The notes beneath the pieces were generated by a model. That model did no database searches. It saw only the letters and a program-made list of their open reading frames with translations, and was not told the DNA's origin. Below are positions 1 through 64,000 of a DNA stretch of 64,000 nucleotides, in pieces. The stretch comes from an uncultured Candidatus Saccharibacteria bacterium. GTDB lineage: Bacteria; Patescibacteriota; Minisyncoccia; UBA6257; Colwellbacteraceae. Location of the stretch: positions 39,726 to 103,725 of the forward strand of contig CAZXPC010000001.1 in assembly GCA_964643135.1 (NCBI GenBank), given 5' to 3'. Positions within the stretch are counted from its first letter, which is position 1; each line of letters begins with the position of its first letter. The position numbers and the translations under genes are program-made.

Positions 1-31
1 CCAGCAGGCGGTACGGGGCAATGTCGGAACC

Positions 32-370
32 ATGATTATTTTCCGGGTAGGCGGAGAAGACGGCAAATTGCTGGAGTCCGAGATGGCGCCGGTCTTTGAA
101 GCGAAAGATATGATTAACCTGGGTCTCCAGGAGTTTTATATTAAACTCACTATCGACGGAGAAACATATGACCCATTCTCAGCCCAGACTCTTAAGGTTT
201 TGGAACCGACTCACCAGTCGTTTAAGAAGAGGATAATCGACGCTTCAAGGAGAAAGTATGCGCTTCAGGCCGGTACCGCCAGAGAACTCATGGCCGCCGA
301 AGAAGCTGAACTCCGCAAGGCTTCAACCCCGCCGGTTAAAGCTGAAGATGTTCCGCCGCCTTTGATATAG
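32..370 (+). CDS. TraD/TraG/VirD4-like type IV coupling-protein ATPase, C-terminal fragment (5' end lies outside window)
   Basis: The 112 aa align with the C-terminal region of the 589-aa protein at 2151-3920 (shared FRVG..D..LE.E..P.F...D..NL....YIKL.IDG....PFSA.TL block). No N-terminal Walker motifs are visible because of truncation. Confidence 0.5.
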   Translation: MIIFRVGGEDGKLLESEMAPVFEAKDMINLGLQEFYIKLTIDGETYDPFSAQTLKVLEPTHQSFKKRIIDASRRKYALQAGTARELMAAEEAELRKASTPPVKAEDVPPPLI

Positions 371-383
371 TCTAGCGCGTTTT

Positions 384-2141
384 ATGGATAAAGAGACCAA
401 AAACTGCCAAAATTGCAAAAGAGAATTTTTAATTGACCGGAAAGATTTTGATTTCTACGCCAAAATCAAAGTTCCGGCGCCGACTTGGTGCCCGGACTGC
501 CGCATGGTCCGGCGGATGATCTGGTGGAACGAACGTCATTTTTTTAAACGCCAAAACCAAGACGGCAAAACGGCTCTCTCTACTTATCCCGAGGAATCTT
601 ATTTTAAGACCATCGATAAAGAAACTTGGTGGTCCGATAAATTTGAGGCGAAAGATTATGGCAGAGATTATGATTTCTCGCGAACATTCTTTGAGCAGTT
701 AAAAGAGCTCTCAGCTGATGTTCCGTTTCCGGACAAATCCGGGACAGATATGCTCAACAGCGAATACAGCAATGTTTCGAACGGTCTGAAGAATTGTTAC
801 ATGTGTTTTAACGATACCGATTGCCAGGATTGTCTTTATACGGTTTTTTCGTCTGACGTGAAAGATAGCGTCGATGTATTTACGACCGGCAATGCCGAGT
901 CTTGCTATGAATTGTATACGACCGGCGACAATTATCGGTTATTTTTCGGAGTTAGATCCCGGGGTTCGAGGGAATCGTATTTCTTGAGCCACGCCTTTAA
1001 TTGCTCCAATTGTTTTGCCTGTATTAACCTGCGAAACAAGGAATACCATATTTTTAACGAGCCTTATTCCCAAGCCGATTATCTAAAAAAATTGGCGGAG
1101 TTCGACTTGGGATCGCATTCATCACTTCAGGAAATAAAAAGCAGATTCGATAGTTTCAAATTGAAGTTTCCGTATGAATATATGAGCGGGGCCCGCAATA
1201 GCGGAGAAATTTCCGGAGACACGATCTTCGGTTCCAAGAACATTCAAGACTCTTACGCGCTCTATGACTCAGAAAATGTTCGTTATTCTCAAAGTTTGGC
1301 TTTTGCCACCAAGGACAGCTATGATTTTACTAACTGGGGAGTGAAAAGCGAGCTGGTCTATGAAGCGGTTGAGTGCGGGGATTCGATTCGGAACATTAAG
1401 TTCTCTTATGGTTGTGCTACGAATTCACAGAATTTGGAATATTGTCTCAATTGTTTTTCTTCGGAAGATTGTTTCGGCTGCGTGGGCCTCAAGAAAGCCA
1501 AGTACTGTATTTTCAACAAGCAATATTCTAAGGAAGAGTATTTCGAACTTAAAGAAAAGATTGTTGCGCAGATGGACACCGCTCCTTATATTGATAAGCT
1601 CGGCAGAATTTACCGATATGGCGAGTTCTTTCCGATCGATATGGCGCCTTTTGCCGCGAATGAAACCGCGATCACCGATTGGATTGATCTAAGCAAGGAG
1701 AAGGCTTTGGAATATGGACTTATTTGGCGCGAGCCGAAGCCGAACGAATATAAGATTACCATCGGATCGGCGAAACTGCCGGATCACATCAAAAATACGG
1801 GTGATGAGGTCCTGAAGGAGATAATCGGTTGTGAGGCATGCGGCTTGGGTTACCGGATTGTTCCGAAAGAGCTGGATTTTTATCGGCGATTTGGTTTGCC
1901 TTTGCCGAGGTTTTGCATCGACTGCCGGTTTAAGAAAAGAGTTAGCCAGCGCAATCTGCCTAGGCTTTACGAGAGTAAGTGTCAGTGCGGCGGGTCGGCG
2001 TCTCAAAACAAGGTCTATAAGAATTTGGCCGAACATTTTCACGGGACCGAGAGTTGTCCAAACAAATTCAAGACACCTTATCGCCCCGAAGATCCGCGTA
2101 TAATTTATTGCAAGGATTGCTATAACCGAGAAATATTCTGA
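384..2141 (+). CDS. Cysteine-rich CxxC-repeat protein of unknown function (paralog A of 17540-19300)
   Basis: 585 aa with many CxxC pairs (NCQNC, WCPDCR, NCYMCF..CQDC, NCSNCFAC, YCLNCF..CFGCVGLKKAKYCIFNKQYSKEEY, GCEACG, FCIDCR, YCKDCY). Both termini carry a related DFY..K.PxPTWCP.CR / LDFYRR.GLPLPRFC.DCR motif. About 55-60% identity by eye to the 586-aa ORF at 17540. Confidence 0.6.
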   Translation: MDKETKNCQNCKREFLIDRKDFDFYAKIKVPAPTWCPDCRMVRRMIWWNERHFFKRQNQDGKTALSTYPEESYFKTIDKETWWSDKFEAKDYGRDYDFSRTFFEQLKELSADVPFPDKSGTDMLNSEYSNVSNGLKNCYMCFNDTDCQDCLYTVFSSDVKDSVDVFTTGNAESCYELYTTGDNYRLFFGVRSRGSRESYFLSHAFNCSNCFACINLRNKEYHIFNEPYSQADYLKKLAEFDLGSHSSLQEIKSRFDSFKLKFPYEYMSGARNSGEISGDTIFGSKNIQDSYALYDSENVRYSQSLAFATKDSYDFTNWGVKSELVYEAVECGDSIRNIKFSYGCATNSQNLEYCLNCFSSEDCFGCVGLKKAKYCIFNKQYSKEEYFELKEKIVAQMDTAPYIDKLGRIYRYGEFFPIDMAPFAANETAITDWIDLSKEKALEYGLIWREPKPNEYKITIGSAKLPDHIKNTGDEVLKEIIGCEACGLGYRIVPKELDFYRRFGLPLPRFCIDCRFKKRVSQRNLPRLYESKCQCGGSASQNKVYKNLAEHFHGTESCPNKFKTPYRPEDPRIIYCKDCYNREIF

Positions 2142-2150
2142 TCAAGAATA

Positions 2151-3920
2151 TTAACCGTATCTTTCGCGGTCGTCGGTGTCATCATCGTCTTCAACTTTCA
2201 GGCTGTTTTTTAAGGTTGCGGCGAGGGAATCTGCGTTCTCTTCTTCGGAATTCTTGATGTGGTGCTTCGTCTCTTCATGAGGCTTAAGGTCCGATAAGGA
2301 AATTGTTTTTTCGGTTGAAACCGGCCGGGCGCCCGGGCGCTCATGCCGGCGTTCTTCCGGTTTTTTCTTCTTAGCATCAAATTCGATGCCAAGATTGGCG
2401 AGATCGGCGATATATTCGTTGGCCGCGGCGGCTCTCGGGGCAGGCCTGTTGAAGACGCTTGTTTTTGCCGAAGGTGCGCCCTTGGCCCCTCCGCCGCTCG
2501 ATGGCTGCCGTGCCGGCGCCGGTTTTTCTTGTTCCGCGCTGACCCGGCCAGCCCATTCGTTGATCTCTCTTTCGACTGAATCGCGGGAACGGCCGTAAAG
2601 CTTGCGGGATGATTCAATGATCTTTTCCTTCATGCCTTCTGAGGCAGGGAGCTCGATAGGCGGCAGAGTGTGCGCCGAAAACGGCCGGCTCGTGATGCCG
2701 TCGATCATAAGTTTTATATAAATAGAATAATTAGGTAGATTGACGATATCTTGAATGGTGAATTCAGGAGTAAATTCATTTTCGAGGAACTCGGCGTCAG
2801 CGGCGCCAACGCGGAAAACGACCATGGTGCCGACGTTGCCGAAAACGGCATCGCGGACCTTAGTCGAACCTCCGCCTCCAGCCGAAGAAACTGATGTAAT
2901 GAGCTGGCCGGTATACTGATGGGCGAGCGTCAAGTTGAGCCGGTACTTGCGGGCCTCCGACAGAATGTTGGAGAACGAGTCGGTGGCAAAGTTCTGGAAT
3001 TCATCTACATACAAGAAAAAGTCTTTCCGGTCGGCTTCGGGAATGCGGACGCGTTCCATGGCTGAAAGCTGAATTTTAGTGATGAACATGGCGCCCAGGA
3101 GAGCTGAGTTGTCTTCGCCGATTCTGCCTTTTGAAACGTTCAGAAGGAGGATCTTTTTATTGTTCATCAGATCGAAGATGTCGATGGTGCTCTTTTGCTG
3201 GCCGACGACGTTTCGGATGATGTTGGTCGATAGGAACTGTCCGACTTTGTTCTGAATCGGGGCGATAGCCTCGCTCCGGAATTTATCCTGCCAGCCTTCG
3301 TATTCGTGAATCCAGAAAGCCCTGACTACCGGGTCTTTAACGTTGGAGATTATTTTTTGGCGGTAGCTTTTGTCCACCAAGAGCCGCGGGATGCCGAGCA
3401 GAGTTGTATCCGGAGTGTCGAGCAGAGCGAGAATAGCGTTATTCAAAATATATTCCATACGGGCCGACCAGGCGTTCGACCAGATCTTGGTAAAGATGCC
3501 CATCAGGCCCGAAGCGACCAGATGCTTGTATTTAGGGTCCGGTAACTCCAAAACATTGAAGCCGATGTGATAGTCGGTATCAGCGGGGTTAAAGTAGATT
3601 ACGTCCTGGAGGCGGTGGGCGGGAATTTGGTTTAAGAGGTCTTCGACGAACTCGCCGTGGGGATCGACCACACACAGGCCGTCGCCGTTCGTAACGTCTT
3701 GGATCGCCAGGTTTTTAAGGAGGACGCTCTTACCGGTGCCGGTTTTACCGATCACATACATGTGTTGTCGGCGGTCTTTTCTTTTAATGCCGAAGAGCTT
3801 GTCATGATTCCGGAAGTTAGTCGTGCCGAAAAAAACGACATCAGGTTTCTTACCTAGGAAATCCTGAGCTTTCTTTTCTTCGGTCTTTTTCTTATCCGGG
3901 GCGTGGCTTCCGTGGCTCAT
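2151..3920 (-). CDS. Type IV secretion/conjugation coupling-protein-like ATPase (TraD/TraG/VirD4/TrwB family), with low-complexity acidic C-terminal tail
   Basis: Walker A VIGKTGTGKS. Walker B/DExx-like FFLYVDEFQNF. RKYRLNLTLAHQ motif typical of TrwB/TraD family. C-terminal Gly/Pro/Ala-rich linker and EDDDDTDD tail. Confidence 0.7.
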   Translation of the reverse strand: MSHGSHAPDKKKTEEKKAQDFLGKKPDVVFFGTTNFRNHDKLFGIKRKDRRQHMYVIGKTGTGKSVLLKNLAIQDVTNGDGLCVVDPHGEFVEDLLNQIPAHRLQDVIYFNPADTDYHIGFNVLELPDPKYKHLVASGLMGIFTKIWSNAWSARMEYILNNAILALLDTPDTTLLGIPRLLVDKSYRQKIISNVKDPVVRAFWIHEYEGWQDKFRSEAIAPIQNKVGQFLSTNIIRNVVGQQKSTIDIFDLMNNKKILLLNVSKGRIGEDNSALLGAMFITKIQLSAMERVRIPEADRKDFFLYVDEFQNFATDSFSNILSEARKYRLNLTLAHQYTGQLITSVSSAGGGGSTKVRDAVFGNVGTMVVFRVGAADAEFLENEFTPEFTIQDIVNLPNYSIYIKLMIDGITSRPFSAHTLPPIELPASEGMKEKIIESSRKLYGRSRDSVEREINEWAGRVSAEQEKPAPARQPSSGGGAKGAPSAKTSVFNRPAPRAAAANEYIADLANLGIEFDAKKKKPEERRHERPGARPVSTEKTISLSDLKPHEETKHHIKNSEEENADSLAATLKNSLKVEDDDDTDDRERYG

Positions 3921-4012
3921 AGATATTGCTTATTGGCTAATAAGTAAGATAGCATAAAAATAGGAGATTGAAAATTTGATTTTTTCCGGGACTTCAGGCT
4001 AATATTAACGGC

Positions 4013-4582
4013 ATGTCATTGGCGTATAACGAACTAAAACCGGGAACTTTTTTGGATATCGACGGCGAACCGTGGGAAGTCTTGGAATTCGCCTTTTTAA
4101 GGATGCAGCAGAGAAAGCCGGTGGCCAAGACTAAGCTTAGAAACTTAGTGACTGGCCGCGTGATGGAGCAGACTTTTCATCAGAGCGACAAGATTGAAGA
4201 GGCTGATTTGCAGAAAGAAGACATCAAGTTTATCTACGCTAATAGAGGAGAGTTTTGGTTTACGGCGCCCAACGACCCGTCTAAGAGATTTTCCCTCCCG
4301 GAGAAGAAGATTGTCGGTAAATCGGAATTCTTAAAGCCCAATATGATCTTAATTGCGCTCAAGTTCGGCGATGATGTCGTTGAAGTTAAGATGCCGATTA
4401 AGGTTGAGTACAAAGTTATCGAAGCTCCGCCGGCGATTAAGGGCAACACAGCTCAGGGCGGCAATAAATCGGTTACGATCGAGGGCGGCGGCAAAGTTTT
4501 AACTCCGCTTTTTGTGAATGAAGGAGACATAATTCGAGTTAACACCGAAACCGGCGACTACGTTGAACGCGTCAACGCCTAA
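4013..4582 (+). CDS. efp: Elongation factor P
   Basis: 189 aa. N-terminal NELKPGTFLDIDGEPWEVLEF and KPG...KTKLRNLVTG..MEQTF pattern of EF-P. Length is typical. Confidence 0.9.
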   Translation: MSLAYNELKPGTFLDIDGEPWEVLEFAFLRMQQRKPVAKTKLRNLVTGRVMEQTFHQSDKIEEADLQKEDIKFIYANRGEFWFTAPNDPSKRFSLPEKKIVGKSEFLKPNMILIALKFGDDVVEVKMPIKVEYKVIEAPPAIKGNTAQGGNKSVTIEGGGKVLTPLFVNEGDIIRVNTETGDYVERVNA

Positions 4583-4629
4583 AAGCTGATCAGGCCACAC
4601 TCATCCACAGGCGGTCAAGTTGTATCTGT

Positions 4630-4648
4630 ATAGCATATGTGCTATATT
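4630..4648 (+). promoter_or_regulatory. 19-nt motif ATAGCATATGTGCTATATT (inverted arms ATAGCA-N4-TGCTAT fused to a TATATT -10-like box). An identical copy lies upstream of the HTH-murA gene at about 47332-47350 on the other strand.
   Basis: Exact 19/19 identity between the two sites in the same gene-relative orientation. Here it is preceded by TTGTAT at -35 spacing (17 nt) and sits about 37 nt upstream of the glmS ATG. Confidence 0.55.
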
Positions 4649-4685
4649 CGTCTTAAGAGGTTAACTAAAAATAAATTTTCTAGAA

Positions 4686-6527
4686 ATGTGCGGAATTGTC
4701 GGCTATACCGGTAAGAGAAAACCACTACAAGTCCTTGTCGACGGTTTGCGAAGCCTTGAGTATCGCGGTTATGATTCCGCCGGTGTCTCGTTCTGGGACG
4801 GAGAGAAAATAAAAACTATAAAAAAAGCCGGCCGGTTAGACAACTTGGTCGGACTTTTAACGGGCGAAGTGGATTACCCCGACCAGGCGGCGATTGGCCA
4901 CACGCGCTGGGCTACCCACGGCGAACCAAATGATGTGAATGCCCACCCGCATTTTGACTGCCATGAAGAAATTTCTTTGGCCCATAACGGCATTATCGAG
5001 AACTACAAGATTCTGAAGTCTAAGCTCGAGAAGAGGGGCCACAAATTTAAATCTCAGACCGACACCGAAGTCATTACCCACTTAATTGAAGAGGAATTTA
5101 AGAACCCGAAGAACGACACCTCCGAAAAGGCGATTCTGAGTTCGGTTAAGAAATTACGGGGAGCTTTTTCATTGGTCATCTTGATCAGGAGAGAGCCCAA
5201 TAAACTTTTTGCGATTAGGAACTTCAGTCCGCTCATTTTGGGCATCGGTACCGATGAATATATTATTGCCTCAGATCCGACGCCGATTATAAAATACACC
5301 AAGCAGATCATATATATGAATGACGGTGATATGGCAGTCGTCACTCCCGCGGGTTATGAATTTATTGACTTCCGCCACCAGTCTTTGAATAAAGATGTGA
5401 GCGAGATTGACTGGACTGTGGAAGAGGCGGAGAAGAGTGGCCATGAACATTTTTCGATGAAAGAGATTATGGAACAGCCCGAAGTGATCGAAAACGTTTT
5501 ACGAGGCCGGCTCTTAGTCGAGGAAGGGCGAGCTAAATTGGGCGGCCTGGACTCTGTCCAAGAGAAATTGAGAAATATTAAACGTATTATTATCACCGCT
5601 TGCGGTACGGCTGGTTTTGCCGGCAATGTCGGAGAATACATGATCGAAGAGTATGCCGGGATTCCGGTTGAAGTTGATTTGGCTTCGGAATTTAGATATC
5701 GAAAGCCGATTATTGACCCAGACACCGCTGTTATCTGCGTTTCCCAGTCCGGGGAGACGGCTGATACGCTGGCGGCCTTGCGCGAATCGAAAGAGAAGGG
5801 GGCGCTGACCTTGGGAGTCGTGAATGTCGTTGGCTCTTCAATTGCTCGTGACAGCCATGCCGGGGTTTATACGCACGCGGGTCCCGAAAAATCGGTGGCT
5901 TCGTACAAGGCGTTTACTTCACAGCTGACGGCTATGGCGCTCTACACATTATTTTTGGGCAGACAGCGAGGTATGTCGGTTGTGACTGGCAAGCGAATCG
6001 CCGAAGAGCTGAAACTGATCCCGGACCTAATGCGCGAAGTATTAAAACAATCTGATGAAATTAAAGATATAGCTAAGAGATATAAAGATTTCAATAACTT
6101 CCTATATGTCGGACGGAAATATAATTATCCGATTGCTTACGAAGGCGCGTTGAAGATGAAAGAGGTCTCGTATGCGCACGCCGAGGGCTACAGCTCGGCC
6201 GAAATGAAACACGGCCCGATCGCGATGATCGATAAAGATTTTCCGACCGTAGCAATTATTCCCAAAGACAGCGTTTACGAAAAGAATTTTTCAAATTTGC
6301 AGGAAATTAAAGCCCGAAGCGGCCCGATTATCGCGATTGCGACTAAGGGCGACAAAGATATCAGGCATATTACGAAAGATGTGATTTTTATACCCAAGAC
6401 TTTGGAAATGCTAACTCCGCTTTTGTCAGTGATTCCGCTCCAGCTTTTTGCTTACCACTCAGGTGTGGCGCGCGGAAGAGACGTTGATAGGCCGCGAAAC
6501 TTGGCAAAGTCGGTTACGGTGGAGTAA
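4686..6527 (+). CDS. glmS: Glutamine--fructose-6-phosphate aminotransferase (isomerizing)
   Basis: 613 aa. N-terminal MCGIVGY Ntn-amidotransferase start. Two SIS domains (VSQSGETADT). C-terminal ...VDRPRNLAKSVTVE. Confidence 0.95.
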   Translation: MCGIVGYTGKRKPLQVLVDGLRSLEYRGYDSAGVSFWDGEKIKTIKKAGRLDNLVGLLTGEVDYPDQAAIGHTRWATHGEPNDVNAHPHFDCHEEISLAHNGIIENYKILKSKLEKRGHKFKSQTDTEVITHLIEEEFKNPKNDTSEKAILSSVKKLRGAFSLVILIRREPNKLFAIRNFSPLILGIGTDEYIIASDPTPIIKYTKQIIYMNDGDMAVVTPAGYEFIDFRHQSLNKDVSEIDWTVEEAEKSGHEHFSMKEIMEQPEVIENVLRGRLLVEEGRAKLGGLDSVQEKLRNIKRIIITACGTAGFAGNVGEYMIEEYAGIPVEVDLASEFRYRKPIIDPDTAVICVSQSGETADTLAALRESKEKGALTLGVVNVVGSSIARDSHAGVYTHAGPEKSVASYKAFTSQLTAMALYTLFLGRQRGMSVVTGKRIAEELKLIPDLMREVLKQSDEIKDIAKRYKDFNNFLYVGRKYNYPIAYEGALKMKEVSYAHAEGYSSAEMKHGPIAMIDKDFPTVAIIPKDSVYEKNFSNLQEIKARSGPIIAIATKGDKDIRHITKDVIFIPKTLEMLTPLLSVIPLQLFAYHSGVARGRDVDRPRNLAKSVTVE

Positions 6528-8681
6528 CTAGTGTCCGCCGTATTTTTTCTTGAGAGCGGAGATTTCTTCCGGCGTTAAGTTGTTGTAGACGGCGAGCCAA
6601 TCGCTCGCGATTTGATGAGCGGCGATACTTAGATCGACTCGGCCGTCGCAGACCTGGCCTTGCAAATAAATTTCGACTAAGTCTTTCTCGTGAAAGCCCG
6701 GCACGGGCGCCGCGGCCTCAGGAAATAAGTTCGCGATATCATTTGATCCGCCCAAGGCCAACGGCACAATGTGGTCAACTTCATAAGCGCCCTTGGCCGG
6801 CGGGTAAGGTAAGTCATATTCCGCAAAAACTTGCTTGCGCAATTTGGGGGAGACGTTGCGAACGGACTTGGTGTAGCCTTTGACGCAGATTTCTTCGACT
6901 GTGGCGTTGGGAAAAATCGCTCCGGGCGAACAATCCGAATTGGGTAGAGGGCCTTTTATTTCGCACGAAGCAGTTTTGATCCGCGTCAAGATTGGTGGGA
7001 GGGGCGCGGCGGCTGATGAACTGGCGAGGAGCGATTGCATATTTTCTTTCGCGGCCTTATTTGACTCTGAGTGGCGGAAAGATATGAGGCCGGCCGCGGA
7101 GATTGTGAGCAGAAATGCGACCAAGGGAATTAGAAAGGGGATTTTGTTCTTCGATTGCCTAAAAAGATAATAGAAAAATAGCCCATAAATCAGGATAACC
7201 AGGACAAATGGAAATTGGGGGATGGTAAGCGATGCGAACGGCAAGCGAGAGAAAAGATTGATGATGCCAAGTTCATAGCGAAGCAAGACATAAGATATTT
7301 TGCCGGGAACGAAGGCGACGATATTCGAAATAATGCCCGCGAAGCCGGTTGCGAAACCAAAGATCATGGTGAAAGGAATGAATGGCAGCACTAATAGGTT
7401 GGCTGGGATAGTAACGAGCGACCAAGTTCCCATCTTCCAAATAATGAAGGGCAGAATAAAGATATAGACCGCAATTGTGAGAGCAGCGGATTCGCGGAGC
7501 CACGTCCATTTAATTACTTGGAGCTTTTCCTCGACTCGGGGAGTGAAAAACAATACGGCAATCGTGGCCAAAAAAGAGAGTTCGAAAGAGACATCAAAAG
7601 CCAGAATAAACGGGTTAAGGAAGATCATAATGACGCCGGCGCAAATTAGGGCCCGCCCCGCGTCATAAGTGCGGCCGGTCAGTCGGGCGATGAGGACTAG
7701 CAAGGCCATAATGCCGGCGCGAATTGAAGTCTGCGCTGCGCCGGTCATCAGAATATATGAAAGAACGCCCAGCATGGCTATGATGCCGCCGAAAACGGCC
7801 GGCAGGAAACCGAACAGCTTTAAAATCATGTTAGAGACCAGGCTGACATGATAACCGGCGATAGTTACCAAGTAGACTAAGCCGGTTGAGGTCAAAGCTA
7901 TTTTCTCATCTGCGCTAAACGAGGCGCGGTCGCCTAAAATTAATCCCCGCATGAATCCCGATTCGGGTTCTGATATTGATGAATCTAAATTGGCGACTAG
8001 CCGGCCGCGGACTAAGAAAAGCCACCGTTTCAGGAAATTTCCGCCGCCGGTCGAAATGACTGTGATTTTTGGGTTTCGGACGACGTAGAAGATGCCGTCT
8101 TTTTTCAGATAATTTATGTAGTCGAAAGTTGCGCCCTGGTCAGTCGAGAAGTTCGCAGGTTTCTCTAATTTACCGGTAAAGGAAATGTTGTCGCCGTATT
8201 TATATTCCTGATCCCCTTTAGAGATGAGAAGAATATTGGTGTTTGTTCCTTGTCGCTCGGTCCCGACAACAATTTCAGTGCCGCTGTCTTTAACGATAGG
8301 CATATCTTTAATAAGTCCGGACAGAGTAACCGAGCTGCCCGTTTGATTTTCAAAAACAACGGGAGCCGGTTTATCAATAATCTCGAACCTAATGATCCCG
8401 AGCGAAAAAGCGAAAATAAAAAAAGATATTAATTTCATCCATTTTCCAATTTTCTCAAGGTCAGACCTCGAGAAAATGAAGAATAGGCCGATTACTAGCG
8501 AGATTGTCCCAAGGAAAGCGGCGGCGTAAAAGTCGAAAGGCAGAAATGACTTCCAAAGTATGCCCAGGACGAAACCCAGACACACCGAATTAAAGACCAT
8601 GTTTCTAGTCATGCTTATCTTTTTGGCTTGTATTTTTAGCCTGGAAAAATCATAATACGGGCGCGATGAAGAAAAAATCAA
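6528..8681 (-). CDS. comEC: ComEC/Rec2-family DNA internalization channel protein with C-terminal HNH-like nuclease motif (no metallo-beta-lactamase domain)
   Basis: N-terminal DUF4131-like region. Competence domain motif LILGDRASFSADEKIALTSTGLVYLVTIAGYHVSLV and multiple TM helices. C-terminal ~150 aa contain YEVDHIVPLALGGSNDIANL (HNH signature). The usual HxHxDH beta-lactamase motif is not seen. Confidence 0.75.
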   Translation of the reverse strand: MIFSSSRPYYDFSRLKIQAKKISMTRNMVFNSVCLGFVLGILWKSFLPFDFYAAAFLGTISLVIGLFFIFSRSDLEKIGKWMKLISFFIFAFSLGIIRFEIIDKPAPVVFENQTGSSVTLSGLIKDMPIVKDSGTEIVVGTERQGTNTNILLISKGDQEYKYGDNISFTGKLEKPANFSTDQGATFDYINYLKKDGIFYVVRNPKITVISTGGGNFLKRWLFLVRGRLVANLDSSISEPESGFMRGLILGDRASFSADEKIALTSTGLVYLVTIAGYHVSLVSNMILKLFGFLPAVFGGIIAMLGVLSYILMTGAAQTSIRAGIMALLVLIARLTGRTYDAGRALICAGVIMIFLNPFILAFDVSFELSFLATIAVLFFTPRVEEKLQVIKWTWLRESAALTIAVYIFILPFIIWKMGTWSLVTIPANLLVLPFIPFTMIFGFATGFAGIISNIVAFVPGKISYVLLRYELGIINLFSRLPFASLTIPQFPFVLVILIYGLFFYYLFRQSKNKIPFLIPLVAFLLTISAAGLISFRHSESNKAAKENMQSLLASSSAAAPLPPILTRIKTASCEIKGPLPNSDCSPGAIFPNATVEEICVKGYTKSVRNVSPKLRKQVFAEYDLPYPPAKGAYEVDHIVPLALGGSNDIANLFPEAAAPVPGFHEKDLVEIYLQGQVCDGRVDLSIAAHQIASDWLAVYNNLTPEEISALKKKYGGH

Positions 8682-9712
8682 AGAAAACTATATTTGTGGG
8701 CCTCTCGGGCGGGGTAGATTCCTCGGTGGCGGCCTATCTGCTCTTGAAACAGGGCTACCGTGTCGTGGGTGTTCATATGCGTTGCTGGAATGAGGGTGAC
8801 TGTGATGTCGAAGAAGCTGAATATGCCCGCCGCGTGGCTGAGCACTTAGGCATACCGTTCTACCTTTTCGATCTAGAAAAGGAATATAAAAAGGCGGTTG
8901 TCGACTACATGATTAAGGGCTACAAAGAGGGAATCACGCCAAACCCGGACGTTATGTGTAACCGCGAAATTAAGTTCGGTGTCTTTTTGAAGAAAGCGAT
9001 CGAACTCGGTGCCGACTATATGGCAACCGGCCATTATGTGAAGCGGATTGGCAATAAACTCGCGATCGCCAAAGATCTTTCAAAAGACCAATCATATTTC
9101 TTATGGACTTTGACTGAAGCGCAGATCAAGCGTTCGCTTTTCCCAATTGGGGACTGTCAGAAGAAAGATGTGCGTAAAATTGCTAAGAGAATTGGCTTGC
9201 CGACTTGGAACAAGAAAGATTCGCAGGGTATTTGCTTTATTGGCCAGGTTTCGATTAAAGATTTTTTAAAACGCTATATTAAAGGCAAGCTAGGCAATAT
9301 TGTTGATGAAAAAGGGAATGTATTGGGCCATCACGAGGGCGCACAGTTTTATACCATCGGCCAGAGACATGGCTTAAATATCGGCGGCAGCGACTTGCCG
9401 TATTATATAAAAGCCAAGAATATCAAAAAGAATTTGCTGATTGTGGCTAAGGGTGAAGCCAATCCAGCGTTGTACCGCAAAGAAATTAAACTAGCGCAGG
9501 TAAACTTGAACCAAGTCGTTCCGAAATCTGGACTTAAAGTCATGACGCGGGTTCGCTACCGCCAGCCGTTGTTTACGGCTCGTTTCTATCAGCTATCAGC
9601 TAAAAGCTATCAGCTTATCTTTGACGTCAGTCAAAAGTTTATTGCCCCGGGCCAATCGGCCGTAATATACGACAAAAAGGGAATTATGCTCGGCGGGGGA
9701 GCCATTCTGTAA
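8666..9712 (+). CDS. mnmA: tRNA-specific 2-thiouridylase
   Basis: PP-loop SGGVDSSVAAYLL. C(101)-containing NPDVMCN motif. MnmA-typical length (348 aa). The start overlaps the divergent comEC start. Confidence 0.9.
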   Translation: MKKKSKKTIFVGLSGGVDSSVAAYLLLKQGYRVVGVHMRCWNEGDCDVEEAEYARRVAEHLGIPFYLFDLEKEYKKAVVDYMIKGYKEGITPNPDVMCNREIKFGVFLKKAIELGADYMATGHYVKRIGNKLAIAKDLSKDQSYFLWTLTEAQIKRSLFPIGDCQKKDVRKIAKRIGLPTWNKKDSQGICFIGQVSIKDFLKRYIKGKLGNIVDEKGNVLGHHEGAQFYTIGQRHGLNIGGSDLPYYIKAKNIKKNLLIVAKGEANPALYRKEIKLAQVNLNQVVPKSGLKVMTRVRYRQPLFTARFYQLSAKSYQLIFDVSQKFIAPGQSAVIYDKKGIMLGGGAIL

Positions 9713-9857
9713 GAGGTGTCACCTCGTCAGTTACCGAATAACCACCCAAGGGGAAGCCTTGGCAGCATATCTTGACGGAGTAGTGTTGCTGTGTTACGAT
9801 GGCTCCACGCTAAGAAAGGGAGTAAATCCCCTAAATTGGCGGTAGGATTGACCCACT

Positions 9858-10499
9858 ATGAAGATCAGATCAGTTGCGCTGACGGCTCTGTTGGCGCTGA
9901 CGATGACGACGCTCATCTGGCCCGCGAACTTGGCGAGCGGCGAAGGCAACTCGACGGCTGGCCAGACGCATACAGGCCACATGAGTGGCACGAACGTGAT
10001 GACTGACCTGCAGCTGCAGGCGATGAACGAAGCCAGACTCGCTACGATCCAGAAGCCCAGCTCGTCTGATTCGGCTCAGGGAGTGCCCGTGGCCGATCTG
10101 CGGAAGGCAACTCAGCAGGACACCTGCGGATCGAAGATCAACCAGCCTGACGATCGGCTACCCCAGGGAGCTGGCCTCGTGAGTAGCAGTAAGGGCTACA
10201 AGGCGGGCGAGCGGACCGCGTGGATGACGATTCCCGAAGGGATGAATCTCTATGCTACGGCTCTCGACAAGCCGTTCTGGATGTTCAGCCGCTACAGCGA
10301 GGAGAGCGTTCTTCCAAACGGCGGACGCAGCTACCAAGACGGCTTCCAGTACAGCCCATGCCATGGTTGGTCCTGGCAGTGGGTTGCGGCCGGCTGGACT
10401 CACCAGATCTACCTGCAGGCTGCCGAGAACAACACGAACTTCTATGTCGTTCTCGTCCCTGATCAACAAGGTACGTGCAGTAACGATTGCGGTGGCTGA
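9858..10499 (+). CDS. GC-rich island gene G1: secreted protein of unknown function (signal peptide, several Cys)
   Basis: N-terminal MKIRSVALTALLALTMTTLIWPANLASG signal peptide. Codons are strongly GC3-biased (cgc/gcg/ctg/acg), unlike the backbone. Own promoter-like TTGACG-17-TACGAT at about 9770-9798. Hairpin plus CTCTTTTTT terminator at about 10536-10578. Confidence 0.6.
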   Translation: MKIRSVALTALLALTMTTLIWPANLASGEGNSTAGQTHTGHMSGTNVMTDLQLQAMNEARLATIQKPSSSDSAQGVPVADLRKATQQDTCGSKINQPDDRLPQGAGLVSSSKGYKAGERTAWMTIPEGMNLYATALDKPFWMFSRYSEESVLPNGGRSYQDGFQYSPCHGWSWQWVAAGWTHQIYLQAAENNTNFYVVLVPDQQGTCSNDCGG

Positions 10500-10711
10500 A
10501 GCCAACAACAGTTCTTCGAAGGACTAAGTCCTTCACCCCTATGACGGTTTCCACCAACATGGAAATCTCAAGGGGCTCTTTTTTATTCAGGGCTTGACAG
10601 TATATAAAAGATTGTGTTAACATATCGCCGTTCTTAGAACCTTAAGAAAGACATATTCTGGCTGGCGAAAGGGAGGTAATTACAAGCTTTATCTTACTTT
10701 CGCCCGTCAGG

Positions 10712-11344
10712 ATGGGCATGTGGTATGTTATGAGGACTACGTCGATCGCGATCGCATTCGGAGCGCTCATGCTGCTCGCTGTTATGCCGATGAACACCGC
10801 CAGCGCCGGTATCTCCGCACCGTACGGGGATTGCAAGGTCAGCGACCTGCTGATCTGCGCCGCAGACAGCACGTACAATTGTCCCAGCAACCCGCCCCAG
10901 CAACCCGACAGAAGCGGCGGGATGTATGGCAGGACACAGACACCTGCCAGCGTGCTGATCGGAAGCCAGAACATCCCTACGATCAACAACTGGAACTACG
11001 ACGAATTTCCTGGCATGGTCATCCATATGTTCACGGTCATGTCGACGTGTGGGCACGCAGCTACGGTCTGCACCGTCCCGCCGGCGGGGTATGAAACTGC
11101 CCAGGGAGGCTATTGTATGGGAGTCACGAGGTCGTGGTTCCAGCAAGGCAGTCCAGATTCCTTTTGGTTCCAGGCGCCGACGTCCACTTACTGCCACGCT
11201 TATTACAATGACTGCGTGCCGAGTGAAGCGGTGACGGTTCGGCTCGATGCGAACCTTGAGACGCCTCTTCCAGCAGTCTTGGTCGTAGCTGGAAACCTGA
11301 ATCAGTACTACTACAGCTGCGGCTGCGGTAATGCGGCTCCTTGA
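10712..11344 (+). CDS. GC-rich island gene G2: secreted cysteine-rich protein of unknown function
   Basis: Signal peptide MRTTSIAIAFGALMLLAVMPMNTASA. 14 Cys in mature part. GC3-rich codons. Terminator hairpin plus GGGCTCTTTTTT at about 11383-11424. Confidence 0.6.
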   Translation: MGMWYVMRTTSIAIAFGALMLLAVMPMNTASAGISAPYGDCKVSDLLICAADSTYNCPSNPPQQPDRSGGMYGRTQTPASVLIGSQNIPTINNWNYDEFPGMVIHMFTVMSTCGHAATVCTVPPAGYETAQGGYCMGVTRSWFQQGSPDSFWFQAPTSTYCHAYYNDCVPSEAVTVRLDANLETPLPAVLVVAGNLNQYYYSCGCGNAAP

Positions 11345-11495
11345 AGCTCGCACCCAAAAGTCCTGTGAAATATCAGGCACCCCGTCCTAGCGAAACCTAT
11401 CTACATGGGAATCGCTAGGCGGGCTCTTTTTTACTCAAAAATAAATTTCTTGCCAAAAGCTCTGTACGGGTGTAACCATTATAGAGAGGATAAGG

Positions 11496-11738
11496 ATGCC
11501 GGAACCCGCTCAAGAGCTGAAGAGGCTCATCCAAGATCTTGCCAAGGAACTTGGCCCGGAATACAGGATCATTCTGGTGACGCGCAAGGGGGTCCGTCGA
11601 TTCCTCTTCCTTGCGTTCCTAGTCATCTTTGCGGCTTTTGTGCTCGGGCACGTGGCCGGGATGACGCTTGCCCAGAAGGTTTGTGACGGCGGCTGGCTCG
11701 GCGACTTCGCGTACGGTAATTGTCCGCGGAAGCCTTAG
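11496..11738 (+). CDS. GC-rich island gene G3: small single-pass membrane protein
   Basis: 80 aa. GAGAGGA Shine-Dalgarno-like sequence 6-7 nt upstream. Hydrophobic helix FLFLAFLVIFAAFVLGHVAG. Hairpin plus GGGCCTTTTTT terminator at about 11768-11800. Confidence 0.45.
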   Translation: MPEPAQELKRLIQDLAKELGPEYRIILVTRKGVRRFLFLAFLVIFAAFVLGHVAGMTLAQKVCDGGWLGDFAYGNCPRKP

Positions 11739-11857
11739 CGCGGTCGCAAGCCACTCAGGGCACTGCCCCCCCGCTCCAAGATCTGGAACGGGCCTTTTTT
11801 ATTTTTGCTGCGCGGTTTTGATACTTTTGAGTTTTTCATATAATATGGAACTTACTT

Positions 11858-13189
11858 ATGAGAATATTAACGAGGGATCTTATTACTAAGACTGGCGAGA
11901 CGGTTAAAGTTGCCGGCTGGGTCAATGCGCGGCGCGACCAAGGCAAGATTATTTTTATTGATCTTCGGGACAGAAGAGGCATTGTTCAGGTGGTGATGAC
12001 ACCGAAAAATGAGGCGGTTTATACTATTGCCAAAGAATTGCGCGGCGAGTGGGTGATCGAAATCGTGGGCGTGGTTAAAGAACGCCCGGCCGCGATGGTC
12101 AATCCGAACATTGCAACCGGTAAAATAGAAATTCAGGTGAGCGAGCTAAAAGTTTTAGCTAAGGCCGAGCCTTTGCCGTTTGATTTACACGAGCGAGAGT
12201 TAAACCTCGAGCTCACAACTCAGCTCGACCACCGCGCGCTGCTTTTGCGCCACCCGCGCTTACAGGCAATTTTTAAAGTCCAGGCGGTGATTATCGATTC
12301 ATTTAGAGAATTTTTGAAATCGCAAGAATTTGTGGAGTTCCAGGCGCCGTGCATTACGCCGGCCACAGCCGAGGGGGGAGCAGAAGTTTTCCAGATCAAC
12401 TATTTCGATAAAAAGGCATATCTGACGCAATCGCCGCAGCTATATAAACAGATCGTGATGACCACTTTTGAAAGAGTTTTTTCGGTCAATAAAGTTTTCC
12501 GGGCTGAGCCATCGGCTACAACCAGGCACTTGACCGAGATTGTCTCGCTCGACGCCGAGATGGGCTTTATCGAGTCGTGGCAAGATGTGCGTGACATGTC
12601 TGAAGCGACTGTGAGATATGTTTTAAAACAAGTTGGCGAAAAATGTGCCGAAGAACTTAAAATAGTGGGCGCGACACTGCCGGTTATGATAGATAAGACG
12701 CCGACATATTCCTTAACCGAGGCGCAGGAGAAGATCTTCGCCGCAACCGGCAAAGATGTTCGCGGTGAGAAGGATCTGAATCCGGAAGATGAGCGCGCCA
12801 TTTGCGAAATAGTTAAGAAAGAAACCGGCTCCGATTTTGTTTATGTTTATGGCTACCCGACCAAGAAAAAGCCATTTTATGTCTACCCGAATCCGGATAA
12901 GCCGGAGTTCAATGAAGGCATGGACTTACTCTGCCGCGGCGTGGAGTGGCTGTCGGGCGGGCGGCGCGTCAACGATTACGAACAGCTCATGAGGCATGTT
13001 AAAGAGTGGGGCATGGACCCCGCTAAGATCGAGATGTTTTTAGAAGCGTTTCGGTACGGCGCGCCGCCTGAAGGCGGGTTCGCCCTGGGCGCGGAGCGGA
13101 TGACGATGCAAATCTTGGAACTCGCGAACGTGCGTGAAGCCGCGATGTTCCCGCGCGACATGAACAGAATTGATAAATCTCTGAATTGA
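11858..13189 (+). CDS. aspS: Aspartate--tRNA ligase, short archaeal/eukaryotic-type class IIb (possibly non-discriminating)
   Basis: 443 aa. N-terminal OB-fold. Motif 2 VFRAEPSATTRHLTEIVSLDAEMGF resembles archaeal-type AspRS more than AsnRS. QSPQLYKQ flipping loop. Motif 3 GGFALGAERMTM. Confidence 0.75.
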   Translation: MRILTRDLITKTGETVKVAGWVNARRDQGKIIFIDLRDRRGIVQVVMTPKNEAVYTIAKELRGEWVIEIVGVVKERPAAMVNPNIATGKIEIQVSELKVLAKAEPLPFDLHERELNLELTTQLDHRALLLRHPRLQAIFKVQAVIIDSFREFLKSQEFVEFQAPCITPATAEGGAEVFQINYFDKKAYLTQSPQLYKQIVMTTFERVFSVNKVFRAEPSATTRHLTEIVSLDAEMGFIESWQDVRDMSEATVRYVLKQVGEKCAEELKIVGATLPVMIDKTPTYSLTEAQEKIFAATGKDVRGEKDLNPEDERAICEIVKKETGSDFVYVYGYPTKKKPFYVYPNPDKPEFNEGMDLLCRGVEWLSGGRRVNDYEQLMRHVKEWGMDPAKIEMFLEAFRYGAPPEGGFALGAERMTMQILELANVREAAMFPRDMNRIDKSLN

Positions 13190-13227
13190 TGATTAAATAG
13201 GCTAACTCAATTAAAAAATAAAAACAC

Positions 13228-13824
13228 ATGAAGAAAGAAAGGACATTGGTGGTGGTGAAGCCGGACGGAATACAGAGAAGTCTGATAGGAGAAATAATCA
13301 GCCGCTATGAACGCGCCGGCTTGAAGCTTGTCGGCATGAAAATGGTTACCGTTACGCCGGAATTTATTGAAAAGCACTACACGCTCGATCCGAATTGGCG
13401 CCGCGTAACCGGCGAGAAGACGATTGCCTCATACAAGTCTAAAGGCCAAACTCCGCCGTCTGAGGATCCGCTCGCGATTACGGCTGTGATTTTGGCTAAC
13501 CTCAAGAAATATATGTCGGCCGGCCCGGTTGTGGCCATGGTTTGGCAGGGCGTGCACGCAGCCGGCATAATCCGGAAACTGACCGGCGGCACCGAGCCTC
13601 TTTCATCTGACGTCGGTTCGATTCGCGGCGATTACACGATTGATTCGTATCAGCTGGCCGATGTCGACAAACGCGCGGTCCGCAACTTGGTTCACGCTTC
13701 AGGCAACGCCCAAGAAGCCGAGCAGGAGATTAAACACTGGTTCAAACCTGAAGAGTTAATTGACTACCGCTTGATTTCTGACGAAATTCTCTACGACGTA
13801 AACTTGGACGGGATCCTGGAATAG
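13228..13824 (+). CDS. ndk: Nucleoside diphosphate kinase (with internal insertion)
   Basis: ERTLVVVKPDGIQRSLIGEIISRYERAGLKLVGMKM N-terminus. Active-site region NLVHASGN. 198 aa, longer than the canonical ~140. Confidence 0.85.
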   Translation: MKKERTLVVVKPDGIQRSLIGEIISRYERAGLKLVGMKMVTVTPEFIEKHYTLDPNWRRVTGEKTIASYKSKGQTPPSEDPLAITAVILANLKKYMSAGPVVAMVWQGVHAAGIIRKLTGGTEPLSSDVGSIRGDYTIDSYQLADVDKRAVRNLVHASGNAQEAEQEIKHWFKPEELIDYRLISDEILYDVNLDGILE

Positions 13825-13974
13825 AGATTTGGTATAATATATTTAGTCCCACCAATAATAGATTCCGGCTCGCAAATTATAAGGGAGGGCGAACTTGATT
13901 CGAGTCCTTGGACTCTGAACTTAGCCCACCATCATGGCGTTAGCGCCGAGGAATCAGGTGGGATTTGAGGTTAT

Positions 13975-15144
13975 ATGAGAGTTAGTTATAGAATATTAGG
14001 GATGTTCAAGAAATTTCTGCCTCAAATTGCGATTGCCTTGGTCGGCGCGGGAGCGCTCGGCGGGTTTTTTGTGTGGAAGAATATTTCTTTGCCGGATTCA
14101 GCTTCGGGCGTCGCCTTGCCCGTGCTTGACTACAGTCATATGCCGATTCTTTCGATCGTCAAGAACGAAGATGTTCTGAGGCCGGCTATAAAACAGCTGG
14201 GCACCAAAGCTCTGATGGCAAAATTAGTAGCGGAATCGAACGGCGGCTCGGCTTTCGATTGTCACCAGGAAGCTCACGCGATCGGGCGGCTGGCTTACGA
14301 GATTTATAAACAATTGGCTTTCGGCGACTGCGATGCTTCGTGCCACTCGGGGTGTTACCACGGCGCGATGGAGCGATTCTTGAACGAAAAAGGGACGGCC
14401 GACCTTGCCGCCAATATCGACTCCGTCTGCAGCTCCTTTAAGACCAGTTTCAGCAATTTTGAGTGTCTGCATGGCGTCGGCCACGGACTCTTAGCCTACG
14501 AAGATTATGATATGCCGTTTGCGATCCAAGAGTGCCAGAAGTTGAAAGATGCTTTCAGCACCGACTCATGTTACGGCGGCATGTTTATGGAAAATATTTT
14601 AACTGCTCAAGGCCTGGGCGCCAGTCAGAAGGTTTTTCATGCCACGAAGTGGGCCAATAAAACCGATCCGCTCTACCCGTGCGATAAGTTGGATCAGACT
14701 AATTACGATTTGCAGTATCAGTGCTATGAGATGCAGACAAGTTGGATGCTCACGATCTACGGTTATGATTTTAAGCCGGTGAAGGCTGAGTGCTTAAAGG
14801 CGCCGCAGAATATGATTCCGGTTTGTTTCAAGAGTTTCGGCCGGGACGCCGCGGGTAATTCCTTGCGCAATCCGGTGACCATGAAATCAACGTGCGGCAT
14901 GGTGCCGGCGGGAGATTATTATGACCAATGCGTAATCGGCGCGGTCAATGTCGTAGTGGATTTTTGGGGGCCGGCTCTGAAGGGTCAGGCGGCTGATTTT
15001 TGTAAAATATTAACCGGTGAAGGGAAAGACACATGTTATTCTACTCTGGCGGGGAGGTTGCCCGGCTTGTTCTCTTCTCATGACGACCAGGCGGCTGCTT
15101 GCGCTACATTTGAGGATAAATATCAAAAATATTGTAAAATTTAA
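13975..15144 (+). CDS. Membrane-anchored cysteine/histidine-rich protein of unknown function
   Basis: N-terminal TM helix. About 24 Cys. Duplicated C.HxxxHxxxxLAYE motif (DCHQEAHAIGRLAYE / ECLHGVGHGLLAYE) suggests metal binding. A 2-nt gap to the next ORF suggests an operon. Confidence 0.6.
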   Translation: MRVSYRILGMFKKFLPQIAIALVGAGALGGFFVWKNISLPDSASGVALPVLDYSHMPILSIVKNEDVLRPAIKQLGTKALMAKLVAESNGGSAFDCHQEAHAIGRLAYEIYKQLAFGDCDASCHSGCYHGAMERFLNEKGTADLAANIDSVCSSFKTSFSNFECLHGVGHGLLAYEDYDMPFAIQECQKLKDAFSTDSCYGGMFMENILTAQGLGASQKVFHATKWANKTDPLYPCDKLDQTNYDLQYQCYEMQTSWMLTIYGYDFKPVKAECLKAPQNMIPVCFKSFGRDAAGNSLRNPVTMKSTCGMVPAGDYYDQCVIGAVNVVVDFWGPALKGQAADFCKILTGEGKDTCYSTLAGRLPGLFSSHDDQAAACATFEDKYQKYCKI

Positions 15145-15146
15145 GA

Positions 15147-15557
15147 ATGAAAGCAAATTTCAAAATCAGCGCGCCGGTTATCTTAGGCCTAATAGTTCTG
15201 TCGGGGATCGGCGTTTATGTTTTTTTCGGCCAGCAATTATTTTCCAATGACTTGGCGTCGGCCAATAGCCAAAGCGCCGCAGTGGTGGTTACTATGAATA
15301 ACGATGCATATAGCTCGACTGATATCACTGTTAAGCAGGGCCAAGCGGTTAAGTTCGTAAATGAGTCAAACGAAGATTATTGGCCGGCTTCAAACATTCA
15401 CCCCGACCACACGATTTACCCGGAGTTCGACCCGAGGAGGCCGGTCCATCCCGGTGAGAGCTGGTCATTTAAATTCGACAAAATTGGCTCATGGCGCTTC
15501 CACGATCACTTACACTATCCAGATATCACGGGCGTCATCAACGTTGAGCCGAATTAG
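15147..15557 (+). CDS. Membrane-anchored cupredoxin-like (plastocyanin/amicyanin-fold) protein
   Basis: N-terminal TM helix. C-terminal H..H...H/H..P pattern (HPDHTIYPEFD ... WRFHDHLHYPDITGVINV) reminiscent of type-1 copper sites. Size is 136 aa. Confidence 0.5.
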   Translation: MKANFKISAPVILGLIVLSGIGVYVFFGQQLFSNDLASANSQSAAVVVTMNNDAYSSTDITVKQGQAVKFVNESNEDYWPASNIHPDHTIYPEFDPRRPVHPGESWSFKFDKIGSWRFHDHLHYPDITGVINVEPN

Positions 15558-16144
15558 GCTAATTTCTTCGAGACAACGCTCCAGTCGACGGCCTTCATAA
15601 AAGATTCGATGTAGTCGGCGCGTTTTAGGCCGTAGTCAGTTATGTAGGCGTGTTCAAAAACATCGATTGGCAGAAGTATCTGGCATCCGCCCAAGTGGCC
15701 TAAGTCGTGTTCGTTAATCCAAACATTGAACAATCGGTTAGCATCGGGGTCGTGGTAGAGAATCGCCCAGCCGATGCCGCGCATAGCAGCGGTTGTTTTG
15801 TAGTCGGTTTCCCAAGCTTCATATGAGCCAAAATCTTCAATGATTTTTTTATAGAGCGGAGATGAACTATCGATTGCCATGCCGCCGTTTTTCATCGCGC
15901 CAAAATAGTGCTCGTGGATGCGCATGCCGTTAAATTCCCAGCCGAAGCGGCGCTTTAGTTCGTTATATTCCGGTGACGACGGCGTACCCGCTTTAAGATC
16001 TTTGGATATAGCAGCCAGTTTCTCGAGCAGTGTGTTCACGTTTTTAACGTAGCCCTGATAAAGCGTGAAATGGTTTTTTAGTGCGGCGTCGCTAAAACCG
16101 GGAGTTCCTATTAATGAGTCGTAATTTTTTGGTGAGTATTGCAT
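15554..16144 (-). CDS. Superoxide dismutase, Fe/Mn family
   Basis: HHTKHH-equivalent N-terminal region (KNHFTLYQGYV). C-terminal DVFEHAYITDY matches the Fe/Mn-SOD D-x-WEHAYY signature. 196 aa. Confidence 0.9.
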   Translation of the reverse strand: MQYSPKNYDSLIGTPGFSDAALKNHFTLYQGYVKNVNTLLEKLAAISKDLKAGTPSSPEYNELKRRFGWEFNGMRIHEHYFGAMKNGGMAIDSSSPLYKKIIEDFGSYEAWETDYKTTAAMRGIGWAILYHDPDANRLFNVWINEHDLGHLGGCQILLPIDVFEHAYITDYGLKRADYIESFMKAVDWSVVSKKLA

Positions 16145-16249
16145 AGGGTTTATAAATTTGCTTTTTATTATACCATTTCTCTTGAAGACGTTCGCCTCAA
16201 AGAAGATTTACAAAAGAGCGGCGCTAAGGCTATAATAATTCAATAATTC

Positions 16250-16912
16250 ATGGCTGAAAAAGAGGAGGCAAAATCTAAGAATCAAGAACCTGCCGCCGCG
16301 GCAAAGAAGAGCAAACCGAAAGTTCCAAAATATCCTTTTACCCGCTGGGGTGCGGCTGTTTTGCATGAACCGACTAAGCCGGTTGAAATGAGTTACCTCA
16401 AAACTGGCGAGTTTCGAGACGTAACTAACCGGATGATTGCCAAACTCAAAGATACGGGCTGGGGATTGGCCGCTAACCAGATCGGTTTGCCGCTCAAAAT
16501 GGCTCTCGTTTGGATCGAACCGATTCCGAAACATCCTGAATTTCAGCCGCTTCCGCCGACATTCTTAATCAATCCAACTATTTTAGAGCGCTCGGAGGAA
16601 TTGCAGTATGGCTGGGAGGGCTGTCTCAGCTGCCCGGGTGTGCGTTTTTATATCCCGCGGCCGGAGTGGATAAAAGTTAAATATACCAATCAGAACGGCG
16701 AAGAAATTCAGGAACAGGTGGAGGGCCTTTGGTCAGTTTTGTATAGCCACGAGATCGACCATCTTTACGGCCGAGTTTGTGGGGAGCGAGTTATGACGGT
16801 TAACGGCGAGGTGGTTCAGGGCGCGATCGTTTCCGACTATGAATATTTCAAAAATCCTAGGAAAGTTCCGATGGGAGCTCTCGGCCTCGTAAAATCAGAA
16901 GAAATTAACTAA
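16250..16912 (+). CDS. def: Peptide deformylase (copy 1, Lys-rich N-terminal extension)
   Basis: Motif I GLAANQIGLPLKMALV. Motif II EGCLSCPG. Motif III HEIDHLYG. TATAAT box 11 nt upstream of ATG. Confidence 0.85.
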   Translation: MAEKEEAKSKNQEPAAAAKKSKPKVPKYPFTRWGAAVLHEPTKPVEMSYLKTGEFRDVTNRMIAKLKDTGWGLAANQIGLPLKMALVWIEPIPKHPEFQPLPPTFLINPTILERSEELQYGWEGCLSCPGVRFYIPRPEWIKVKYTNQNGEEIQEQVEGLWSVLYSHEIDHLYGRVCGERVMTVNGEVVQGAIVSDYEYFKNPRKVPMGALGLVKSEEIN

Positions 16913-16919
16913 ACAAAAA

Positions 16920-17534
16920 ATGGCCGCCAAGAAAAACAAAAGAGGTGACACGATCGGGCGTTTGCCGCAGTGGAATGATGACGTTTTAAGGAATTCCGCC
17001 AACGAAGTCCCTTTGGCCTATCTGAAGACGAGTGAATTTAAGAGTGTGGTCAAAAGAATGTTTTCGATGATTAAGTGGGCGGTCGGTTTAGCCGCCAACC
17101 AGATCGGCGTGCCGCTTCGGATAGCCGTTATTGAGATTAAGAGAACTGCAACTAGGCCGGACATTACGCCTGTTCCTCCGTCGGTGATTGTTAACCCGGT
17201 GATACTTAAATATTCTAAAGAGCTCCAGTACGGCTGGGAGGGTTGCATCAGCATGCCGCGGCCGGGTCTGTTTTTCTTTGTGCCGAGAGCGAAGCGCATC
17301 AAAGTCAGGTATTTTAATGAGAAGGGGGAAAAGGTAACTAAAGAGTTGAATGGGTTTCCGGCTATAGTTTTCCAGCACGAGATCGATCACTTGAATGGCA
17401 AGTTCTGCGGCGAGCAGGTTATGGTTTTAAACGGCCATGTTCCCAAAGGAGCCATTCTTACCAGAAAGGAATATAAGAAGAATCCTCGGCAGATTCCCGA
17501 GGGAGTTAGGCATCTGGTAAAAAAGTTAAATTAA
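16920..17534 (+). CDS. def: Peptide deformylase (copy 2, tandem paralog)
   Basis: GLAANQIGVPLRIAVI, EGCISMPR and HEIDHLNG motifs. Confidence 0.85.
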   Translation: MAAKKNKRGDTIGRLPQWNDDVLRNSANEVPLAYLKTSEFKSVVKRMFSMIKWAVGLAANQIGVPLRIAVIEIKRTATRPDITPVPPSVIVNPVILKYSKELQYGWEGCISMPRPGLFFFVPRAKRIKVRYFNEKGEKVTKELNGFPAIVFQHEIDHLNGKFCGEQVMVLNGHVPKGAILTRKEYKKNPRQIPEGVRHLVKKLN

Positions 17535-17539
17535 TTTGA

Positions 17540-19300
17540 ATGTTCACGACCGAGCATAAGACCTGTCAGAACTGCCGCCGGTCGTTTGACATAGATGGGG
17601 AAGACTTTGCGTTCTACGAAAAAATGAAAGTTCCGCCGCCAACCTGGTGCCCGGAGTGCCGCATGATCCGGCGCATGGCTTGGTGGAACGAGCGCAATCT
17701 TTTTAAGAAAAAAGATATTGACGGGAAAGTTATTTTCTCGGCTTACCCAGAAGAATCATATTTTAAGATCATCGATCGCGACGAGTGGTGGAAAGACAGC
17801 TTTGATGCTATGCAGTACGGCCGGGATTATGATTTTTCAAAGCCGTTTTTCCCGCAGCTGAAAAAACTGGCGGGCGAGGTGCCGTTTCCTTCGCGAGCTG
17901 GAACCAACTTGGTCAATTGCGACTACTGTAACAATTCCAACAATTCCAAGGATTGTTACATGTGTTTTAATGTCGATGAATGTGAAGATTGCATGTATAT
18001 GGTTTTTGCGAAGAAAAACAAGGACGCGATCGATGGTATTAGCGTTTACCAATGCGAATCTTGCTATGAAACCACGCTCTCGGGCATTAGCTATAAAAAT
18101 AATTTTGCATATCAATCGCCATATTGCCGCGATTCTTATTTTTTAAACTATTCGGATAATTGCAACAATTGTTTCGGTTCAGTAAATTTGCGGCACAAAG
18201 AATATTACATTTGGAACAAGCAGTATTCCAAAGAAGAATACTTTAAAAAGATAGAAGAATTTAATTTGGGTTCCCATGCTGCTCTGGAGAGCCTGAAGAA
18301 TAAATCAAAAGATTTTTTCTTGCGCTTTCCGTATCCATATATAAAAGTGTGGCACAACAGCGGAGTGATTACCGGGGATAATATATTCGAGTCAAAAAAT
18401 ATTAGAGATTCGTTTGCAATCGAAGAGGCTGAGAACCTGCGTTACTGCCAAAGCGCCGTCTTCGGCATCAGGGATTGTTACGACTATACGAATTTCGGCA
18501 ATAACGCCGAACTGATCTACGAATCGGTTGAATGCGGCGAATCGATCAGCAATTTGAAATTTTGTTTCGGCTGCTGGTCCAATTCGCGAAACTTGGAATA
18601 TTGTTTGAATTGCCATTCTTCGGAAGACTGCTTCGGCTGTGTCGGCCTGAAGAAAGCCAAGTACTGCATCTTTAACAAGCAGTATTCAAAGGAAGATTAC
18701 GAGAAACTTCGGGCGCGGATAATTGAGCAAATGAACAAAAACCCCTATCGGGACGCGAAGGGCCGGGTTTATAAATATGGGGAATTTATGCCGCCCGAAA
18801 TGGCGCCTTATGCGGCTAACGAGAGTGTTGTTGTCGACCGAAATCAGTTTGACCAGGATAAGGCGCTGTCTTATGGGCTTCGTTGGCGAGAAGTTGATCC
18901 GGTTGAATATAAGACAACCATTAATGCGGCCGATATGGCGGACCACATTAAAGATGTGTCTGATGGCGTAACTCAAGAACTAATTAGCTGTTTGAATTGC
19001 AAGCGGGCCTATCGAATTCTCCCGAAGGAATTGGATTTCTATCGGAGGTTGAACTTGCCCTTGCCGCGGCGTTGCCCGAATTGTCGTTACGAAGAGCGAA
19101 ACAAACAAAGAAATTACCTAAAACTCTATCCCGGCACGTGCCAGTGCGCCGGCGCGGCGTCAGGGAATAAAGTTTATAAGAATGCCGCCAGACACTTTCA
19201 TGGCGAAGAACCATGCCCGAATAAATTCGAGACAGCTCACGACCCAAAGGCGCAGAGGATTGTTTATTGCTTGGAATGCTACCATAAAGAATTGTTATAG
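17540..19300 (+). CDS. Cysteine-rich CxxC-repeat protein of unknown function (paralog B of 384-2141)
   Basis: 586 aa. Same architecture and motif order as 384-2141 (TCQNCRRSF, WCPECRMIRRMAWWNER, NCNNCFGSVNLRHKEYYIWNKQYSKEEY, YCLNCHSSEDCFGCVGLKKAKYCIFNKQYSKEDY, LDFYRRLNLPLPRRCPNCR, VYCLECYHKELL). Confidence 0.6.
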   Translation: MFTTEHKTCQNCRRSFDIDGEDFAFYEKMKVPPPTWCPECRMIRRMAWWNERNLFKKKDIDGKVIFSAYPEESYFKIIDRDEWWKDSFDAMQYGRDYDFSKPFFPQLKKLAGEVPFPSRAGTNLVNCDYCNNSNNSKDCYMCFNVDECEDCMYMVFAKKNKDAIDGISVYQCESCYETTLSGISYKNNFAYQSPYCRDSYFLNYSDNCNNCFGSVNLRHKEYYIWNKQYSKEEYFKKIEEFNLGSHAALESLKNKSKDFFLRFPYPYIKVWHNSGVITGDNIFESKNIRDSFAIEEAENLRYCQSAVFGIRDCYDYTNFGNNAELIYESVECGESISNLKFCFGCWSNSRNLEYCLNCHSSEDCFGCVGLKKAKYCIFNKQYSKEDYEKLRARIIEQMNKNPYRDAKGRVYKYGEFMPPEMAPYAANESVVVDRNQFDQDKALSYGLRWREVDPVEYKTTINAADMADHIKDVSDGVTQELISCLNCKRAYRILPKELDFYRRLNLPLPRRCPNCRYEERNKQRNYLKLYPGTCQCAGAASGNKVYKNAARHFHGEEPCPNKFETAHDPKAQRIVYCLECYHKELL

Positions 19301-19334
19301 AAATTAGGGTATATTTATATTATTATTCGAACCA

Positions 19335-20420
19335 ATGAAACTCCGTGAATACGAGGGTAAGGAACTTTTTAGGAAATATGGCATTGAGCCTCCCAAAGGA
19401 GAGCTTATTAATTCAACTTCCTCAGCGGTTTTAAAAGGGCCGGTGGTTTTGAAAGCCCAGGTTCTGTCGGGCGACCGCAAAAAGCACGGTGGAATTATAA
19501 TAACTAAGGAGAGTGATATTGGAAATAATATTGCGAAGCTTTTGGGTCGCGAGATTAACGGCGAAGTGGTGGAAAAGATATTAGTTGAGGAACTTATTGA
19601 TATTGCCGCCGAATATTATGCTTCGATTAGTTACGACACGGTTACGCGCGGGCCGGTTTTGGCGCTTAATGTTACTGGCGGGTCCGGCATCGAAAAGGCA
19701 GAAACATTTCCTTTGGATATCCTTGAAGCGACTATTCCAGAAAAATACCTAGAAACTATTCTTATTAAAACTGGTTTTCCAGCCAGTGATATCGCTGAAC
19801 TTTCCAAAATTATTCAAAACCTGTGGCAATTATTTATTAAAGAATATGCATTGCTCGCCGAGATTAACCCGATTTTTAAAACGAAAAGCGGCCACTTTGT
19901 CGCCGGGGATGCCAAAGTTATCCTAGATGATGAAAAAATCAATCCAAACGAACGAAGGTTTGTCTCAATGGGCGGGGATATTGCGATCTTGGCTTCCGGC
20001 GGCGGAGCGTCGATGCTTAATATGGACGCGCTTTTACACTATGGCGGCAAGCCTGCTAACTACACTGAATATTCTGGGAACCCGAAAGGTGAAGTAGTAA
20101 AAGAGCTCACAAAAAGGGTTCTGAGTCAGCCCGGCATAAATGGCTTGTGGGTTATCGGCGGTACGGCTAATTTTACAGATGTCTTTGAGACGCTTTCAGG
20201 GTTTGTGGAAGGTCTGGAGTCGCTTCCAGAGAAGCCTAAATACCCGATCGTAATTCGCCGTGATGGCCCGCGACAGAAAGAAGCGGCAGAGATGCTCAAG
20301 ATTTTCGCAGCCGAGAAGGGCTATGACATGCATATCTATGACCGAGAAATGCCGATGGAACAAAGCGCCAAGCTGATGGTTCAACTCGCAAATGAGTTCG
20401 CTCGTAAATCCAAAATCTAA
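19335..20420 (+). CDS. sucC: Succinyl-CoA synthetase beta-subunit-like ATP-grasp protein (SucC/AclB/CcsA family)
   Basis: MKLREYEGKELFRKYGI N-terminus typical of SucC. ATP-grasp region. 361 aa, slightly short. Confidence 0.75.
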   Translation: MKLREYEGKELFRKYGIEPPKGELINSTSSAVLKGPVVLKAQVLSGDRKKHGGIIITKESDIGNNIAKLLGREINGEVVEKILVEELIDIAAEYYASISYDTVTRGPVLALNVTGGSGIEKAETFPLDILEATIPEKYLETILIKTGFPASDIAELSKIIQNLWQLFIKEYALLAEINPIFKTKSGHFVAGDAKVILDDEKINPNERRFVSMGGDIAILASGGGASMLNMDALLHYGGKPANYTEYSGNPKGEVVKELTKRVLSQPGINGLWVIGGTANFTDVFETLSGFVEGLESLPEKPKYPIVIRRDGPRQKEAAEMLKIFAAEKGYDMHIYDREMPMEQSAKLMVQLANEFARKSKI

Positions 20421-20519
20421 AACCCAAATGACAAATCAAGCTCTAAACCCAAAATCCAAATATTTGTCATTAAATCATTTGAATTTGATTAGTCATTTAG
20501 ATTTTGTCATTTAATCACC

Positions 20520-21452
20520 ATGGCTATCCTCATAAACAAAGACACAAGGGTACTCATACAGGGAATAACTGGTTCCGAAGGCTCGCGCGCGTGTAAAGAG
20601 ATGCTCTCATACGGCACCAAAGTCGTGGCCGGCGTTACGCCCGGTAAAGGCGGGCAGGAGGTTGCGGCTCAATTCAATGGCGAGGAGAAAAGAGTCCCAG
20701 TGTACAACTCGGTCAAGGAAGCGCTTGAAAAGCACCCAGATATTAATGCCAGCCTAATCGCTGTGCCGGCCAAATTTATTCGTGGAGCTGCGCAAGAGGT
20801 GATTGTTTCTAGAATCCCGCTAATAAATATATTAGCAGACCACGTTACAGTCGAAGATTGCGCGCTGATTTACGCACTTGCTAAAAAAGCCGGTGTGCAA
20901 GTTATCGGTCCATCTTCGATTGGGATTATCTCTCCGGCTGAAGGCGTCAAGCTTGGCGCGATCGGAAGCGGTGAAACTAAAGACGTTTTTACTCCCGGCC
21001 CGGTTGGCATAATTTCAAAAAGTGGGGGAATGACGGCCGAAATTTCTTCTGTTCTCTCGCGCGCCGGAATGGGGCAGAGTACAGTTATTGGAATCGGCGG
21101 CGACCAGATAATCGGATCAGACTTCGCTGACATATTAAAACTTTTTAAGGACGATGTAGAAACAAAAGTAGTCGTGATCTTCGGCGAAGTCGGCGGCAGC
21201 TACGAAGAACAAATGGCCGACTATATTATTACGGAAAAATTCAATAAACCAGTTATCGCAGTTATCGCCGGCGCATTTTCGGAAAAACTGCCGAAAGAAA
21301 CTGTCTTGGGCCACGCCGGCGCGATTGTTTCTGGCGGAAAAGGGAGCTACAAGTCAAAAATCGAATCGCTCACCAAAGCGGGAGTCTATTTGCCCAAGAC
21401 ACTGGAAGAGATCCCGACCATCTCTAGACAGCTAAAGGTTGTTAAAGTATAA
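20520..21452 (+). CDS. sucD: Succinyl-CoA synthetase alpha-subunit-like CoA-binding protein (SucD/AclA-N/CcsB family)
   Basis: [12 protein letters not shown] ... [14 protein letters not shown] CoA-binding motif. Catalytic His motif [13 protein letters not shown]. Confidence 0.8.
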
Positions 21453-21459
21453 TTTACAC

Positions 21460-22113
21460 ATGGAGAAAAATGGATTTATAAATATATTTGTTTTGCTAGT
21501 TGCCCTTGTTATTATCGTGGCGGTTGGTGTTGGCGGATATTCCCTGATGAAAAATTCAGTGCCATCGGCTGATAAACAGAACCAACAGAATGGTCCCGTA
21601 CCGGGCACAGATACAGGGCTGTCGGCGAGCAATACTTTATTTTTTGACGCAGATTCACCGCCATTTATATATGCTAACTATGATTCTATTACCGTAAAAG
21701 AAAATCAGAAAATGGGAGGAACAGTATCTATCGAAAAAAGACTTGACGGAGAACTTTATATAGACGGCAAGAAAGTTATTTTATATTCTCCAGATCTAGA
21801 AACAGCTAAGAGTCGCAATGATGTTCGTGAGGAAGTTATAGGCAAAGTATCTCTTAATGCGAATGTTTATGATTTTCTTGGAATCCACCCCGAACTTATA
21901 CCGGAGAGTTGGAAAGCCAAAGATAGGCATGGCCTGGATCTCTTCGTCTACTTTTTCGGTACCATTTTCCAGGATTCTAGTGGCAGATTACTAGCTATTG
22001 AAGTTCACATTGATCCTGAGAATGGCCGGCTAGATCTTCTTTACATGCCACTCTTAGATACTTCGCCTTCAAGTCTCTGGTGTTCTAACTGTTACGCCGC
22101 CGTACTTGATTGA
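21460..22113 (+). CDS. AT-rich membrane-anchored hypothetical protein
   Basis: Likely start at ATG 21460 (MEKNGFINIFVLLVALVIIVAVGVGGYS TM helix). GC visibly lower than backbone. Confidence 0.45.
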   Translation: MEKNGFINIFVLLVALVIIVAVGVGGYSLMKNSVPSADKQNQQNGPVPGTDTGLSASNTLFFDADSPPFIYANYDSITVKENQKMGGTVSIEKRLDGELYIDGKKVILYSPDLETAKSRNDVREEVIGKVSLNANVYDFLGIHPELIPESWKAKDRHGLDLFVYFFGTIFQDSSGRLLAIEVHIDPENGRLDLLYMPLLDTSPSSLWCSNCYAAVLD

Positions 22114-22774
22114 AATAGAGAATCCTATAAATATGAATAAATATTATGTCTATGTCGGATTATCAATTATGGCGCTGGCTATCGCTGGCGGGGTTTTGAG
22201 TGCCAGAGCTTATACGCATCTTGGAGGATCTCTTGCTGTAAGAAATATCCAAGTGCAAAAGGGATGGTATTTGCTTGGGGATGGTAGCGATATTCCGGTG
22301 TCATTGGTTGATAAGGCTGAGTATGCTTATCAATATATGCCGTTATTAAATCGTTATATTACGATAAAACCCTTAAATGTTTATCAACAGGATGTTCAGA
22401 AAGCTGCAGCAGATTATAAGCCTATGGGTATAAATCTTACCGAGGATTCATTTGATAAAGAACTGTTTGGTTCAGTTTGGCTGTATTTTGATGAGCCATC
22501 CACGATTTCTTTTACTGTTTATAAAGGTTTAGAAGAACAAAATGACGGGGTGCAATATCTATTATCCGGCTGGAATTTAAAATACATTAATTATTCCATG
22601 ATCGGGAAAAAATTTAGTGAAACTTCCGGGAACTGTAAAATTGAGAAAGCCTATACTTATAATCCTAAGGATGGCTGGGTGAAACTGTTAGACGGGTTGC
22701 AGCCAATCGATCAGGAGTCGCTTGGGTCCGGTTTCGCGGTTAAAGTTCAAGATGCCTGCGAAATGAAGATATAG
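22106..22774 (+). CDS. AT-rich membrane-anchored hypothetical protein
   Basis: N-terminal TM helix YVYVGLSIMALAIAGGVL. Overlaps the previous ORF by 8 nt. Confidence 0.45.
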   Translation: MIEIENPINMNKYYVYVGLSIMALAIAGGVLSARAYTHLGGSLAVRNIQVQKGWYLLGDGSDIPVSLVDKAEYAYQYMPLLNRYITIKPLNVYQQDVQKAAADYKPMGINLTEDSFDKELFGSVWLYFDEPSTISFTVYKGLEEQNDGVQYLLSGWNLKYINYSMIGKKFSETSGNCKIEKAYTYNPKDGWVKLLDGLQPIDQESLGSGFAVKVQDACEMKI

Positions 22775-23060
22775 GATGCTCAGAGAATAACGCCCATCCC
22801 AGCGATTTTTACCGAATAAAAATAATAATTAAATTTATGAAGAGGATTATATTAATAATTGTTCTGGTGGTAGTAGTCGGTGCGATTGGTTGGTATCTCT
22901 GGACCGTGATGAATCCCAATCATCTTCCGCCAGCATTCCCGAATTAACTTTCGAAGCATTCCTTAAAGAAGGCGAGTGTATATCTGCCCAAGACGTTGGA
23001 GGATATGCGAGCCATCTTAAGAAGTCTGATTTAGGCCCATAAATATTGGGTTTTTGGCTC

Positions 23061-23090
23061 TTGACAGAGTTGGGTTATTAATGGTATAAT
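23061..23090 (+). promoter_or_regulatory. Sigma-70-type promoter TTGACA-N18-TATAAT driving island gene G4
   Basis: Consensus -35 and perfect -10. GGAG sequence follows 8 nt before ATG 23111. Confidence 0.55.
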
Positions 23091-23110
23091 TGACCTTGGA
23101 GAATCCAAAC

Positions 23111-23401
23111 ATGACAGCCGTACCTTCCACCGCAGATGCGAACGTCGTCGGCCGAAAGTTCCTCGAGAAAGTCCTCACCGCCAGAGCGAGGGAAATGCTC
23201 GGCGGCACCTATGATGTGCCAGAAACTGCACCGGGGCATCCTGTTGGCCAGATCGCGGGAGCGGTCGATAAGCTCTGCTCATCGCTCGGCGAAGAGGACA
23301 AGCGCGTCGTCTCAGGCCTTCTGGAGGATATGGTCCTTGCCGAGGTCAAAGCACGCTTCGCCACGTACAATGCTGGACTTGGCAAGACCGGCAAGAAGTA
23401 G
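23111..23401 (+). CDS. GC-rich island gene G4: small soluble protein of unknown function
   Basis: 96 aa from ATG 23111 (the ORF-track start at 23090 is TTG). GC3-rich codons. Hairpin plus GGGCCTTTTTTA terminator at about 23440-23470. Confidence 0.5.
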   Translation: MTAVPSTADANVVGRKFLEKVLTARAREMLGGTYDVPETAPGHPVGQIAGAVDKLCSSLGEEDKRVVSGLLEDMVLAEVKARFATYNAGLGKTGKK

Positions 23402-23484
23402 CATGGTTCGCACTCCCGCCTAGGCACATTTTGTGCCACCCGAACGTTTCGACGTCTCGGGCCTTTTTTATTTCAAAGAAATAT

Positions 23485-23514
23485 CCCCTTTATTGACGAT
23501 CGTAAATAAAGGGG
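23485..23514. promoter_or_regulatory. 30-bp perfect interrupted palindrome CCCCTTTATT-gacgatcgta-AATAAAGGGG immediately upstream of a TATAAT box (about 23521)
   Basis: 10-bp perfect inverted arms around a CGATCG-centred spacer, seen directly in sequence. Confidence 0.4.
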
Positions 23515-23577
23515 ATCGGGTATAATGATGTCAGACACACTATTTACCAATTATTATTTAACGACTACTATTAAGTT

Positions 23578-24321
23578 ATGCAAAAGTGGAAAACGGGGAT
23601 AAGTACTCATAAGAACGGCGAACTGCACGTAAGGGGGGAAAAGCTGATCGACATGATTGGCAAGGCGAGTTTTGCGGACACGGCGTTTTTTGTAATGTCC
23701 GGGCGAATGCCGAACAAGAAAGAATCGGTCATGTGGAATGCTATTTTAACTGCCGCAGTCGAGCATGGCGTTGAAGCGCCGTCGGCTTTTGTCGCAAGAA
23801 CTGTCGCTTCAACTGGTAATCAATTTAACGCGGCGCTCGCGGCCGGAGTTTTGGCGATGGGCAATTGGCACGCCGGAGCAATAGAGAAATGCGCGGAGAT
23901 TTTGCAAACTGCGATTGCGGACAAGAAATCGGCCAAGTCGATTGCCTATGAAACGATTTCCAAGGGCGAGCGACTCTCGGGTTATGGCCATAAGGTCTAC
24001 AAAGACGCCGACCCAAGAACAGCCAAAATATTAGAAGTTGCGAAGAAAAATAAATTTGAAGGTGCGCATATAAAATTGGCGCTAGAAATCGAAAAGCATT
24101 TAGAAAAAGAAAGCGGGAAGCATTTGCCACTAAACATTGATGGCATTATTGCGGCGGTGATTTCTGACCTCGGCCTCGACTGGAGAATCGGCAAAGGAAT
24201 TTTTGCGTATGCGCGTATGCCGGGGCTTATTGCGCACATCCATGAAGAGATGGTCAACGAAAAACCTTACCGCCGCCTCGAAGAAGATGATGTTGAATAT
24301 ACGGGTCCGGAAGTTGTATAA
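23578..24321 (+). CDS. Short citrate-synthase-like protein (catalytic C-terminal domain only; citryl-CoA lyase/Ccl-like)
   Basis: 247 aa. GYGHKVYKDADPRTAKILEVA matches the citrate synthase G(F/Y)GH.VY..DPR motif. WHAGAIEK corresponds to the HGGA.E catalytic His region. The N-terminal large domain of canonical citrate synthase is absent. Confidence 0.7.
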   Translation: MQKWKTGISTHKNGELHVRGEKLIDMIGKASFADTAFFVMSGRMPNKKESVMWNAILTAAVEHGVEAPSAFVARTVASTGNQFNAALAAGVLAMGNWHAGAIEKCAEILQTAIADKKSAKSIAYETISKGERLSGYGHKVYKDADPRTAKILEVAKKNKFEGAHIKLALEIEKHLEKESGKHLPLNIDGIIAAVISDLGLDWRIGKGIFAYARMPGLIAHIHEEMVNEKPYRRLEEDDVEYTGPEVV

Positions 24322-24333
24322 ATAGGAGTCTTG

Positions 24334-24404
24334 CGGGCTGTCGTATAGTGGTAGTATACATGGCTGGGGGTCATGCGGCCTGGGTTCAATTCCCAGCAGC
24401 CCGA
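24334..24404 (+). tRNA. tRNA, probably tRNA-Pro (anticodon GGG); no encoded CCA
   Basis: 7-bp acceptor stem CGGGCUG/CAGCCCG. T-arm CUGGG-UUCAAUU-CCCAG. D-loop with GG. Anticodon stem CAUGG/UCAUG with loop CUGGGGG. Followed by hairpin AAATCGCCC-tttcg-GGGCGATTT at about 24412-24436. Confidence 0.7.
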
Positions 24405-24447
24405 CAGAAAATTAAAATCGCCCTTTCGGGGCGATTTTGCCTTTCTA

Positions 24448-24684
24448 TTATTTGGCTGGAGTTGGGGCGGCTGGAGCCTTGGTTGGGGTAGCGGCAACTC
24501 TCAGGTTCTTGCTAAAAGTCTTGATGCACTGAACACAGGCGACGAGTTTCTCGCCTTTTTCGTTCTTAGTTTTCTGTAAGTTTGGGTACTTGCGAGACCA
24601 GTTGGTTGGGTTGTAGTTACCACGAAGCTTAATTCGGTGGCCAACCATGATCGAACCTTTGCCGCAATTTTCACACTGTTTCAT
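24448..24684 (-). CDS. rpmB: 50S ribosomal protein L28
   Basis: Start at internal Met: MKQCENCGKGSIMVGHRIKLRGNYNPTNWSRKYPNLQ matches L28 (C..CGK...GN.VSH...T.R...PNLQ). The ORF-track N-terminal extension is likely spurious. Confidence 0.8.
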   Translation of the reverse strand: MKQCENCGKGSIMVGHRIKLRGNYNPTNWSRKYPNLQKTKNEKGEKLVACVQCIKTFSKNLRVAATPTKAPAAPTPAK

Positions 24685-24737
24685 GCGGAATATGATATGA
24701 TAGTCAGAGATAAATGTAAAGAGGGGCAACACACTAT

Positions 24738-25364
24738 ATGAATCCATCAGTTTTAACCATATTCCAATTCATTATTCTGATCTTTTCGGCGATTATCCAC
24801 GAGGTCGCGCATGGCCTGATGGCGCTGAGCTTGGGCGATGAAACGGCTAAACGGGAGGGGAGGCTGACGCTTAACCCTATAAGCCACATTGACCCGGTTG
24901 GCACGATCTTGCTCCCGCTTTTAATGATTATGAGTGGTTCGCCGATTGTGTTCGGCTGGGCCAAGCCGGTGCCCTATAACCCGATGGCGCTTTATAAGGA
25001 TTTTCGGTTTGGGCCGCTGAAGGTCGCTTTGGCTGGGCCGTTTTCTAATTTGGCTTTGGCGGTTGTTTTTGGACTAATCATTAGACTTGGCGGAGGATTT
25101 TTCTCGGGTATCACTTTGCAGCTTTTGACTCTGATTGTGGTGATCAATGTTCTTCTTTGCATTTTTAACCTGGTTCCGATTCCGCCGCTCGACGGTTCCA
25201 AGATCCTCACTACTTTCTTGCCTCGTGAAGCCGCTTTTAAAATGGAAAGACTCGGATTTATGGGAATTCTTTTGGTCTTTCTTTTTCTTTATCTTTTTTC
25301 GGATACTTTGGGGAAGGCGGTTTTATTTGTATCGTCATTGATCACCGGCACCTCAATCCAGTAA
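24738..25364 (+). CDS. Site-2 protease family (M50) membrane metalloprotease
   Basis: HEVAHG zinc motif within first TM helix. LDGSKIL second motif. Polytopic hydrophobic protein. Confidence 0.8.
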   Translation: MNPSVLTIFQFIILIFSAIIHEVAHGLMALSLGDETAKREGRLTLNPISHIDPVGTILLPLLMIMSGSPIVFGWAKPVPYNPMALYKDFRFGPLKVALAGPFSNLALAVVFGLIIRLGGGFFSGITLQLLTLIVVINVLLCIFNLVPIPPLDGSKILTTFLPREAAFKMERLGFMGILLVFLFLYLFSDTLGKAVLFVSSLITGTSIQ

Positions 25365-25365
25365 G

Positions 25366-25393
25366 TTGACAGGAAATCACTTTCTGTTATTAT
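25366..25393 (+). promoter_or_regulatory. Promoter TTGACA-N16-TATTAT for rpsL-rpsG-fusA
   Basis: Consensus hexamers about 115 nt upstream of rpsL. Confidence 0.45.
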
Positions 25394-25507
25394 TTGGAAC
25401 TGTATCGACCTGTGTTCGATGCTTTTGTTTTATGGCTAAAACATTTGTGTCGGAGTTGCCACGGGAAGAACTAAGTTTTAAAAGAAGAATTAATAAAATA
25501 TTTTTGT

Positions 25508-25927
25508 ATGCCAACAATTTCACAACTCGTAAAACGAAAAAGGACTAATCCTTCCAAAAAGGACAAGAGTCCGGCTTTGGGTTACTACTTTAACGTTATT
25601 CAAAACAAACCAGTTTATTCAGTTTCGCCGTTTAAGCGCGGCGTTTGCTTAAAGGTTTTTACCACCACACCAAAGAAACCGAACTCAGCGCTTCGTAAAG
25701 TTGCTCGTGTTCGCTTAACCAATGGCCAAGAAGTCACAGCTTATATTCCGGGCGAAGGCCACTCTTTGCAGGAGCACTCAGTCGTTATGATCCGCGGCGG
25801 TAGGGTTAAGGACTTGCCAGGCGTTCGATACCACATTGTTCGCGGCCGGCTCGACACGACCGGAGTAACGGACCGAAAACAGCAAAGGTCAAAATATGGC
25901 GCCAAGACGCCTAAGGCTAAAGCCTAA
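25508..25927 (+). CDS. rpsL: 30S ribosomal protein S12
   Basis: [11 protein letters not shown] ... [17 protein letters not shown] ... [29 protein letters not shown]. Confidence 0.95.
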
Positions 25928-26016
25928 CCAATAACAAATAACCAATAACTCATAACAAATAACAGGAATGCATTTGTATCCCGTTATAAGTCATCAGTTA
26001 TAAGTAATAAGTTAAA
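25928..26016 (+). repeat. AATAAC/GTTAT imperfect-palindrome element copy 1 (subtype A, AATGCATT core) between rpsL and rpsG
   Basis: Left arm ccaataacaaataaccaataactcataacaaataacag. Centre gaatgcatttgtatccc. Right arm gttataagtcatcagttataagtaataagttaa, ending 4 nt before ATG. Confidence 0.7.
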
Positions 26017-26019
26017 AAT

Positions 26020-26505
26020 ATGAGAAAGAAACGTAATTATGCGAGAGTAAGGCGGCCGGATGTTAAGTATCAAGATGTAGCTTTGGCCCGCTTCATTAAC
26101 AAAATGATGTACGACGGCAAGAAATCAACCGCTGAACAAGTTGTCTACGGCGCTTTGGACATTGTCGCCAAAGAAACCAAGAAGGACGCCCTGGTTGTTT
26201 TCACAACTGCCATGGAGAATGCCTCGCCGCTAGTAGAAACCGTTTCGCGAAGAGTTGGCGGCGCTAACTATCAGATTCCTGAAGAAGTCCGCCCAGCCCG
26301 CAAATTTATCTTATCTTCAAGGTGGATTATCGAAGCTACCCGCGGCAAGAAGGGTAAGCCAACGGCTGAGAAGCTTGCTGAGGAATTGATGGCCGCTTTC
26401 AAGAACGAAGGCGCCGCAATCAAGAAGAAGCTTGATGTTCACAGGATGGCCGAAGCCAACCGCGCTTTTGCCCACTTTGCCCGCAAGAGAACTCCAACGA
26501 GCTAA
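26020..26505 (+). CDS. rpsG: 30S ribosomal protein S7
   Basis: RRPDVKYQDVALARFINKMMYDGKKSTAEQVVYGA ... typical S7. 161 aa. Confidence 0.9.
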   Translation: MRKKRNYARVRRPDVKYQDVALARFINKMMYDGKKSTAEQVVYGALDIVAKETKKDALVVFTTAMENASPLVETVSRRVGGANYQIPEEVRPARKFILSSRWIIEATRGKKGKPTAEKLAEELMAAFKNEGAAIKKKLDVHRMAEANRAFAHFARKRTPTS

Positions 26506-26592
26506 CTAATAACAAATAACAAATAACTCATAACAAATAACAGAAATGCATTTGCATCCCGTTATAAGTTATCAGTAATAAGTAATAAGTTA
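26506..26592 (+). repeat. AATAAC/GTTAT imperfect-palindrome element copy 2 (subtype A) between rpsG and fusA
   Basis: taactaataacaaataacaaataactcataacaaataacag - aaatgcatttgcatccc - gttataagttatcagtaataagtaataagttaat, then ATG. The centre contains the perfect palindrome AAATGCATTT. Confidence 0.7.
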
Positions 26593-26594
26593 AT

Positions 26595-28694
26595 ATGCGT
26601 AAATACCCAATTGAAAAAGTTCGGGACATTGGAATCATCGCGCACATCGATGCCGGTAAGACCACCGTTTCGGAGCGTATTCTTTTCTACACCGGAGTTT
26701 CTCACAAAATCGGCGAGGTGCACGAGGGCGAAACCGTCATGGACTGGATGGACCAAGAGCGTGAGCGAGGCATTACGATCACTTCCGCTGCGACCACCTG
26801 TTTTTGGACCCCGACTTATGTAAACGGCGACAAAAAGTTTGAACACCGAATTAACCTAATCGATACCCCGGGCCACATCGACTTTACGGTTGAAGTTAAG
26901 CGATCGCTCCGGGTGCTTGACGGCGCGGTCGTAGTTTTCGACGGCGTTTCCGGCGTGGAACCGCAGTCCGAAACCAACTGGCACTATGCCGACGACTACA
27001 AAGTTCCTCGCATCTGTTTTATCAACAAGCTCGACCGCATGGGCGCGAGTTATGAATTTTGTTTGAAATCTATCCGAGAAAGGCTCACTCCGAACGGCGT
27101 ACCAATTCAACTTAACATCGGCACCGAAGGCGAATTTAAAGGCGTGATCGACCTCATTAAGATGAAGGCCTATGGCTTTGAAGGCGACAAGGGCGAGACA
27201 ATCGTTGAAATTGAAATTCCGGAAAATATGAAGGAAGAAGCTCAAACTTGGAGAAACCAGATGATCGAAAAGATTGCCGAGACCGACGACGCGATGTCGA
27301 CCAAATATTTGGAAGGCGCCGAATTCACAGTTGACGAATTGAAGGCGGCCTTAAGGAAGGCGACCTTGAAAGTGCAGCTGGTGCCAATCGTTTGCGGATC
27401 GGCTTTGAAGAACAAAGGAGTGCAGCTCGTGCTCGACGCTGTTATCGACTACTTGCCGTCTCCGCTCGATGTGCCTCCGGTTAAAGCGATTGACCAGAAA
27501 ACCGGTTTGGAAGTTTTGCGCCACCCGGATGATACCGAACCTTTCACAGCACTTGCGTTCAAAATCGCGGCTGACCCGTATGTGGGCAGTCTTACTTTTT
27601 TCCGCGTATATTCAGGAACATTGAAGAAGGGTAGCTATATTGTGAACGTGACTAAGGGCAGGCAGGAACGCGTTGGCCGAATATTGCGTATGCATGCCAA
27701 CGAACGAGAAGAAATTGATGAAATCTATGCCGGTGAAATCGGCGCACTGGTAGCTCTTAAAGACACTACAACCGGAGACTCATTGACCGACCCGGAACAC
27801 CCGGTAGTTTTGGAAAAAATCGACTTCCCGGAACCGGTTATCAGCCAGAGAATTACCCCGAAGACTAAGGCTGATCAGGAAAAACTTGGCGTGGCTTTGA
27901 GGCGATTGGCCGAAGAAGATCCGACTTTCCGCGTAGCTGGCGACCCAGAAACCGGTGAAACTATCATTTCCGGCATGGGCGAATTGCACTTGGAAGTTTT
28001 GGTTGAACGTATGCGCCGGGAATTTAGCGTCGACACGACTGTCGGCCGGCCGCAGGTTGCTTACAAAGAAACTATTTTGGGCGAATCTGAAGCTGAAGGT
28101 AAGTTCATCAAGCAGTCCGGCGGCAAGGGTCAGTACGGTCACGTCTGGCTCCGTATCAAGCCTTTGGAACGCGGGAAGGGCTTTGAATTCATCGATGCTA
28201 CTAAGGGTGGATCAATTCCTAAAGAATTTATTAAGCCGGTTGAGAAGGGTGTCGAAGAGGCCCTTAGCCGCGGTGTAGTCGCAGGTTTTAAGATAATTGA
28301 TACCGAGGTCACCGTTTTTGACGGATCTTACCACGATGTCGACTCGTCTGAAGCAGCCTTCAAGATCGCCGGTTCGATGGCTTTGCAGGAATGCGTTAAG
28401 AAAGCTAAACCGGTTATTCTGGAACCAATTATGCGCGTGCAGACGCTGGCGCCGGTAGAATTCTTCGGCGACATCACGGGCGACATCTCTTCAAAGCGAG
28501 GACGCATTAACGAAATCACTGACAGAGGAATGATTAAAGTGACCGACTCCGAAGTTCCGCTTTCTGAAATGTTCGGCTATGCGACCAAGCTGAGGTCCAT
28601 GACCCAGGGCCGAGGATCCTTTACGATGGAATTTTTGAAGTACGAACCGGTGCCGAAGGCGGTAGAGGCTGACATCGTCGCCGGCAAAAAGTAG
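26595..28694 (+). CDS. fusA: Elongation factor G
   Basis: G1 [22 protein letters not shown]. 699 aa with EF-G domains IV-V ([11 protein letters not shown]...). Confidence 0.95.
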
Positions 28695-28833
28695 AAATTT
28701 CTTTAAAACCAGCGATCTTCTGCGTTGCGGGTCCCGACAAACTTCGTCGAAGTAGTATTCAAAGACTACATCTCCTCGTTTGTCCTCCCGCGCCTTGGAT
28801 CTCATCTGATTTTATAGAAATTTAAGTATAGTA

Positions 28834-28866
28834 AAAAAGCGTCCCGTTCTACGGGGCGCTTTTTGA
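28834..28866 (+). terminator. Intrinsic terminator after fusA
   Basis: Stem AGCGTCCCG / CGGGGCGCT with 5-nt loop followed by TTTT. Confidence 0.55.
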
Positions 28867-28870
28867 CCTC

Positions 28871-28898
28871 TTGACGAATTATTTTAGATCAGTATACT
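28871..28898 (+). promoter_or_regulatory. Promoter-like TTGACG-N16-TATACT upstream of island gene G5, followed by a 150-nt leader with an 8-bp inverted repeat AATTTGAG/CTCAAATT (about 28918-28942)
   Basis: Hexamers and inverted repeat seen in sequence. Confidence 0.4.
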
Positions 28899-29056
28899 AG
28901 CAAGTCTGTTCTTTATAAATTTGAGTTACTAAACCTCAAATTCTGCGGTGGACAGAAGGAGATTTCTTCTAAGAAGCCTCTTCCTGCCCCCGCGGAATTT
29001 GTGTGTTTCGAGCCTCACGGCTTGAGATACGCGGATGATGCGGTTCCCAGTCAGCA

Positions 29057-29842
29057 ATGAAAGGGGACGATGGACATATGGGGATGTCCACCGAAAAACG
29101 ATGGAGTCGATACAACATGTCGCCTGCGACCCAGACCACCACGACGCCGATCCGCAAGACCGTTGACGTCAGCGCCGAAGCGATCCGCGAGGACGCGATC
29201 AGCCAGTTCCGCGCGACCCAGAAGCAGCCGCAGTTCAAGGCCATCATCGGCCAAGTCCTGCCGGCCGGGACGCTCGAGAACATGAGCCGCTCGATCCAGC
29301 AGTCGCGCGCCAGCACGCTCACGGGCATCGTCGGCGTTCAGGAGGGCAACCTCCCGATCGTACTGCACCTGCCCAGCCACGTGCTCTCGCTCTGCGACCG
29401 CCTCGCGATCGCGAACGGCGGCAAGCTCGAGAACGTGCCGACCTGGATCAACCAGGTCCAGCGCCGCACCCCCTGGGCCATGATGCCCGAGGGGCAGCTC
29501 CAGGGAACGACCGACTTCGACCTCCAGGGCGTGCCGACCGTCAACATCACGACGGAGATCCGCACCTGCCAGGCCGAGAAGCGCAGCTTCCCGACGACCG
29601 AGCAGCTCGTCGACGCGATCAACGCCGCGCGGGCCAAGGCGCAGCACGACGACGAGGAGTTCGTCCTCGTCGGCAAGACGTTCCTCGCGTTCGGCGACAT
29701 CGCCGGCCAGGGCTACACGCCGACCATCACGGTCGGCGAGGACACCCAGACGCTCGGCCGCGTGCCGTTCGTCGAAGGCGAGGAGCTCGAAGACGAGGCC
29801 GTGCTCGCGAACTACGACACGGTCTACGGCTTCTCCAGCTGA
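29057..29842 (+). CDS. GC-rich island gene G5: soluble protein of unknown function
   Basis: 261 aa. Roughly 65% GC with about 90% GC3 (cgc/gcg/atc/ctc/gag/ggc codons). AAGGGG SD-like sequence upstream. Perfect 11-bp stem GGACCTAGATT/AATCTAGGTCC plus T6 terminator at about 29868-29930. Antisense ORFs 28969-29328 and 29051-29899 are shadow ORFs. Confidence 0.6.
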   Translation: MKGDDGHMGMSTEKRWSRYNMSPATQTTTTPIRKTVDVSAEAIREDAISQFRATQKQPQFKAIIGQVLPAGTLENMSRSIQQSRASTLTGIVGVQEGNLPIVLHLPSHVLSLCDRLAIANGGKLENVPTWINQVQRRTPWAMMPEGQLQGTTDFDLQGVPTVNITTEIRTCQAEKRSFPTTEQLVDAINAARAKAQHDDEEFVLVGKTFLAFGDIAGQGYTPTITVGEDTQTLGRVPFVEGEELEDEAVLANYDTVYGFSS

Positions 29843-30006
29843 ACCCGCCCCCGTGTGCGTCCCAATCGGACCTAGATTAAAGCAATAAGAGTCTTGCACT
29901 CTGAGCTAACAATCTAGGTCCACTTTTTTACTCAAAAATATTGACTTAGATTTTCGCTGGTATAATATTATGTCGCGGGAGACATTCCGCTGTGAGGTAC
30001 GCAAAA

Positions 30007-30225
30007 ATGAAGACAGGAATTGTATTGGCACTGGGAGCAATGCTCGCGCTCACGTTCGTGACCATGGCCATTGCCCAGCCCGCTCAGGCTGAAGCAGGGA
30101 GAGTGTGCTATGTTGGTCCCACATGGATAGCTGACCAGCAGTACACGCAGGGCTGGGTCGCATGCTGTCCGGACGAGAGCGACCCTACCACCTGTGGTTA
30201 CGGCGGCTACTGGGTCAAGACCTAG
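30007..30225 (+). CDS. GC-rich island gene G6: small secreted cysteine-rich peptide (72-aa precursor, about 44-aa mature)
   Basis: Start at ATG 30007 (the ORF-track start at 29992 is GTG). Signal peptide MKTGIVLALGAMLALTFVTMAIAQPAQA/EAG. Mature part has 4 Cys (VCYVGP...ACCPDESDPTTCGYGGYWVKT). GAGGT SD 9 nt upstream. Hairpin plus T6 after stop. Confidence 0.5.
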   Translation: MKTGIVLALGAMLALTFVTMAIAQPAQAEAGRVCYVGPTWIADQQYTQGWVACCPDESDPTTCGYGGYWVKT

Positions 30226-30568
30226 TAGATCCAAAGGTCCACAATATCGACACGGTGTCTTTTTTCCTCTCACAACGCCCGAATGAAAGCTCTTAGAGCA
30301 ATTAAGTCGGGTTTATTTTTATCCGGCAATTTCTAAACGGCAAACGGCAACTCATTTTATAGGCGAGCGAGTTACTTTAGATCGGACTTCGAGCGCTGAT
30401 CTTTGTATTTCGGGGTGCCCCGTTGCGAAGCAATGGGGAGCGCAGCGACGGATGGCGAAGCGAAAACCGCAACGCGAGTTTGAGCGAGAGACTATCCGGT
30501 AAGCGAGCAGTTATCCACACCCATAACAATTTAAAGATGTTTTGGACAAGTTTTTTATCTTTCCACAG

Positions 30569-30596
30569 TTGACAGAGAGACGCACTCTAATATAGA
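30569..30596 (+). promoter_or_regulatory. Promoter-like TTGACA-N16-TATAGA about 210 nt upstream of tuf
   Basis: Consensus -35. Sits at the end of a 570-bp non-coding gap. Confidence 0.35.
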
Positions 30597-30808
30597 ATTA
30601 GAAACCTTAAGTCGCAAAGACTTAATCTTTGATAACTGTTGGAAATTTCGTTCATCTTTTGAGCGAGACGAAGTGAAAATTTTGATGCATACAAGAAGCT
30701 TGTACGCTGAAAAATTTTTGCAAAGTCGCAGCCAAAATATGGACGGAAGTGACAAAGTTGTTATCGAAGAATAAGTCTAAATATTAATTAACCAAATTTA
30801 GCAAAACT

Positions 30809-32008
30809 ATGGCAGAGAAAGCAAAATTTGAACGTACCAAACCGCACGTTAACGTCGGTACTATTGGTCACGTCGACCACGGCAAGACATCTCTTACCGC
30901 GGCTATTACTCACGTCCTTTTCTTGAAGGGCTGGGCGAAGAAAGAAGAAAAGGTTGACGACATCGACAACGCTCCGGAGGAAAAAGCTCGTGGTATTACT
31001 ATCGCGCTTCACCACTCTGAATACGAGTCTCAAAAGAGACACTACGCTCACATAGATGCACCAGGGCACGCTGACTACATCAAGAACATGATCACCGGTG
31101 CGGCTCAGATGGACGGCGCAATTTTAGTTGTGTCGGCTGCTGACGGCCCGATGCCTCAGACTCGAGAACACATTCTTCTTGCTAAACAGGTTGGAGTACC
31201 TGCCATAGTGGTATTCCTTAACAAATGCGACATGGTTGATGACCCAGAACTTATTGGTCTCGTTGAAGCCGAAGTCCGCGAACTTTTGACTAAATACGGT
31301 TTCCCAGGCGACACCACTCCAGTTATCCGCGGTTCAGCTGTTAAAGCTCTTGAAGCTAAGTCAGCTGACGACGCCGGTGCTAAGCCAATTCTTGAATTGG
31401 TTGAAGCTTTGGACAACTACATCCCAGATCCTAAGAGAGAAACTGACAAGCCGTTCTTGATGCCGATTGAAGACATCTTCTCGATTGAAGGCCGAGGTAC
31501 CGTTGTAACCGGCCGTGCCGAAAGAGGTATCTTAAAAGTTAACGACGAAGTTGAAATCATTGGTCTAAGGCCAACTCAGAAGACTATCGTTACCGGTATC
31601 GAAATGTTCAACAAGCTTTTGGATGAAGTCCAGGCTGGAGACAACGTTGGAATTTTGCTCCGAGGTTTGAAGAAAGAAGACGTTGAACGCGGCCAGGTTA
31701 TTTGTAAGCCAGGCGCTGTTACTCCGCACACTGAATTTGAATGTGAAATCTACGTTCTGACCAAAGAGGAAGGCGGCCGACACACTCCGATTTTCCCAGG
31801 CTACAAGCCACAGTTCTACATTAGAACTACGGACGTAACCGGTGAAGTTACTTTGGCTACTGGCACTGAAATGGTTATGCCAGGCGACACCGTTAAAGTT
31901 TCTGTTAAGCTTATCGCTCCAGTTGCGCTTGAAGAGAAACAGCGTTTCGCTATCCGAGAAGGCGGCAAGACCGTGGGTGCCGGCGTGGTCACTAAGATCA
32001 CTAAATAG
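30809..32008 (+). CDS. tuf: Elongation factor Tu
   Basis: [29 protein letters not shown]. 399 aa. Confidence 0.97.
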
Positions 32009-32052
32009 CGCTTGACAGTTCGCTCCTAGTACATTAAATTCTACACACCAAT

Positions 32053-32379
32053 ATGGCAAAGACAGATACACAAATCGATAAGATCCGCTTGAGGATTAAG
32101 TCATACGACCACCGGTTGATTGACAACTCCTGCAAGCAGATCATCGAAACCCTGGAGAGGCACGATGCCAAAATCGTGGGCCCAATCCCATTGCCAACAG
32201 AATTTAAGAAATATACGGTGAACCGTTCGACTTTCGTTCACAAGGAATCCCGCGAACAGTTTGAGATGCGCATCCACAAGCGCGTGATCGACATCTTGAA
32301 CCCGGTCACAAAGATCATCGAATCCCTAAAAGATTTAAATCTTCCCGCCGGAGTCGACGTCGAAATCAAAATGGTATAG
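32053..32379 (+). CDS. rpsJ: 30S ribosomal protein S10
   Basis: [39 protein letters not shown] ... HKRVIDI. Followed by perfect hairpin AGCTCCCC-GAAA-GGGGAGCT at about 32385-32404. Confidence 0.93.
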
Positions 32380-32532
32380 AACAAAGCTCCCCGAAAGGGG
32401 AGCTTCTGGTTATAATACAATCATGCACAAACCCGAATTAATTCTTTTGCTGATAGCGCTCGTGATCCTTGGAGCCTATATTTACTTCTACCAAGGGCCG
32501 ATTACGATGCAGACAATCCACCGCTTCGGCTT

Positions 32533-33171
32533 CTAGGACTTGGCCTGCTCGCCAACTTTGGATTTCCATTCTTTTATAAGGTCTTGAATGGCTGAGAGGC
32601 CCGCCGAATAAGTCGACATGATCTTTTCAACCCTTTCTCTTTCGCTTAGATTTAATGTATTGCCGATATCGATCATGCTTTTTTGCCGGTCGGTCAATAG
32701 TTTATTGGTTTTCTCTACTTCTTCAAGATAAATGGCCGCTATCCTCTCGGCTCTCTTCCGGTCGGCAATATCTCTGATATTGCACTGGATCATTTTAGTG
32801 CCGTCGATAGGGTATAAGTTGCTCACAAATTCTACTTCAACCACGTGTCCATCTTTGGCCTTGAGCGGCATATCTTCGTACCGGACATAGCCCTTGTCTT
32901 GGAGTTCTTGGAAGACTGTCTTGCTCTCAGCAATGTCTCTAAAAGCGCCAAGCTCATAAAGTTTTTTTCCGACTACTTCCTCGAGAGAGTAGCCTATTAA
33001 TTTGAGCAAAAAAGGATTGGCGTCGATGATCTTCTCTGTCAGCGGGTCGATAAGGAAAATGCCGTCTTGGGCCATCTCAAAAAGCTTCCTGAATTTTATT
33101 TCGGAGATCTCGAGCTGATGGCGCATTTCTTCCGCCGTAATATTAGGATTGCTGGTGATCTTATTCTCCAT
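32533..33171 (-). CDS. Stand-alone PAS-domain protein with C-terminal coiled-coil, inserted antisense between rpsJ and rplC
   Basis: PAS fold signature MAQDGIFLIDPLTEKIIDANPFLLKLIGYSLEEVVGKKLYEL. No recognizable output (kinase, GGDEF, HTH) domain. Confidence 0.65.
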   Translation of the reverse strand: MENKITSNPNITAEEMRHQLEISEIKFRKLFEMAQDGIFLIDPLTEKIIDANPFLLKLIGYSLEEVVGKKLYELGAFRDIAESKTVFQELQDKGYVRYEDMPLKAKDGHVVEVEFVSNLYPIDGTKMIQCNIRDIADRKRAERIAAIYLEEVEKTNKLLTDRQKSMIDIGNTLNLSERERVEKIMSTYSAGLSAIQDLIKEWKSKVGEQAKS

Positions 33172-33226
33172 CGTGACTTGGGAATGATTATACCAAGAAT
33201 CAAGGGGGGGGCATAGAGGCAGGGTG

Positions 33227-33255
33227 TTGACAAGAAAATAAGTATCGTCTATTAT
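33227..33255 (+). promoter_or_regulatory. Promoter TTGACA-N17-TATTAT for the rplC (S10-type) operon
   Basis: Consensus -35, 17-nt spacer, TATTAT -10. A G7-8 homopolymer lies just upstream at about 33204-33211. Confidence 0.5.
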
Positions 33256-33291
33256 GTATCCACTTGAGAAAACCTAACGAAAGCGGGCGCG

Positions 33292-33312
33292 ACCCCTTAC
33301 GGGGTTTTTCTT
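33292..33312 (+). terminator. Leader hairpin ACCCC-TTAC-GGGGT followed by TTTTTCTTT: attenuator-like element between promoter and rplC
   Basis: Located about 35 nt downstream of the predicted TSS and upstream of the AATAAC element and rplC. Confidence 0.4.
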
Positions 33313-33321
33313 TATCAAGAA

Positions 33322-33406
33322 CAGATAACGCATAACTGATAACAAATAACAGAAAAGAAGCGAAAGCCAATTGTTATGAGTTATAAGTGATTAGTTATAA
33401 GTTAAA
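33322..33406 (+). repeat. AATAAC/GTTAT imperfect-palindrome element copy 3 upstream of rplC
   Basis: acagataacgcataactgataacaaataacag - aaaagaagcgaaagccaa - ttgttatgagttataagtgattagttataagttaaat, then ATG. Confidence 0.65.
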
Positions 33407-33409
33407 TTT

Positions 33410-33847
33410 ATGAAAGGACCATACGTCAAAGCCAAAAAGTTAACGATGAGCCAAATCTGGCAAAACAACCGCGTTGTTCCGGTAACTTATATTGAAATTT
33501 TGGATAAGCCCGAAGGATGGGATTTGAAGGTCGGTGATCTATTAAAAGTAACCGGTACAACTAAAGGTAAGGGTTTCCAAGGCGTAGTTAAGCGCCATGG
33601 CTTCGGCGGCGGTCCGTCGACTCATGGTCAAAAGAACCGGCAGAGAATGCCTGGTTCAATCGGTAATACGACTCCTCAGAGAGTGCTTCCAGGCCGCCGT
33701 ATGGCCGGACACATGGGCGTTGAAACTCACACTATCAAAAATGTAGTTTTGGTTGAATTGGCCGAAGACGGCAAGAAAGGGGCAGTTAAAGGCGCTATCC
33801 CGGGCTGGAGGAACAAGACTATTAAAATTCGCAAATCCCAGAGTTAA
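33410..33847 (+). CDS. rplC: 50S ribosomal protein L3 (short form, 145 aa)
   Basis: KGKGFQGVVKRHGFGGGPSTHGQ ... R.PGSIGNTTPQRVLPGRRMAGHMG. The internal region present in E. coli L3 is missing. Confidence 0.88.
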   Translation: MKGPYVKAKKLTMSQIWQNNRVVPVTYIEILDKPEGWDLKVGDLLKVTGTTKGKGFQGVVKRHGFGGGPSTHGQKNRQRMPGSIGNTTPQRVLPGRRMAGHMGVETHTIKNVVLVELAEDGKKGAVKGAIPGWRNKTIKIRKSQS

Positions 33848-33858
33848 ATATATTAGAT

Positions 33859-34542
33859 ATGAAAGCTGATTTATACAATGTAAAGGGAGCCAAGACCGGC
33901 ACGGTAGAATTACCGGAACGAGTTTTTGGCCGCAAGTGGTCAGCTCAGTTGGTTCACCAGGTTTTGGTTGGCCAGATTAAGAATTCCCGCCAGGTTTTGG
34001 CGCACGCTAAGGGGCGAGATGAAGTTCGCGGCGGCGGCAAAAAGCCTTGGGCGCAGAAGCACACCGGTCGCGCCAGGCACTCATCTATTAGATCTCCGCT
34101 TTGGAAGGGTGGTGGCGTGGCTCATGGTCCATCAAAAGATGTTAATTTCTCGGTTAAGGTTAATAAGCGCATGAAACAGGCTGCGATTTTTGCCGTGCTC
34201 TCACGCAAATTGAAAGATGGCGAAATCAAGATTGTTGAATCTTTGGGTATTGAGGCTCCTAAGACGAAGAATGTGGCAGAGCTATTAAAGGCATTAGGCG
34301 GAGCGACCAAAGTAGTCGTTGGCAGCCATCTTCTGATTCCGGACTTGACCAATAAGAATATTTTTAAGGCATCAAGAAATATTCCGAAAACTAAAAGTTT
34401 GAGCCCAAAGGCTTTGAACGTTTACGACTTAATGAGATACAAGAGTATTTTGTTAGATCGATCAGCTGTCGCCGCAATCGATTCTACCTACACCGATGGA
34501 GTTGAGAAAAAAACCGTCAAGGAAACCGCTAAGTCTAAATAA
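33859..34542 (+). CDS. rplD: 50S ribosomal protein L4
   Basis: GGGKKPWAQKHTGRARHSSIRSPLWKGGGVAHGP. Confidence 0.9.
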   Translation: MKADLYNVKGAKTGTVELPERVFGRKWSAQLVHQVLVGQIKNSRQVLAHAKGRDEVRGGGKKPWAQKHTGRARHSSIRSPLWKGGGVAHGPSKDVNFSVKVNKRMKQAAIFAVLSRKLKDGEIKIVESLGIEAPKTKNVAELLKALGGATKVVVGSHLLIPDLTNKNIFKASRNIPKTKSLSPKALNVYDLMRYKSILLDRSAVAAIDSTYTDGVEKKTVKETAKSK

Positions 34543-34544
34543 AA

Positions 34545-34802
34545 ATGAAATCCGATTTTGCATTCATAATCAAAAAGCCGTGGATCAGCGAGAAATCGAC
34601 TGCTTTGTCGCAGGCCGGCAAGTATGTCTTTTTGGTTGACCCGACCGCTAAAGCCGCGCAGATTAAGCAAGCGATTGAGAAGATTTACAAGGTCCACGTG
34701 GTGAAGATGAATGTTATTAATACTAAAAAGAGCGGAGTTATAACCAAGAAAGCGATTGTGATGCTGAAACACGGCGAGAAATTAGATGTAATGCCTCACT
34801 AA
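34545..34802 (+). CDS. rplW: 50S ribosomal protein L23
   Basis: 85 aa. IIKKPWISEKSTALSQAGKYVFLVDPTAKAAQIKQAIEKIYKVHV. Confidence 0.85.
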   Translation: MKSDFAFIIKKPWISEKSTALSQAGKYVFLVDPTAKAAQIKQAIEKIYKVHVVKMNVINTKKSGVITKKAIVMLKHGEKLDVMPH

Positions 34803-34803
34803 T

Positions 34804-35646
34804 ATGAAACACTATAAGCCATATACAAAGCAGAGAAGGCACATGACAACCGTTGATTACTCGGTCTTGTCAGATGTGAAGCCGATGAAGCGAGCGACTT
34901 ATGATTTAAAGAAGAACATGGCGCGCAACAACCAAGGCCGAATTACCGTGCGTCATCAGGGTGGTGGCGTGAAGAGGCTCTACCGAGAAGTCGACTTTGG
35001 CCAGACCAAGCTTAATGTTCCGGGCCGAGTTGAACACTTGGAATATGATCCATACAGGACATCTTTTATCATGAGGGTGGTCTTTAAAGACGGCGACAGG
35101 AGATATATGATCGCTCCAAATGGCGTTAAAGTCGGTGACCCAATCTTGATTGCGGAAAACGCCGCACTGACTCTGGGCAATCGTTTGCAATTAAAGAATT
35201 TCCCGATTGGCTATTTGGTGCACAATGTTGAGATCAACCCCGGTAAAGGAGGCCAAATTATCCGTAGCGCCGGTGGAGAAGCTCAAGTTTTGGCTCATGA
35301 ACACGGCTACACCCACTTGAAGATGCCGTCAGGAGAAATCAGGAAGTTTTTGTGGACTAACTATGGCTCCATGGGCAAGGTTTCTAATCCAGACTGGAAT
35401 TTAACCGTTATCGGCAAGGCCGGACGATCAAGAATGATGGGCATTAGGCCGACCGTCCGAGGCTCGGCGATGAACCCGGTTGACCACCCATACGGAGGAG
35501 GTGAAGGTGCACAGCCGCGAGGAACCCGCAAGCCGAAAACGATGTGGGGTAAGGTCGTGGGCGGAGTTAAGACCCGAAACCGCAAGAAGTGGTCGAATGA
35601 TTTAATCGTTCAGAGGAGAGTCAGCGTGAGAGCGAAGAAAGATTAA
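34804..35646 (+). CDS. rplB: 50S ribosomal protein L2
   Basis: RHQGGGVKRLYREVDF ... PNG.K.GD ... MNPVDHPYGGGEG. 280 aa. Confidence 0.93.
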   Translation: MKHYKPYTKQRRHMTTVDYSVLSDVKPMKRATYDLKKNMARNNQGRITVRHQGGGVKRLYREVDFGQTKLNVPGRVEHLEYDPYRTSFIMRVVFKDGDRRYMIAPNGVKVGDPILIAENAALTLGNRLQLKNFPIGYLVHNVEINPGKGGQIIRSAGGEAQVLAHEHGYTHLKMPSGEIRKFLWTNYGSMGKVSNPDWNLTVIGKAGRSRMMGIRPTVRGSAMNPVDHPYGGGEGAQPRGTRKPKTMWGKVVGGVKTRNRKKWSNDLIVQRRVSVRAKKD

Positions 35647-35682
35647 GACCAACGAGCAACCTACGAATAAAAATATAAATCC

Positions 35683-36024
35683 ATGAGCAGAAGTTCAAAA
35701 AAAGGACCATACGTAGACCCAAGACTGATCAAGAAACTTAGCGCGGCCAGTAAAGATGGCAAAGGCGCGAAGACAGTTATTAAGACTTGGTCAAGGGATT
35801 CGGAAATTTCTCCGGAAATGATCGGCTATACTTTCGGCGTCCACAACGGCAAGGATTTTATCGAGGTTTTCGTAACCGAAGAGATGATCGGCCACAAGCT
35901 CGGCGAATTTTCTCTGACACGCAAGTTTATCAGACACGGCGGCAAGATCCAGAAAGATTTGGAAATAAAGGCGAAAGAAGCTGAAAAGGCAACCGCCGTA
36001 GCGGCTAAAACTGGCGGCAAGTAA
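35683..36024 (+). CDS. rpsS: 30S ribosomal protein S19 (C-terminal Lys/Ala-rich extension)
   Basis: [18 protein letters not shown] ... [48 protein letters not shown]. Confidence 0.9.
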
Positions 36025-36035
36025 TATTTAAATAT

Positions 36036-36533
36036 ATGCAACAAGCAACGGCAAAATTAAGTAACCTGAGTATCACCCCGCGTAAAGTGAGGTTATTGGT
36101 TGATGTGATCCGCGGCAAGCATGTTAACGCCGCCTTGGCTCAGATTCAGATGGCTAATATCCGCCCGGCCGATGCTATTAAAAAGCTGCTGCTTTCAGCT
36201 ATTTCTAACGCCAAAAATCAGAAAATGGACGTGAATAAACTTTACGTTAAGACGATTATGGTCAACACCGGACCGATGCTGAAGCGCTTTTTGCCCCGCG
36301 CGCGCGGATCGGCGACCGAACTTCAAAAGAAATACAGCCACGTGATTGTAGTTTTAGCTGAATCTGATACAGTAAAAGCTCCAAATTATTTGATCTTGGC
36401 AAAACCGAAAAAGAACAAAAAACCGGTTAAGGAAACGACCAAGAAAGAGAAACCGAAAAAAGAAGCTGAAGAAAAGATCGGCGGCGAAAAGAAAGGCTTC
36501 GTCAAGCAAATATTCAATAGAAAATCAGTATAA
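36036..36533 (+). CDS. rplV: 50S ribosomal protein L22 (C-terminal Lys-rich extension)
   Basis: ATAKLSNLSITPRKVRLLVDVIRGK ... PRARGSATELQKKYSHVIVVL. Confidence 0.88.
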   Translation: MQQATAKLSNLSITPRKVRLLVDVIRGKHVNAALAQIQMANIRPADAIKKLLLSAISNAKNQKMDVNKLYVKTIMVNTGPMLKRFLPRARGSATELQKKYSHVIVVLAESDTVKAPNYLILAKPKKNKKPVKETTKKEKPKKEAEEKIGGEKKGFVKQIFNRKSV

Positions 36534-36547
36534 GCTAATTAATCACT

Positions 36548-37243
36548 ATGGCACGAAAAGTTAACCCAAATGTATTCAGGCTAGGCATTAATCGGACATG
36601 GGACTCCCGGTGGATTAACTTACGAAACATGAAAACGTGGCTCGCCGAAGATGAGGCTATTCGCGAGATCATTATGAAAAAGATCGGTTTGGCCGGCATC
36701 TCTAGAATCGAGATAGAGCGAACGGGGGACCGATATAAGATATTCATTAAGGCCGCCAAACCAGGTATTATTATCGGCCGCGGCGGCAAGGGTATCGAAG
36801 ACCTGACCAAGCTCCTCGAGAAATCGATCAAGGGACGCGTGGCTTTGAGCCTGAACGTTGAAGAATTGAAAAGGACCGAGGTGTCGTCATACGTTATTGC
36901 GCAGAACATTGCATGGGATTTGGAGAAGAGAATGAGGTACCGCCGGACGATCAAGAAGTATCTTGATATGGTTATGCAAAATCGAGACGCCAAGGGCTGC
37001 AAGATCGCTGTTTCAGGCAGGCTTGACGGCAATGAAATCGCGCGCGGCGAGCACTTGTCTAAGGGTAAATTGCCTTTGTCGACCTTACGAGCCAACATCG
37101 ATTACGGAACCGCTACGGCTATAACTGCCATGGGAACGATCGGTATTAAGGTTTGGATTTACAAGGGAGAAATCTTTGCTAAACAAATAACTGATAACAA
37201 ATCACGAATAACAAATACAAAAACAGAGAATCAGTCGTTATAA
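36548..37243 (+). CDS. rpsC: 30S ribosomal protein S3
   Basis: ARKVNPNVFRLGINRTWDSRW ... KH domain GIIIGRGGKGIEDL ... GRLDGNEIARGEHLSKGKLPLSTLRANIDYG. The 3' end runs into repeat element copy 4. Confidence 0.92.
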   Translation: MARKVNPNVFRLGINRTWDSRWINLRNMKTWLAEDEAIREIIMKKIGLAGISRIEIERTGDRYKIFIKAAKPGIIIGRGGKGIEDLTKLLEKSIKGRVALSLNVEELKRTEVSSYVIAQNIAWDLEKRMRYRRTIKKYLDMVMQNRDAKGCKIAVSGRLDGNEIARGEHLSKGKLPLSTLRANIDYGTATAITAMGTIGIKVWIYKGEIFAKQITDNKSRITNTKTENQSL

Positions 37244-37270
37244 GTTATCTGTTATAAGTAATAAGTTAAA
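37183..37270 (+). repeat. AATAAC/GTTAT imperfect-palindrome element copy 4 (overlaps rpsC 3' end, ends 5 nt before rplP ATG)
   Basis: aaacaaataactgataacaaatcacgaataacaaatacaaaaacagagaatcagtcgttataagttatctgttataagtaataagttaaa. Confidence 0.65.
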
Positions 37271-37275
37271 AAAAC

Positions 37276-37695
37276 ATGTTAGTCCCAAAGAAAGTAAAAC
37301 ACAGGAAGTGGCACAAAGGCCGATCGAAGTCGAGGCTTGTTGAAACACGCGGCACGAGCTTGGCTTACGGCAGCTACGGTTTGCAGGCCACTCAGCCTTT
37401 TTGGCTTAATTCCAGGCAGATCGAGGCGGGACGCCGAACGATCACCAACTTCGTTAAGCGCGGCGGCAAGATCTGGATTCGCGTTTTCCCGGATAAGCCG
37501 GTAACAAAAAAGCCGCCTGAAGTTACTTTGGGAGGAGGTAAGGGTGCGGTTGACCGATACGTTTTCCCGGTCCGACCAGGTAGAATAATTTTCGAAATGG
37601 ATGGAATTCCAGAAGAAACCGCCCGCGAGGCTTTGCGATTGGCCGGCCACAAGCTGCCTTTTACCACCAGGTTTGTTAAAAAGGGACAGTTGTAA
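37276..37695 (+). CDS. rplP: 50S ribosomal protein L16
   Basis: LVPKKVKHRKWHKGRSKS ... GSYGLQATQPFWLNSRQIEAGRRTIT ... KIWIRVFPDKPVTKKP. Confidence 0.93.
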   Translation: MLVPKKVKHRKWHKGRSKSRLVETRGTSLAYGSYGLQATQPFWLNSRQIEAGRRTITNFVKRGGKIWIRVFPDKPVTKKPPEVTLGGGKGAVDRYVFPVRPGRIIFEMDGIPEETAREALRLAGHKLPFTTRFVKKGQL

Positions 37696-37708
37696 AAAAC
37701 AATTGACT

Positions 37709-37909
37709 ATGAAAAAGAACGAAATTAAAAAACTTAAGGAACGAAACACGGCTGATCTGAGCAAAGATCTTCATGAATCGCGCGAGCACTTGAGGGTACT
37801 GAAATTCGAACTGGCCCAGGGCAAGATCAAGAACGTGCGTTCAATCAACGAAACCAAGAAAAAGATCGCGAGGATCTTAACATTCATCAAGTTGCAACAT
37901 GGCAAATAA
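37709..37909 (+). CDS. rpmC: 50S ribosomal protein L29
   Basis: Start at internal ATG 37709: MKKNEIKKLKERNTADLSKDLHESREHLRVLKFELAQGKIKNVRSINETKKKIARILT. The ORF-track start at 37601 overlaps rplP and is likely spurious. Confidence 0.85.
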   Translation: MKKNEIKKLKERNTADLSKDLHESREHLRVLKFELAQGKIKNVRSINETKKKIARILTFIKLQHGK

Positions 37910-38174
37910 AGAAATACAACACAGACAGCTAGAAGGAATCGTCACGTCTGACAAGATGATGAAGACGGTTGTGGTCGCAGTTTCCAGAACGACCGTGCAC
38001 CCGAAGTATCACAAAAGATACACTGTGACGACCAAATTCAAAGCTCACAGCGAGGATAACGAATACAAGGTGGGCGACCGCGTCGTAATCGAGGAGACCA
38101 GGCCGATGTCGAGAGACAAGAGATGGAAAGTCGTAAAGCTCATCGCCAAGGCCGCTCTGGCTCAGGCTGAGTAA
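37899..38174 (+). CDS. rpsQ: 30S ribosomal protein S17
   Basis: LEGIVTSDKMMKTVVVAVSRTTVHPKYHKRYTVTTKFKAHSEDNEYKVGDRVVIEETRPMSRDKRWKVVKLI. Confidence 0.9.
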   Translation: MANKEIQHRQLEGIVTSDKMMKTVVVAVSRTTVHPKYHKRYTVTTKFKAHSEDNEYKVGDRVVIEETRPMSRDKRWKVVKLIAKAALAQAE

Positions 38175-38198
38175 AAGAAATCAGAATAAATACTAACC

Positions 38199-38567
38199 AT
38201 GATACAAGAAAGGTCCATACTAAAAGTAGCAGACAACTCCGGCGCTAAAACCGTTCGCTGTTTCAGGGTGCTGGGCGGCAGCCGCAAGAGGTATGCTCAC
38301 TTGGGCGAGATCCTGATCGCTTCCGTTCAGGTGGCTGAGCCGAGAAAAGCGGTTAAAAAGAAGGACGTAGTAAAGTGCGTCGTGGTCCGAACCAGGAACC
38401 CGATTCGCCGGCCCGACGGCAGCTACTTGAGGTTTGATGAGAATGCTGTAGTATTGATCGACGAGAAAAAGGAACCGAAGGCGACTCGCGTGTTCGGCCC
38501 GATCCCGAGGGAGATCAAGCAGTTCGGCTATGACAAAATAATTTCGCTCGCCGAAGAAATTGTGTAG
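38199..38567 (+). CDS. rplN: 50S ribosomal protein L14
   Basis: MIQERSILKVADNSGAKTVRCFRVLGGSRKRYAHLGEILIASV ... 122 aa. Confidence 0.95.
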   Translation: MIQERSILKVADNSGAKTVRCFRVLGGSRKRYAHLGEILIASVQVAEPRKAVKKKDVVKCVVVRTRNPIRRPDGSYLRFDENAVVLIDEKKEPKATRVFGPIPREIKQFGYDKIISLAEEIV

Positions 38568-38570
38568 GCG

Positions 38571-38662
38571 AAACAAATAACTAATAACCAATGACTAATA
38601 ACAGAAACACAATAAATCAGCCCAACCCCTTATTCGTTATGGGTTATAAGTTATAAGTTAAT
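38571..38662 (+). repeat. AATAAC/GTTAT imperfect-palindrome element copy 5 (subtype B) between rplN and rplX
   Basis: gaaacaaataactaataaccaatgactaataacagaaacacaataaatcagcccaaccccttattcgttatgggttataagttataagttaatt. Confidence 0.65.
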
Positions 38663-38666
38663 TCAC

Positions 38667-38972
38667 ATGAACATCCTAAAAGGCGACAAAGTAATGATCA
38701 TGAAAGGCAAGGATCGCGGCAAGTCCGGGAAGGTTCTTAGCGTTACGCCCGGCAATAATACCCTCGTCATCGAGAACCTGAACCTATACAAGAAATCGGT
38801 GAGGCCGAAAAAGCAGGGCGAGAAAGGCAGTATTATTGATTCGCCCCGGCCAGTCAGATTGGATAATGTCATGCTCGTTTGCTCTTCCTGCGGCAAGCCT
38901 GCTAGGACTGGCAGAAAGGTCAACAAGGATAAAAAAGAAAGATATTGTAAAAAATGCAACGCTATCGTTTAG
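38667..38972 (+). CDS. rplX: 50S ribosomal protein L24 (with C-terminal CxxC...CxxC zinc-ribbon-like tail)
   Basis: KGDKVMIMKGKDRGKSGKVLSV ... KOW motif. C-terminal CSSCGKPARTG...YCKKCN. Confidence 0.88.
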   Translation: MNILKGDKVMIMKGKDRGKSGKVLSVTPGNNTLVIENLNLYKKSVRPKKQGEKGSIIDSPRPVRLDNVMLVCSSCGKPARTGRKVNKDKKERYCKKCNAIV

Positions 38973-39442
38973 AAAAAGTTGTGGTCGCGACCGGAGTAGG
39001 TAAATTGAGGAACAGCCCTAAATTTACTGAAAATATTTTACCCGATGTGATCAGGGATTTTGAAGCCATCGTCGGACAGCACCCGGCCACCCGCGGCGCC
39101 AAGAAGTCTATTTCGACTTTCAAGACCAGAACCGGAGACATCGTCGGCATTGTGGCTACGCTCCGCGGCAAAAAGATGAGGCACTTCTTAGAGAGGCTTA
39201 TTAATGTGGCTTTGCCCCGCGTTCGGGACTTCCGAGGCATCAACAATAAGAGTTTTGATGACCGAGGGCATATTTCGATCGGCATTAAAGAACACGTGAT
39301 CTTTCCCGAGATCAACCAGGAAAAGACCAACACAACTTTCGGCTTCCAGGTTACGATTGTCGGCAACACCAAGAATAAGGAAGAGGGCGCCGCATTCGCT
39401 AAAGAATTGGGCATTCCGATGATGAAAACCGCTCAGAAATAA
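38954..39442 (+). CDS. rplE: 50S ribosomal protein L5
   Basis: RYRLEKVVVATGVGKLRNSPKFTENILPDVIRDFEAIVGQHPATRGAKKSISTFKTRTGDIVG ... RDFRGI ... 162 aa. Confidence 0.92.
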   Translation: MQRYRLEKVVVATGVGKLRNSPKFTENILPDVIRDFEAIVGQHPATRGAKKSISTFKTRTGDIVGIVATLRGKKMRHFLERLINVALPRVRDFRGINNKSFDDRGHISIGIKEHVIFPEINQEKTNTTFGFQVTIVGNTKNKEEGAAFAKELGIPMMKTAQK

Positions 39443-39486
39443 TGGAATAAATTGCAATTTTAACCGATTTACCTTAAATTATCACA

Positions 39487-39672
39487 ATGGCAAAAACATC
39501 AGTCATAGCAAGATCGCAAAAGAAGCCCAAATTCTCAACGAGGATTGTTAGGCGATGTTTTCGCTGCGGCCGCAAAAGAGCTTATATGAGGGACTTCGGA
39601 ATTTGCAGAATTTGCTTTAGAGAGATGGCGACCTTGGGCCGAATCCCGGGAGTTAGAAAATCAAGCTGGTAG
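39487..39672 (+). CDS. rpsZ: 30S ribosomal protein S14 type Z (zinc-binding, 61 aa)
   Basis: [23 protein letters not shown] Cys4 motif. Length is 61 aa. Confidence 0.9.
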
Positions 39673-39682
39673 GAACACGCAT

Positions 39683-40066
39683 ATGTATCATAATACAATC
39701 ATAAAAATTAAAAACGGATTGGCGAGAAAGTTCGAAAGAGTAAAGGTTCCTTACTCGAACTTAGATATGGCTATTTTGGAGAGCCTCGCTAAGCACGGCT
39801 ATCTTGAATCCGTTTCCAAAAAGGGCCGCGGTGTTAAAAGGATTATCGAGGCCAAGCTTAAGTATGATAAAACCGGCCAGCCGTCTATTTCCGGAGTTAA
39901 ATTCATCAGCCGGTCTTCGCGCAGGCTTTATGTCGGCTACAAAGATATGAAAAAATCGCACGACGGATATGGATATTTTATCTTCTCAACTCCGAAGGGC
40001 ATTTTGACCAACATTGAAGCTCGGAAGAATAAAGTCGGCGGGGAAATATTATTCGAAATCTGGTAG
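39683..40066 (+). CDS. rpsH: 30S ribosomal protein S8
   Basis: 127 aa. ... GYGYFIFSTPKGILTNIEARKNKVGGEILFEIW C-terminus typical of S8. Confidence 0.9.
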   Translation: MYHNTIIKIKNGLARKFERVKVPYSNLDMAILESLAKHGYLESVSKKGRGVKRIIEAKLKYDKTGQPSISGVKFISRSSRRLYVGYKDMKKSHDGYGYFIFSTPKGILTNIEARKNKVGGEILFEIW

Positions 40067-40093
40067 TTCGACAGTTTCACTCTATATAAACAC

Positions 40094-40651
40094 ATGTCAA
40101 AAATTGCTAAAAAACCAATAATTATCCCCGATGGCGTGACCGCTGTTTTGAAAGACCACATGGTGGAAATCAAGGGCAAGAACGCGACTTTGAACGTTCC
40201 TGTGCTGGAAGGCGTTAAGGTTGAGATTAAGGATAAGGCCATCACTCTTACCTCGGACAGGGCGACTAAGCAGGCCAGTTCAAACTGGGGCACAACCAGC
40301 GCGCACTTAAAGAACGCCATCGCAGGATCAAATGCGGATTTTGTTAAAGAGCTCTCGGTTGTCGGAATCGGTTTCAAGGCAGCGCTTGAGGCCAAGGACC
40401 TAGTTTTGAGCCTTGGGTTCAGCCACCCGGTGAGATTTGCTATTCCGGAAGGCGTTAAGATTACCGTTGAAAAGAACATTGTGAAGGTTGCCGGTCCGAA
40501 CCGATGGCTGGTCGGAGAGACGGCCGCCAGGATTCGTGATTTTAAGAGACCAGAGCCGTATCAGGGCAAGGGCATCCGCTACAAAGATGAGATCGTTAGG
40601 AAGAAAGCGGGTAAGAAAGCAGCGGCCGCAGCCGGTCCTGCCGCAAAATAA
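40094..40651 (+). CDS. rplF: 50S ribosomal protein L6
   Basis: SKIAKKPIIIPDGVTAVL ... two-domain L6 pattern ... PEPYQGKGIRYKDE. Ala-rich C-terminal tail. Confidence 0.9.
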   Translation: MSKIAKKPIIIPDGVTAVLKDHMVEIKGKNATLNVPVLEGVKVEIKDKAITLTSDRATKQASSNWGTTSAHLKNAIAGSNADFVKELSVVGIGFKAALEAKDLVLSLGFSHPVRFAIPEGVKITVEKNIVKVAGPNRWLVGETAARIRDFKRPEPYQGKGIRYKDEIVRKKAGKKAAAAAGPAAK

Positions 40652-40654
40652 CAT

Positions 40655-40746
40655 ATAACTCATAACCAATGACTAATAACAGAAAAACAAAAAATCAGTT
40701 TGAATCCCTATCCGTTATGGGTTATAAGTTATCAGTCATAAGTTAA
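40655..40746 (+). repeat. AATAAC/GTTAT imperfect-palindrome element copy 6 (subtype B) between rplF and rplR
   Basis: catataactcataaccaatgactaataacagaaaaacaaaaaatcagtttgaatccctatccgttatgggttataagttatcagtcataagttaatat. Confidence 0.65.
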
Positions 40747-40750
40747 TATC

Positions 40751-41092
40751 ATGCACGCAAAAACATTAAGGAAAATTAGGAAGGCGACCAGAAACAGAGC
40801 CAAAATTCACGGCACTGCGGCTTTGCCGAGGCTTTCGGTTTTCCGCAGCAACCGCTATTTGCGCGCTCAGCTAATTGACGACAACGGAGGCGTCACCATT
40901 ATCTCGGGCAGTACCGACAGCAAAGTTAAAGCCAACAAGACTAAGCAGGCTGAAAATTTAGGAGCGGTGATTGCTAAGGCCGCCAAGGAGAAGGGCATAG
41001 CTCAAGTTGTCTTTGACCGAGGATCATATAAATATCATGGTCGAGTAAAAGCTCTGGCGGAATCCCTCCGAGCCAACGGTATCAAAATCTAA
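40751..41092 (+). CDS. rplR: 50S ribosomal protein L18
   Basis: [29 protein letters not shown] ... [19 protein letters not shown]. Confidence 0.9.
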
Positions 41093-41188
41093 CTCATAAC
41101 TCATAACCAATGACTAATAACAAAAGCAAAAAACTGAATACATTAAGAATAACCGTTATGGGTTATAAGTTATCAGTTATAAGTTAAA
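41091..41188 (+). repeat. AATAAC/GTTAT imperfect-palindrome element copy 7 (subtype B) between rplR and rpsE
   Basis: taactcataactcataaccaatgactaataacaaaagcaaaaaactgaatacattaagaataaccgttatgggttataagttatcagttataagttaaatc. Confidence 0.65.
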
Positions 41189-41194
41189 TCTACT

Positions 41195-41710
41195 ATGGAA
41201 CCAAGAACAGCACATAGGTCTCGCATGCCGAATATCCAAAAGATCGACGAATTCAAGGATCGGGTCATTGACTTGCGCCGCGTTACCCGTGTGACCAAGG
41301 GCGGCAAGCGAATGCGTTTCAGAGCGACTGTCGTGATCGGCAACGGCAAGGGCAAAGTAGCCGTCGGAATCGCAAAGGGCGCTGACGTTATGGAAGCTAT
41401 CAGCAAAGCCAAATTCCAGGCCAAGAAAGACATTATTGAAGTTAAGATGGTGAAGAAGACTATTCCTCACGAGGTTGAGGCTAAGTTTAGCTCAGCTGTG
41501 ATTATGATTAAGCCGGCTTCGTCCGGACACGGTCTTATGGCCGGCGGAGCGCCCCGTGTGGTTTTGAGCATGGCTGGGATTCAGGACGTCACCGCGAAGT
41601 GTATCAGCCGGACTTCCAACAAACTGACTAATGCGATTGCCACTATCGAGGCCCTCAAGAAATTAAAGGACCCGAAACGGGCCAGGAAAGAGGAAGAGGC
41701 TAAAAAATAA
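41195..41710 (+). CDS. rpsE: 30S ribosomal protein S5
   Basis: IDLRRVTRVTKGGKRMRFRATVVIGNGKGKVAVGIAKGADVMEAISKA ... 171 aa. Confidence 0.93.
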   Translation: MEPRTAHRSRMPNIQKIDEFKDRVIDLRRVTRVTKGGKRMRFRATVVIGNGKGKVAVGIAKGADVMEAISKAKFQAKKDIIEVKMVKKTIPHEVEAKFSSAVIMIKPASSGHGLMAGGAPRVVLSMAGIQDVTAKCISRTSNKLTNAIATIEALKKLKDPKRARKEEEAKK

Positions 41711-41759
41711 CTCTGGAAATAACTTTTAACTTTGAGCTTTTTACTTTAAACTTACTACT

Positions 41760-42008
41760 ATGCAACTTCACGAATTACAACCGCTTTATCCGAACAAATC
41801 CAGGCGCCGACTCGGCCGAGGTTATACTCGCGGTCACAAATCAGGCAAGGGCCAGAAGGGTCAGCGATCCCGCGCCGGCCGCAGCATCCGCCCGGCTGAG
41901 AGAGACTTGATTCAGCGCATGCCGAAATTAAGAGGCTGGAAGAATAAGACAAGCGTTTATAAGAAGGATACGAAACGAGTTAAGGCAAGGCCGGCAATCA
42001 AGAAGTAA
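41760..42008 (+). CDS. rplO: 50S ribosomal protein L15, truncated form (N-terminal extension only, 82 aa). No L30 gene precedes it.
   Basis: RRLGRGYTRGHKSGKGQKGQRSRAGRS ... QRMPKLRGW aligns to the Gly/Arg-rich N-terminal half of uL15. The ORF stops 24 nt before secY, leaving no room for the globular C-terminal domain. Confidence 0.7.
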   Translation: MQLHELQPLYPNKSRRRLGRGYTRGHKSGKGQKGQRSRAGRSIRPAERDLIQRMPKLRGWKNKTSVYKKDTKRVKARPAIKK

Positions 42009-42031
42009 GCCCCAACCCGCACTACGAACAG

Positions 42032-43309
42032 ATGATTAATAAATTTCTACAAGTTTTCAAAATTAAGGAGCTGAGGAATAGATTGCTCACAATCCTGGGA
42101 ATCCTTGTAGTTTTTAGGCTGCTCGCGGCCATTCCCATTCCGGGTTTGAGCGTCGAGAAAATTCAGCAAGCTTTTTCCGGAGGCCTATTGGGTTTCTTAG
42201 ATATATTTTCCGGCGGAGCCTTGTCTTCGCGGTCAATTGTAATGTTGGGACTTGGCCCGTACATTACTTCGACTATCATTATGCAGCTCTTGACTATGAT
42301 TTTTCCGAAGCTCAAGGCGATGTACTATGAGGAAGGGACTGCCGGCCGGGTGAAATTCAACCGGTTTTCCAGATATATCACCGTGCCTTTGGCCGGCCTC
42401 CAGGCTTTTGGTTTTTTGAAATTACTGGCGAGCCAAGGAGTGGTTACAATTACCGATCCCTTTAGCGTTTTTATTAACGTTGTGACAATTACGGCCGGAT
42501 CAATGATTCTGGTCTGGCTGGGCGAATTGATTACCGAGCAGAAGTTCGGCAACGGCGTTTCGATCCTTATTTTTGCCGGAATTGTGAGCCGCTTGCCGAC
42601 TTATATCGTGCAAGCCTATAATGCCTATACTCCCGATCTCTTGGCGGCTTATATCGGCTACACTGCCGTGGCTTTGATAGTGATTGGCCTCATCGTTATG
42701 GTTAACGAAGCCGAAAGAAGGGTGCCGGTTTCTTACGCCAAGCGCATCCGCGGCAACCGAGTTTACGGCGGCGCATCGAGCTACTTGCCTCTCAAAATTA
42801 ACCAGGCCGGCGTTATTCCGATTATCTTTGCCATTTCGATTCTAACTTTCCCTCAATTCCTCGGCACGATTGTGAGCGCTTTCTCCAAGGATATTGGAGG
42901 CAAGATCACCACTTTTGTTAACTTTATATTTAATTACGGACATCAGATTTTCTACGGCCTCTTCTACTTCTTCTTAGTTTTTGTCTTTACCTATTTCTAT
43001 ATCTCAGTTACATCCGACCCGGGAGAAATATCGAAGAGTCTTCAGAGGAACGGGGGCTTTATTCCCGGCATCAGGCCCGGCGAACCGACGACCAACTTCC
43101 TGAAGAAACTTGTTTTTAGAATCACCGTGTTCGGCGCCGCATTCTTAGGCCTGGTTGCCGTGTTGCCGATTATTTTGCAGAGCGTAACCAATACGCCGAC
43201 TCTCACAATCGGTGGCACCGCCATCCTGATCGTTGTTTCCGTCGCGCTCGAAACCGCCAAGCAAATCGATTCTCAGCTGACGGTCCGAGAGTACGAATCG
43301 ATCCAATAA
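42032..43309 (+). CDS. secY: Preprotein translocase subunit SecY
   Basis: 425 aa. 10 TM helices. GLGPYITSTIIMQLL and GGFIPGIRPG motifs. Confidence 0.95.
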   Translation: MINKFLQVFKIKELRNRLLTILGILVVFRLLAAIPIPGLSVEKIQQAFSGGLLGFLDIFSGGALSSRSIVMLGLGPYITSTIIMQLLTMIFPKLKAMYYEEGTAGRVKFNRFSRYITVPLAGLQAFGFLKLLASQGVVTITDPFSVFINVVTITAGSMILVWLGELITEQKFGNGVSILIFAGIVSRLPTYIVQAYNAYTPDLLAAYIGYTAVALIVIGLIVMVNEAERRVPVSYAKRIRGNRVYGGASSYLPLKINQAGVIPIIFAISILTFPQFLGTIVSAFSKDIGGKITTFVNFIFNYGHQIFYGLFYFFLVFVFTYFYISVTSDPGEISKSLQRNGGFIPGIRPGEPTTNFLKKLVFRITVFGAAFLGLVAVLPIILQSVTNTPTLTIGGTAILIVVSVALETAKQIDSQLTVREYESIQ

Positions 43310-43311
43310 TA

Positions 43312-43995
43312 ATGAAGAAAGCCATCATACTTTACGGCCCTCCGGGAGGCGGCAAAGGTACTCAGTCTCAACTTTTAGTTAGAAAATTTGATCTAATTAG
43401 CTTCGATACGGGGAGTCATATCGAATTTATCGTTCACGATCCAGCAAACAAGAAGTCTAAAGAGATCCAACGTGAACGCACCCTGTTTGATAACGGAACT
43501 CTCAATACTCCTTCGTGGGTGCTGAAGATGGTGAAGGACAACGTGGCAAGAATTGCTGATTCTGGTTTTGGCGTGATTTTGTCTGGCTCGCCGAGGACTA
43601 TGTACGAGGCCTTTGGAGACGAAAAGATCGAGGGCCTGGTATCGTTTCTAGTTGAAAAATATGGCCGGGAAAATGTAATTTTCTTTGAGCTGGTTTTACC
43701 CGAGACAAGCTCAGTTTCGAGAAACAGCTCAAGACTGATTTGTTCTCTTTGCGGCAATTCGGTTTTGGGAACATTTTATAAAAATGCCAAGATTTGTCCT
43801 TTTTGCGGCAGCAGGCTGGTTAAGCGCACGCTGGACAAACCCGAAGTTATTAAACGCAGGCTGGAGCAATACCGCGAGCGAACTCAGCCTATTTTTGCCG
43901 AGCTTAGGAGACAGGGTTTCAAGATCATCAAGATCGACGCGACGCCGATGCCCGCTAAAGTATTCGAGAGGATTAGCTCTTATATTCGGAAGTAG
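43312..43995 (+). CDS. adk: Adenylate kinase (long form with Cys4 zinc LID)
   Basis: P-loop LYGPPGGGKGTQ. LID CSLCG ... CPFCGS. Confidence 0.85.
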   Translation: MKKAIILYGPPGGGKGTQSQLLVRKFDLISFDTGSHIEFIVHDPANKKSKEIQRERTLFDNGTLNTPSWVLKMVKDNVARIADSGFGVILSGSPRTMYEAFGDEKIEGLVSFLVEKYGRENVIFFELVLPETSSVSRNSSRLICSLCGNSVLGTFYKNAKICPFCGSRLVKRTLDKPEVIKRRLEQYRERTQPIFAELRRQGFKIIKIDATPMPAKVFERISSYIRK

Positions 43996-44424
43996 TCATC
44001 TCCTCACCGCCAAGCCCTTCTGCAATGTGGGGCCCTAGCTATATAATCTCTCTTACCACTCGCCACCTTAGTCGTCGACTAAACACAAGATTTTCCGGAG
44101 ATTGTCCCCGCGAAGCGGGGAGCACTCCGGCATACGACCGGCAAAATCTTGGTTGTCTCCTCCTGGTTACCGGCTCGGGATGCTTTCGATGATACAGCTG
44201 CGGGCTACTGCTCTAATCTATAGCGACCCAGGCCTTTTCCCGCAAGGAACATCGCGGAAGCCAGTGGAGCTAGGTGCGCCGTTTTATATTACGGCGTCCA
44301 CTGGCTGAGCGCTGAGGGAAAATCTCTCGCTGGAAGAGATTTATCCCGTTTCCTGAGGGAGAGGGACTGGGGGAGCGGGTTTATGGGTTTCTGAACAACA
44401 ATTGATAGTATATAATAAAAATCT

Positions 44425-45183
44425 ATGGCTTTGATAAAAACCGAAAAACAAATTGCTAATATCCGTGAGTCGGGGAAGATTTTGGGCTTGGTTTTGAGGA
44501 AACTCAGAAATGTAACCAAAGTCGGCGTGAGCCTGCTCGATCTCGATAAGTTTGCCCGCGAACTGATCGTGGAGCAGGGCGGGGAACCGGCTTTCTTGGG
44601 CTACCGACCCTACGGTGCCAAAACGGCTTATCCAGCGACTCTTTGCACTTCGGTTAATGATGTGATCGTTCACGGCCGGCCAACTAGCTACGTCCTGAAG
44701 TCCGGCGACGTGGTTAAGCTCGACCTGGGCGTGGTCTATAAAGGCGGCATAACCGATGCGGCTATAACTGTTGCGGTTGGGAAAGTTGATAAAGAAGCGC
44801 AAGACTTAATAAAAGTTACTGAAAACTCGTTAAGGGAAGCGATCAAATTTTGTTCGCCTAAGCATACTTTGGGAGACATCGGTTACGCGATTGAGAAAAC
44901 TGTTTCTGCTAAGAACTTTTTGATTGTTGAAGGGCTGACCGGCCATGGCGTTGGCGAAGAAATACATGAAGATCCATCCGTTTATAACTATGGCCACAAA
45001 GGGAGCGGTATGAAGCTTCAGCCAGGGATGGTTTTGGCAATTGAGCCGATGACCGCGATTGGCACATCTAAAATAATTCAGTTAAGAGATGACAGCTTCG
45101 CGACGGCTGACCAGAGCATGTCGGCGCACTTTGAACACACCGTGCTTATCACAGAGAAAGGCTGCGAAGTCTTAACTGCCTAG
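44425..45183 (+). CDS. map: Methionine aminopeptidase type I
   Basis: Metal ligands in VNDVIVHG, D..KLDLGVVYKGG, HGVGEEIHE and AIEPM...FEHTVLIT. A TATATAAT box lies 6 nt upstream of the ATG (leaderless-like). Confidence 0.92.
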   Translation: MALIKTEKQIANIRESGKILGLVLRKLRNVTKVGVSLLDLDKFARELIVEQGGEPAFLGYRPYGAKTAYPATLCTSVNDVIVHGRPTSYVLKSGDVVKLDLGVVYKGGITDAAITVAVGKVDKEAQDLIKVTENSLREAIKFCSPKHTLGDIGYAIEKTVSAKNFLIVEGLTGHGVGEEIHEDPSVYNYGHKGSGMKLQPGMVLAIEPMTAIGTSKIIQLRDDSFATADQSMSAHFEHTVLITEKGCEVLTA

Positions 45184-45788
45184 CGCTGATCCTTTCGGCG
45201 CGTTTCTAGGTGGGTTTCTTCGGGCTTTTCGATTTCCTCGATGATGGCCGCGGCCTCTTCTTTGGTTAGTCCGCCGGGTAGATTCATGTTGATAGCATCG
45301 GCAGGGTGCTGATAGTCTGGTTTGCTCTGCGGAATACTCTTAGGTATTTCACCTGTCTCGTCAGGGCGGATATCAAACTTCTCTTCGGCTTCTTTCTGAT
45401 TTTGCTTCAAGGCTGAAGCTTCAGCGTTGGTAAGGCCGCCAAAAGCGCCGGCCCCCTTCCCGAATCGGTCCCTAAGAGTCTTTGTCGCAAGCTCAATTCT
45501 GGTTTTTGTTTCTTCCTTGTCCTCGTTTTTGAGGTAGCCCATCGCTTCTTTTTCGGTGAAACCTTTGGGCAAGCCGGTGAATCTGGCTGTTTCCGCATCC
45601 ATTTTGGAGGATCCTATAATTGCCACTTTTTCCTCGCTCTTTCCTTTGTTGGCCGTAAATGAAGCAGCCTCCTTGGCTGTTAGACTTTCCGGCAAGCCGG
45701 TTTTTTTAGCAACCACCTTGCGTATTGGCTCCGGAGTTTCTCTATTCTGATTGTCGGCCGGATAAGAATTTGGGTTTTCTATTGACAT
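45180..45788 (-). CDS. Hypothetical protein with four TGLP/GGLT-x3-T.KEA repeats, charged and low-complexity
   Basis: Repeats TGLPESLTAKEAASF, TGLPKGFTEKEAMGY, GGLTNAEASALKQ and PGGLTKEEAAAIIEE. Convergent 4-nt overlap with map. Confidence 0.45.
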   Translation of the reverse strand: MSIENPNSYPADNQNRETPEPIRKVVAKKTGLPESLTAKEAASFTANKGKSEEKVAIIGSSKMDAETARFTGLPKGFTEKEAMGYLKNEDKEETKTRIELATKTLRDRFGKGAGAFGGLTNAEASALKQNQKEAEEKFDIRPDETGEIPKSIPQSKPDYQHPADAINMNLPGGLTKEEAAAIIEEIEKPEETHLETRRKDQR

Positions 45789-45824
45789 AAGTCTATTATC
45801 TCACAAATATCGCTAAATTTGAAG

Positions 45825-47333
45825 CTAGAAAGTTTTTATTTTGGCGCCGATGGAGTTCAACTTAGTGTGGATTTCTTCGTAGCCGCGGTTGATACTGTAG
45901 ACGTTGCGGAGAATCGAAGTGCCTTTGGCGGCCAGCATGCCCAAGAGAATTATGGCGGCCGGCCTTAGGGCGGGCGGGCAGACCACTTCGGCGGCTTTAA
46001 ACTCGATTGGTCCCACGATTTGCACCCGGTGCGGATCAATCAAATTGATATTGGCGCCGAGCTTTGTCATCTCAGTATAATAAATAGCGCGATTTTCGTA
46101 CACCCAGTCGTGGATCAGGGTCTGGCCTTCAGCTTTAGCCGCGATCGGCACAAAAAAAGGAAGGTTGTCGATATTAAGGCCCGGGTAGGGCGACGGGTGA
46201 ATCTTTTCTTCCAGGGCTTTCAGTTTGGAAGGATAGGTTTCGATATCAACGAGGTCGATCATGCCGTTCTCGCCTTTGTAGCGTTTGAGAATTTTATATT
46301 TAAAACCCATTTTTTCCATCTTTAAGAGCTCGAGAGCTAGGAAGTCGATCGGGCAGCGGAGAATCTTAATTGATGAGTTGGTGACGGCTGCGGCGGCGAG
46401 GTAGAGCATGCTGTCGATCGGGTCTTCGCTCACGGCGTACTCAACATCGCCGGCGATTTCCGGTTTGCCGTGAATCACCAGTTTGTGCGTACCGATGCCT
46501 TCGATTTTAACACCCAGTTTGACCAAGAAATAGCAAAGCTCCTGAACCATGTAGTTCGACGAGGCGAACTGGATGGTGGTTTTGCCCTTAAGTTTCGAAG
46601 CGGCCATGATGGCATTTTCCGTGGCGGTATCGCCGGATTCGTAGAGAACAATGTCGGCCGGTTTGAGTTTGCCGACCGAGACCCGGTAAACGTTATCTAG
46701 GGTTTCGATATTAACGCCAAGGTTTTCTAAAGCATACAGGTGCGGCCGAACAGTTCGCGAACCGAGCTTGCAGCCGCCGGCGTAAGGCAGGTCAAATTTC
46801 TTTAAGAGATGGATCAACGGACCCATGAGCATAATCACGGTCCGGGTTTTTAAAGCGGCTTGAATATTGATATCCTCGATCCTGATCTTAAGCGGGGGAG
46901 TGATTTGGAGAGTGTGGCGGTCCAGCCATTTGGTTTCAACGCCGATGCTGTTTAGTACTTCGACGATTCGGTTCACCTCTTCGATACGCGGCATATTTTT
47001 TAGAGTCGTCTTGTCCTTGTTTAAAAGCGCCGCGCAGAGAAGAACCATCGCGCCGTTCTTGGAAGAGTTGGTGGTAATCGTGCCGGATAAGGGGTGGCCG
47101 CCCTCAATTTGGAAATTCAAAGATTCAGGCAGGTTGATTAGCTGACGGTTAAGAACCTTGCTGATTTTGGAAAGCATTTCAGTCGTAAGATTCTGCTTGC
47201 CGGACTCGATCCGGGCGACGGCGCTTTGGGTGGTGTCTAAAAGCTTGGCTAAATCTTCCTGGGTCAGGCCCTTCTGGTCTCTAAGATCGGCGATAAATTT
47301 ACCTATTTTTTTAGGTGTGGACATGAGAGACAA
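45825..47333 (-). CDS. murA: UDP-N-acetylglucosamine 1-carboxyvinyltransferase fused to an N-terminal XRE-family helix-turn-helix domain
   Basis: N-terminal 60 aa KIGKFIADLRDQKGLTQEDLAKLLDTTQSAVARIESGKQNLTTEMLSKISKVL is a Cro/C1-type HTH. The remainder is MurA (KNGAMVLLCAALL; active-site Cys in LPYAGGCKLGSRTVRPHLYALENLG; C-terminal RGYEEIHTKLNSIGAKI). The true start is probably ATG at about 47324 (the track start is TTG). Confidence 0.85.
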   Translation of the reverse strand: MSLMSTPKKIGKFIADLRDQKGLTQEDLAKLLDTTQSAVARIESGKQNLTTEMLSKISKVLNRQLINLPESLNFQIEGGHPLSGTITTNSSKNGAMVLLCAALLNKDKTTLKNMPRIEEVNRIVEVLNSIGVETKWLDRHTLQITPPLKIRIEDINIQAALKTRTVIMLMGPLIHLLKKFDLPYAGGCKLGSRTVRPHLYALENLGVNIETLDNVYRVSVGKLKPADIVLYESGDTATENAIMAASKLKGKTTIQFASSNYMVQELCYFLVKLGVKIEGIGTHKLVIHGKPEIAGDVEYAVSEDPIDSMLYLAAAAVTNSSIKILRCPIDFLALELLKMEKMGFKYKILKRYKGENGMIDLVDIETYPSKLKALEEKIHPSPYPGLNIDNLPFFVPIAAKAEGQTLIHDWVYENRAIYYTEMTKLGANINLIDPHRVQIVGPIEFKAAEVVCPPALRPAAIILLGMLAAKGTSILRNVYSINRGYEEIHTKLNSIGAKIKTF

Positions 47334-47350
47334 TATAGCACATATGCTAT
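47332..47350 (-). promoter_or_regulatory. Second copy of the 19-nt ATAGCATATGTGCTATATT motif (read on minus strand), abutting the HTH-murA start
   Basis: The plus strand reads aatatagcacatatgctat, the exact reverse complement of the glmS-upstream motif at 4630-4648. Confidence 0.55.
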
Positions 47351-47375
47351 TAGTTGGGAAGAGGGCGCGGCCCGC

Positions 47376-49949
47376 CTAGCTCCGTTTTGTGATGCCGCTA
47401 ATTGTCAGGAACCGGCCGTTGGGGTTGGCTTTGCCGTTCTTGTCAGTCGGCGCGGGTTCATTTTCGTAGCCCATTTTATTGAGTCTTTCTACAAATGCGT
47501 TAGCCAGTTCTTTCTCTTTAATGGTTCGGTAGTTCATTTTATGTTCGCCATTTCTTAAAGCTGATTGGAGTTGGCCCATTTCTTCCGCGTCTAGTTTAGC
47601 CAAGCCAGCTTCTCTATATTCTTCGGGGCTGACTTTTAGCCCAGCCATCAATAACTGTTCGGCGGTAGGCGCCGGTTCTGGCTGTGGCTCAGGTTCAGGT
47701 GCAGGAGGAGCGGGTGCTGGAGCTGGTTCGGGAGCGGCCGGAGTGGGTTCGGGGATCGGGGCGGGCTCCTTACTAATATTGGTTATGAATTTCTTGTCGT
47801 CCCGTTCTTTAACTTCGAAACTATTATAGCCCATCTTCTGGAGCATGCCTTTGGCGTCGGCGTTAGAGGTTGCTGCGCGAACCTTTTCTCCGGTCAGCCA
47901 GTCTACTTCGTCCGGATCTTCGGCAAGGTTTTCATTAAATGATTTTGCCGCGATAGCCTTAAATAATATATTCAATGACTTGCCCGGCAGTTGCGGCAAC
48001 TTTTCTGCTACCGTTTTCTCTAGCGTTATTCCTAACTTATCCGCTATTTTTGAGCTGATTCTGTTCCAGGCGATGTTTGAGTCCAGTCTTTCGAGGTCGG
48101 AAATTTCTTCAGCCGTTAAGCCTATCTCGGCGGCTCGGCGGCGCATAATTTCCTTGAAAGACATATCTGATTTTTCGTATTCAAAATCTCGGATCATCTG
48201 CCTTCGGATATCCTCCATGGTGTAATCTTTTAATTCCACATCATCAGGGAATAGTTTATGGATGTCTTCCGTGCCTTTCATCTCCAGGGCGTCCAGGAGC
48301 CTGATATAATTTTCTCGGTAATTAATTTTGCCCGTTTCGCGCCAGTTTTTTGACCGGCCGAGCAGCATGACTCCTCTAACGGGGATAACCTTGATAAGAT
48401 CCGGCGGCAGTTTTAACTCTTCAACCCGCCTCGCGATATCGGTCAGGTCTCGGTTGGTTTGAATGAAGAAGCTATTTTGAGAAGGGTAATATCTGATCAA
48501 AGTATCGTACCCGTAAGCCTTGAGGGCCTCGTTATGAATGTCGGGCAGGTCCAGTCTCCGGCCGCCCCGCACTTTCCGGTAACTGACCCAGTCGATTAAA
48601 GTTTTGCCCCACTTCGGGTGGTCGATCGGCCGGCCTAGGTCGCCTTCTTTTGCCATAGCCTCGACGGCATGCTGAATATTATTTTTAGACCGCTCGGTAT
48701 TTTCTTTCACCAGTTCCGTGGCCTCATAGATATTATTCAACCTATGTTTTTGTGGAACTTCAAACATCTTTTTCTCTCCGCTGCTCGTGGTGAATTCTTT
48801 CATGACCCATTTCCGGGCGGTAAAAGACAGGGCCGCGTTTTTAGTGTAGGTTTCGTCGAGCGGTTGTCTCGGGTCAAAATCGGGTCCGCCTTCTTGGAAG
48901 ATCTTCATAATTTCTTGGTAGGGGATAATCCGGTAAAGACCATAGAGAGTTTTTGACCAGTCTCCGGCATAGAATTCCGGGGTTATTTCATAATCCAAGT
49001 TGTCGATTTGGGTTACAAATTTAACCAGGTTTCTTTCCCATGGTTCGAGTTCGGTTTGCGAGAGCAGGTCGGTTGCTTCTAAGCTTTCCAATATTACCTG
49101 GGAGGCCGAGGTTGAGGGGCCCTTTTCCTTCTGGTGGTGGTCGGCGAAAAGGCTCCCGTCTTTTTCGAGAGTTAAGCCGGCTGGCCGCCCGCCGGTATCG
49201 ATATTAAATTCGCCCTTCAACCAATTGCCCTTTTTAACCAAGACGATTTCCAAAATTGTGTCCGGAGAATATTTTCTGATTGCTTTTTCCAGCAAATAGG
49301 CCGCGAAATTAGCGTCAAGATCGGGCGTTTGGTGCAGCACGATCTTCTTTAATTTGCCTCCTTTAATAAGATCAATAAGTTTTTGCTTAGCAGCTTCGGA
49401 AGACTCAGATTCTGATCTGGGTTCGTCTCCGGCGAGGCCGTCGGTATGAGTTATTCTATATTTTGCTTCGTCATTGAAACGAGCCTCGGTGCGTTCTTGG
49501 TTTTCCTTTTTCTCTTCTTCAGGATCGATAATGTCTTCCACTTCCGGTTCGTCTTCTGCGGGGACTTCAGCCCGCCCGGGGCCGAGGTTTCTCCTTGCGT
49601 CTATTTCAGCCCACTTAGTTTTATAGTCATTAGGGAAAAGTATCAGAGCCCGGATCTTGTCTCCGATCCAAGCGTTTTCTTGGTATAGCCTTTGCCTTTT
49701 TTCCCGGGTGGACCAGTTGGCTTCGAGCCAGGCCTCGAGTTCACTTTGCGTATGCCCTGACCGATTGGTTTTCACGCCTGCTTCTAAATCTTTTTGAGCC
49801 ATGGCCGACTTAAAATAAGCCGCGCCCATTTGTTCCCAGCTTATATCAGCTTTGAGGTTAAGCGCATAGATAGCAGCCCACCTTTCTTTTTCTTTTTCGC
49901 GGTCGGGCCTTTGCTCAGCGCGCGTTGTGGGGCTAGGGTGTCTTTCCAT
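47376..49949 (-). CDS. Large hypothetical protein with DHH-type phosphoesterase motifs and a Pro-rich (PAPEPEP) linker
   Basis: 857 aa. VLHQTPDLDANFAAYLL (DHH motif I-like DxD) and GSLFADHHQ (DHH motif III). PEPTPAAPEPAPAPAPPAPEPEPQPEPAP linker near C-terminus. Confidence 0.6.
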   Translation of the reverse strand: MERHPSPTTRAEQRPDREKEKERWAAIYALNLKADISWEQMGAAYFKSAMAQKDLEAGVKTNRSGHTQSELEAWLEANWSTREKRQRLYQENAWIGDKIRALILFPNDYKTKWAEIDARRNLGPGRAEVPAEDEPEVEDIIDPEEEKKENQERTEARFNDEAKYRITHTDGLAGDEPRSESESSEAAKQKLIDLIKGGKLKKIVLHQTPDLDANFAAYLLEKAIRKYSPDTILEIVLVKKGNWLKGEFNIDTGGRPAGLTLEKDGSLFADHHQKEKGPSTSASQVILESLEATDLLSQTELEPWERNLVKFVTQIDNLDYEITPEFYAGDWSKTLYGLYRIIPYQEIMKIFQEGGPDFDPRQPLDETYTKNAALSFTARKWVMKEFTTSSGEKKMFEVPQKHRLNNIYEATELVKENTERSKNNIQHAVEAMAKEGDLGRPIDHPKWGKTLIDWVSYRKVRGGRRLDLPDIHNEALKAYGYDTLIRYYPSQNSFFIQTNRDLTDIARRVEELKLPPDLIKVIPVRGVMLLGRSKNWRETGKINYRENYIRLLDALEMKGTEDIHKLFPDDVELKDYTMEDIRRQMIRDFEYEKSDMSFKEIMRRRAAEIGLTAEEISDLERLDSNIAWNRISSKIADKLGITLEKTVAEKLPQLPGKSLNILFKAIAAKSFNENLAEDPDEVDWLTGEKVRAATSNADAKGMLQKMGYNSFEVKERDDKKFITNISKEPAPIPEPTPAAPEPAPAPAPPAPEPEPQPEPAPTAEQLLMAGLKVSPEEYREAGLAKLDAEEMGQLQSALRNGEHKMNYRTIKEKELANAFVERLNKMGYENEPAPTDKNGKANPNGRFLTISGITKRS

Positions 49950-51499
49950 TATTTCTTGCTTACTAAGTCTACGGCTTCGGCTAGCGTTGTGAGGTCGGCT
50001 GATCGGTCAAAGCCCAAGTCTTCCGCAACGTTTTTAGTCAGTTCTTCGAGTTGAATGTTTTTGTCCACTTCGCTGAAGTCTTTTTCCAAAACCTCCTTTT
50101 TATCTGCCAGCCTTTCTTCGGTCTCCGCGGCCTGGTGAACTTTCTGCGATTCCGAGACAACATCTTTAGGCTTGGCGTCAGGATAGCCCTCGCCGGTTGC
50201 AACCTTTTTGACGCTCTCTTTGACCTTAGTCCAGAAAGTTTTTTCGCCGCTGTCTTTGTACGAAGCGCCCTTAATCAGTCTGTGAAGCCTAAGGACTTTC
50301 ACAATGTGTTCATCTTTCATGCCCTTCTTAATAACGCCGGTGTCGATCAGCTTCTTATAGAGTTTGTAATATTTCTTTCTGTAAGCGTCGATCACGTCGG
50401 CCGGTTTCTTGTCTCTCGCTAAGCCGAATTTTTCCAGCTCTTTAGCCAGAATATCCTGAAAAATAGTTTTGTCGTCAGTAGTGGAGTATTCGAAACGGTC
50501 GGCGTCTTCTAAGTGTCCTTCTGTTGCGTGTCCTTCTGTGTGTCCGGTTCCGGCGCCATGGGCTTCAGTAGAGGCGCCGCCGCGGGCGTTGTTTTCGGCG
50601 GTTGCGTTTTGGCTAGGTTGATTTTGCGTTCTGGCGGTCGACAGATCCATTTCGGACGTGGCTCTAACTCCGCCTTCCTCCAATCTTTCCCTATTAGCTT
50701 CGGCACCGGCATTGACTTCCGGAGCGCCGGCTGCGTGGCTTTCAGCCTTAATGTCGCCGATTTTGCCCTTTGCTTTCAACTCGAATATCTGCTTCAGAGT
50801 TGTTTCAGGCGGGAGATTGTACTGGGCAATAATTTGTCGTTTAAGAAGCTCGATTCGGTCTTTCTGGTCGCGGATATCAAGATTCCGATCTTTAACGATG
50901 CCTTCCACCTTGGCCGCTTCAGCGGTTTTATTAAACATCGCCATAGCATCGGCGACGTCCGGATTTTCCATGCTGATTTCACGGGCGAATTGAAGCGCTT
51001 TTTCTTTTCTATCGCGGCCCATCTGTTCCTGGTCTTTGTAGAAGCCGGGCTCGTTCATAGCCTCAAAAGCCGGGCCTTGCAGCCTCTCAAGTTCCATTTC
51101 CTCACGTTCTTTGGCCGGGTCGGTTACCGGTATATCGACATTTCTAAAAGCGGTTCCAACTTTGTTATCCAGCTCTCTTTGTTTCTTTTCTGCCGCCATT
51201 TCTTCGCGCTCTTTAACCGCTCTGGCTTCGTCGTTGATTTCTTCCTGTCTTTGGTTCGCCTTTTTATATGCGCCCACAGAAAAGGCCTCGGTGTTAGCAT
51301 CACCCGGGTTAAACTCCAGTTCCTTCTCTCCTTTCTCCTTGTTTTTCTTATTGGCTTCACGAGCCTCCTTGATCAATGTCTCTTTCGCCAATTCCTCAAC
51401 AGTAATTCTGGCCGCTTCTTTGGCAGCCTCTCTAACCTGAGCGTTCTCATCCGTGTCATTAAGGTCCGGGACTCTTATGTTTTCAAATGATTTTGACAT
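49949..51499 (-). CDS. Highly charged (E/K/A-rich) coiled-coil hypothetical protein; N-terminus paralogous to 51516-52007
   Basis: 516 aa. N-terminal MSKSFENIRVPDLNDTDENAQVREAAKEAARITVEEL matches MSKSIENFKMPNLEDDDAEVQVEDAAKEAAKITTEEL of the next gene. The antisense ORF 50513-51490 is an F/L-rich shadow. Confidence 0.55.
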   Translation of the reverse strand: MSKSFENIRVPDLNDTDENAQVREAAKEAARITVEELAKETLIKEAREANKKNKEKGEKELEFNPGDANTEAFSVGAYKKANQRQEEINDEARAVKEREEMAAEKKQRELDNKVGTAFRNVDIPVTDPAKEREEMELERLQGPAFEAMNEPGFYKDQEQMGRDRKEKALQFAREISMENPDVADAMAMFNKTAEAAKVEGIVKDRNLDIRDQKDRIELLKRQIIAQYNLPPETTLKQIFELKAKGKIGDIKAESHAAGAPEVNAGAEANRERLEEGGVRATSEMDLSTARTQNQPSQNATAENNARGGASTEAHGAGTGHTEGHATEGHLEDADRFEYSTTDDKTIFQDILAKELEKFGLARDKKPADVIDAYRKKYYKLYKKLIDTGVIKKGMKDEHIVKVLRLHRLIKGASYKDSGEKTFWTKVKESVKKVATGEGYPDAKPKDVVSESQKVHQAAETEERLADKKEVLEKDFSEVDKNIQLEELTKNVAEDLGFDRSADLTTLAEAVDLVSKK

Positions 51500-51515
51500 G
51501 GGTTTGGGTTATTGG

Positions 51516-52007
51516 TTATTCTCCAAATGCTATTTTTTTCAGACTTCTTAATGTTTCCAAATCATTGACGTCATTCGCATGATTTATTTCCTTCATCAAA
51601 TCATCGCGTTTGGCCTTTTGGGCTGGGTTGTATGTTCGGAGATCCGGATGAAAAGTTTTGGCCAGTAGCCTATAAATCATCGTTTGTTCTTTCGGCTTGG
51701 GCTGTCTCTTTAAGCTCGAATCAGGTGCGGGGTCTTCTTGCCTGGCGCCCTTGGCCTCGGCGAGTAGTTTCTCGATCATTTCGTCTTCTTCCCTTTCCTT
51801 TTTTTCAGACTCGGCTTTTGTTCTGGCCGCTTCCGCTCGCGCTGATTCAGTTTCTATATATTTCGCATATAATTCGTCGGTTAGGATCTTTTTTGATAGT
51901 TCTTCAGTGGTAATCTTCGCGGCTTCTTTGGCCGCATCTTCAACCTGAACTTCGGCATCATCATCTTCAAGATTCGGCATCTTGAAATTCTCAATTGATT
52001 TGGACAT
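51516..52007 (-). CDS. Small charged protein with C-terminal J-domain-like region (HPD motif)
   Basis: 163 aa. MIYRLLAKTFHPDLRTYNPAQKAKRDDLMKEINHA resembles DnaJ J-domain helix II-III with the HPD tripeptide. Confidence 0.5.
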   Translation of the reverse strand: MSKSIENFKMPNLEDDDAEVQVEDAAKEAAKITTEELSKKILTDELYAKYIETESARAEAARTKAESEKKEREEDEMIEKLLAEAKGARQEDPAPDSSLKRQPKPKEQTMIYRLLAKTFHPDLRTYNPAQKAKRDDLMKEINHANDVNDLETLRSLKKIAFGE

Positions 52008-52155
52008 GTTCTGGTCTTTTAGTTGGTTTTTATTATACCACGTTGACCTTTATTTAATTGAGGGAATAATACCACGTGAGCCAATATCTTGTCAAGGGCT
52101 GGTTATAGAGATAAAAAAAAGAGCGCCTAGGGGTTTGGTTGACCCACAGAGACGC

Positions 52156-52722
52156 TTAGTTGGCTGCCGCATCCTGGCTGCCGAGGATGCCGATCTTATC
52201 GGGATCGCGCACTCGCCGGCCGGGCGTAACGACCGCCACGACTCCGCTTTCCCGGTTCATGCAGATCGCTCCGTTCTGGACCACGTCAACCATGACTCCG
52301 TCGGGGCATTTCTCATGGGTGAAATCCGAGAGAATGATGCCTTCAGGAGTGTTGATGTGGTCGAGCCTGCCTACGGTCCATTCCTGAGCGTTGGTTTGCT
52401 TCTTCAGATCAGGCTCAGCGCCTCTCGCGAGACACATGTAGGTGACGATGGTCATCTTGCGCTTGCCGTCATCGGTAGTTACGACGTACCTTTGACCGAA
52501 CTCGTAGAGGGGGAAGACGATGAGTCCGGTTTGGCAGAGAACTCCGTTCACAACTGCGTCGCGCAGGCTGCCTTCGTCGCCGGATTCTGAGCGGCCTCCC
52601 GGCAAGAATCCCTTGCCTTCCTTGTCGAGCGTCAAGATAAGCCCGATGTTGGCATCATCATCCTTGCGAGCGGGAATGTAGGCAAGGCAGGCGAAGTAAG
52701 ATTCGGTTTGGTTAATCTTCAT
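52156..52722 (-). CDS. GC-rich island gene G7: hypothetical protein (possible degenerate Nudix-like G..E...R..E motif)
   Basis: 188 aa. GC3-rich codons in a visibly GC-rich block. Strong GGAGGT SD 7 nt upstream of ATG. Downstream (minus strand) hairpin plus GGCGCTCTTTTTTTT terminator at about 52100-52150. The plus-strand ORF 51982-52590 is a shadow. Confidence 0.5.
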   Translation of the reverse strand: MKINQTESYFACLAYIPARKDDDANIGLILTLDKEGKGFLPGGRSESGDEGSLRDAVVNGVLCQTGLIVFPLYEFGQRYVVTTDDGKRKMTIVTYMCLARGAEPDLKKQTNAQEWTVGRLDHINTPEGIILSDFTHEKCPDGVMVDVVQNGAICMNRESGVVAVVTPGRRVRDPDKIGILGSQDAAAN

Positions 52723-52784
52723 GCAATACCTCCGGATCTGTTTTTAGCCTCGCCCATAACATGGATAATGTCAACGATTTTATT

Positions 52785-52813
52785 TTGACACTCACTTTTT
52801 AATCGACTACTAT
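52785..52813 (+). promoter_or_regulatory. Promoter TTGACA-N17-TACTAT for mreB
   Basis: Hexamers 17 nt apart, 16 nt upstream of mreB ATG. Confidence 0.45.
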
Positions 52814-52829
52814 TACTGATACTAATCAC

Positions 52830-53837
52830 ATGCTTACTCGAAGAATCGGAATCGACCTAGGAACGACCAACACGGTTGTTTTTGTTCCGAAAAGGGGATT
52901 CATTATTAATGAACCGACCATCGTGGCCTTGAATTTGCCGGATAATTCCGTGCTAGCCGTCGGCAAAAATGCCAAAGAAATGATCGGCCGCACGCCCGGC
53001 GATATCGGCGCTTATCGGCCGCTTAAAGACGGCGTCGTAGCTGACTATTACATTACCCGCGCGATGCTCAAGTATTTTATTGGCAATGCCGTGGGCCGTT
53101 TTAGCTTCTTCAAGCCGGACGTTGTTATTTCCGTGCCCGCCGGGATTACCGCGACTGAAAGGCGAGCTGTTGTCAACGCCGCGCGTGAAGCCGGAGCTAA
53201 AAATGCCTACGTTGTCCGCGAACCGCTTTTGGCCGCGCTCGGCGCCGGTATCGCGATCAACTCCAGTTCCGGTAACATGATCATCAATATCGGCGGCGGA
53301 ACGTCGGAAGTCGCCGTGATATCTTTGGGTGGCGTGGTGCGCTGGTCTTCTTTGCGCGTAGCCGGCAACAAATTTGATGAAGCGATTATAAGTTTTGTGA
53401 AACGCAAATATTCAATCTCGATTGGCGAACAAACTGCCGAAGCTATTAAAATTGCGGTGGGTTCGGCCTTGCCGTTAAAAAATAAATTAGAATTTCAGTT
53501 TAGAGGTCGTGATTTAATTTCTGGATTACCCAAAGACATGACGATCAACTCGAACGAAGTAGCTGAGGCGCTGAATCCGTTGCTGATGGATATCGTTGCT
53601 TCAGTGCAGGGAGTTTTTAACGAAACCCCGCCCGAGCTCGTGGCTGACGTTATGGAAAAGGGGATTATCATTTCCGGCGGCTCAGGACAATTGAGAAACT
53701 TGGACGAATTCTTTAAACGCCTACTCGGAGTGCAAACCTACATCGCCGAAGACCCGATCCTCTGCGTGGCGAAGGGATCAGGGGTGATATTGGAACATTT
53801 AGACACCTATAAGAGGGCTTTGCTTAATAAGAACTAA
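52830..53837 (+). CDS. mreB: Rod-shape-determining actin homolog MreB
   Basis: IGIDLGTTNT phosphate-1. DIGGGT phosphate-2. GGSGQLRNLDEF adenosine motif. 335 aa. Confidence 0.93.
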   Translation: MLTRRIGIDLGTTNTVVFVPKRGFIINEPTIVALNLPDNSVLAVGKNAKEMIGRTPGDIGAYRPLKDGVVADYYITRAMLKYFIGNAVGRFSFFKPDVVISVPAGITATERRAVVNAAREAGAKNAYVVREPLLAALGAGIAINSSSGNMIINIGGGTSEVAVISLGGVVRWSSLRVAGNKFDEAIISFVKRKYSISIGEQTAEAIKIAVGSALPLKNKLEFQFRGRDLISGLPKDMTINSNEVAEALNPLLMDIVASVQGVFNETPPELVADVMEKGIIISGGSGQLRNLDEFFKRLLGVQTYIAEDPILCVAKGSGVILEHLDTYKRALLNKN

Positions 53838-53897
53838 ATTTGACGTTTTTATTCGAATACCCTAAACTTATCGTCTACAAACTAATCACATAAATCC

Positions 53898-54089
53898 ATG
53901 GGAGGAGTACCGATAAAACACCACACCAAAGGCAAAGTTGGGCGCCGACGCAGCCAGCTCGCTAGAAAGCCGATCAATGTTTCGCGCTGCATGAATTGTA
54001 ATTCGCCGAAAGTTGGCCACACTGCTTGCCCTAACTGCGGATATTACATGTCTGCCACGGCCCGCAAGAAGGCTGCCAAGAAATCTTAG
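53898..54089 (+). CDS. rpmF: 50S ribosomal protein L32
   Basis: 63 aa. C.NC ... CPNCGYY zinc-ribbon spacing and basic N-terminus (HHTKGKVGRRRSQ) as in bacterial L32. Confidence 0.7.
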   Translation: MGGVPIKHHTKGKVGRRRSQLARKPINVSRCMNCNSPKVGHTACPNCGYYMSATARKKAAKKS

Positions 54090-54123
54090 TATTCTTAAGT
54101 TCGCGTGCTAAACTAAATAAGTT

Positions 54124-54561
54124 ATGGCAACACGTCAATTGGGAAGAGCCCTTGTCCTGCAATCTCTCTATGAGTGGGATTTTTACGGTCGCAAGAAAAA
54201 TCTGCACGAAATAGTGTTGCGCGACATTAAAGAGTTTGCTCCGGGCTTTACCGGCATGGAATTCGTTGAGAAGCTTTCCAAAGGCGTCCAGGAGAAAATT
54301 GCGGAGATCGACCAGATCATCGAACGCTCTGCTCCAGATTGGCCAATTGTCAAACTCCCGCTTGTGGATAGAAATGTTTTACGCATTGGTTTATACGAAT
54401 TGCTCTTCGCCGACCGCGCCGAAGTGCCGCCTCGGGTCGCGATCAACGAGGCGATCGAACTGGCTAAAATTTATGGCGGAGAAAATTCCGGCAAGTTCAT
54501 TAACGGGGTGATGGGCACAGTTTATAAAGAAATAGGAGAGCCGGATAAAGCCACCGAATAA
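54124..54561 (+). CDS. nusB: Transcription antitermination factor NusB
   Basis: [17 protein letters not shown] ... [35 protein letters not shown] (NusB C-terminal signature). Confidence 0.85.
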
Positions 54562-55247
54562 TGGATCTGAAAAATATTGAGAAGAAAATAGGATATAAGT
54601 TCAAGAATCAAGACTTATTGAAAGAAGCGATTACTCACCGATCTTACCTGAACGAAAAGCCCAATTGGGGAGTTAATCACAACGAGCGGCTGGAATTTTT
54701 GGGCGATGCAGTTTTGGAGCTTATCATTACCGATAATTTATTTAAGAAATTCCCCAAGGAGGAAGAGGGCCAGCTTACTTTATATCGTTCGGCACTTGTA
54801 AATTCTAAGATGCTTGGCGCAGTGGCGAGTCAAGTTGGTTTAACCGAGGAAGTTTTGATGTCGCGCGGCGAAGCGCAGGAATCAGCCAAGAATAGATCTA
54901 AGGACAAGCTGGCGGCCAACGCGATCGAAGCCTTGATCGGCGCTATTTATTTAGACAAGGACTACGAAGCGGCGAAGCATTTTATCGATATTTTTGTCAT
55001 GCCGCACTTGTCTGAAGTCGAGAAGTTGGGCGGCAAAGACGCTAAAAGCACGGTTCAAGAACTGGCTCAAAGTGAGAACAAGACAACCCCAACTTATAAA
55101 GTTTTGGAAGAAAGCGGCCCGGCCCATGACCGGATATTTACGGTCGGGCTTTATTTTGGCAGCGACATGAAGGCCAAAGGCTCGGGCAAATCGAAACAGG
55201 AAGCGGAGCTGGTGGCCGCGGAAACTTGGCTCGCAAACAAAAAATAA
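54561..55247 (+). CDS. rnc: Ribonuclease III
   Basis: RNase III signature NERLEFLGDAVLELII. dsRBD at C-terminus (TPTYKVLEESGPAHDRIFTV ... GSGKSKQEAE). Followed by hairpin AAATCTC-tgctg-GAGATTT plus T-run at about 55309-55340. Confidence 0.92.
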   Translation: MDLKNIEKKIGYKFKNQDLLKEAITHRSYLNEKPNWGVNHNERLEFLGDAVLELIITDNLFKKFPKEEEGQLTLYRSALVNSKMLGAVASQVGLTEEVLMSRGEAQESAKNRSKDKLAANAIEALIGAIYLDKDYEAAKHFIDIFVMPHLSEVEKLGGKDAKSTVQELAQSENKTTPTYKVLEESGPAHDRIFTVGLYFGSDMKAKGSGKSKQEAELVAAETWLANKK

Positions 55248-55595
55248 CCCCACCTCCGAACTCGCTTCCACTCCTCGCCCGCCCTCATCCCATTCCGGGA
55301 AACACAATAAATCTCTGCTGAGATTTTTGTTTTTGCTCACCCGTCTACACGGGCTTGCGCAGATTCCCTTCATGGAACAAGGTCGGGCTTAGCATAGCCT
55401 AGCTTGAGTCTGTTCCGTTGAGGAGCCTCTCGCAGCCGTTCAATGCGGCGAGAAGAAGAAATTTCAGCAGAAATTATCTGTGGTGACGAAATGGAATAGC
55501 GAAAGCGAGGCTGTGCTTCTGAGGGGTAGATCGGATTTCGGAGGCGGGACAATTTGTTTTTCAAATTTAGCGATATTTGTGATATAGTGGAGTAA

Positions 55596-56339
55596 ATGAA
55601 GAAAATAGTTATTTTTTCTTTCCTTTTGCCGATCATCGCTTTCGTTTTTCTTTTTGTATTTAAAAATTATTTGCCGATTACCGGCGCAGCAGTTGAGCCG
55701 AATGTTTTGCATGGCTGGCTTTGGTCATCTAATATCGGTTGGATTAGCTTGAATTGCGATCACACTAACGACGGCACTAATCCCGCATATACTGAGTGCG
55801 GGTCAAGCGGCAACCCGCCGCAATATCAAGTCACACTCAATCCGTTCAGCGGAGCCTTTAGCGGTTATGCCTGGAATGGCAACGGCCCGGGTGCGAGAGC
55901 AGGGATTGGTTGGATACGCTTTGATCCACCGGGACCGTATCCGGAAAATCCTCAAATACCGGCGACTCTTAAGCAACTCGCGTCTGGGCGTTTCCAGGTA
56001 CAAGGCTGGGCTCGCGCCTGCGCTCCGGCGCAAGACCCGGTGGCCTGCTCAGGTTATGCCAATCCGGTTTCGCAAAACACCGGCGGGTGGGATGGCTGGA
56101 TAAAACTCTCCGGCTCGACGACCGATTGTCCGGCGCTCAAAGACTATAGCCCTAATCCGCCCGGCAAACCCTATGAAACGTGTCTTACTGCTGACGGCAA
56201 AAAACTTGAGGGCTGGGCGTGGGGAGGGGATACTATCGGCTGGATCGAATTCGACCCGAGTTTGAATTCGGTAGCCGTGCCGGTCGGATCAAGCCATATT
56301 TGCGAGGTCCGGCCAGGCTCAACCAAGTGTGCGAAATAA
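55596..56339 (+). CDS. Membrane-anchored/secreted Trp-Gly repeat protein (GW.W...IGWI.F repeats)
   Basis: N-terminal TM helix. Repeats HGWLWSSNIGWISL, GYAWNGNG..GIGWIRFDP, GGWDGWIKL and EGWAWGGDTIGWIEFDP. Several Cys. Confidence 0.55.
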   Translation: MKKIVIFSFLLPIIAFVFLFVFKNYLPITGAAVEPNVLHGWLWSSNIGWISLNCDHTNDGTNPAYTECGSSGNPPQYQVTLNPFSGAFSGYAWNGNGPGARAGIGWIRFDPPGPYPENPQIPATLKQLASGRFQVQGWARACAPAQDPVACSGYANPVSQNTGGWDGWIKLSGSTTDCPALKDYSPNPPGKPYETCLTADGKKLEGWAWGGDTIGWIEFDPSLNSVAVPVGSSHICEVRPGSTKCAK

Positions 56340-56342
56340 ACC

Positions 56343-56645
56343 ATGACCACTAAGCAAACATTAATTTACTTGGGTCTAGGATTTGCTATAATTTTAGCGA
56401 TCATCTTCGGTATTTATTTCTATATTCATAACAATCCTGCTAACAACGGCGGGTCGACCCAGAATGGCCAGACCCTAACTAAGGAAGAACAAGAAGAATT
56501 ACTAAAAAGCATTACGGGTACCGCGCCCGGTACCGCCCCGCCAGGTACAGGCTCAACGGGCATTCAGACATCGCCGCCGACAGCCCCGAGCCCAACCCCA
56601 GAAGATTACACCAGGTACAATAGCAAAACCGGAAGGACAAAATAA
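56343..56645 (+). CDS. Small membrane-anchored Pro/Thr/Gly-rich protein
   Basis: TM helix LIYLGLGFAIILAIIFGIYFYI followed by low-complexity TAPGTAPPGTGSTG tail. Confidence 0.45.
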   Translation: MTTKQTLIYLGLGFAIILAIIFGIYFYIHNNPANNGGSTQNGQTLTKEEQEELLKSITGTAPGTAPPGTGSTGIQTSPPTAPSPTPEDYTRYNSKTGRTK

Positions 56646-56655
56646 AAAAAAGAAA

Positions 56656-58056
56656 ATGAAAAATAAAATTATCCTCTATCTCAACATTCTGTTCGCCGGT
56701 TTGGTTTTGACGACCGGGTTCGCCTTTGCGACCGGGAGTTGGTCAGCTCCGACCGCCAATCCGCCTGGCAATAATGCCGAACTGCCTCTTAATGGCAGCG
56801 ATTATGGGCAGACAAAGAAAGCTGGCCTAACTTTAAATACGAGCGGTTTTCCGACCGGCCTCGTTATTGATAAAGGGACTCTCCAAATTTCAGCTTTGGC
56901 TAGCGCCAGTTGCATAGTCAACAATAAAGTTATCTCAACCGACGCTTCTGGGGTCGTGACTTGTGTGACCGCTCCCTTTGCCACTGAGTCCAATCATTCC
57001 AAGACTTCTGATAGTGCTACAACCGCCGGAAGTGCTGGCAGCGCCACTAACGCTACCTATGCGACTAACCTAGCCGGAGGTACCGCAGGGCAAATCCCGT
57101 ATCAAAGCGCGCCAAGCGTTACAACTTTTGATAATGCTCTGAAATGGGTCAAGACCGGGAGTCCAAGTGTCTTTCCGTATACCAACGACACCCTGACTTT
57201 GATCGGGGGTCACGAATACGTTTCAACAGTGAATGATACCGCCATTTTAGGGGAGAGCGGGAATAGTTACGGCGTGTGGGGCTACAGCCACAACAGCATT
57301 GGAGTTTTTGCCACCGGTCTAATATATGGAATAGATGGCTCGAGCAGCGCTGCAGTTCAGCCGGGCATACCCAACCCTTCCGGAGCAAGGTTCAAGGGAT
57401 CGGGATCACTTACGACTTACATATCAAACAATAATGGTGGCTACAGCGTTGACGGCAATGGCCCCATCAGCGGAACGCAATATTGTATTAGCAGAGCTAA
57501 TTGCATATCCGGCTGGAAGAGCACTTGGACGTCTGGCGATGCGGTCAATCTTGTAATGAGAGATGCTTCGGGTAACTTCGCGGCTAATAACATAACTGCC
57601 GCTAATACCATAACTGCCAACAAATTGACCGTTAATACAGTTGACCCTGTTTATACCATTGGCGGGGTGAATTATGCGACCTACATGCCCGGCATGACAG
57701 GCGTTAAAGAAGAAACGACCGGCACGCTCACTTTAAGCGGTAATAAATATGTAGTTGATCTGAATAATTTATCTGAAGGCTCGGATCTCTGGCTCTTCAG
57801 TAAAGCCACGAATCTTAAGAATAATTTGAGTAAACTGACGATTATCTTAACCCCTTCGTTCGATGGGCGAGTGTGGTACGCAAAAGACTTAGTCAATAAC
57901 AAGCTAACTATTTACGGATCTCCAGCTAACAGCTCTCAGCTAACAGCTATAAGCTATGAAGTGAGCTACCGCTTAACCGCGCCTAGGTTCGACTCAGCGA
58001 GCTGGACTAATTATAACCACGATATCGGAGTGAGCGGACTAACCATCAATAATTAA
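56656..58056 (+). CDS. Large secreted Ser/Thr/Asn/Gly-rich surface protein (adhesin/fibre-like)
   Basis: Signal peptide/TM at N-terminus. 466 aa dominated by S/T/G/N/A with repetitive TITANKLTVNTV-type beta-strand-like segments. Confidence 0.5.
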   Translation: MKNKIILYLNILFAGLVLTTGFAFATGSWSAPTANPPGNNAELPLNGSDYGQTKKAGLTLNTSGFPTGLVIDKGTLQISALASASCIVNNKVISTDASGVVTCVTAPFATESNHSKTSDSATTAGSAGSATNATYATNLAGGTAGQIPYQSAPSVTTFDNALKWVKTGSPSVFPYTNDTLTLIGGHEYVSTVNDTAILGESGNSYGVWGYSHNSIGVFATGLIYGIDGSSSAAVQPGIPNPSGARFKGSGSLTTYISNNNGGYSVDGNGPISGTQYCISRANCISGWKSTWTSGDAVNLVMRDASGNFAANNITAANTITANKLTVNTVDPVYTIGGVNYATYMPGMTGVKEETTGTLTLSGNKYVVDLNNLSEGSDLWLFSKATNLKNNLSKLTIILTPSFDGRVWYAKDLVNNKLTIYGSPANSSQLTAISYEVSYRLTAPRFDSASWTNYNHDIGVSGLTINN

Positions 58057-58075
58057 TCGATTCAGAATTTCACCA

Positions 58076-59995
58076 ATGAAAGTTTTAAGTAAGTTATTAA
58101 TATTATTCTTCGGATTATTGTTGGCGGCGGCCGTTTTTTATCCAAATTCCGCTAAGGCCAGTGACTGCGCGGCTCCTTTGCCGGGGATGGTTAATTATAC
58201 CGTAAGCCCTTCGGGGTGCTCTTTTAATACCTCTGAAAGCGGAGGCGTAAATGGGGTGGACGGCGGTAATCTTACAATTCCTTCTAATACCACACTAACA
58301 CTTCAGCCCGGCCAGACAATTGTCTTCAATCCCGGGAATCAAGTTATTGTTTCTCCGACAGGGAAGATCGACGGGCCGCCTAATCAGATCAAAAAAACAA
58401 AACTATGGATGATCGATGCCAATAAAAATGGTTATCCGGCGAGCATGGCTCAATTTGCTTCAGATTCGCTGGGTCTGCCATATGTTAGAAGGAAAGATAT
58501 ATCAGTCTCTAACGGGGTGAATAATGGATTTTATCGACCGGCGTATTCATCCCTCAAAACTGTTGTTGATTGCAACGAAGCCACAGACCCAAGTGTAAGG
58601 GTGTATTGCCCGTCTGCCACTACCGGATCCTATACCAATAATGCTACCTCTTCTTATAGCGATACCGGTAATGCTAATAATGTTACTTTGAACGGGTCTG
58701 GCTATACAGGTGGTAAACCTAACGAAGTTTGGTTCCAATACTGGAAGTCCGGCGAGGCGCCCAGCGCATGCAGCGACAAAGGAGGCTCGGCCACGGCGCA
58801 TCATTATTTTGTTGATCCGTTTGGAGTCCCCATTACTTCCGGTTTGCAAACCAGGTCCGAAACTTTGTCCGGTTTGGATTTCGGGACGGTTTACAAATAC
58901 TGCTACATCTCATTAAACACTTACGGCATCGCTTTTGGCGATATTAATACTTTTACAACTCCACCATATATGTATACCAATGTTGGGCAGAGTGTTATAA
59001 ACCCGACGAGTGCTACATTGGTCGGCAATGTTACTGCCGGCAATATTTCGACAGATGCTTGGTTCGAGTGGGGTTTGGCGGGTGCGGAATCGGGAGTTTG
59101 CCGTTGGCCGAGTGGCGCTATGTATTATCCGAATAGCACCTCGCCTCACACATCGGTTTCTCCCGGTAGTGCTGTGTCATTTTCTGCTAATATATCTGGT
59201 CTTACCTCAGGAACAAATTACGCCTATTGCGCCTTAGGCTCGAACGGATCTCTTAAGAGCTCCGGTGGATCTGCGCTGAATGCCTACGGCTCAGGCATGC
59301 ACTTTACAACACCTTACAATATGAGTGTTTCTGTTTCTGGACCGGGCTCAGTTACCTCGGACCCAGCCGGCATAAACTGCGCGCCTACTTGCTCAGCTAA
59401 TTATAGCCCCAATACCAGAATTACTTTAACTGCCCACCCATCGCCCGACAAGATTCTTCAAAGCTGGGGAGGAGGAACTTGTAGTGGATCTTCTAATACC
59501 TGTGCTTTCTATATTAACGAGGACAAAAATGGATCAAAAACTATAACTGCCACATTCGTTTGCGCGCCTCACAACTTAACAGTTCAAAACGGAACAGGAA
59601 ACGCCAGCGGCTGTACCGGTACAGCGCACGCAATTTCAGCTAACTCGGCAACCTACCCAACAGTTTTCACCGGCTGGAGCCAGAATCCTAGCAACGGAAG
59701 CTTTGCCAACTCCGGAGCATTAAACACAAATTATACTCTGGGCACTGTTGATGAAACAGTGACGGCTAATTATTACACGTATAGCTGGCATTATTGTGTT
59801 CCCGAACAGTGGCCGATACCGAATCCCGAACCGCCACCAAATGGTAATTATTGCAATTTTAACGGCTGGATGGACATAGAAAGCAGCAATGGCAAGTGGG
59901 GAACCATGCATAATTATAACGGCGCATGGTGTAATATTAATGTTTTCGGAGATCCTGATCCGGGAGTTTCGAAGGCTTGCTATAAATGGTACTAA
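58076..59995 (+). CDS. Large secreted protein with Cys-containing bacterial repeat domains (divergent InlB-B-repeat-like: G.GSV.S.P.GI.C...C...Y......TL.A.P....F.GW.G.C)
   Basis: Signal peptide MKVLSKLLILFFGLLLAAAVFYPNSAKA. Segment SVSGPGSVTSDPAGINCAPTCSANYSPNTRITLTAHPSPDKILQSWGGGTCSG fits the Listeria-Bacteroides repeat pattern. Two W.(F/E)WG..G...C modules are also present. Confidence 0.55.
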   Translation: MKVLSKLLILFFGLLLAAAVFYPNSAKASDCAAPLPGMVNYTVSPSGCSFNTSESGGVNGVDGGNLTIPSNTTLTLQPGQTIVFNPGNQVIVSPTGKIDGPPNQIKKTKLWMIDANKNGYPASMAQFASDSLGLPYVRRKDISVSNGVNNGFYRPAYSSLKTVVDCNEATDPSVRVYCPSATTGSYTNNATSSYSDTGNANNVTLNGSGYTGGKPNEVWFQYWKSGEAPSACSDKGGSATAHHYFVDPFGVPITSGLQTRSETLSGLDFGTVYKYCYISLNTYGIAFGDINTFTTPPYMYTNVGQSVINPTSATLVGNVTAGNISTDAWFEWGLAGAESGVCRWPSGAMYYPNSTSPHTSVSPGSAVSFSANISGLTSGTNYAYCALGSNGSLKSSGGSALNAYGSGMHFTTPYNMSVSVSGPGSVTSDPAGINCAPTCSANYSPNTRITLTAHPSPDKILQSWGGGTCSGSSNTCAFYINEDKNGSKTITATFVCAPHNLTVQNGTGNASGCTGTAHAISANSATYPTVFTGWSQNPSNGSFANSGALNTNYTLGTVDETVTANYYTYSWHYCVPEQWPIPNPEPPPNGNYCNFNGWMDIESSNGKWGTMHNYNGAWCNINVFGDPDPGVSKACYKWY

Positions 59996-60001
59996 TAAGC
60001 A

Positions 60002-60205
60002 ATGAAATTAAAACCGCAATTTAATAATTTGGTGAAGTTTTCTGGGAAAGTTCGCTTGGTCGTTCTGCTCGGCCTAGCATTTGGTCTTGTAATCTTGCTA
60101 TTAGTCGGCCTTTTCATCTATAGCCGCCATTCTTGGCCGATGATCGGCGAGGGCGGCCCCATTCCTCCACTTGCGCCGGGCCAAGTTTCGCCAGCTCAAC
60201 AATAA
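60002..60205 (+). CDS. Small single-pass membrane protein
   Basis: 67 aa. TM helix VRLVVLLGLAFGLVILLLVGLFIY. Confidence 0.35.
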   Translation: MKLKPQFNNLVKFSGKVRLVVLLGLAFGLVILLLVGLFIYSRHSWPMIGEGGPIPPLAPGQVSPAQQ

Positions 60206-60211
60206 ATATTT

Positions 60212-60748
60212 ATGATCGTATATGTACACGCTAAGAAAATATTAATAACTCTTTCGGTGGCGGTTTTAGTTTGCGCTGTGCTGGTTATAATTTTTGCAGG
60301 TTCCAGCATCAAGCAGGTTTTTAACCCCGGCCCGCCCGGCCCGCCGCCGACATTTGCACCGGCTCCGGCTAATATCAAAGTTCCGTCCGCGGGAGAAAGC
60401 ATCAGCAATCACGATATCAGCTCGCCTGTAGCCGTGGCGCCTTCGACGACCAATCCCGGCGAAGTTGTCAGGACTTTCAACGTCCGCGCTTTTAACAACA
60501 ATTATGACCACAATACGATTATCGTAAACGATGGCGATTTAGTGAAGATTAATTTTACCGCGGTGGATGATGCTTATGATCTGACTATTCCCGTTTTAAA
60601 GCTGCAGGTTAGCGCCAAGAAGGGCGAAACCAAACTGCTCGAATTCAAGGCGACGCCGGCAGGCAAGTATCTCTTCTATTGCGATCTTTGCGGCGGCATC
60701 AATTCTTCGATGCATGGATATCTGATCATCGCAGCAAAAGCTTCATAG
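60212..60748 (+). CDS. Membrane-anchored cupredoxin-like protein
   Basis: TM helix then Pro-rich linker. C-terminal ... GKYLFYCDLCGGINSSMHGYLII resembles the Cys-x-x-His-x-x-Met end of type-1 copper/cupredoxin folds. Confidence 0.5.
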   Translation: MIVYVHAKKILITLSVAVLVCAVLVIIFAGSSIKQVFNPGPPGPPPTFAPAPANIKVPSAGESISNHDISSPVAVAPSTTNPGEVVRTFNVRAFNNNYDHNTIIVNDGDLVKINFTAVDDAYDLTIPVLKLQVSAKKGETKLLEFKATPAGKYLFYCDLCGGINSSMHGYLIIAAKAS

Positions 60749-60750
60749 AG

Positions 60751-61722
60751 ATGAGCATCCTCATTAAGAACGTCCAGATCGTTGACGGTACCGGGAGCGA
60801 GCCATACAACGCGGATGTTTTCGTCGACAAGAATTTAATTTCCGCGATCGGGAACTTGAAAAGCAAGGAGGCGACCGAGGTTATCGAAGGAGCGGAGAAT
60901 TACTTAACGCCTGGTTTCGTTGATCTAGCATCATCTGCCGACCACGACCTGTCGATATTTCTAAATTCCCCGAAAACCAAAGAAATTAAGAACGGCGTTA
61001 CAACTATCTTAGGCGGCCATGGGGGAGTATCGCTTGCGCCGCTTATCTACGGCAGTTTAGATCTTTTGCGTCCATGGGGCGACGTTTCCAGAATCAATGT
61101 TGATTGGCATAGTGTCGGCGAATTTATGCAAACTCTGACTAAGCTCCAGCTGGGAGTTAATTTTGGTACGCTGGTTGGCTACCAAACCGTGAGAGAGGCG
61201 CTCATCCACAATGAGAAAAGGCCGTTAGCTAAAGATGAACTGAAAGTATTCAAAAAAATATTGATTGATTCATTGGATCAAGGCGCTTTGGGACTATCAA
61301 TAGACGGCGAAGATAATTCCTCTCGCAGTGAGATTAAAGAACTATTAGAAATTGTAAAAAACTATGGCGCCATATATTCGGTATATCTGAGAAAAGGAGA
61401 TAGGGCGAAAGCCGAAGAAGCTTTAAGCATCGCGCGCGAAATAGGTGTAAAAACTTTAATTTGCCTCCCTCGGGGAGAAGAGAATGCCGAGTCTGTAGAA
61501 AAAGTAGGAGGGGATGCGCTTTACGCTCCTTACCCGTTTTTGGACAACATCAGAAGCGAGAATTTGAGCGCTGCAGTTAAAAATATTACCTCAATTCCCG
61601 CGGAATTCTTGGGACTTAAAGACCGGGGAATTATCAAAGAAGGGAAGGTTGCCGATCTGACGATCCTCGACAAAAATGATTATAAGAAAAAAGAGGTAAT
61701 TCTAAAGGGCATAAGAATATGA
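60751..61722 (+). CDS. Amidohydrolase-superfamily protein (possibly catalytically degenerate)
   Basis: Start at ATG 60751 (MSILIKNVQIVDGTGSEPYNADVFVDKNLISAIG ... PGFVDLASSADHD). The usual first HxH metal motif is replaced by SSADHD. Confidence 0.6.
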   Translation: MSILIKNVQIVDGTGSEPYNADVFVDKNLISAIGNLKSKEATEVIEGAENYLTPGFVDLASSADHDLSIFLNSPKTKEIKNGVTTILGGHGGVSLAPLIYGSLDLLRPWGDVSRINVDWHSVGEFMQTLTKLQLGVNFGTLVGYQTVREALIHNEKRPLAKDELKVFKKILIDSLDQGALGLSIDGEDNSSRSEIKELLEIVKNYGAIYSVYLRKGDRAKAEEALSIAREIGVKTLICLPRGEENAESVEKVGGDALYAPYPFLDNIRSENLSAAVKNITSIPAEFLGLKDRGIIKEGKVADLTILDKNDYKKKEVILKGIRI

Positions 61723-62840
61723 GATTAGTGGGCATAAAACTGGGCGGAAGGCCGGCCCGGCCCGGCGATCAATTAATATTTTTCATAGTTCTCGCGCTGG
61801 TCCTTTTCGGTTTTGTGGCGCTTTCCTCCGCTTCTTCTGATTTGGCGAAACTGAAATTTAACGACCCTTATTATTATCTAACTCATCAGCTTGTCTACGG
61901 ACTGACTTTGGGCGTCGCCGGATTTCTCTTCGGATATTTCTTTCCTTATGAAAAATACAAGCGCCTGGCGCCGATAATATTTTTTGCGGCGATATTCTTC
62001 CTGGCGCTCACTTTTGTTCCCTCGCTGGGCTTTAACTCAGGCGGCGCCACCCGCTGGTTGAATCTGGGTCCGATCACTTTTCAGCCGGCCGAGTTTTTGA
62101 AGATCGCTTCTATCATTTATTTATCAGCCTGGCTCTCCGGCGGCAGAAAAAATAGACAGAAAGATTTTGTCCACGGCTTTATGCCCTTCCTCATTATTTG
62201 CGGATTTATCGGCACTCTTTTAATTCTGCAGAAATCGACCAGTTCGCTCGTTATCATTCTGGTTTCTTCGATTGCGGTTTATTTCGCGAGCGGCGCTAGA
62301 TTCAGATATTTGTTTTACTTCGGCGGACTGGGAGTTCTGGGGTTGATAGCGCTCATTATTCTCACTCCTTACCGGTTTCAAAGAGTCGCGACTTTCTTAA
62401 ACCCGAGCATAGACACTTCCGGCAGCGGCTATCAGATCAATCAAGCGCTCATCACCATCGGCTCCGGCGGAATTTTCGGCCGCGGTTATGGCAACTCAGT
62501 TTCCAAAAATTTCCTGCCCGAACGGATTGGGGACTCGATTTTCGCCATTATCGCCGAAGAATTTGGTTTTATCGGCGCAACGCTAGTCATCCTCGGCTTC
62601 CTTTTCCTTGTGATTAGAAGTTATATTCTGGCCTCAAAAGTGCGGGATCAATTCGGCAAATTGCTGCTTATTGGTTTTGCTACACTATTCGGCATGCAGG
62701 CTTTTATGAATATCGGGGCCATTTCGGGCCTGATCCCATTAACCGGCGTGCCCCTGCCGTTTATCAGCTACGGCGGAACTGCTTTGGCCGCTTTCATGAC
62801 TGCCACCGGGATTATGCTTAACATTACAAAAAGGGCGTAG
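61719..62840 (+). CDS. ftsW: SEDS-family peptidoglycan glycosyltransferase (FtsW/RodA); immediately precedes murG
   Basis: 10 TM helices. PAEFLKIASIIYLSAWL and IPLTGVPLPFISYGGTALAAFM motifs of FtsW/RodA. Confidence 0.85.
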   Translation: MRLVGIKLGGRPARPGDQLIFFIVLALVLFGFVALSSASSDLAKLKFNDPYYYLTHQLVYGLTLGVAGFLFGYFFPYEKYKRLAPIIFFAAIFFLALTFVPSLGFNSGGATRWLNLGPITFQPAEFLKIASIIYLSAWLSGGRKNRQKDFVHGFMPFLIICGFIGTLLILQKSTSSLVIILVSSIAVYFASGARFRYLFYFGGLGVLGLIALIILTPYRFQRVATFLNPSIDTSGSGYQINQALITIGSGGIFGRGYGNSVSKNFLPERIGDSIFAIIAEEFGFIGATLVILGFLFLVIRSYILASKVRDQFGKLLLIGFATLFGMQAFMNIGAISGLIPLTGVPLPFISYGGTALAAFMTATGIMLNITKRA

Positions 62841-62873
62841 AAAGTTAGCCGTTTTTAGTTTATAGTTCTTAGC

Positions 62874-64000
62874 ATGAATAAATTTCGAGTCATGGTTACG
62901 GGCGGGGGATCGGGCGGGCACATCTATCCGATCATTGCCGTCGTGACTGAGCTGCAACTCGAAGCGGCCAAACAGAATATCGACCTCGAAGTACGCTATC
63001 TGGGCTCCGCCGGCATGTATAAAAAACTCCTGGAAGACAATAATTTGAAAGTCAGCGGCATTCTTCTTTCTAAGATACGCCGCTATAAATTCTGGTCCAA
63101 TTTCTTGGAGATTCCTAAGTTTATTTTCAGCCTTTTCCAAGCTCTGTGGGGAGTCTATTGGTTCATGCCCGACGTGCTTTTTTCTAAAGGCGGTCCAGGG
63201 TCGGTGCCGGTCGTTTTGGCGGCAAGTTTTTACCGCATACCGATTGTGATTCACGAGTCCGATTCCGTGCCGGGCTTGTCGAACAAGCTGGCCGGCAAGC
63301 ATGCCAAGGTAATTGCTATCTCATATGCCGGCGTAGCTAAGTATTTCCCGGCCAATCAGAAAAACCAGCAGATAGTGCTGACAGGGAATCTGATCCGGCG
63401 CAGTCTTTTCACTAACATTCAGTTTACCCGCGAACAATATAAGCGGAGGCTTGGCTTTGATCCTGCAAAACCGCTGATTTTCATTTATGGAGGCTCTCAG
63501 GGTTCTCAGCGGATCAATAATTTTATCATTAAGAATCTGCCTCTTATTTTGGAAGTCGGCCAGGTCTATCACCAAACCGGCAAAGAGAATTATAACGAGG
63601 TTTTAAACGCGGCTATCGGAGCGTTAGCTGCCGTTCCGGAGGGTCTTAAAAGTTCTTATAAAGCTGTTCCGTATCTGAATTCCGACGCCGAAGTTCAAGC
63701 GGCTTACATCGCTTCCGATTTGGTTATCAGCCGCGCCGGCGGGCAAATATTCGAAATCGGCGGTTTTGGCCGGCCTTCGATACTGATTCCGCTGCCGGAG
63801 TCCGCCCAAGATCACCAAAGAACCAATGCTTATGAATATGAAGCCGCCGGCGCCGGAGTGGTAATCGAGGAAGATAATTTGGCTACCAATCTGTTTCTCA
63901 ATAAGGTGATTGAGATATTGAGCAACAAGGAAAAAACAGACAAAATGATCGAAGCGGCCAAGGCGTTCTATAAGCCGGATGCGGCTTTAAATCTAGCTAA
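62874..64000 (+). CDS. murG: UDP-GlcNAc:lipid I N-acetylglucosaminyltransferase MurG (3' end beyond window)
   Basis: Not in the ORF track because no stop lies within the window. VMVTGGGSGGHIYP N-terminal G-loop. IFIYGGSQGSQ. ESAQDHQRTNAYEYEAAGAG C-terminal donor-binding motif. Confidence 0.85.
   Translation, partial: MNKFRVMVTGGGSGGHIYPIIAVVTELQLEAAKQNIDLEVRYLGSAGMYKKLLEDNNLKVSGILLSKIRRYKFWSNFLEIPKFIFSLFQALWGVYWFMPDVLFSKGGPGSVPVVLAASFYRIPIVIHESDSVPGLSNKLAGKHAKVIAISYAGVAKYFPANQKNQQIVLTGNLIRRSLFTNIQFTREQYKRRLGFDPAKPLIFIYGGSQGSQRINNFIIKNLPLILEVGQVYHQTGKENYNEVLNAAIGALAAVPEGLKSSYKAVPYLNSDAEVQAAYIASDLVISRAGGQIFEIGGFGRPSILIPLPESAQDHQRTNAYEYEAAGAGVVIEEDNLATNLFLNKVIEILSNKEKTDKMIEAAKAFYKPDAALNLA

What the first reader, a model, noticed from the sequence alone, without database searches (positions are those of the whole stretch)
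28870..30270. Island C: very GC-rich 261-aa protein (G5) plus small secreted 4-Cys peptide (G6) inserted between fusA and tuf
fusA and tuf are normally adjacent in the str operon. Here they are separated by about 2.1 kb containing a promoter-like TTGACG-N16-TATACT, a 150-nt leader with an AATTTGAG/CTCAAATT inverted repeat, and G5 (roughly 65% GC and about 90% GC3 by eye). G5 has a perfect 11-bp-stem terminator. G6 follows, with an AQA/E signal-peptidase site and a 44-aa mature peptide (VCYVGPTWIADQQYTQGWVACCPDESDPTTCGYGGYWVKT) that resembles a bacteriocin or defensin-like peptide in size and Cys spacing. A 570-bp non-coding stretch follows. G5 has no motif I can recognise. A secreted small Cys peptide paired with a larger cytoplasmic partner could be a toxin/immunity or peptide/modifier pair.
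Basis: partly seen in the sequence, partly recalled or inferred. Interest (0 to 1): 0.65.

Follow-up and report, generated by a model that had tools for sequence, protein, structure and literature searches.

The report
Hypervariable GC-saturated gene cassette after fusA
Between two translation-factor genes of an uncultured Parcubacteria (candidate phyla radiation) bacterium sits a stand-alone gene of unknown function whose silent codon positions are almost all G or C. Its regulatory flanks are conserved among related genomes while the protein itself is swapped for barely recognisable versions; the small secreted peptide gene next to it is a one-off neighbour, not a partner.

Summary
fusA (26595-28694) and tuf (30809-32008) are 2.1 kb apart. 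The gap holds G5 and G6, each with its own promoter.

Corrections:
- G5 starts at 29117 (241 aa, GC3 0.96, 6 SD above the window's genes).
- G6 starts at 30007 (72 aa).
- The "non-coding" stretch holds a conserved structured 120-nt element and the tuf promoter.

Neither protein has any homologue in the protein databases searched. One reason is that gene callers often take G5-type genes on the antisense strand.

Five related genomes (EF-G about 88-90% identical) carry a gene in the same position. It has the same promoter, start context, terminator style, size, acidity and GC3 (0.92-0.97). Its protein is extremely diverged. Two strains with 95% identical fusA DNA have alleles only about 32% identical.

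One relative keeps a truncated serine integrase and MarR-type regulators in the same gap. None has G6.

The toxin/immunity or peptide/modifier pairing is therefore not supported. The best reading is a moron-like, hypervariable cassette in a decayed mobile-element hot spot. Its biochemical function and the cause of the GC3 saturation remain unknown.

The parts
26595..28694 (+). fusA (EF-G), upstream anchor of the island
   Evidence: ORF. It is 80% identical to EF-G of Candidatus Colwellbacteria and 88-90% identical to the close relatives L084, L085 and L087.
28831..28867 (+). fusA intrinsic terminator (bidirectional hairpin with flanking A and T runs)
   Evidence: Inverted repeat I4, 17 nt and 88% complementary. 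Terminator scan.
28871..28898 (+). G5 promoter, TTGACG-N16-TATACT
   Evidence: 10/12 matches. The -35, the -10 and the downstream CTGTTCTTT are conserved in L084, L085, L087 and L090.
28899..29116 (+). G5 leader of about 210 nt. It includes the window-specific inverted repeat 28918-28925 / 28935-28942 and a stable hairpin at 28941-28996.
   Evidence: Fold of -31.7 kcal/mol, z -4.4. The first 60 nt or so are conserved and the rest is poorly alignable; no convincing consensus structure was found.
29117..29842 (+). G5 coding sequence. It encodes a 241-aa acidic (pI 4.8) protein rich in T, Q, S and N, with no signal peptide and GC3 0.96. It is the window's allele of the hypervariable 'p' family.
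   Evidence: Codon statistics. Similarity to L084p: Smith-Waterman z 5.2, 0 of 500 shuffles as high. A profile of three relatives scores G5 at 11.7 bits against a best of 8.4 in 1000 shuffles. The sense frame is the conserved one.
29051..29899 (-). Antisense 'shadow' ORF of 282 aa. It is not a gene, yet it is the product on record for the 169-kb NCBI contig.
   Evidence: GC123 of 0.90/0.46/0.61. P0123 is on record for the NCBI contig. Antisense-frame similarity between alleles is far lower than sense-frame similarity.
29868..29929 (+). G5 3' compound hairpin terminator: an 11-bp outer stem, an inner stem, then TTTTTT and an ACTCAAAA tail
   Evidence: It is conserved in L084 and L085 with compensatory changes in both stems. 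The same tail occurs in L090 and at window 11426-11443.
29941..29969 (+). G6 promoter: TTGACT, then TGgTATAAT or TAATAT
   Evidence: and the sequence.
30007..30225 (+). G6 coding sequence. The 72-aa precursor has a predicted Sec signal (MKTGIVLALGAMLALTFVTMAIAQPAQA|E). The mature peptide is 44 aa, acidic (pI 4.1) and has 4 Cys. It is specific to this window.
   Evidence: It is an orphan. AlphaFold2 gives pLDDT 64 and an all-beta model with no fold match. No relative has it.
30400..30520 (.). Element E, a conserved structured element of about 120 nt. Its strand is undetermined.
   Evidence: Covariance-model hits of 131.5 bits here, 112.5 bits in L085 and 102.8 and 62.1 bits in L087, where the two copies flank the p gene. 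92.9% of cells are paired, 16 pairs carry double changes, and 0 of 500 shuffles reach these values. No Rfam match.
30569..30598 (+). tuf promoter, TTGACA-N18-TAGAAT, followed by a leader of about 210 nt
   Evidence: 11/12 matches.
30809..32008 (+). tuf (EF-Tu), downstream anchor
   Evidence: It aligns to L087 tuf from 38 nt upstream of the ATG onwards.

Best explanation
The fusA-tuf spacer of this Parcubacteria lineage is an accessory hot spot. It most likely descends from a mobile element that integrated by a serine recombinase and has since decayed.

Its constant component is a self-contained, moron-like transcription unit. The unit consists of a sigma-70-type promoter, a leader of about 210 nt, and a gene for a 230-270-aa acidic, non-secreted protein rich in T, Q, S and N (here G5, 29117-29842). 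G+C is maximised at every silent site of that gene. A compound hairpin terminator closes the unit.

The non-coding flanks and the first few codons are conserved. The body of the protein is replaced between strains by alleles so diverged that homology is marginal or undetectable. I infer that whole alleles are exchanged by recombination in the conserved flanks. I also infer that diversifying or frequency-dependent selection keeps them diverse, as it does for genes involved in conflict (phage or mobile-element defence, exclusion or counter-defence specificity). The protein has no conserved catalytic-type residues, so it more likely acts by binding than by catalysis.

G6 is a separately transcribed, window-specific extra cargo gene for a small secreted peptide that is probably disulfide-bonded. 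It is not a conserved partner of G5.

Shown here: the anatomy, the strand, the orphan status, the positional family, the conserved flanks with a hypervariable coding sequence, the GC3 saturation in all alleles, the integrase remnant in one relative, and the absence of G6 elsewhere.

Inferred: the recombination mechanism, the selective regime, the conflict-type function, and any role for element E.
For: Independent transcription units:
- Promoters lie at 28871, 29941 and 30569, and terminators at 28831-28867 and 29868-29929.

Foreign composition:
- G5 GC3 is 0.963. The window's 50 other long ORFs average 0.541 +/- 0.069, so z is 6.1.
- The Leu codons TTA/TTG and the Arg codons AGA/AGG are absent, although the host uses them heavily.

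Orphan status:
- G5 matches only itself in 5.8 billion clustered proteins, in 1.84 billion representatives scanned with HMMER, and in JGI contigs, viral contigs, phage and plasmid collections.

Positional family:
- L084/L089, L085, L087 and L090 all carry a + strand ORF of 231-272 aa downstream of fusA, with GC3 0.92-0.97 and pI 4.8-4.95 where computed (the four aligned alleles).
- L087p resembles L084p (z 25.7) and L085p (z 18.3). G5 resembles L084p (z 5.2, 0 of 500 shuffles). A profile of the three relatives ranks G5 above 1000 shuffles.

Conserved flanks:
- Promoter and leader are about 90% identical between L084 and L085 by BLAST (95.6% in a lenient global alignment). The 3' region is 94% identical.
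- Both regions are detectably similar to the window.
- The L090 leader is 79% identical to that of L085.

Hypervariability within a near-species:
- L084 and L085 have fusA 95.3% identical in DNA and 99.4% in protein. Their p proteins are only about 32% identical, with Smith-Waterman z 2.35.
- L090p is not detectably similar to any other allele.

Coding strand:
- Sense-frame similarity z is 28.5, 20.0 and 5.8, against 7.6, 8.8 and 2.6 for the antisense frame.

Mobile-element context:
- L087 carries a truncated serine recombinase (PF07508 at 26.7 bits against a cut-off of 21.1; phrog_95 integrase at 3.8e-9) and a MarR-type regulator.
- L085 and L090 carry small winged-helix proteins.

G6 is unique to the window.
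Against: - No function is demonstrated. The 'conflict gene' reading rests only on the evolutionary pattern.
- The integrase remnant was seen in one relative only, and no mobile-element hallmark lies in the window's own island.
- G5's membership of the family is statistically modest: BLASTP E is 0.001 for a single comparison, the HMM score is 11.7 bits, and hhalign of the G5+L084p pair (A5) against L085p gives no support.
- L090p may be a non-homologous replacement rather than a diverged allele.
- Nothing explains why GC3 stays at 0.92-0.97 in about 47% G+C genomes. If the alleles have long resided in this lineage, mutation pressure should have eroded it.
- The GC-rich block extends about 25 nt past the stop codon, which fits an imported segment better than selection at the codon level.
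- Expression on the + strand is inferred from promoter and terminator orientation, not measured.
Confidence: 0.6

Rival explanations
1. G5 and G6 form a functional pair. G6 would be a secreted bacteriocin-like or defensin-like peptide, and G5 its cytoplasmic immunity protein or modifying enzyme.
For: The two genes are adjacent and on the same strand. G6 has a plausible signal peptide and four Cys in a 44-aa mature peptide. Both are orphans.
Against: A strong terminator and a separate promoter lie between them. Their GC3 differs, 0.96 against 0.67. Five relatives with a G5-position gene lack any G6 homologue. Neither protein matches any bacteriocin, immunity, defence or modifying-enzyme family, or any solved structure by sequence; a fold search was only possible for G6 and found nothing. 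The mature peptide is acidic (pI 4.1), unlike most cationic defensin-like peptides (the comparison rests on general knowledge).
Confidence: 0.05
2. G5 is a single, very recent horizontal transfer from an unknown high-GC bacterium or phage. It has no special relation to this locus and has simply not yet drifted towards the host's composition.
For: The codon usage is wholly foreign: CTC, GTC, ACG, GCG and CGC dominate and GC3 is 0.96. The GC-rich block runs about 25 nt past the stop codon. Other Parcubacteria also carry GC-rich ORFs in the same gap, for example L039 and L056.
Against: The promoter, start context and terminator around the gene are host-like in composition and conserved in five relatives. 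Those relatives carry differently diverged genes with the same GC3 in the same slot. No donor homologue exists in about 15 billion proteins. GC1 of 0.60-0.63 is lower than the roughly 0.72 expected at GC3 0.96 from a regression over 70 loci.
Confidence: 0.12
3. The real gene is the antisense 282-aa ORF (29051-29899, - strand), as in the public gene call, or the locus codes on both strands (ambigrammatic).
For: The antisense frame is open across the whole block in every allele tested. The product on record for the NCBI contig and for L084/L089 is the antisense one.
Against: The antisense GC123 pattern of 0.90/0.46/0.61 is that of a shadow frame. Similarity between alleles is much stronger in the sense frame. 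The promoter and the terminator T-run are oriented for the + strand. All A/T-ending codons are avoided, not only the three whose complements are stop codons. This is the 'pseudoambigrammatic' pattern described for an extreme-GC3 virus (doi 10.1101/2025.03.14.643323).
Confidence: 0.03
4. The island is an assembly chimera that joins a high-GC organism's gene into a Parcubacteria contig.
For: There is an abrupt compositional switch at both ends of one ORF.
Against: Two independent Logan assemblies match at 100% identity, and a 169-kb NCBI contig carries the same arrangement. The same architecture appears in five other sequencing runs. Conserved regulatory flanks abut the ORF.
Confidence: 0.01

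Closest known systems
Morons of temperate phages: autonomous promoter-gene-terminator units inside prophages, often with deviant base composition (concept of Hendrix and colleagues, cited from my own knowledge)
   Same: The unit stands alone with its own sigma-70-type promoter and intrinsic terminator. Its G+C differs sharply from its neighbours. It sits in a context with an integrase remnant and small regulators in a relative.
   Different: No phage structural or replication genes are present. The unit lies in a core translation operon. Its coding sequence is hypervariable between strains while its flanks are conserved. Its composition deviates towards extreme GC rather than AT.
Minimal mobile elements and hypervariable 'replacement' loci, in which different content sits between conserved flanks and is exchanged by homologous recombination (for example in Neisseria; cited from my own knowledge)
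   Same: The flanks are conserved, at 90-96% between L084 and L085, while the content between them is drastically different. The break points lie at the ends of the cassette.
   Different: Here the replaced unit is a single coding sequence whose alleles share size, charge, an N-terminal motif and GC3 saturation. The break points fall at the start codon and about 25 nt after the stop codon.
Variable cargo hot spots of integrated phages and satellites, such as the defence hot spots of P2/P4-like elements (cited from my own knowledge)
   Same: A fixed position carries strain-specific, fast-turnover cargo next to integrase and regulator genes.
   Different: No PADLOC defence model matches. The cargo is one orphan family rather than a menu of known systems.
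'Pseudoambigrammatic' extreme-GC3 genes of certain RNA viruses (doi 10.1101/2025.03.14.643323)
   Same: GC3 is about 0.96-0.98 and exceeds that of the host. An accidental, fully open antisense ORF results. The cause is unexplained.
   Different: Those are eukaryotic RNA virus genomes. This is a chromosomal DNA cassette in a bacterium.
Class II bacteriocin or defensin-like secreted Cys peptides (relevant to G6 only)
   Same: The precursor is small, carries a Sec-type signal and yields a mature peptide of about 44 aa with four Cys.
   Different: There is no sequence, profile or fold match. The peptide is acidic. No immunity or export genes are nearby. It is unique to this genome.

Membership tests
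Toxin/immunity or bacteriocin/immunity gene pair | The two genes are co-transcribed or translationally coupled | tested here: not met
   A compound hairpin terminator at 29868-29929 and a separate promoter at 29941-29969 lie between G5 and G6.
Toxin/immunity or bacteriocin/immunity gene pair | The two partners co-occur across genomes | tested here: not met
   Five relatives with a G5-position gene have no G6 homologue.
Toxin/immunity or bacteriocin/immunity gene pair | Homology to a known toxin, bacteriocin, immunity or modifying-enzyme family | tested here: not met
   Pfam, PHROGs, NCBIfam, PADLOC and PDB sequence searches gave nothing significant for either protein. A Foldseek search of the G6 model also found nothing.
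Toxin/immunity or bacteriocin/immunity gene pair | Antimicrobial activity of the peptide and protection by the partner | not testable with these tools
   This needs peptide synthesis and expression assays.
Moron (autonomous unit in a prophage or mobile element) | Own promoter and own factor-independent terminator | tested here: met
   Consensus promoter with 10/12 matches and a hairpin followed by a T-run, both conserved in relatives.
Moron (autonomous unit in a prophage or mobile element) | Base composition differs from the surrounding DNA | tested here: met
   GC3 is 0.96 against 0.54 +/- 0.07 for the window's other genes. The flanks are 0.34-0.45 G+C.
Moron (autonomous unit in a prophage or mobile element) | Located inside a prophage or integrated mobile element | tested here: inconclusive
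   L087 has a truncated serine recombinase and a MarR-type regulator, and L085 and L090 have winged-helix genes. The window's own island has no such gene, and no structural phage genes were seen anywhere.
Replacement locus or minimal mobile element | Conserved flanks with non-alignable or highly diverged content between closely related strains | tested here: met
   Between L084 and L085, fusA is 95.3% identical in DNA, the leader about 90-96% and the 3' region 94%, while the p proteins are about 32% identical with z 2.35.
Replacement locus or minimal mobile element | Exchange by homologous recombination after DNA uptake | not testable with these tools
   This needs population-level data or experiments.
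Integron gene cassette | An attC site with inverse core sites (RYYYAAC ... GTTRRRY) at the 3' end of the cassette | tested here: not met
   The 3' hairpin at 29868-29921 lacks the paired core sites when the sequence is read directly. It is followed by a T-run like a terminator.
Integron gene cassette | An integron integrase nearby | not tested
   The window was not screened systematically for tyrosine recombinases. The only recombinase seen, in L087, is of the serine type.
Target gene of a diversity-generating retroelement | A template repeat similar to a variable region, plus a reverse transcriptase | tested here: not met
   No second copy of any part of the island exists in the 64-kb window beyond an 18-nt terminator tail. 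Variation spans the whole protein rather than a C-terminal variable region. The window was not screened for a reverse transcriptase.
Ambigrammatic or overlapping antisense gene pair | The antisense frame is under protein-level constraint, and only the codons whose complements are stops are avoided | tested here: not met
   Sense-frame z far exceeds antisense-frame z. All A/T-ending codons are avoided; only 9 of 241 remain.
Patescibacteria secreted GW-repeat family (window 55596-56339 and 189 relatives), considered for G6 | A significant profile match to the family | tested here: not met
   Pairwise BLASTP gave E 0.001 over 16 residues. hhalign against a 30-member alignment gave a probability of 2.2%.
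Any described RNA family (Rfam), considered for element E and the G5 leader | A covariance-model match | tested here: not met
   Between 28000 and 31500 only two chance-level hits appeared at E up to 1. At gathering threshold the whole window matched only the tRNA.

The most novel reading that the evidence does not exclude
The G5-type unit would be a previously undescribed kind of diversification cassette in candidate phyla radiation bacteria. It would have a fixed promoter/leader/terminator frame, bounded in at least one genome by copies of a structured 120-nt element (E). Within that frame, whole protein bodies would be swapped among strains. A directed AT-to-GC process (biased gene conversion or targeted mutagenesis), or selection on the nucleic acid itself, would hold their silent sites at about 95% G+C. 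Because gene callers read these genes on the wrong strand, the family would be largely invisible in protein databases.
Probability: 0.12. Interest if true: 0.85.

Novelty: new variant of a known kind. Interest (0 to 1): 0.6.

Why it matters
- It shows a core translation operon of a reduced-genome symbiont hosting a strain-specific gene that turns over fast. That makes the gene a candidate handle on phage, host or mobile-element conflict in organisms that cannot yet be cultured.
- The maintained GC3 of 0.92-0.97 in genomes of about 47% G+C is an unexplained compositional phenomenon. It bears on how mutation bias, biased gene conversion and selection shape silent sites.
- It exposes a systematic annotation error. 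Gene callers trained on the host choose the antisense shadow ORF, so such genes are hidden from protein-based searches.
- Element E and the compound 3' hairpin are candidate new structured nucleic-acid elements.

Tried and rejected
Searches that found nothing:
- Family and structure searches for G5 and G6 in Pfam, PHROGs, NCBIfam, PADLOC and PDB sequences gave nothing usable.
- Homologue searches for G5 in the 5.8-billion-cluster database, in 1.84 billion representatives with HMMER, in JGI metagenome contigs, viral contigs, phages and plasmids returned only G5 itself.
- The same database search for G6 returned only G6 itself.
- A scan of public collections for the core of element E found nothing.
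- The p-family alignment was too diverged for a viral scan, and the 'a' family gave no viral hits.
- A literature search for the run accessions found nothing.

Structure prediction:
- The single-sequence AlphaFold2 model of G5 failed (pLDDT 31.6).
- The G6 model is mediocre (pLDDT 64) and has no fold neighbours.

Hypotheses tested and dropped:
- Internal duplication in G5: not significant.
- G6 as a single repeat of the window's 247-aa GW-repeat secreted protein: hhalign probability 2.2%.
- Homology between the p family and the acidic 'a' proteins of L084/L085: no support. hhalign also gave no support for G5+L084p (A5) against L085p.
- A conserved leader RNA structure: weak, -5.8 kcal/mol, with poor alignment beyond 60 nt.
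- A remnant of the small protein (ending ...FYLEPIE) that precedes tuf in more distant Parcubacteria: absent from the window.
- Exact-protein look-ups of EF-G and EF-Tu: these found no contigs readable by the tool.
Full report
**What is in the window**

The window comes from a Patescibacteria (Parcubacteria) genome. Its EF-G is 80% identical to that of Candidatus Colwellbacteria bacterium RIFCSPLOWO2_01_FULL_48_10, and the next matches are other Paceibacteria-type genomes assembled from metagenomes.

- rpsL, rpsG and fusA (26595-28694) are followed by a 2114-bp gap, then tuf (30809-32008) and rpsJ.
- In the non-Patescibacteria loci fetched with EF-G, the fusA-tuf gap is 25-207 bp.
- In Patescibacteria the gap ranges from 75 bp to more than 6 kb and holds unrelated ORFs.
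In this phylum, however, the spacer is a recurrent landing place.

**Anatomy of the island**

In order along the + strand:

- A bidirectional hairpin terminator for fusA (28831-28867).
- A promoter-like TTGACG-N16-TATACT (28871-28898).
- A leader of about 210 nt.
- G5.
- A compound hairpin (outer 11-bp stem 29868-78 / 29911-21 and an inner stem; -26.5 kcal/mol, z -4.9) followed by TTTTTT.
- A second promoter (29941-29969).
- G6.
- A 583-bp stretch with no convincing ORF.
- Within that stretch, a near-consensus tuf promoter (30569-30598).

The region has seven promoter-like sites, against 1.5 expected from shuffles. G5, G6 and tuf are therefore three separate transcription units.

**G5 is a real + strand gene and a compositional outlier**

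- The 261-aa ORF has GC123 of 0.62/0.45/0.93.
- Its first 20 codons have GC3 of only 0.55. From the ATG at 29117 the 241-aa ORF has 0.63/0.44/0.96.
- The 29117 start has a GGAG upstream. It is the start chosen in the Logan gene calls. It aligns with the start codons of the related genes in a conserved AACATG context.
- Only 9 of 241 codons end in A or T.
- The Leu codons TTA/TTG and the Arg codons AGA/AGG are absent, although the host's fusA, tuf, rpsL and rpsG use them 42 and 23 times.
- The window's other 50 long ORFs have GC3 of 0.541 +/- 0.069, so G5 lies 6.1 SD out.
- The 282-aa ORF on the opposite strand has the 0.90/0.46/0.61 pattern of a shadow frame.
- That antisense product is nevertheless the one on record for the 169-kb NCBI contig that carries this locus (P0123).

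**Neither protein has a database relative**

- G5 matched only itself in the 5.8-billion-cluster search, in the HMMER scan of 1.84 billion representatives, in JGI metagenome contigs, viral contigs, phages and plasmids, and in every family library and PDB.
- G6 likewise matched only itself in the 5.8-billion-cluster search, and nothing in the family libraries or PDB.
- AlphaFold2 on single sequences gave pLDDT 31.6 for G5 and 64 for G6. The G6 model is all-beta with five strands.
- Foldseek found no neighbours for the G6 model.

**The locus is not an artefact**

- Two Logan contigs from different runs are 100% identical to the window across fusA-G5-G6.
- The NCBI contig carries EF-G, the island and EF-Tu together.

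**Close relatives change the picture**

The 90%-identity clusters of EF-G, S7, S12 and neighbouring proteins led to contigs from five other sequencing runs. These genomes are about 75-80% identical to the window in DNA over rpsL-fusA, and their EF-G is about 88-90% identical.

Each carries, downstream of fusA and on the + strand, an ORF of 231-272 aa:

| Locus | Coordinates | GC3 |
|---|---|---|
| L084 (the same allele is in L089) | 9537-10268 | 0.97 |
| L085 | 5966-6766 | 0.94 |
| L087 | 12087-12905 | 0.92 |
| L090 | 2286-2981 | 0.95 |

These ORFs sit in genomes whose fusA has GC3 of about 0.45-0.50. The four alleles that align (G5, L084p, L085p, L087p) are acidic (pI 4.8-4.95), contain 27-29% T+Q+S+N and only 1.5-2.9% Lys, and have no signal peptide. 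In L084 and L089 the recorded gene call is again the antisense shadow ORF.

**Homology among these 'p' genes**

- L087p is clearly related to L084p (Smith-Waterman z 25.7) and to L085p (z 18.3).
- G5 is related to L084p at z 5.2 (0 of 500 shuffles as high), colinear over about 190 residues.
- BLASTP of G5 against L084p gives E 0.001 over the C-terminal 53 residues.
- An HMM of the three relatives scores G5 at 11.7 bits, above all 1000 shuffles (best 8.4).
- hhalign of the G5+L084p pair (A5) against L085p gives no support.
- L090p shows no detectable similarity to any other allele beyond an N-terminal MQxTxxTTxRPT-like motif.
- Similarity is far higher in the sense frame than in the antisense frame: 28.5, 20.0 and 5.8 against 7.6, 8.8 and 2.6. 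This settles the coding strand.
- The few invariant columns of the four-sequence alignment are mostly Gly, Pro and hydrophobic residues. There is no catalytic-looking constellation.

**Conserved frame, hypervariable content**

- The promoter (-35 TTGAC, -10 GTATAMT), the CTGTTCTTT just downstream and the start context are conserved in all the genomes.
- The 3' compound hairpin is conserved between the window, L084 and L085, with compensatory changes in both stems.
- The T-run with its ACTCAAAA tail recurs in L090.
- L084 and L085 are near-identical strains. fusA is 95.3% identical in DNA and 99.4% in protein. The leader is about 90% identical by BLAST (95.6% in a lenient global alignment). The 3' 100 nt are 93.8% identical.
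- Their p proteins are only about 32% identical in a gappy global alignment, and the pairwise similarity is barely above chance (z 2.35).
- Identity breaks down within a few codons of the ATG and resumes about 25 nt after the stop codon.
- This is allele replacement inside a conserved frame, not gradual divergence.
- The p family was not found in 80 more distant loci.

**Context in relatives**

- L087 spans the whole fusA-tuf interval. In order it holds a truncated serine recombinase (PF07508 at 26.7 bits against a cut-off of 21.1; phrog_95 integrase at 3.8e-9, covering only the middle of the profile), a MarR-type regulator, the p gene, a 96-aa winged-helix-like ORF, a small membrane ORF on the opposite strand, then tuf.
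- L084, L085 and L090 also carry a second GC-rich acidic gene ('a', 274-285 aa, GC3 0.77-0.86) and small winged-helix genes.
- None carries G6.
- The window's island is thus a trimmed version of this arrangement: p (G5) plus a unique extra gene (G6).

**Element E**

- Window 30400-30520 matches L085 5294-5412 and L087 11710-11826, both on the opposite strand.
- A covariance model built from these three also finds a second copy at L087 12971-13089 (62 bits). In L087 two direct copies therefore bracket the p unit.
- On the model-fitted alignment 92.9% of cells pair, against 75.7% in shuffles and 30-38% when partners are slid. Sixteen pairs carry double changes, and 0 of 500 shuffles reach these values.
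- The alignment leans towards the structure and has only five sequences. G-U against A-C counts (3 against 2) do not decide the strand.
- No Rfam family matches, and the element's core was not found in the viral or JGI collections.
- Its role is open. It could be a small RNA, a protein-binding site or a recombination site.

**Interpretation**

- The G5 unit fits the definition of a moron: its own promoter, its own terminator and a deviant composition. It sits in what looks like the remains of an integrated element.
- It behaves like a replacement locus with conserved flanks.
- I infer exchange of whole alleles by recombination in the flanks under diversifying selection, which is typical of conflict genes. 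This inference is not demonstrated.
- The GC3 saturation is shared by all alleles and affects every kind of silent site, including the first positions of Leu and Arg codons. It extends about 25 nt beyond the stop codon but not into the promoter or the terminator.
- GC1 of 0.60-0.63 is lower than the roughly 0.72 predicted at that GC3 from 70 loci. GC2 is as predicted.
- This fits neither a plain recent import from a very high-GC genome nor simple translational selection. I cannot explain it.
- A similar unexplained 98% GC3, with an accidental open antisense frame, has been described in an RNA virus (doi 10.1101/2025.03.14.643323).

**G6**

- It has a plausible Shine-Dalgarno sequence and start at 30007, an n-h-c signal region ending AQA|E, and an acidic 44-aa mature part with the Cys pattern C-x18-CC-x8-C.
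- It shares a short motif (QGW.AC.P..DP..C.GY) with the window's 247-aa secreted GW-repeat protein. Against a 30-member profile of that family the match is not significant (probability 2.2%).
- It is best described as a lineage-specific secreted peptide of unknown role.

**Verdict**

The pairing hypothesis is not supported. What is really there is a hypervariable, GC3-saturated orphan gene cassette with a conserved regulatory frame, sitting in a mobile-element-derived hot spot, plus an unrelated small secreted peptide gene and a new structured element.

Noticed in passing
window 25924-26019, 26502-26597, 33313-33412, 37185-37278, 38570-38665, 40649-40752; also L087 7370-7464 and 7880-7973: A repeated intergenic element of about 90 nt lies immediately upstream of ribosomal-protein and fusA start codons. 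It has four or five tandem ATAAC-containing 8-mers, a variable centre, then an inverted array of GTTAT 8-mers ending in AGTTAA just before the ATG. The two best copies are 93% identical. It could form a long imperfect hairpin, so it may be a processing site or a protein-binding array.
   Followed up: partly
window 29051-29899 (-); L084 9507-10280 (-); L089 3185-3958 (-): The gene products on record for the NCBI contig and for several Logan contigs are the antisense shadow ORFs of the GC3-saturated genes. The true proteins are therefore missing from protein databases.
   Followed up: yes
window 9858-10499, 10712-11344, 11496-11738; terminator at 11385-11443: There is another cluster of G+C-enriched ORFs (GC3 0.70-0.74). 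At least two have signal-peptide-like N-termini and Cys residues, and none has a Pfam match. The terminator after the second ORF ends with the same 18 nt (CTTTTTTACTCAAAAATA) as the G5 terminator.
   Followed up: partly
window 55596-56339: A 247-aa secreted protein with repeated GW...GWI.F motifs belongs to an unannotated family found across Patescibacteria. The search returned 189 hits, some fused to PKD or Ig-like domains.
   Followed up: partly
window 32533-33171 (-): A 212-aa ORF on the opposite strand interrupts the S10 operon between rpsJ and rplC. It looks PAS-domain-like by eye, which was not checked against Pfam. An identical protein is on record (P0134).
   Followed up: no
L039 about 8667-9144; L056 about 9731-10319: In two AT-rich Parcubacteria genomes (loci of 0.37-0.38 G+C) the fusA-tuf gap also holds a G+C-rich ORF (0.63 and 0.54). 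The one in L039 has a signal peptide. They are unrelated to G5 in sequence.
   Followed up: no
L020, L029, L030, L033, L040, L047, L053, L054, L068 (fusA-tuf gaps): Many more distant Parcubacteria encode a small conserved protein just upstream of tuf, with an N-terminal ...VV..D...YE.L motif and a C-terminal ...EERFYLEP motif. It is absent from this window.
   Followed up: partly
L003, L009, L013, L043, L065, L074 (contig ends): Several contigs of metagenome-assembled relatives end at or within the 3' part of fusA. This is what a strain-variable region downstream of fusA would do to assemblies.
   Followed up: no
L084 8030-8878, L085 4416-5240, L090 829-1686: A second orphan family ('a', 274-285 aa, pI about 4, GC3 0.77-0.86) lies directly after fusA in three relatives. 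It is 90% identical between L084 and L085, has no Pfam or PHROG match, and is absent from the window.
   Followed up: partly
window 24334-24405: tRNA-Pro (GGG) is the only tRNA in the window. It lies 4.3 kb upstream of the island, so the island is not inserted at a tRNA.
   Followed up: yes

What the first reader, a model, noticed from the sequence alone, without database searches (positions are those of the whole stretch)
45825..47333. MurA fused to an N-terminal XRE-family helix-turn-helix DNA-binding domain
A canonical 60-aa Cro/C1-type HTH (LTQEDLAKLLDTTQSAVARIESGKQNLTTEMLSKISKVL) is fused in-frame to a complete MurA with the active-site Cys loop intact (GGCKLGSRTVRPH). Metabolic enzymes carrying their own HTH are rare. 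Together with the shared operator-like motif (see the finding at 4627-4650), this suggests a moonlighting autoregulatory enzyme.
Basis: partly seen in the sequence, partly recalled or inferred. Interest (0 to 1): 0.6.

Follow-up and report, generated by a model that had tools for sequence, protein, structure and literature searches.

The report
MurA enzyme with built-in gene repressor
The first enzyme of bacterial cell-wall synthesis (MurA) is fused here to a DNA-binding domain, and comparative evidence indicates that this domain binds a conserved palindrome at the promoter of its own gene and of other cell-wall precursor genes, so the enzyme probably also acts as the pathway's repressor across a very large group of uncultured bacteria.

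Summary
One uninterrupted ORF on the minus strand (45825-47324, 499 aa from the likely ATG) carries an XRE/Cro-C1 HTH (Pfam HTH_3, E 5e-16) joined by about 10 residues to a complete MurA domain. The fusion is not an artefact. All 120 best database homologues, and at least 590 species-level genomes, have the same ~500-aa architecture. These include Patescibacteria/CPR and a few cultured Actinomycetota.

The "operator-like motif" also holds up. An 18-bp palindrome (TATAkCAyATrTGmTATA) lies directly upstream of the fusion gene in 63 of 76 usable loci and overlaps the promoter spacer and -10 element. It is absent from the one relative that lacks the HTH. It also co-varies with a residue at the start of the recognition helix (TSQS with TATCA, TTQS with TAGCA) in at least three separate lineages.

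Further copies sit in front of murB, murC, mreB and a D-Ala-D-Ala dipeptidase-like gene. In the window's own clade a copy sits in front of glmS or efp-glmS.

Best reading: a bifunctional enzyme-repressor ("trigger enzyme") that autoregulates and controls UDP-MurNAc precursor genes. DNA binding, catalysis and any ligand control have not been tested. I found no published description.

The parts
45825..47324 (-). HTH-MurA coding sequence (499 aa plus stop codon; likely ATG at 47324-47322; the mechanical ORF extends to TTG 47333)
   Evidence: N-termini of homologues. P0001 is 100% identical and sits on a 169-kb contig.
47142..47294 (-). XRE/Cro-C1 helix-turn-helix domain (aa 11-61 of the 499-aa protein). 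The recognition helix is QSAVARIE at aa 33-40, preceded by the specificity residues T31-T32.
   Evidence: Pfam HTH_3, E 4.9e-16. The AF2 model has helices at 3-17, 22-29, 33-40 and 48-58. TTQS/TSQS co-varies with the operator base.
47121..47150 (-). Short linker between the HTH and MurA (aa 59-68, LNRQLINLPES), predicted to be flexible
   Evidence: AF2 pLDDT is below 50 at residues 63-66, and the 10-residue block 61-70 has a mean of 56.
45828..47120 (-). MurA (UDP-GlcNAc 1-carboxyvinyltransferase) domain, aa 69-499. The Cys115-equivalent C185 is encoded at 46770-46772.
   Evidence: Pfam EPSP_synthase and NCBIfam NF006873. About 37% identity to solved MurA structures, E 7e-63. K89/N90, C185, R190, D301 and R480 are invariant in 69 homologues.
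47333..47351 (-). Operator 1: palindrome ATAGCA-TATG-TGCTAT, ending 8 nt before the murA ATG and overlapping the extended -10 element
47332..47360 (-). Promoter-like site of HTH-murA: TTCCCA (47360-47355), 17-nt spacer, TG-n-TATATT (47337-47332). The -10 ends 7 nt before the ATG, which implies a leaderless mRNA.
   Evidence: Consensus scan and the sequence itself.
4629..4647 (+). Operator 2: the same palindrome (TATAGCATATGTGCTATAT) in the efp-glmS intergenic region, 38 nt before the glmS ATG. Its right half, TGcTATATT, is an extended -10.
   Evidence: Conserved in relatives L201-L204 while the flanks diverge.
4686..6527 (+). glmS (glutamine-fructose-6-phosphate aminotransferase, N-terminus MCGIVGY...), a putative regulon member
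   Evidence: Homologues carry GATase_6/7 plus SIS domains and are named GlmS. No glmS ribozyme or other Rfam family was found upstream.
4013..4582 (+). efp (elongation factor P), the conserved upstream neighbour of glmS. In relative L204 the operator lies in front of an efp-glmS operon.
   Evidence: Pfam EFP_N and Elong-fact-P_C.

Best explanation
The gene encodes a bifunctional protein. It is a complete and probably active MurA, the first committed enzyme of peptidoglycan synthesis, and its N-terminal XRE-type helix-turn-helix binds an 18-bp palindrome (TATAkCAyATrTGmTATA), presumably as a dimer.

The palindrome fills the spacer and overlaps the -10 element of the gene's own promoter. A bound protein would therefore block RNA polymerase, giving negative autoregulation. 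In the window the -10 lies 7 nt before the ATG, so the transcript is probably leaderless.

The same operator sits in front of other cell-wall genes in various lineages: murB (divergent from murA), murC, mreB and a D-Ala-D-Ala dipeptidase-like gene. In the window's own clade it sits in front of glmS or efp-glmS. The enzyme thus appears to set its own level and that of the UDP-GlcNAc/UDP-MurNAc supply line.

Shown here: the architecture, its conservation, operator conservation and position, protein-DNA covariation, and the identity of the neighbouring genes.

Inferred: DNA binding, repression rather than activation, dimerisation and catalysis.

More speculative, about one chance in three: occupancy of the MurA active site by UDP-GlcNAc, by PEP or by the feedback ligand UDP-MurNAc (with the known open-to-closed domain movement of MurA) changes operator affinity. 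That would make the enzyme its own metabolite sensor, as in BirA.
For: 1. The architecture is real and conserved. HTH_3 plus EPSP_synthase/MurA occur in one ORF. All 120 top homologues are ~500-aa fusions. Of the 80 best loci, 79 span the junction. They include isolates Janibacter massiliensis and Nostocoides vanveenii.

2. The palindrome is tied to the fusion gene. It scores at least 14 bits within 260 nt upstream of the gene in 63 of 76 loci with enough upstream sequence. Across 1.29 Mb there are 70 hits, against 1 in shuffled sequence, and nearly all lie at murA. Positions 1-18 are near-invariant and the flanks drop to background immediately.

3. It persists in 67-72% GC actinobacterial genomes, where it is the only such site in 12-21 kb.

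4. Protein and DNA co-vary. The TAGCA half-site goes with TTQS/STQS at the start of the recognition helix in 15 of 15 cases. TATCA goes with TSQS in about 40 cases. TAACA goes with TAQS in L076. Relatives with AINRIE have altered operator centres. TAGCA/TTQS appears in at least 3-4 separate branches of a tree built on the MurA domain alone.

5. There is a negative control. L060 is 66% identical in MurA, lacks the HTH and has no palindrome.

6. Independent support comes from stand-alone XRE antitoxins with related HTHs, which carry the same palindrome on their own promoters.

7. The position fits repression. The operator lies between -35 and -10 and overlaps an extended -10. It ends 17 nt or less from the ATG in about 40 of 64 loci.

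8. The other targets are cell-wall genes: murB, murC, mreB and Peptidase_M15, confirmed by Pfam. glmS sites are conserved in L201-L204 with unconserved flanks.

9. Catalytic residues equivalent to K22, N23, C115, R120, D305 and R397 are invariant. The AF2 model is confident for both domains (pLDDT 88.5) with a flexible linker.
Against: No experiment exists, so DNA binding, repression and enzyme activity are all inferred.

The MurA domain scores below the strict TIGR01072 equivalog cutoff. It also replaces the Asp369 equivalent with Ala in a family-wide PPALRP motif.

The right half of the operator doubles as a -10 element, so part of its conservation could be promoter conservation.

The same palindrome type is used by other XRE proteins, so another regulator could in principle share the sites.

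glmS carries the site only in the window's clade. Moran-, Sungii-, Wolfe- and Jorgensenbacteria glmS loci have none within 3 kb, and the unbiased metagenome scan found no glmS site.

Canonical MurA is described as monomeric (from memory), so the basis of dimerisation is unknown. The AF2 monomer model gives no information on this.

Start codons in the other loci were chosen heuristically, so operator-to-ATG distances are approximate.
Confidence: 0.75

Rival explanations
1. The protein is only a regulator. The MurA-like domain is a non-catalytic ligand sensor, as the shikimate-kinase-like domain is in BzdR, and a separate canonical MurA does the chemistry.
For: The TIGR01072 equivalog score is below its cutoff (319.7 against 392.7). 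The Asp369 equivalent is Ala throughout the family. Actinobacterial carriers sit in an unrelated housekeeping neighbourhood and may well have a second murA (not tested).
Against: All residues known to be essential in MurA (equivalents of K22, N23, C115, R120, D305, R397) are invariant in 69 homologues. NF006873 is above its cutoff. L060, the HTH-less member of the same subfamily, sits in an ftsZ-trxB-murA operon like a housekeeping gene. No second murA appears in the 64-kb window. From memory, D369N MurA variants are viable in E. coli, where they confer fosfomycin resistance.
Confidence: 0.12
2. The palindrome is bound by a different XRE protein, such as a HigA-like antitoxin, or is simply a promoter/-10 element. 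On this view the fused HTH has another role, such as nucleoid tethering or protein-protein contact.
For: The identical palindrome type is found on promoters of stand-alone XRE/Gp49 toxin-antitoxin pairs. Its right half matches an extended -10.
Against: The operator base co-varies with the fused HTH's own recognition-helix residue in several independent lineages. The site is lost together with the HTH in L060. The left, non-promoter half is as conserved as the right half. The site persists in high-GC Actinomycetota, where the flanking sequence shows no clear TATAAT-type -10 hexamer. No other HTH of this family is encoded in the window.
Confidence: 0.08
3. The fusion is an artefact: a frameshift, sequencing error or chimeric assembly has joined a small HTH gene to murA.
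For: None was found.
Against: The same in-frame junction, with a conserved linker (NFxIEGG), occurs in all 120 top homologues from independent projects, in at least 590 species-level genomes and in isolate genomes. About 90 of the best 150 cluster representatives span the junction.
Confidence: 0.01

Closest known systems
BirA (biotin protein ligase / bio-operon repressor)
   Same: An N-terminal DNA-binding domain is fused to an active enzyme of the pathway it represses. The operator is palindromic and overlaps the promoter. The architecture lends itself to control of DNA binding by the enzyme's ligand state.
   Different: BirA has a winged HTH and a biotin-ligase fold, and its corepressor (biotinyl-5'-AMP) and dimerisation mechanism are established. 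Here the HTH is XRE/Cro-type, the enzyme has an EPSP-synthase fold, and the ligand dependence is only a hypothesis.
NadR and PutA (other enzyme-repressor fusions, 'trigger enzymes')
   Same: One polypeptide serves as both a pathway enzyme and the transcriptional repressor of that pathway's genes, including its own.
   Different: The DNA-binding folds differ (PutA has a ribbon-helix-helix), as do the enzymes and pathways. In the papers I could search, no such fusion was described for a peptidoglycan enzyme.
BzdR (XRE HTH plus shikimate-kinase-like domain; NCBIfam NF006015 family)
   Same: An XRE-family N-terminal HTH is joined by a short linker to a domain derived from a metabolic enzyme fold. 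The HTH gave a weak match to this family (E 9e-6).
   Different: The C-terminal domain of BzdR is a non-catalytic sensor of benzoyl-CoA. Here the catalytic residues of MurA are intact.
HigA-like / Gp49-associated XRE antitoxins
   Same: The HTH subfamily is the closest (about 40% identity, E 1e-8 to 1e-11). These proteins use the same TATAGCATATATGCTATA-type palindrome on their own promoters. The best NCBIfam HTH hit is an antitoxin family (TIGR03070).
   Different: They are small stand-alone proteins of about 90-130 aa that regulate a toxin-antitoxin operon. They have no enzyme domain and no link to the cell wall.
Canonical MurA (E. coli / Enterobacter cloacae UDP-GlcNAc enolpyruvyl transferase)
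   Same: The two-domain EPSP-synthase fold, the Cys115 loop and the K22, R120, D305 and R397 equivalents are all present, with about 37% identity to solved structures.
   Different: This protein has an extra N-terminal HTH, replaces Asp369 with Ala within a PPALRP motif, scores below the strict equivalog threshold, and comes with an operator on its promoter.
Known glmS feedback systems (glmS ribozyme, GlmY/GlmZ sRNAs, GlmR/YvcK)
   Same: The logic is the same: the supply of UDP-GlcNAc precursors is tied to the state of the downstream pathway.
   Different: Those systems act through RNA or by protein activation of GlmS. Here a DNA operator lies in front of glmS and no glmS ribozyme is detectable. 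The glmS link is restricted to one clade.

Membership tests
MurA (UDP-N-acetylglucosamine 1-carboxyvinyltransferase) | EPSP-synthase-type two-domain fold covering the whole enzyme | tested here: met
   Pfam PF00275 matches aa 77-492 over profile positions 2-417 of 417, E 6.8e-50. The AF2 model has pLDDT 88.5 with the inside-out alpha/beta repeats. E is 7e-63 to the solved MurA 5ujs.
MurA (UDP-N-acetylglucosamine 1-carboxyvinyltransferase) | Curated family score thresholds | tested here: inconclusive
   The NF006873 subfamily model gives 333.3 bits, above its cutoff of 297. The TIGR01072 equivalog model gives 319.7 bits, below its cutoff of 392.7.
MurA (UDP-N-acetylglucosamine 1-carboxyvinyltransferase) | Catalytic residues: Lys22/Asn23, the Cys115 loop, Arg120, Asp305, Arg397 (E. 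coli numbering, from established MurA biochemistry) | tested here: met
   K89/N90, C185, R190, D301 and R480 align to these positions. They are invariant in 20 and in 69 homologues.
MurA (UDP-N-acetylglucosamine 1-carboxyvinyltransferase) | Asp369-Leu370-Arg371 motif | tested here: not met
   The TDLRAS motif of solved MurAs aligns to PPALRP, so Asp is replaced by Ala452 while Leu and Arg are kept. From memory, this position is not essential, since D369N occurs in fosfomycin-resistant E. coli.
MurA (UDP-N-acetylglucosamine 1-carboxyvinyltransferase) | Enolpyruvyl transfer from PEP to UDP-GlcNAc | not testable with these tools
   This needs an enzyme assay or complementation.
XRE / Cro-C1 helix-turn-helix transcription factors | HTH_3 domain above the curated threshold, with the helical bundle | tested here: met
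   PF01381 gives 58.9 bits against a cutoff of 23. AF2 predicts helices at 3-17, 22-29, 33-40 and 48-58.
XRE / Cro-C1 helix-turn-helix transcription factors | A cognate palindromic operator at the regulator's own promoter | tested here: met
   The 18-bp palindrome is present in 63 of 76 loci, overlaps the -10, and co-varies with the recognition helix.
XRE / Cro-C1 helix-turn-helix transcription factors | Sequence-specific DNA binding as a dimer | not testable with these tools
   Only monomer structure prediction was available. EMSA or footprinting is needed.
Enzyme-repressor fusions ('trigger enzymes' with a DNA-binding domain: BirA, NadR, PutA) | An enzyme and a DNA-binding domain in one polypeptide, with operators on genes of the same pathway | tested here: met
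   for the domains. Operators occur at murA, murB, murC, mreB, a Peptidase_M15 gene and glmS.
Enzyme-repressor fusions ('trigger enzymes' with a DNA-binding domain: BirA, NadR, PutA) | DNA binding modulated by the enzyme's substrate, product or intermediate | not testable with these tools
   This is inference only. It would need binding assays with and without UDP-GlcNAc, UDP-MurNAc, PEP and fosfomycin.

The most novel reading that the evidence does not exclude
HTH-MurA is a metabolite-sensing enzyme-repressor. The open-to-closed movement of the MurA domain on binding UDP-GlcNAc/PEP, or the feedback ligand UDP-MurNAc, is passed through the short linker to the HTH. The flux state of the first committed step of peptidoglycan synthesis would then directly set transcription of murA, murB, murC, mreB and, in some clades, glmS. 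This would be the main cell-wall precursor control circuit of Patescibacteria, standing in for the glmS ribozyme, GlmR and sRNA systems of other bacteria. It would also have been exchanged with Actinomycetota, the host phylum of Saccharibacteria.
Probability: 0.3. Interest if true: 0.85.

Novelty: new variant of a known kind. Interest (0 to 1): 0.68.

Why it matters
Transcriptional control of the committed step of peptidoglycan synthesis is poorly understood in general. Almost nothing is known about gene regulation in Patescibacteria/CPR, a large share of bacterial diversity with tiny genomes.

This work yields a concrete pairing of transcription factor and operator, together with a small cell-wall regulon. 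It is conserved across the radiation and is annotated in databases only as "MurA".

It adds a cell-wall enzyme to the short list of enzymes that repress their own pathway (BirA, NadR, PutA).

It is directly testable. The fusion also occurs in culturable Actinomycetota (Janibacter, Nostocoides), and the protein and an 18-bp DNA site are all that is needed for binding assays.

The TSQS/TATCA versus TTQS/TAGCA covariation offers a ready-made specificity-swap experiment.

The sister relationship between Saccharibacteria and Actinomycetota copies hints at gene exchange between an epibiont lineage and its host phylum.

Tried and rejected
1. Artefactual fusion: rejected.

2. glmS as a universal regulon member: rejected. 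There is no site within 3 kb of glmS in Moran-, Sungii-, Wolfe- or Jorgensenbacteria, and none among 120 metagenome motif hits. The link holds only in the window's clade. It is degenerate in the 66%-identical Colwellbacteria relative (L205/L206).

3. The unbiased metagenome scan for the palindrome was noisy. About two thirds of hits were AT-rich sequence unrelated to the system, such as microsatellite-like contigs. It was useful only for the 17 fusion loci and the 23 stand-alone XRE loci.

4. The DnaA-box-like ATCCAC enrichment upstream of the operator (18 of 63 sites against about 1 expected) turned out partly to be the coding sequence of the divergent murB N-terminus (..VDIK..). It is not enriched in the window. 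I left it as a side note.

5. The search of 50%-identity cluster representatives with residues 1-130 did not give a usable count of fusions. The family collapses into few clusters, and many representatives are fragments.

6. Six literature searches and one paper check found no description of an HTH-MurA fusion. That is absence in this library, not proof of novelty.

7. A fold search was not run, because sequence matches to solved MurA structures were already decisive.

8. I could not test whether carriers have a second murA.
Full report
**Observation**

The window has one uninterrupted ORF on the minus strand, 45825..47333 (sequence). The mechanical ORF starts at TTG 47333. The N-termini of homologues (MSTPKKIGKF, MSTLKEIGKF and others) indicate the ATG at 47324, giving 499 aa.

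Pfam finds HTH_3 (aa 14-64 of the 502-aa translation, E 4.9e-16) and EPSP_synthase (aa 77-492, full-length match, E 6.8e-50). NCBIfam places the C-terminal part in the MurA subfamily model NF006873 (333 bits, cutoff 297), but below the strict equivalog model TIGR01072 (319.7 against 392.7). The best-scoring HTH models are antitoxin and repressor families of the XRE type.

Against solved structures the enzyme part is about 37% identical to MurA proteins (best E 6.8e-63). The equivalents of Lys22/Asn23, Cys115, Arg120, Asp305 and Arg397 are present and invariant in 69 homologues. The Asp369 equivalent is Ala within a family-wide PPALRP motif.

An AlphaFold2 model is confident for both domains (mean pLDDT 88.5, pTM 0.81). 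It has a low-confidence linker at residues 59-68, so their relative orientation is not defined.

**Not an artefact**

All 120 best hits among 5.8 billion proteins are ~500-aa proteins with the same two domains. They come from many independent projects and are annotated only as MurA, in Patescibacteria (Paceibacteria, Colwell-, Taga-, Doudna- and Liptonbacteria and others).

Of the 80 best loci, 79 span the HTH-MurA junction. Five are Actinomycetota, including the isolates Janibacter massiliensis and Nostocoides vanveenii. The frameshift hypothesis is therefore excluded.

**The motif**

The 18-mer ATAGCATATGTGCTATAT occurs exactly twice in the window, at 47350-47333 (-) and 4630-4647 (+). Chance expectation is 0.05 matches. 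The first copy ends 8 nt before the murA ATG. The second lies 38 nt before the ATG of the ORF 4686-6527. That ORF is glmS, as shown by its MCGIVGY N-terminus and by homologues with GATase and SIS domains named GlmS.

The sequence is a palindrome, ATAGCA-N4-TGCTAT. No other site in the window comes close: the next best matrix score is 0.7 bits, against 25.6 and 17.8. No other HTH of this family is encoded in the 64 kb.

**Comparative test of the operator**

I extracted the region upstream of the fusion gene in the 80 genome loci. Nearly every one carries the same kind of palindrome: TATATCAyATrTGATATA, or the TATAGCA...TGCTATA variant seen in the window.

- A position weight matrix built from these sites gives 70 hits of at least 14 bits in 1.29 Mb, against 1 in shuffled sequence. 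All but a handful lie directly upstream of HTH-murA.
- 63 of the 76 loci with enough upstream sequence have a site within 260 nt. Most of the rest have weaker palindromes of the same form.
- The 18 positions are almost invariant, while the bases immediately outside fall to background composition. That is the signature of a protein-binding site rather than general promoter similarity.
- In the actinobacterial loci (67-72% GC), the AT-rich palindrome (for example ATCTCACATGTGAGTT) is the only such sequence in 12-21 kb and again sits just before the fusion gene.
- L060 is the one relative that lacks the HTH. It is 66% identical in MurA, starts at the NFKVIGG junction and sits in an ftsZ-trxB-murA operon. 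It has no palindrome.

**Covariation**

The operator half-site type tracks the residue just before the conserved Gln at the start of the recognition helix.

- TATCA goes with TSQS in about 40 loci.
- TAGCA goes with TTQS or STQS in 15 of 15 cases, including the window.
- TAACA goes with TAQS in L076.
- Relatives with AINRIE instead of AVARME have altered operator centres.

On a neighbour-joining tree built from the MurA domain alone, the TAGCA/TTQS state appears in a large clade, in L037, in the window lineage, and in L050 nested among TATCA/TSQS relatives. The tree is rough, but at least three independent co-changes are hard to explain unless this HTH reads this DNA.

Independent support comes from an unbiased scan of metagenome contigs for the palindrome. 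Apart from AT-rich noise, it recovered 17 HTH-MurA loci. It also recovered 23 small stand-alone XRE proteins with related HTHs, several next to Gp49/HigB-like toxins, each with the palindrome on its own promoter. The fused HTH thus belongs to a subfamily that autoregulates through this kind of site.

**Position and likely action**

In the window a sigma-70-like site, TTCCCA-17-TATATT with an upstream TG, overlaps the operator. Its -10 ends 7 nt before the ATG, so the mRNA is probably leaderless.

Across loci the operator occupies the spacer and -10 region. A TTG-type -35 abuts it in 25 of 61 sites. It ends 17 nt or less from the chosen ATG in about 40 of 64 cases (start codons were chosen heuristically). 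A protein bound there should exclude RNA polymerase, so I infer negative autoregulation.

**Other targets**

In many loci murB is transcribed divergently from the same operator. Second operators lie between murC and a small ORF followed by a Peptidase_M15 (D-Ala-D-Ala dipeptidase-like) gene. In three metagenome loci mreB is the divergent neighbour (Pfam confirmation).

For glmS I fetched the genes of the closest GlmS homologues.

- At 88% and 85% identity (L201-L203), a perfect TATAGCATATATGCTATA lies 8-40 nt before glmS, although the rest of the intergenic sequence is unrelated to the window's.
- At 76% identity (L204, Colwellbacteria), efp and glmS abut and the site lies before efp.
- At 66% identity, only a degenerate version remains.
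- glmS loci of Moran-, Sungii-, Wolfe- and Jorgensenbacteria have no site.

glmS is therefore a clade-specific addition to a core regulon centred on murA. No glmS ribozyme or any other Rfam family is detectable near the window's glmS.

**Interpretation**

The best-supported explanation is a bifunctional enzyme-repressor. It is a MurA that holds its own expression, and that of neighbouring steps of UDP-MurNAc and cell-wall synthesis, in check through an N-terminal XRE HTH.

The nearest functional analogues are BirA, NadR and PutA. BzdR shares the XRE HTH but has a non-catalytic enzyme-derived sensor. Whether the ligand state of MurA modulates DNA binding is an attractive inference from the known open/closed transition and UDP-MurNAc feedback of MurA (established knowledge, not tested here). 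I put it at roughly 0.3.

The rivals are less likely for the reasons listed with each. They are a non-catalytic sensor domain with a separate MurA, a different protein binding the site, and the site being just a promoter.

**Novelty**

Six full-text searches and one paper check found no description of this fusion or its operator. The proteins are in public databases under the plain MurA name.

I rate it a new variant of a known kind (enzyme-repressor fusions). Interest is moderately high because it is widespread, coherent and directly testable, including in cultured Actinomycetota.

**Side observations**

The actinobacterial copies are sister to Saccharibacteria copies in the MurA tree. This suggests transfer between an epibiont lineage and its host phylum. 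Other items are listed separately.

Noticed in passing
L005, L014, L025, L028, L037, L042, L054, L063, L072 (13-35 nt upstream of the operator); window 4603-4609: A DnaA-box-like ATCCAC / TTATCCACA motif is enriched just upstream of the murA operator (18 of 63 sites against about 1 expected). In loci with a divergent murB it is simply the coding sequence of the murB N-terminus (..VDIK..). In the loci listed here it is non-coding and unexplained. It is not enriched in the window overall.
   Followed up: partly
L011 about 9820-9900, L017 about 9790-9880, L035 about 1630-1720: In some Paceibacteria a roughly 20-nt inverted repeat (ACGGGACAAGTATTGC ... ACTTGTCCCGT) brackets the operator. murA then follows after an unusually long leader of 110-150 nt. 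This could be a larger regulatory structure or a leader RNA.
   Followed up: no
L083, L086, L089, L092, L104, L120, L136, L141, L150, L174, L187; L032 17483-18167: The same TATAGCATATATGCTATA-type palindrome sits on the promoters of Gp49/HigB-like toxin plus small XRE-HTH antitoxin pairs. The HTH of the MurA fusion seems to derive from, or share ancestry with, this antitoxin subfamily.
   Followed up: partly
L071, L075, L078 (Janibacter massiliensis), L079, L080 (Nostocoides vanveenii): Full-length HTH-MurA fusions with their own GC-adapted palindrome occur in Intrasporangiaceae/Dermatophilaceae-type Actinomycetota. They group as sister to Saccharibacteria copies, suggesting horizontal transfer between epibiont and host phyla. 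In Janibacter the gene sits between fadA/fadB-like genes and dxs/aconitase.
   Followed up: partly
L006, L012, L016, L018, L032 (60-80 nt upstream of murA): Some lineages (Doudnabacteria-like) carry two operator copies about 45-60 nt apart in front of murA, one strong and one degenerate next to the ATG. This could allow cooperative binding.
   Followed up: no
L203 706-731: In one close relative the glmS operator ends only 8 nt before the glmS ATG, in the same leaderless-type arrangement as at murA. In the window the glmS leader is about 31 nt and has no Shine-Dalgarno sequence near the ATG.
   Followed up: no
window 47376-49949 (-), 49949-51499 (-), 45180-45788 (-), 51516-52007 (-): The genes flanking HTH-murA encode proteins with no Pfam family. 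One is an 857-aa protein with a Pro/Ala/Glu-rich repeat (PAPEPAPAPAPPAPEPEP). It ends only 26 nt upstream of the murA operator.
   Followed up: no
window 384-3920 and 6528-8681; L201, L204, L205: There is conserved synteny around efp-glmS in this clade: a TrwB/VirD4-like type IV coupling ATPase upstream, and ComEC (Competence/DUF4131) and a tRNA methyltransferase nearby.
   Followed up: no
P0243 (1002 aa), P0251 (703 aa), P0319 (1133 aa): The search with the N-terminal 130 residues also hit long proteins built from 8-13 tandem XRE-type HTH repeats. This is an unusual architecture unrelated to MurA.
   Followed up: no
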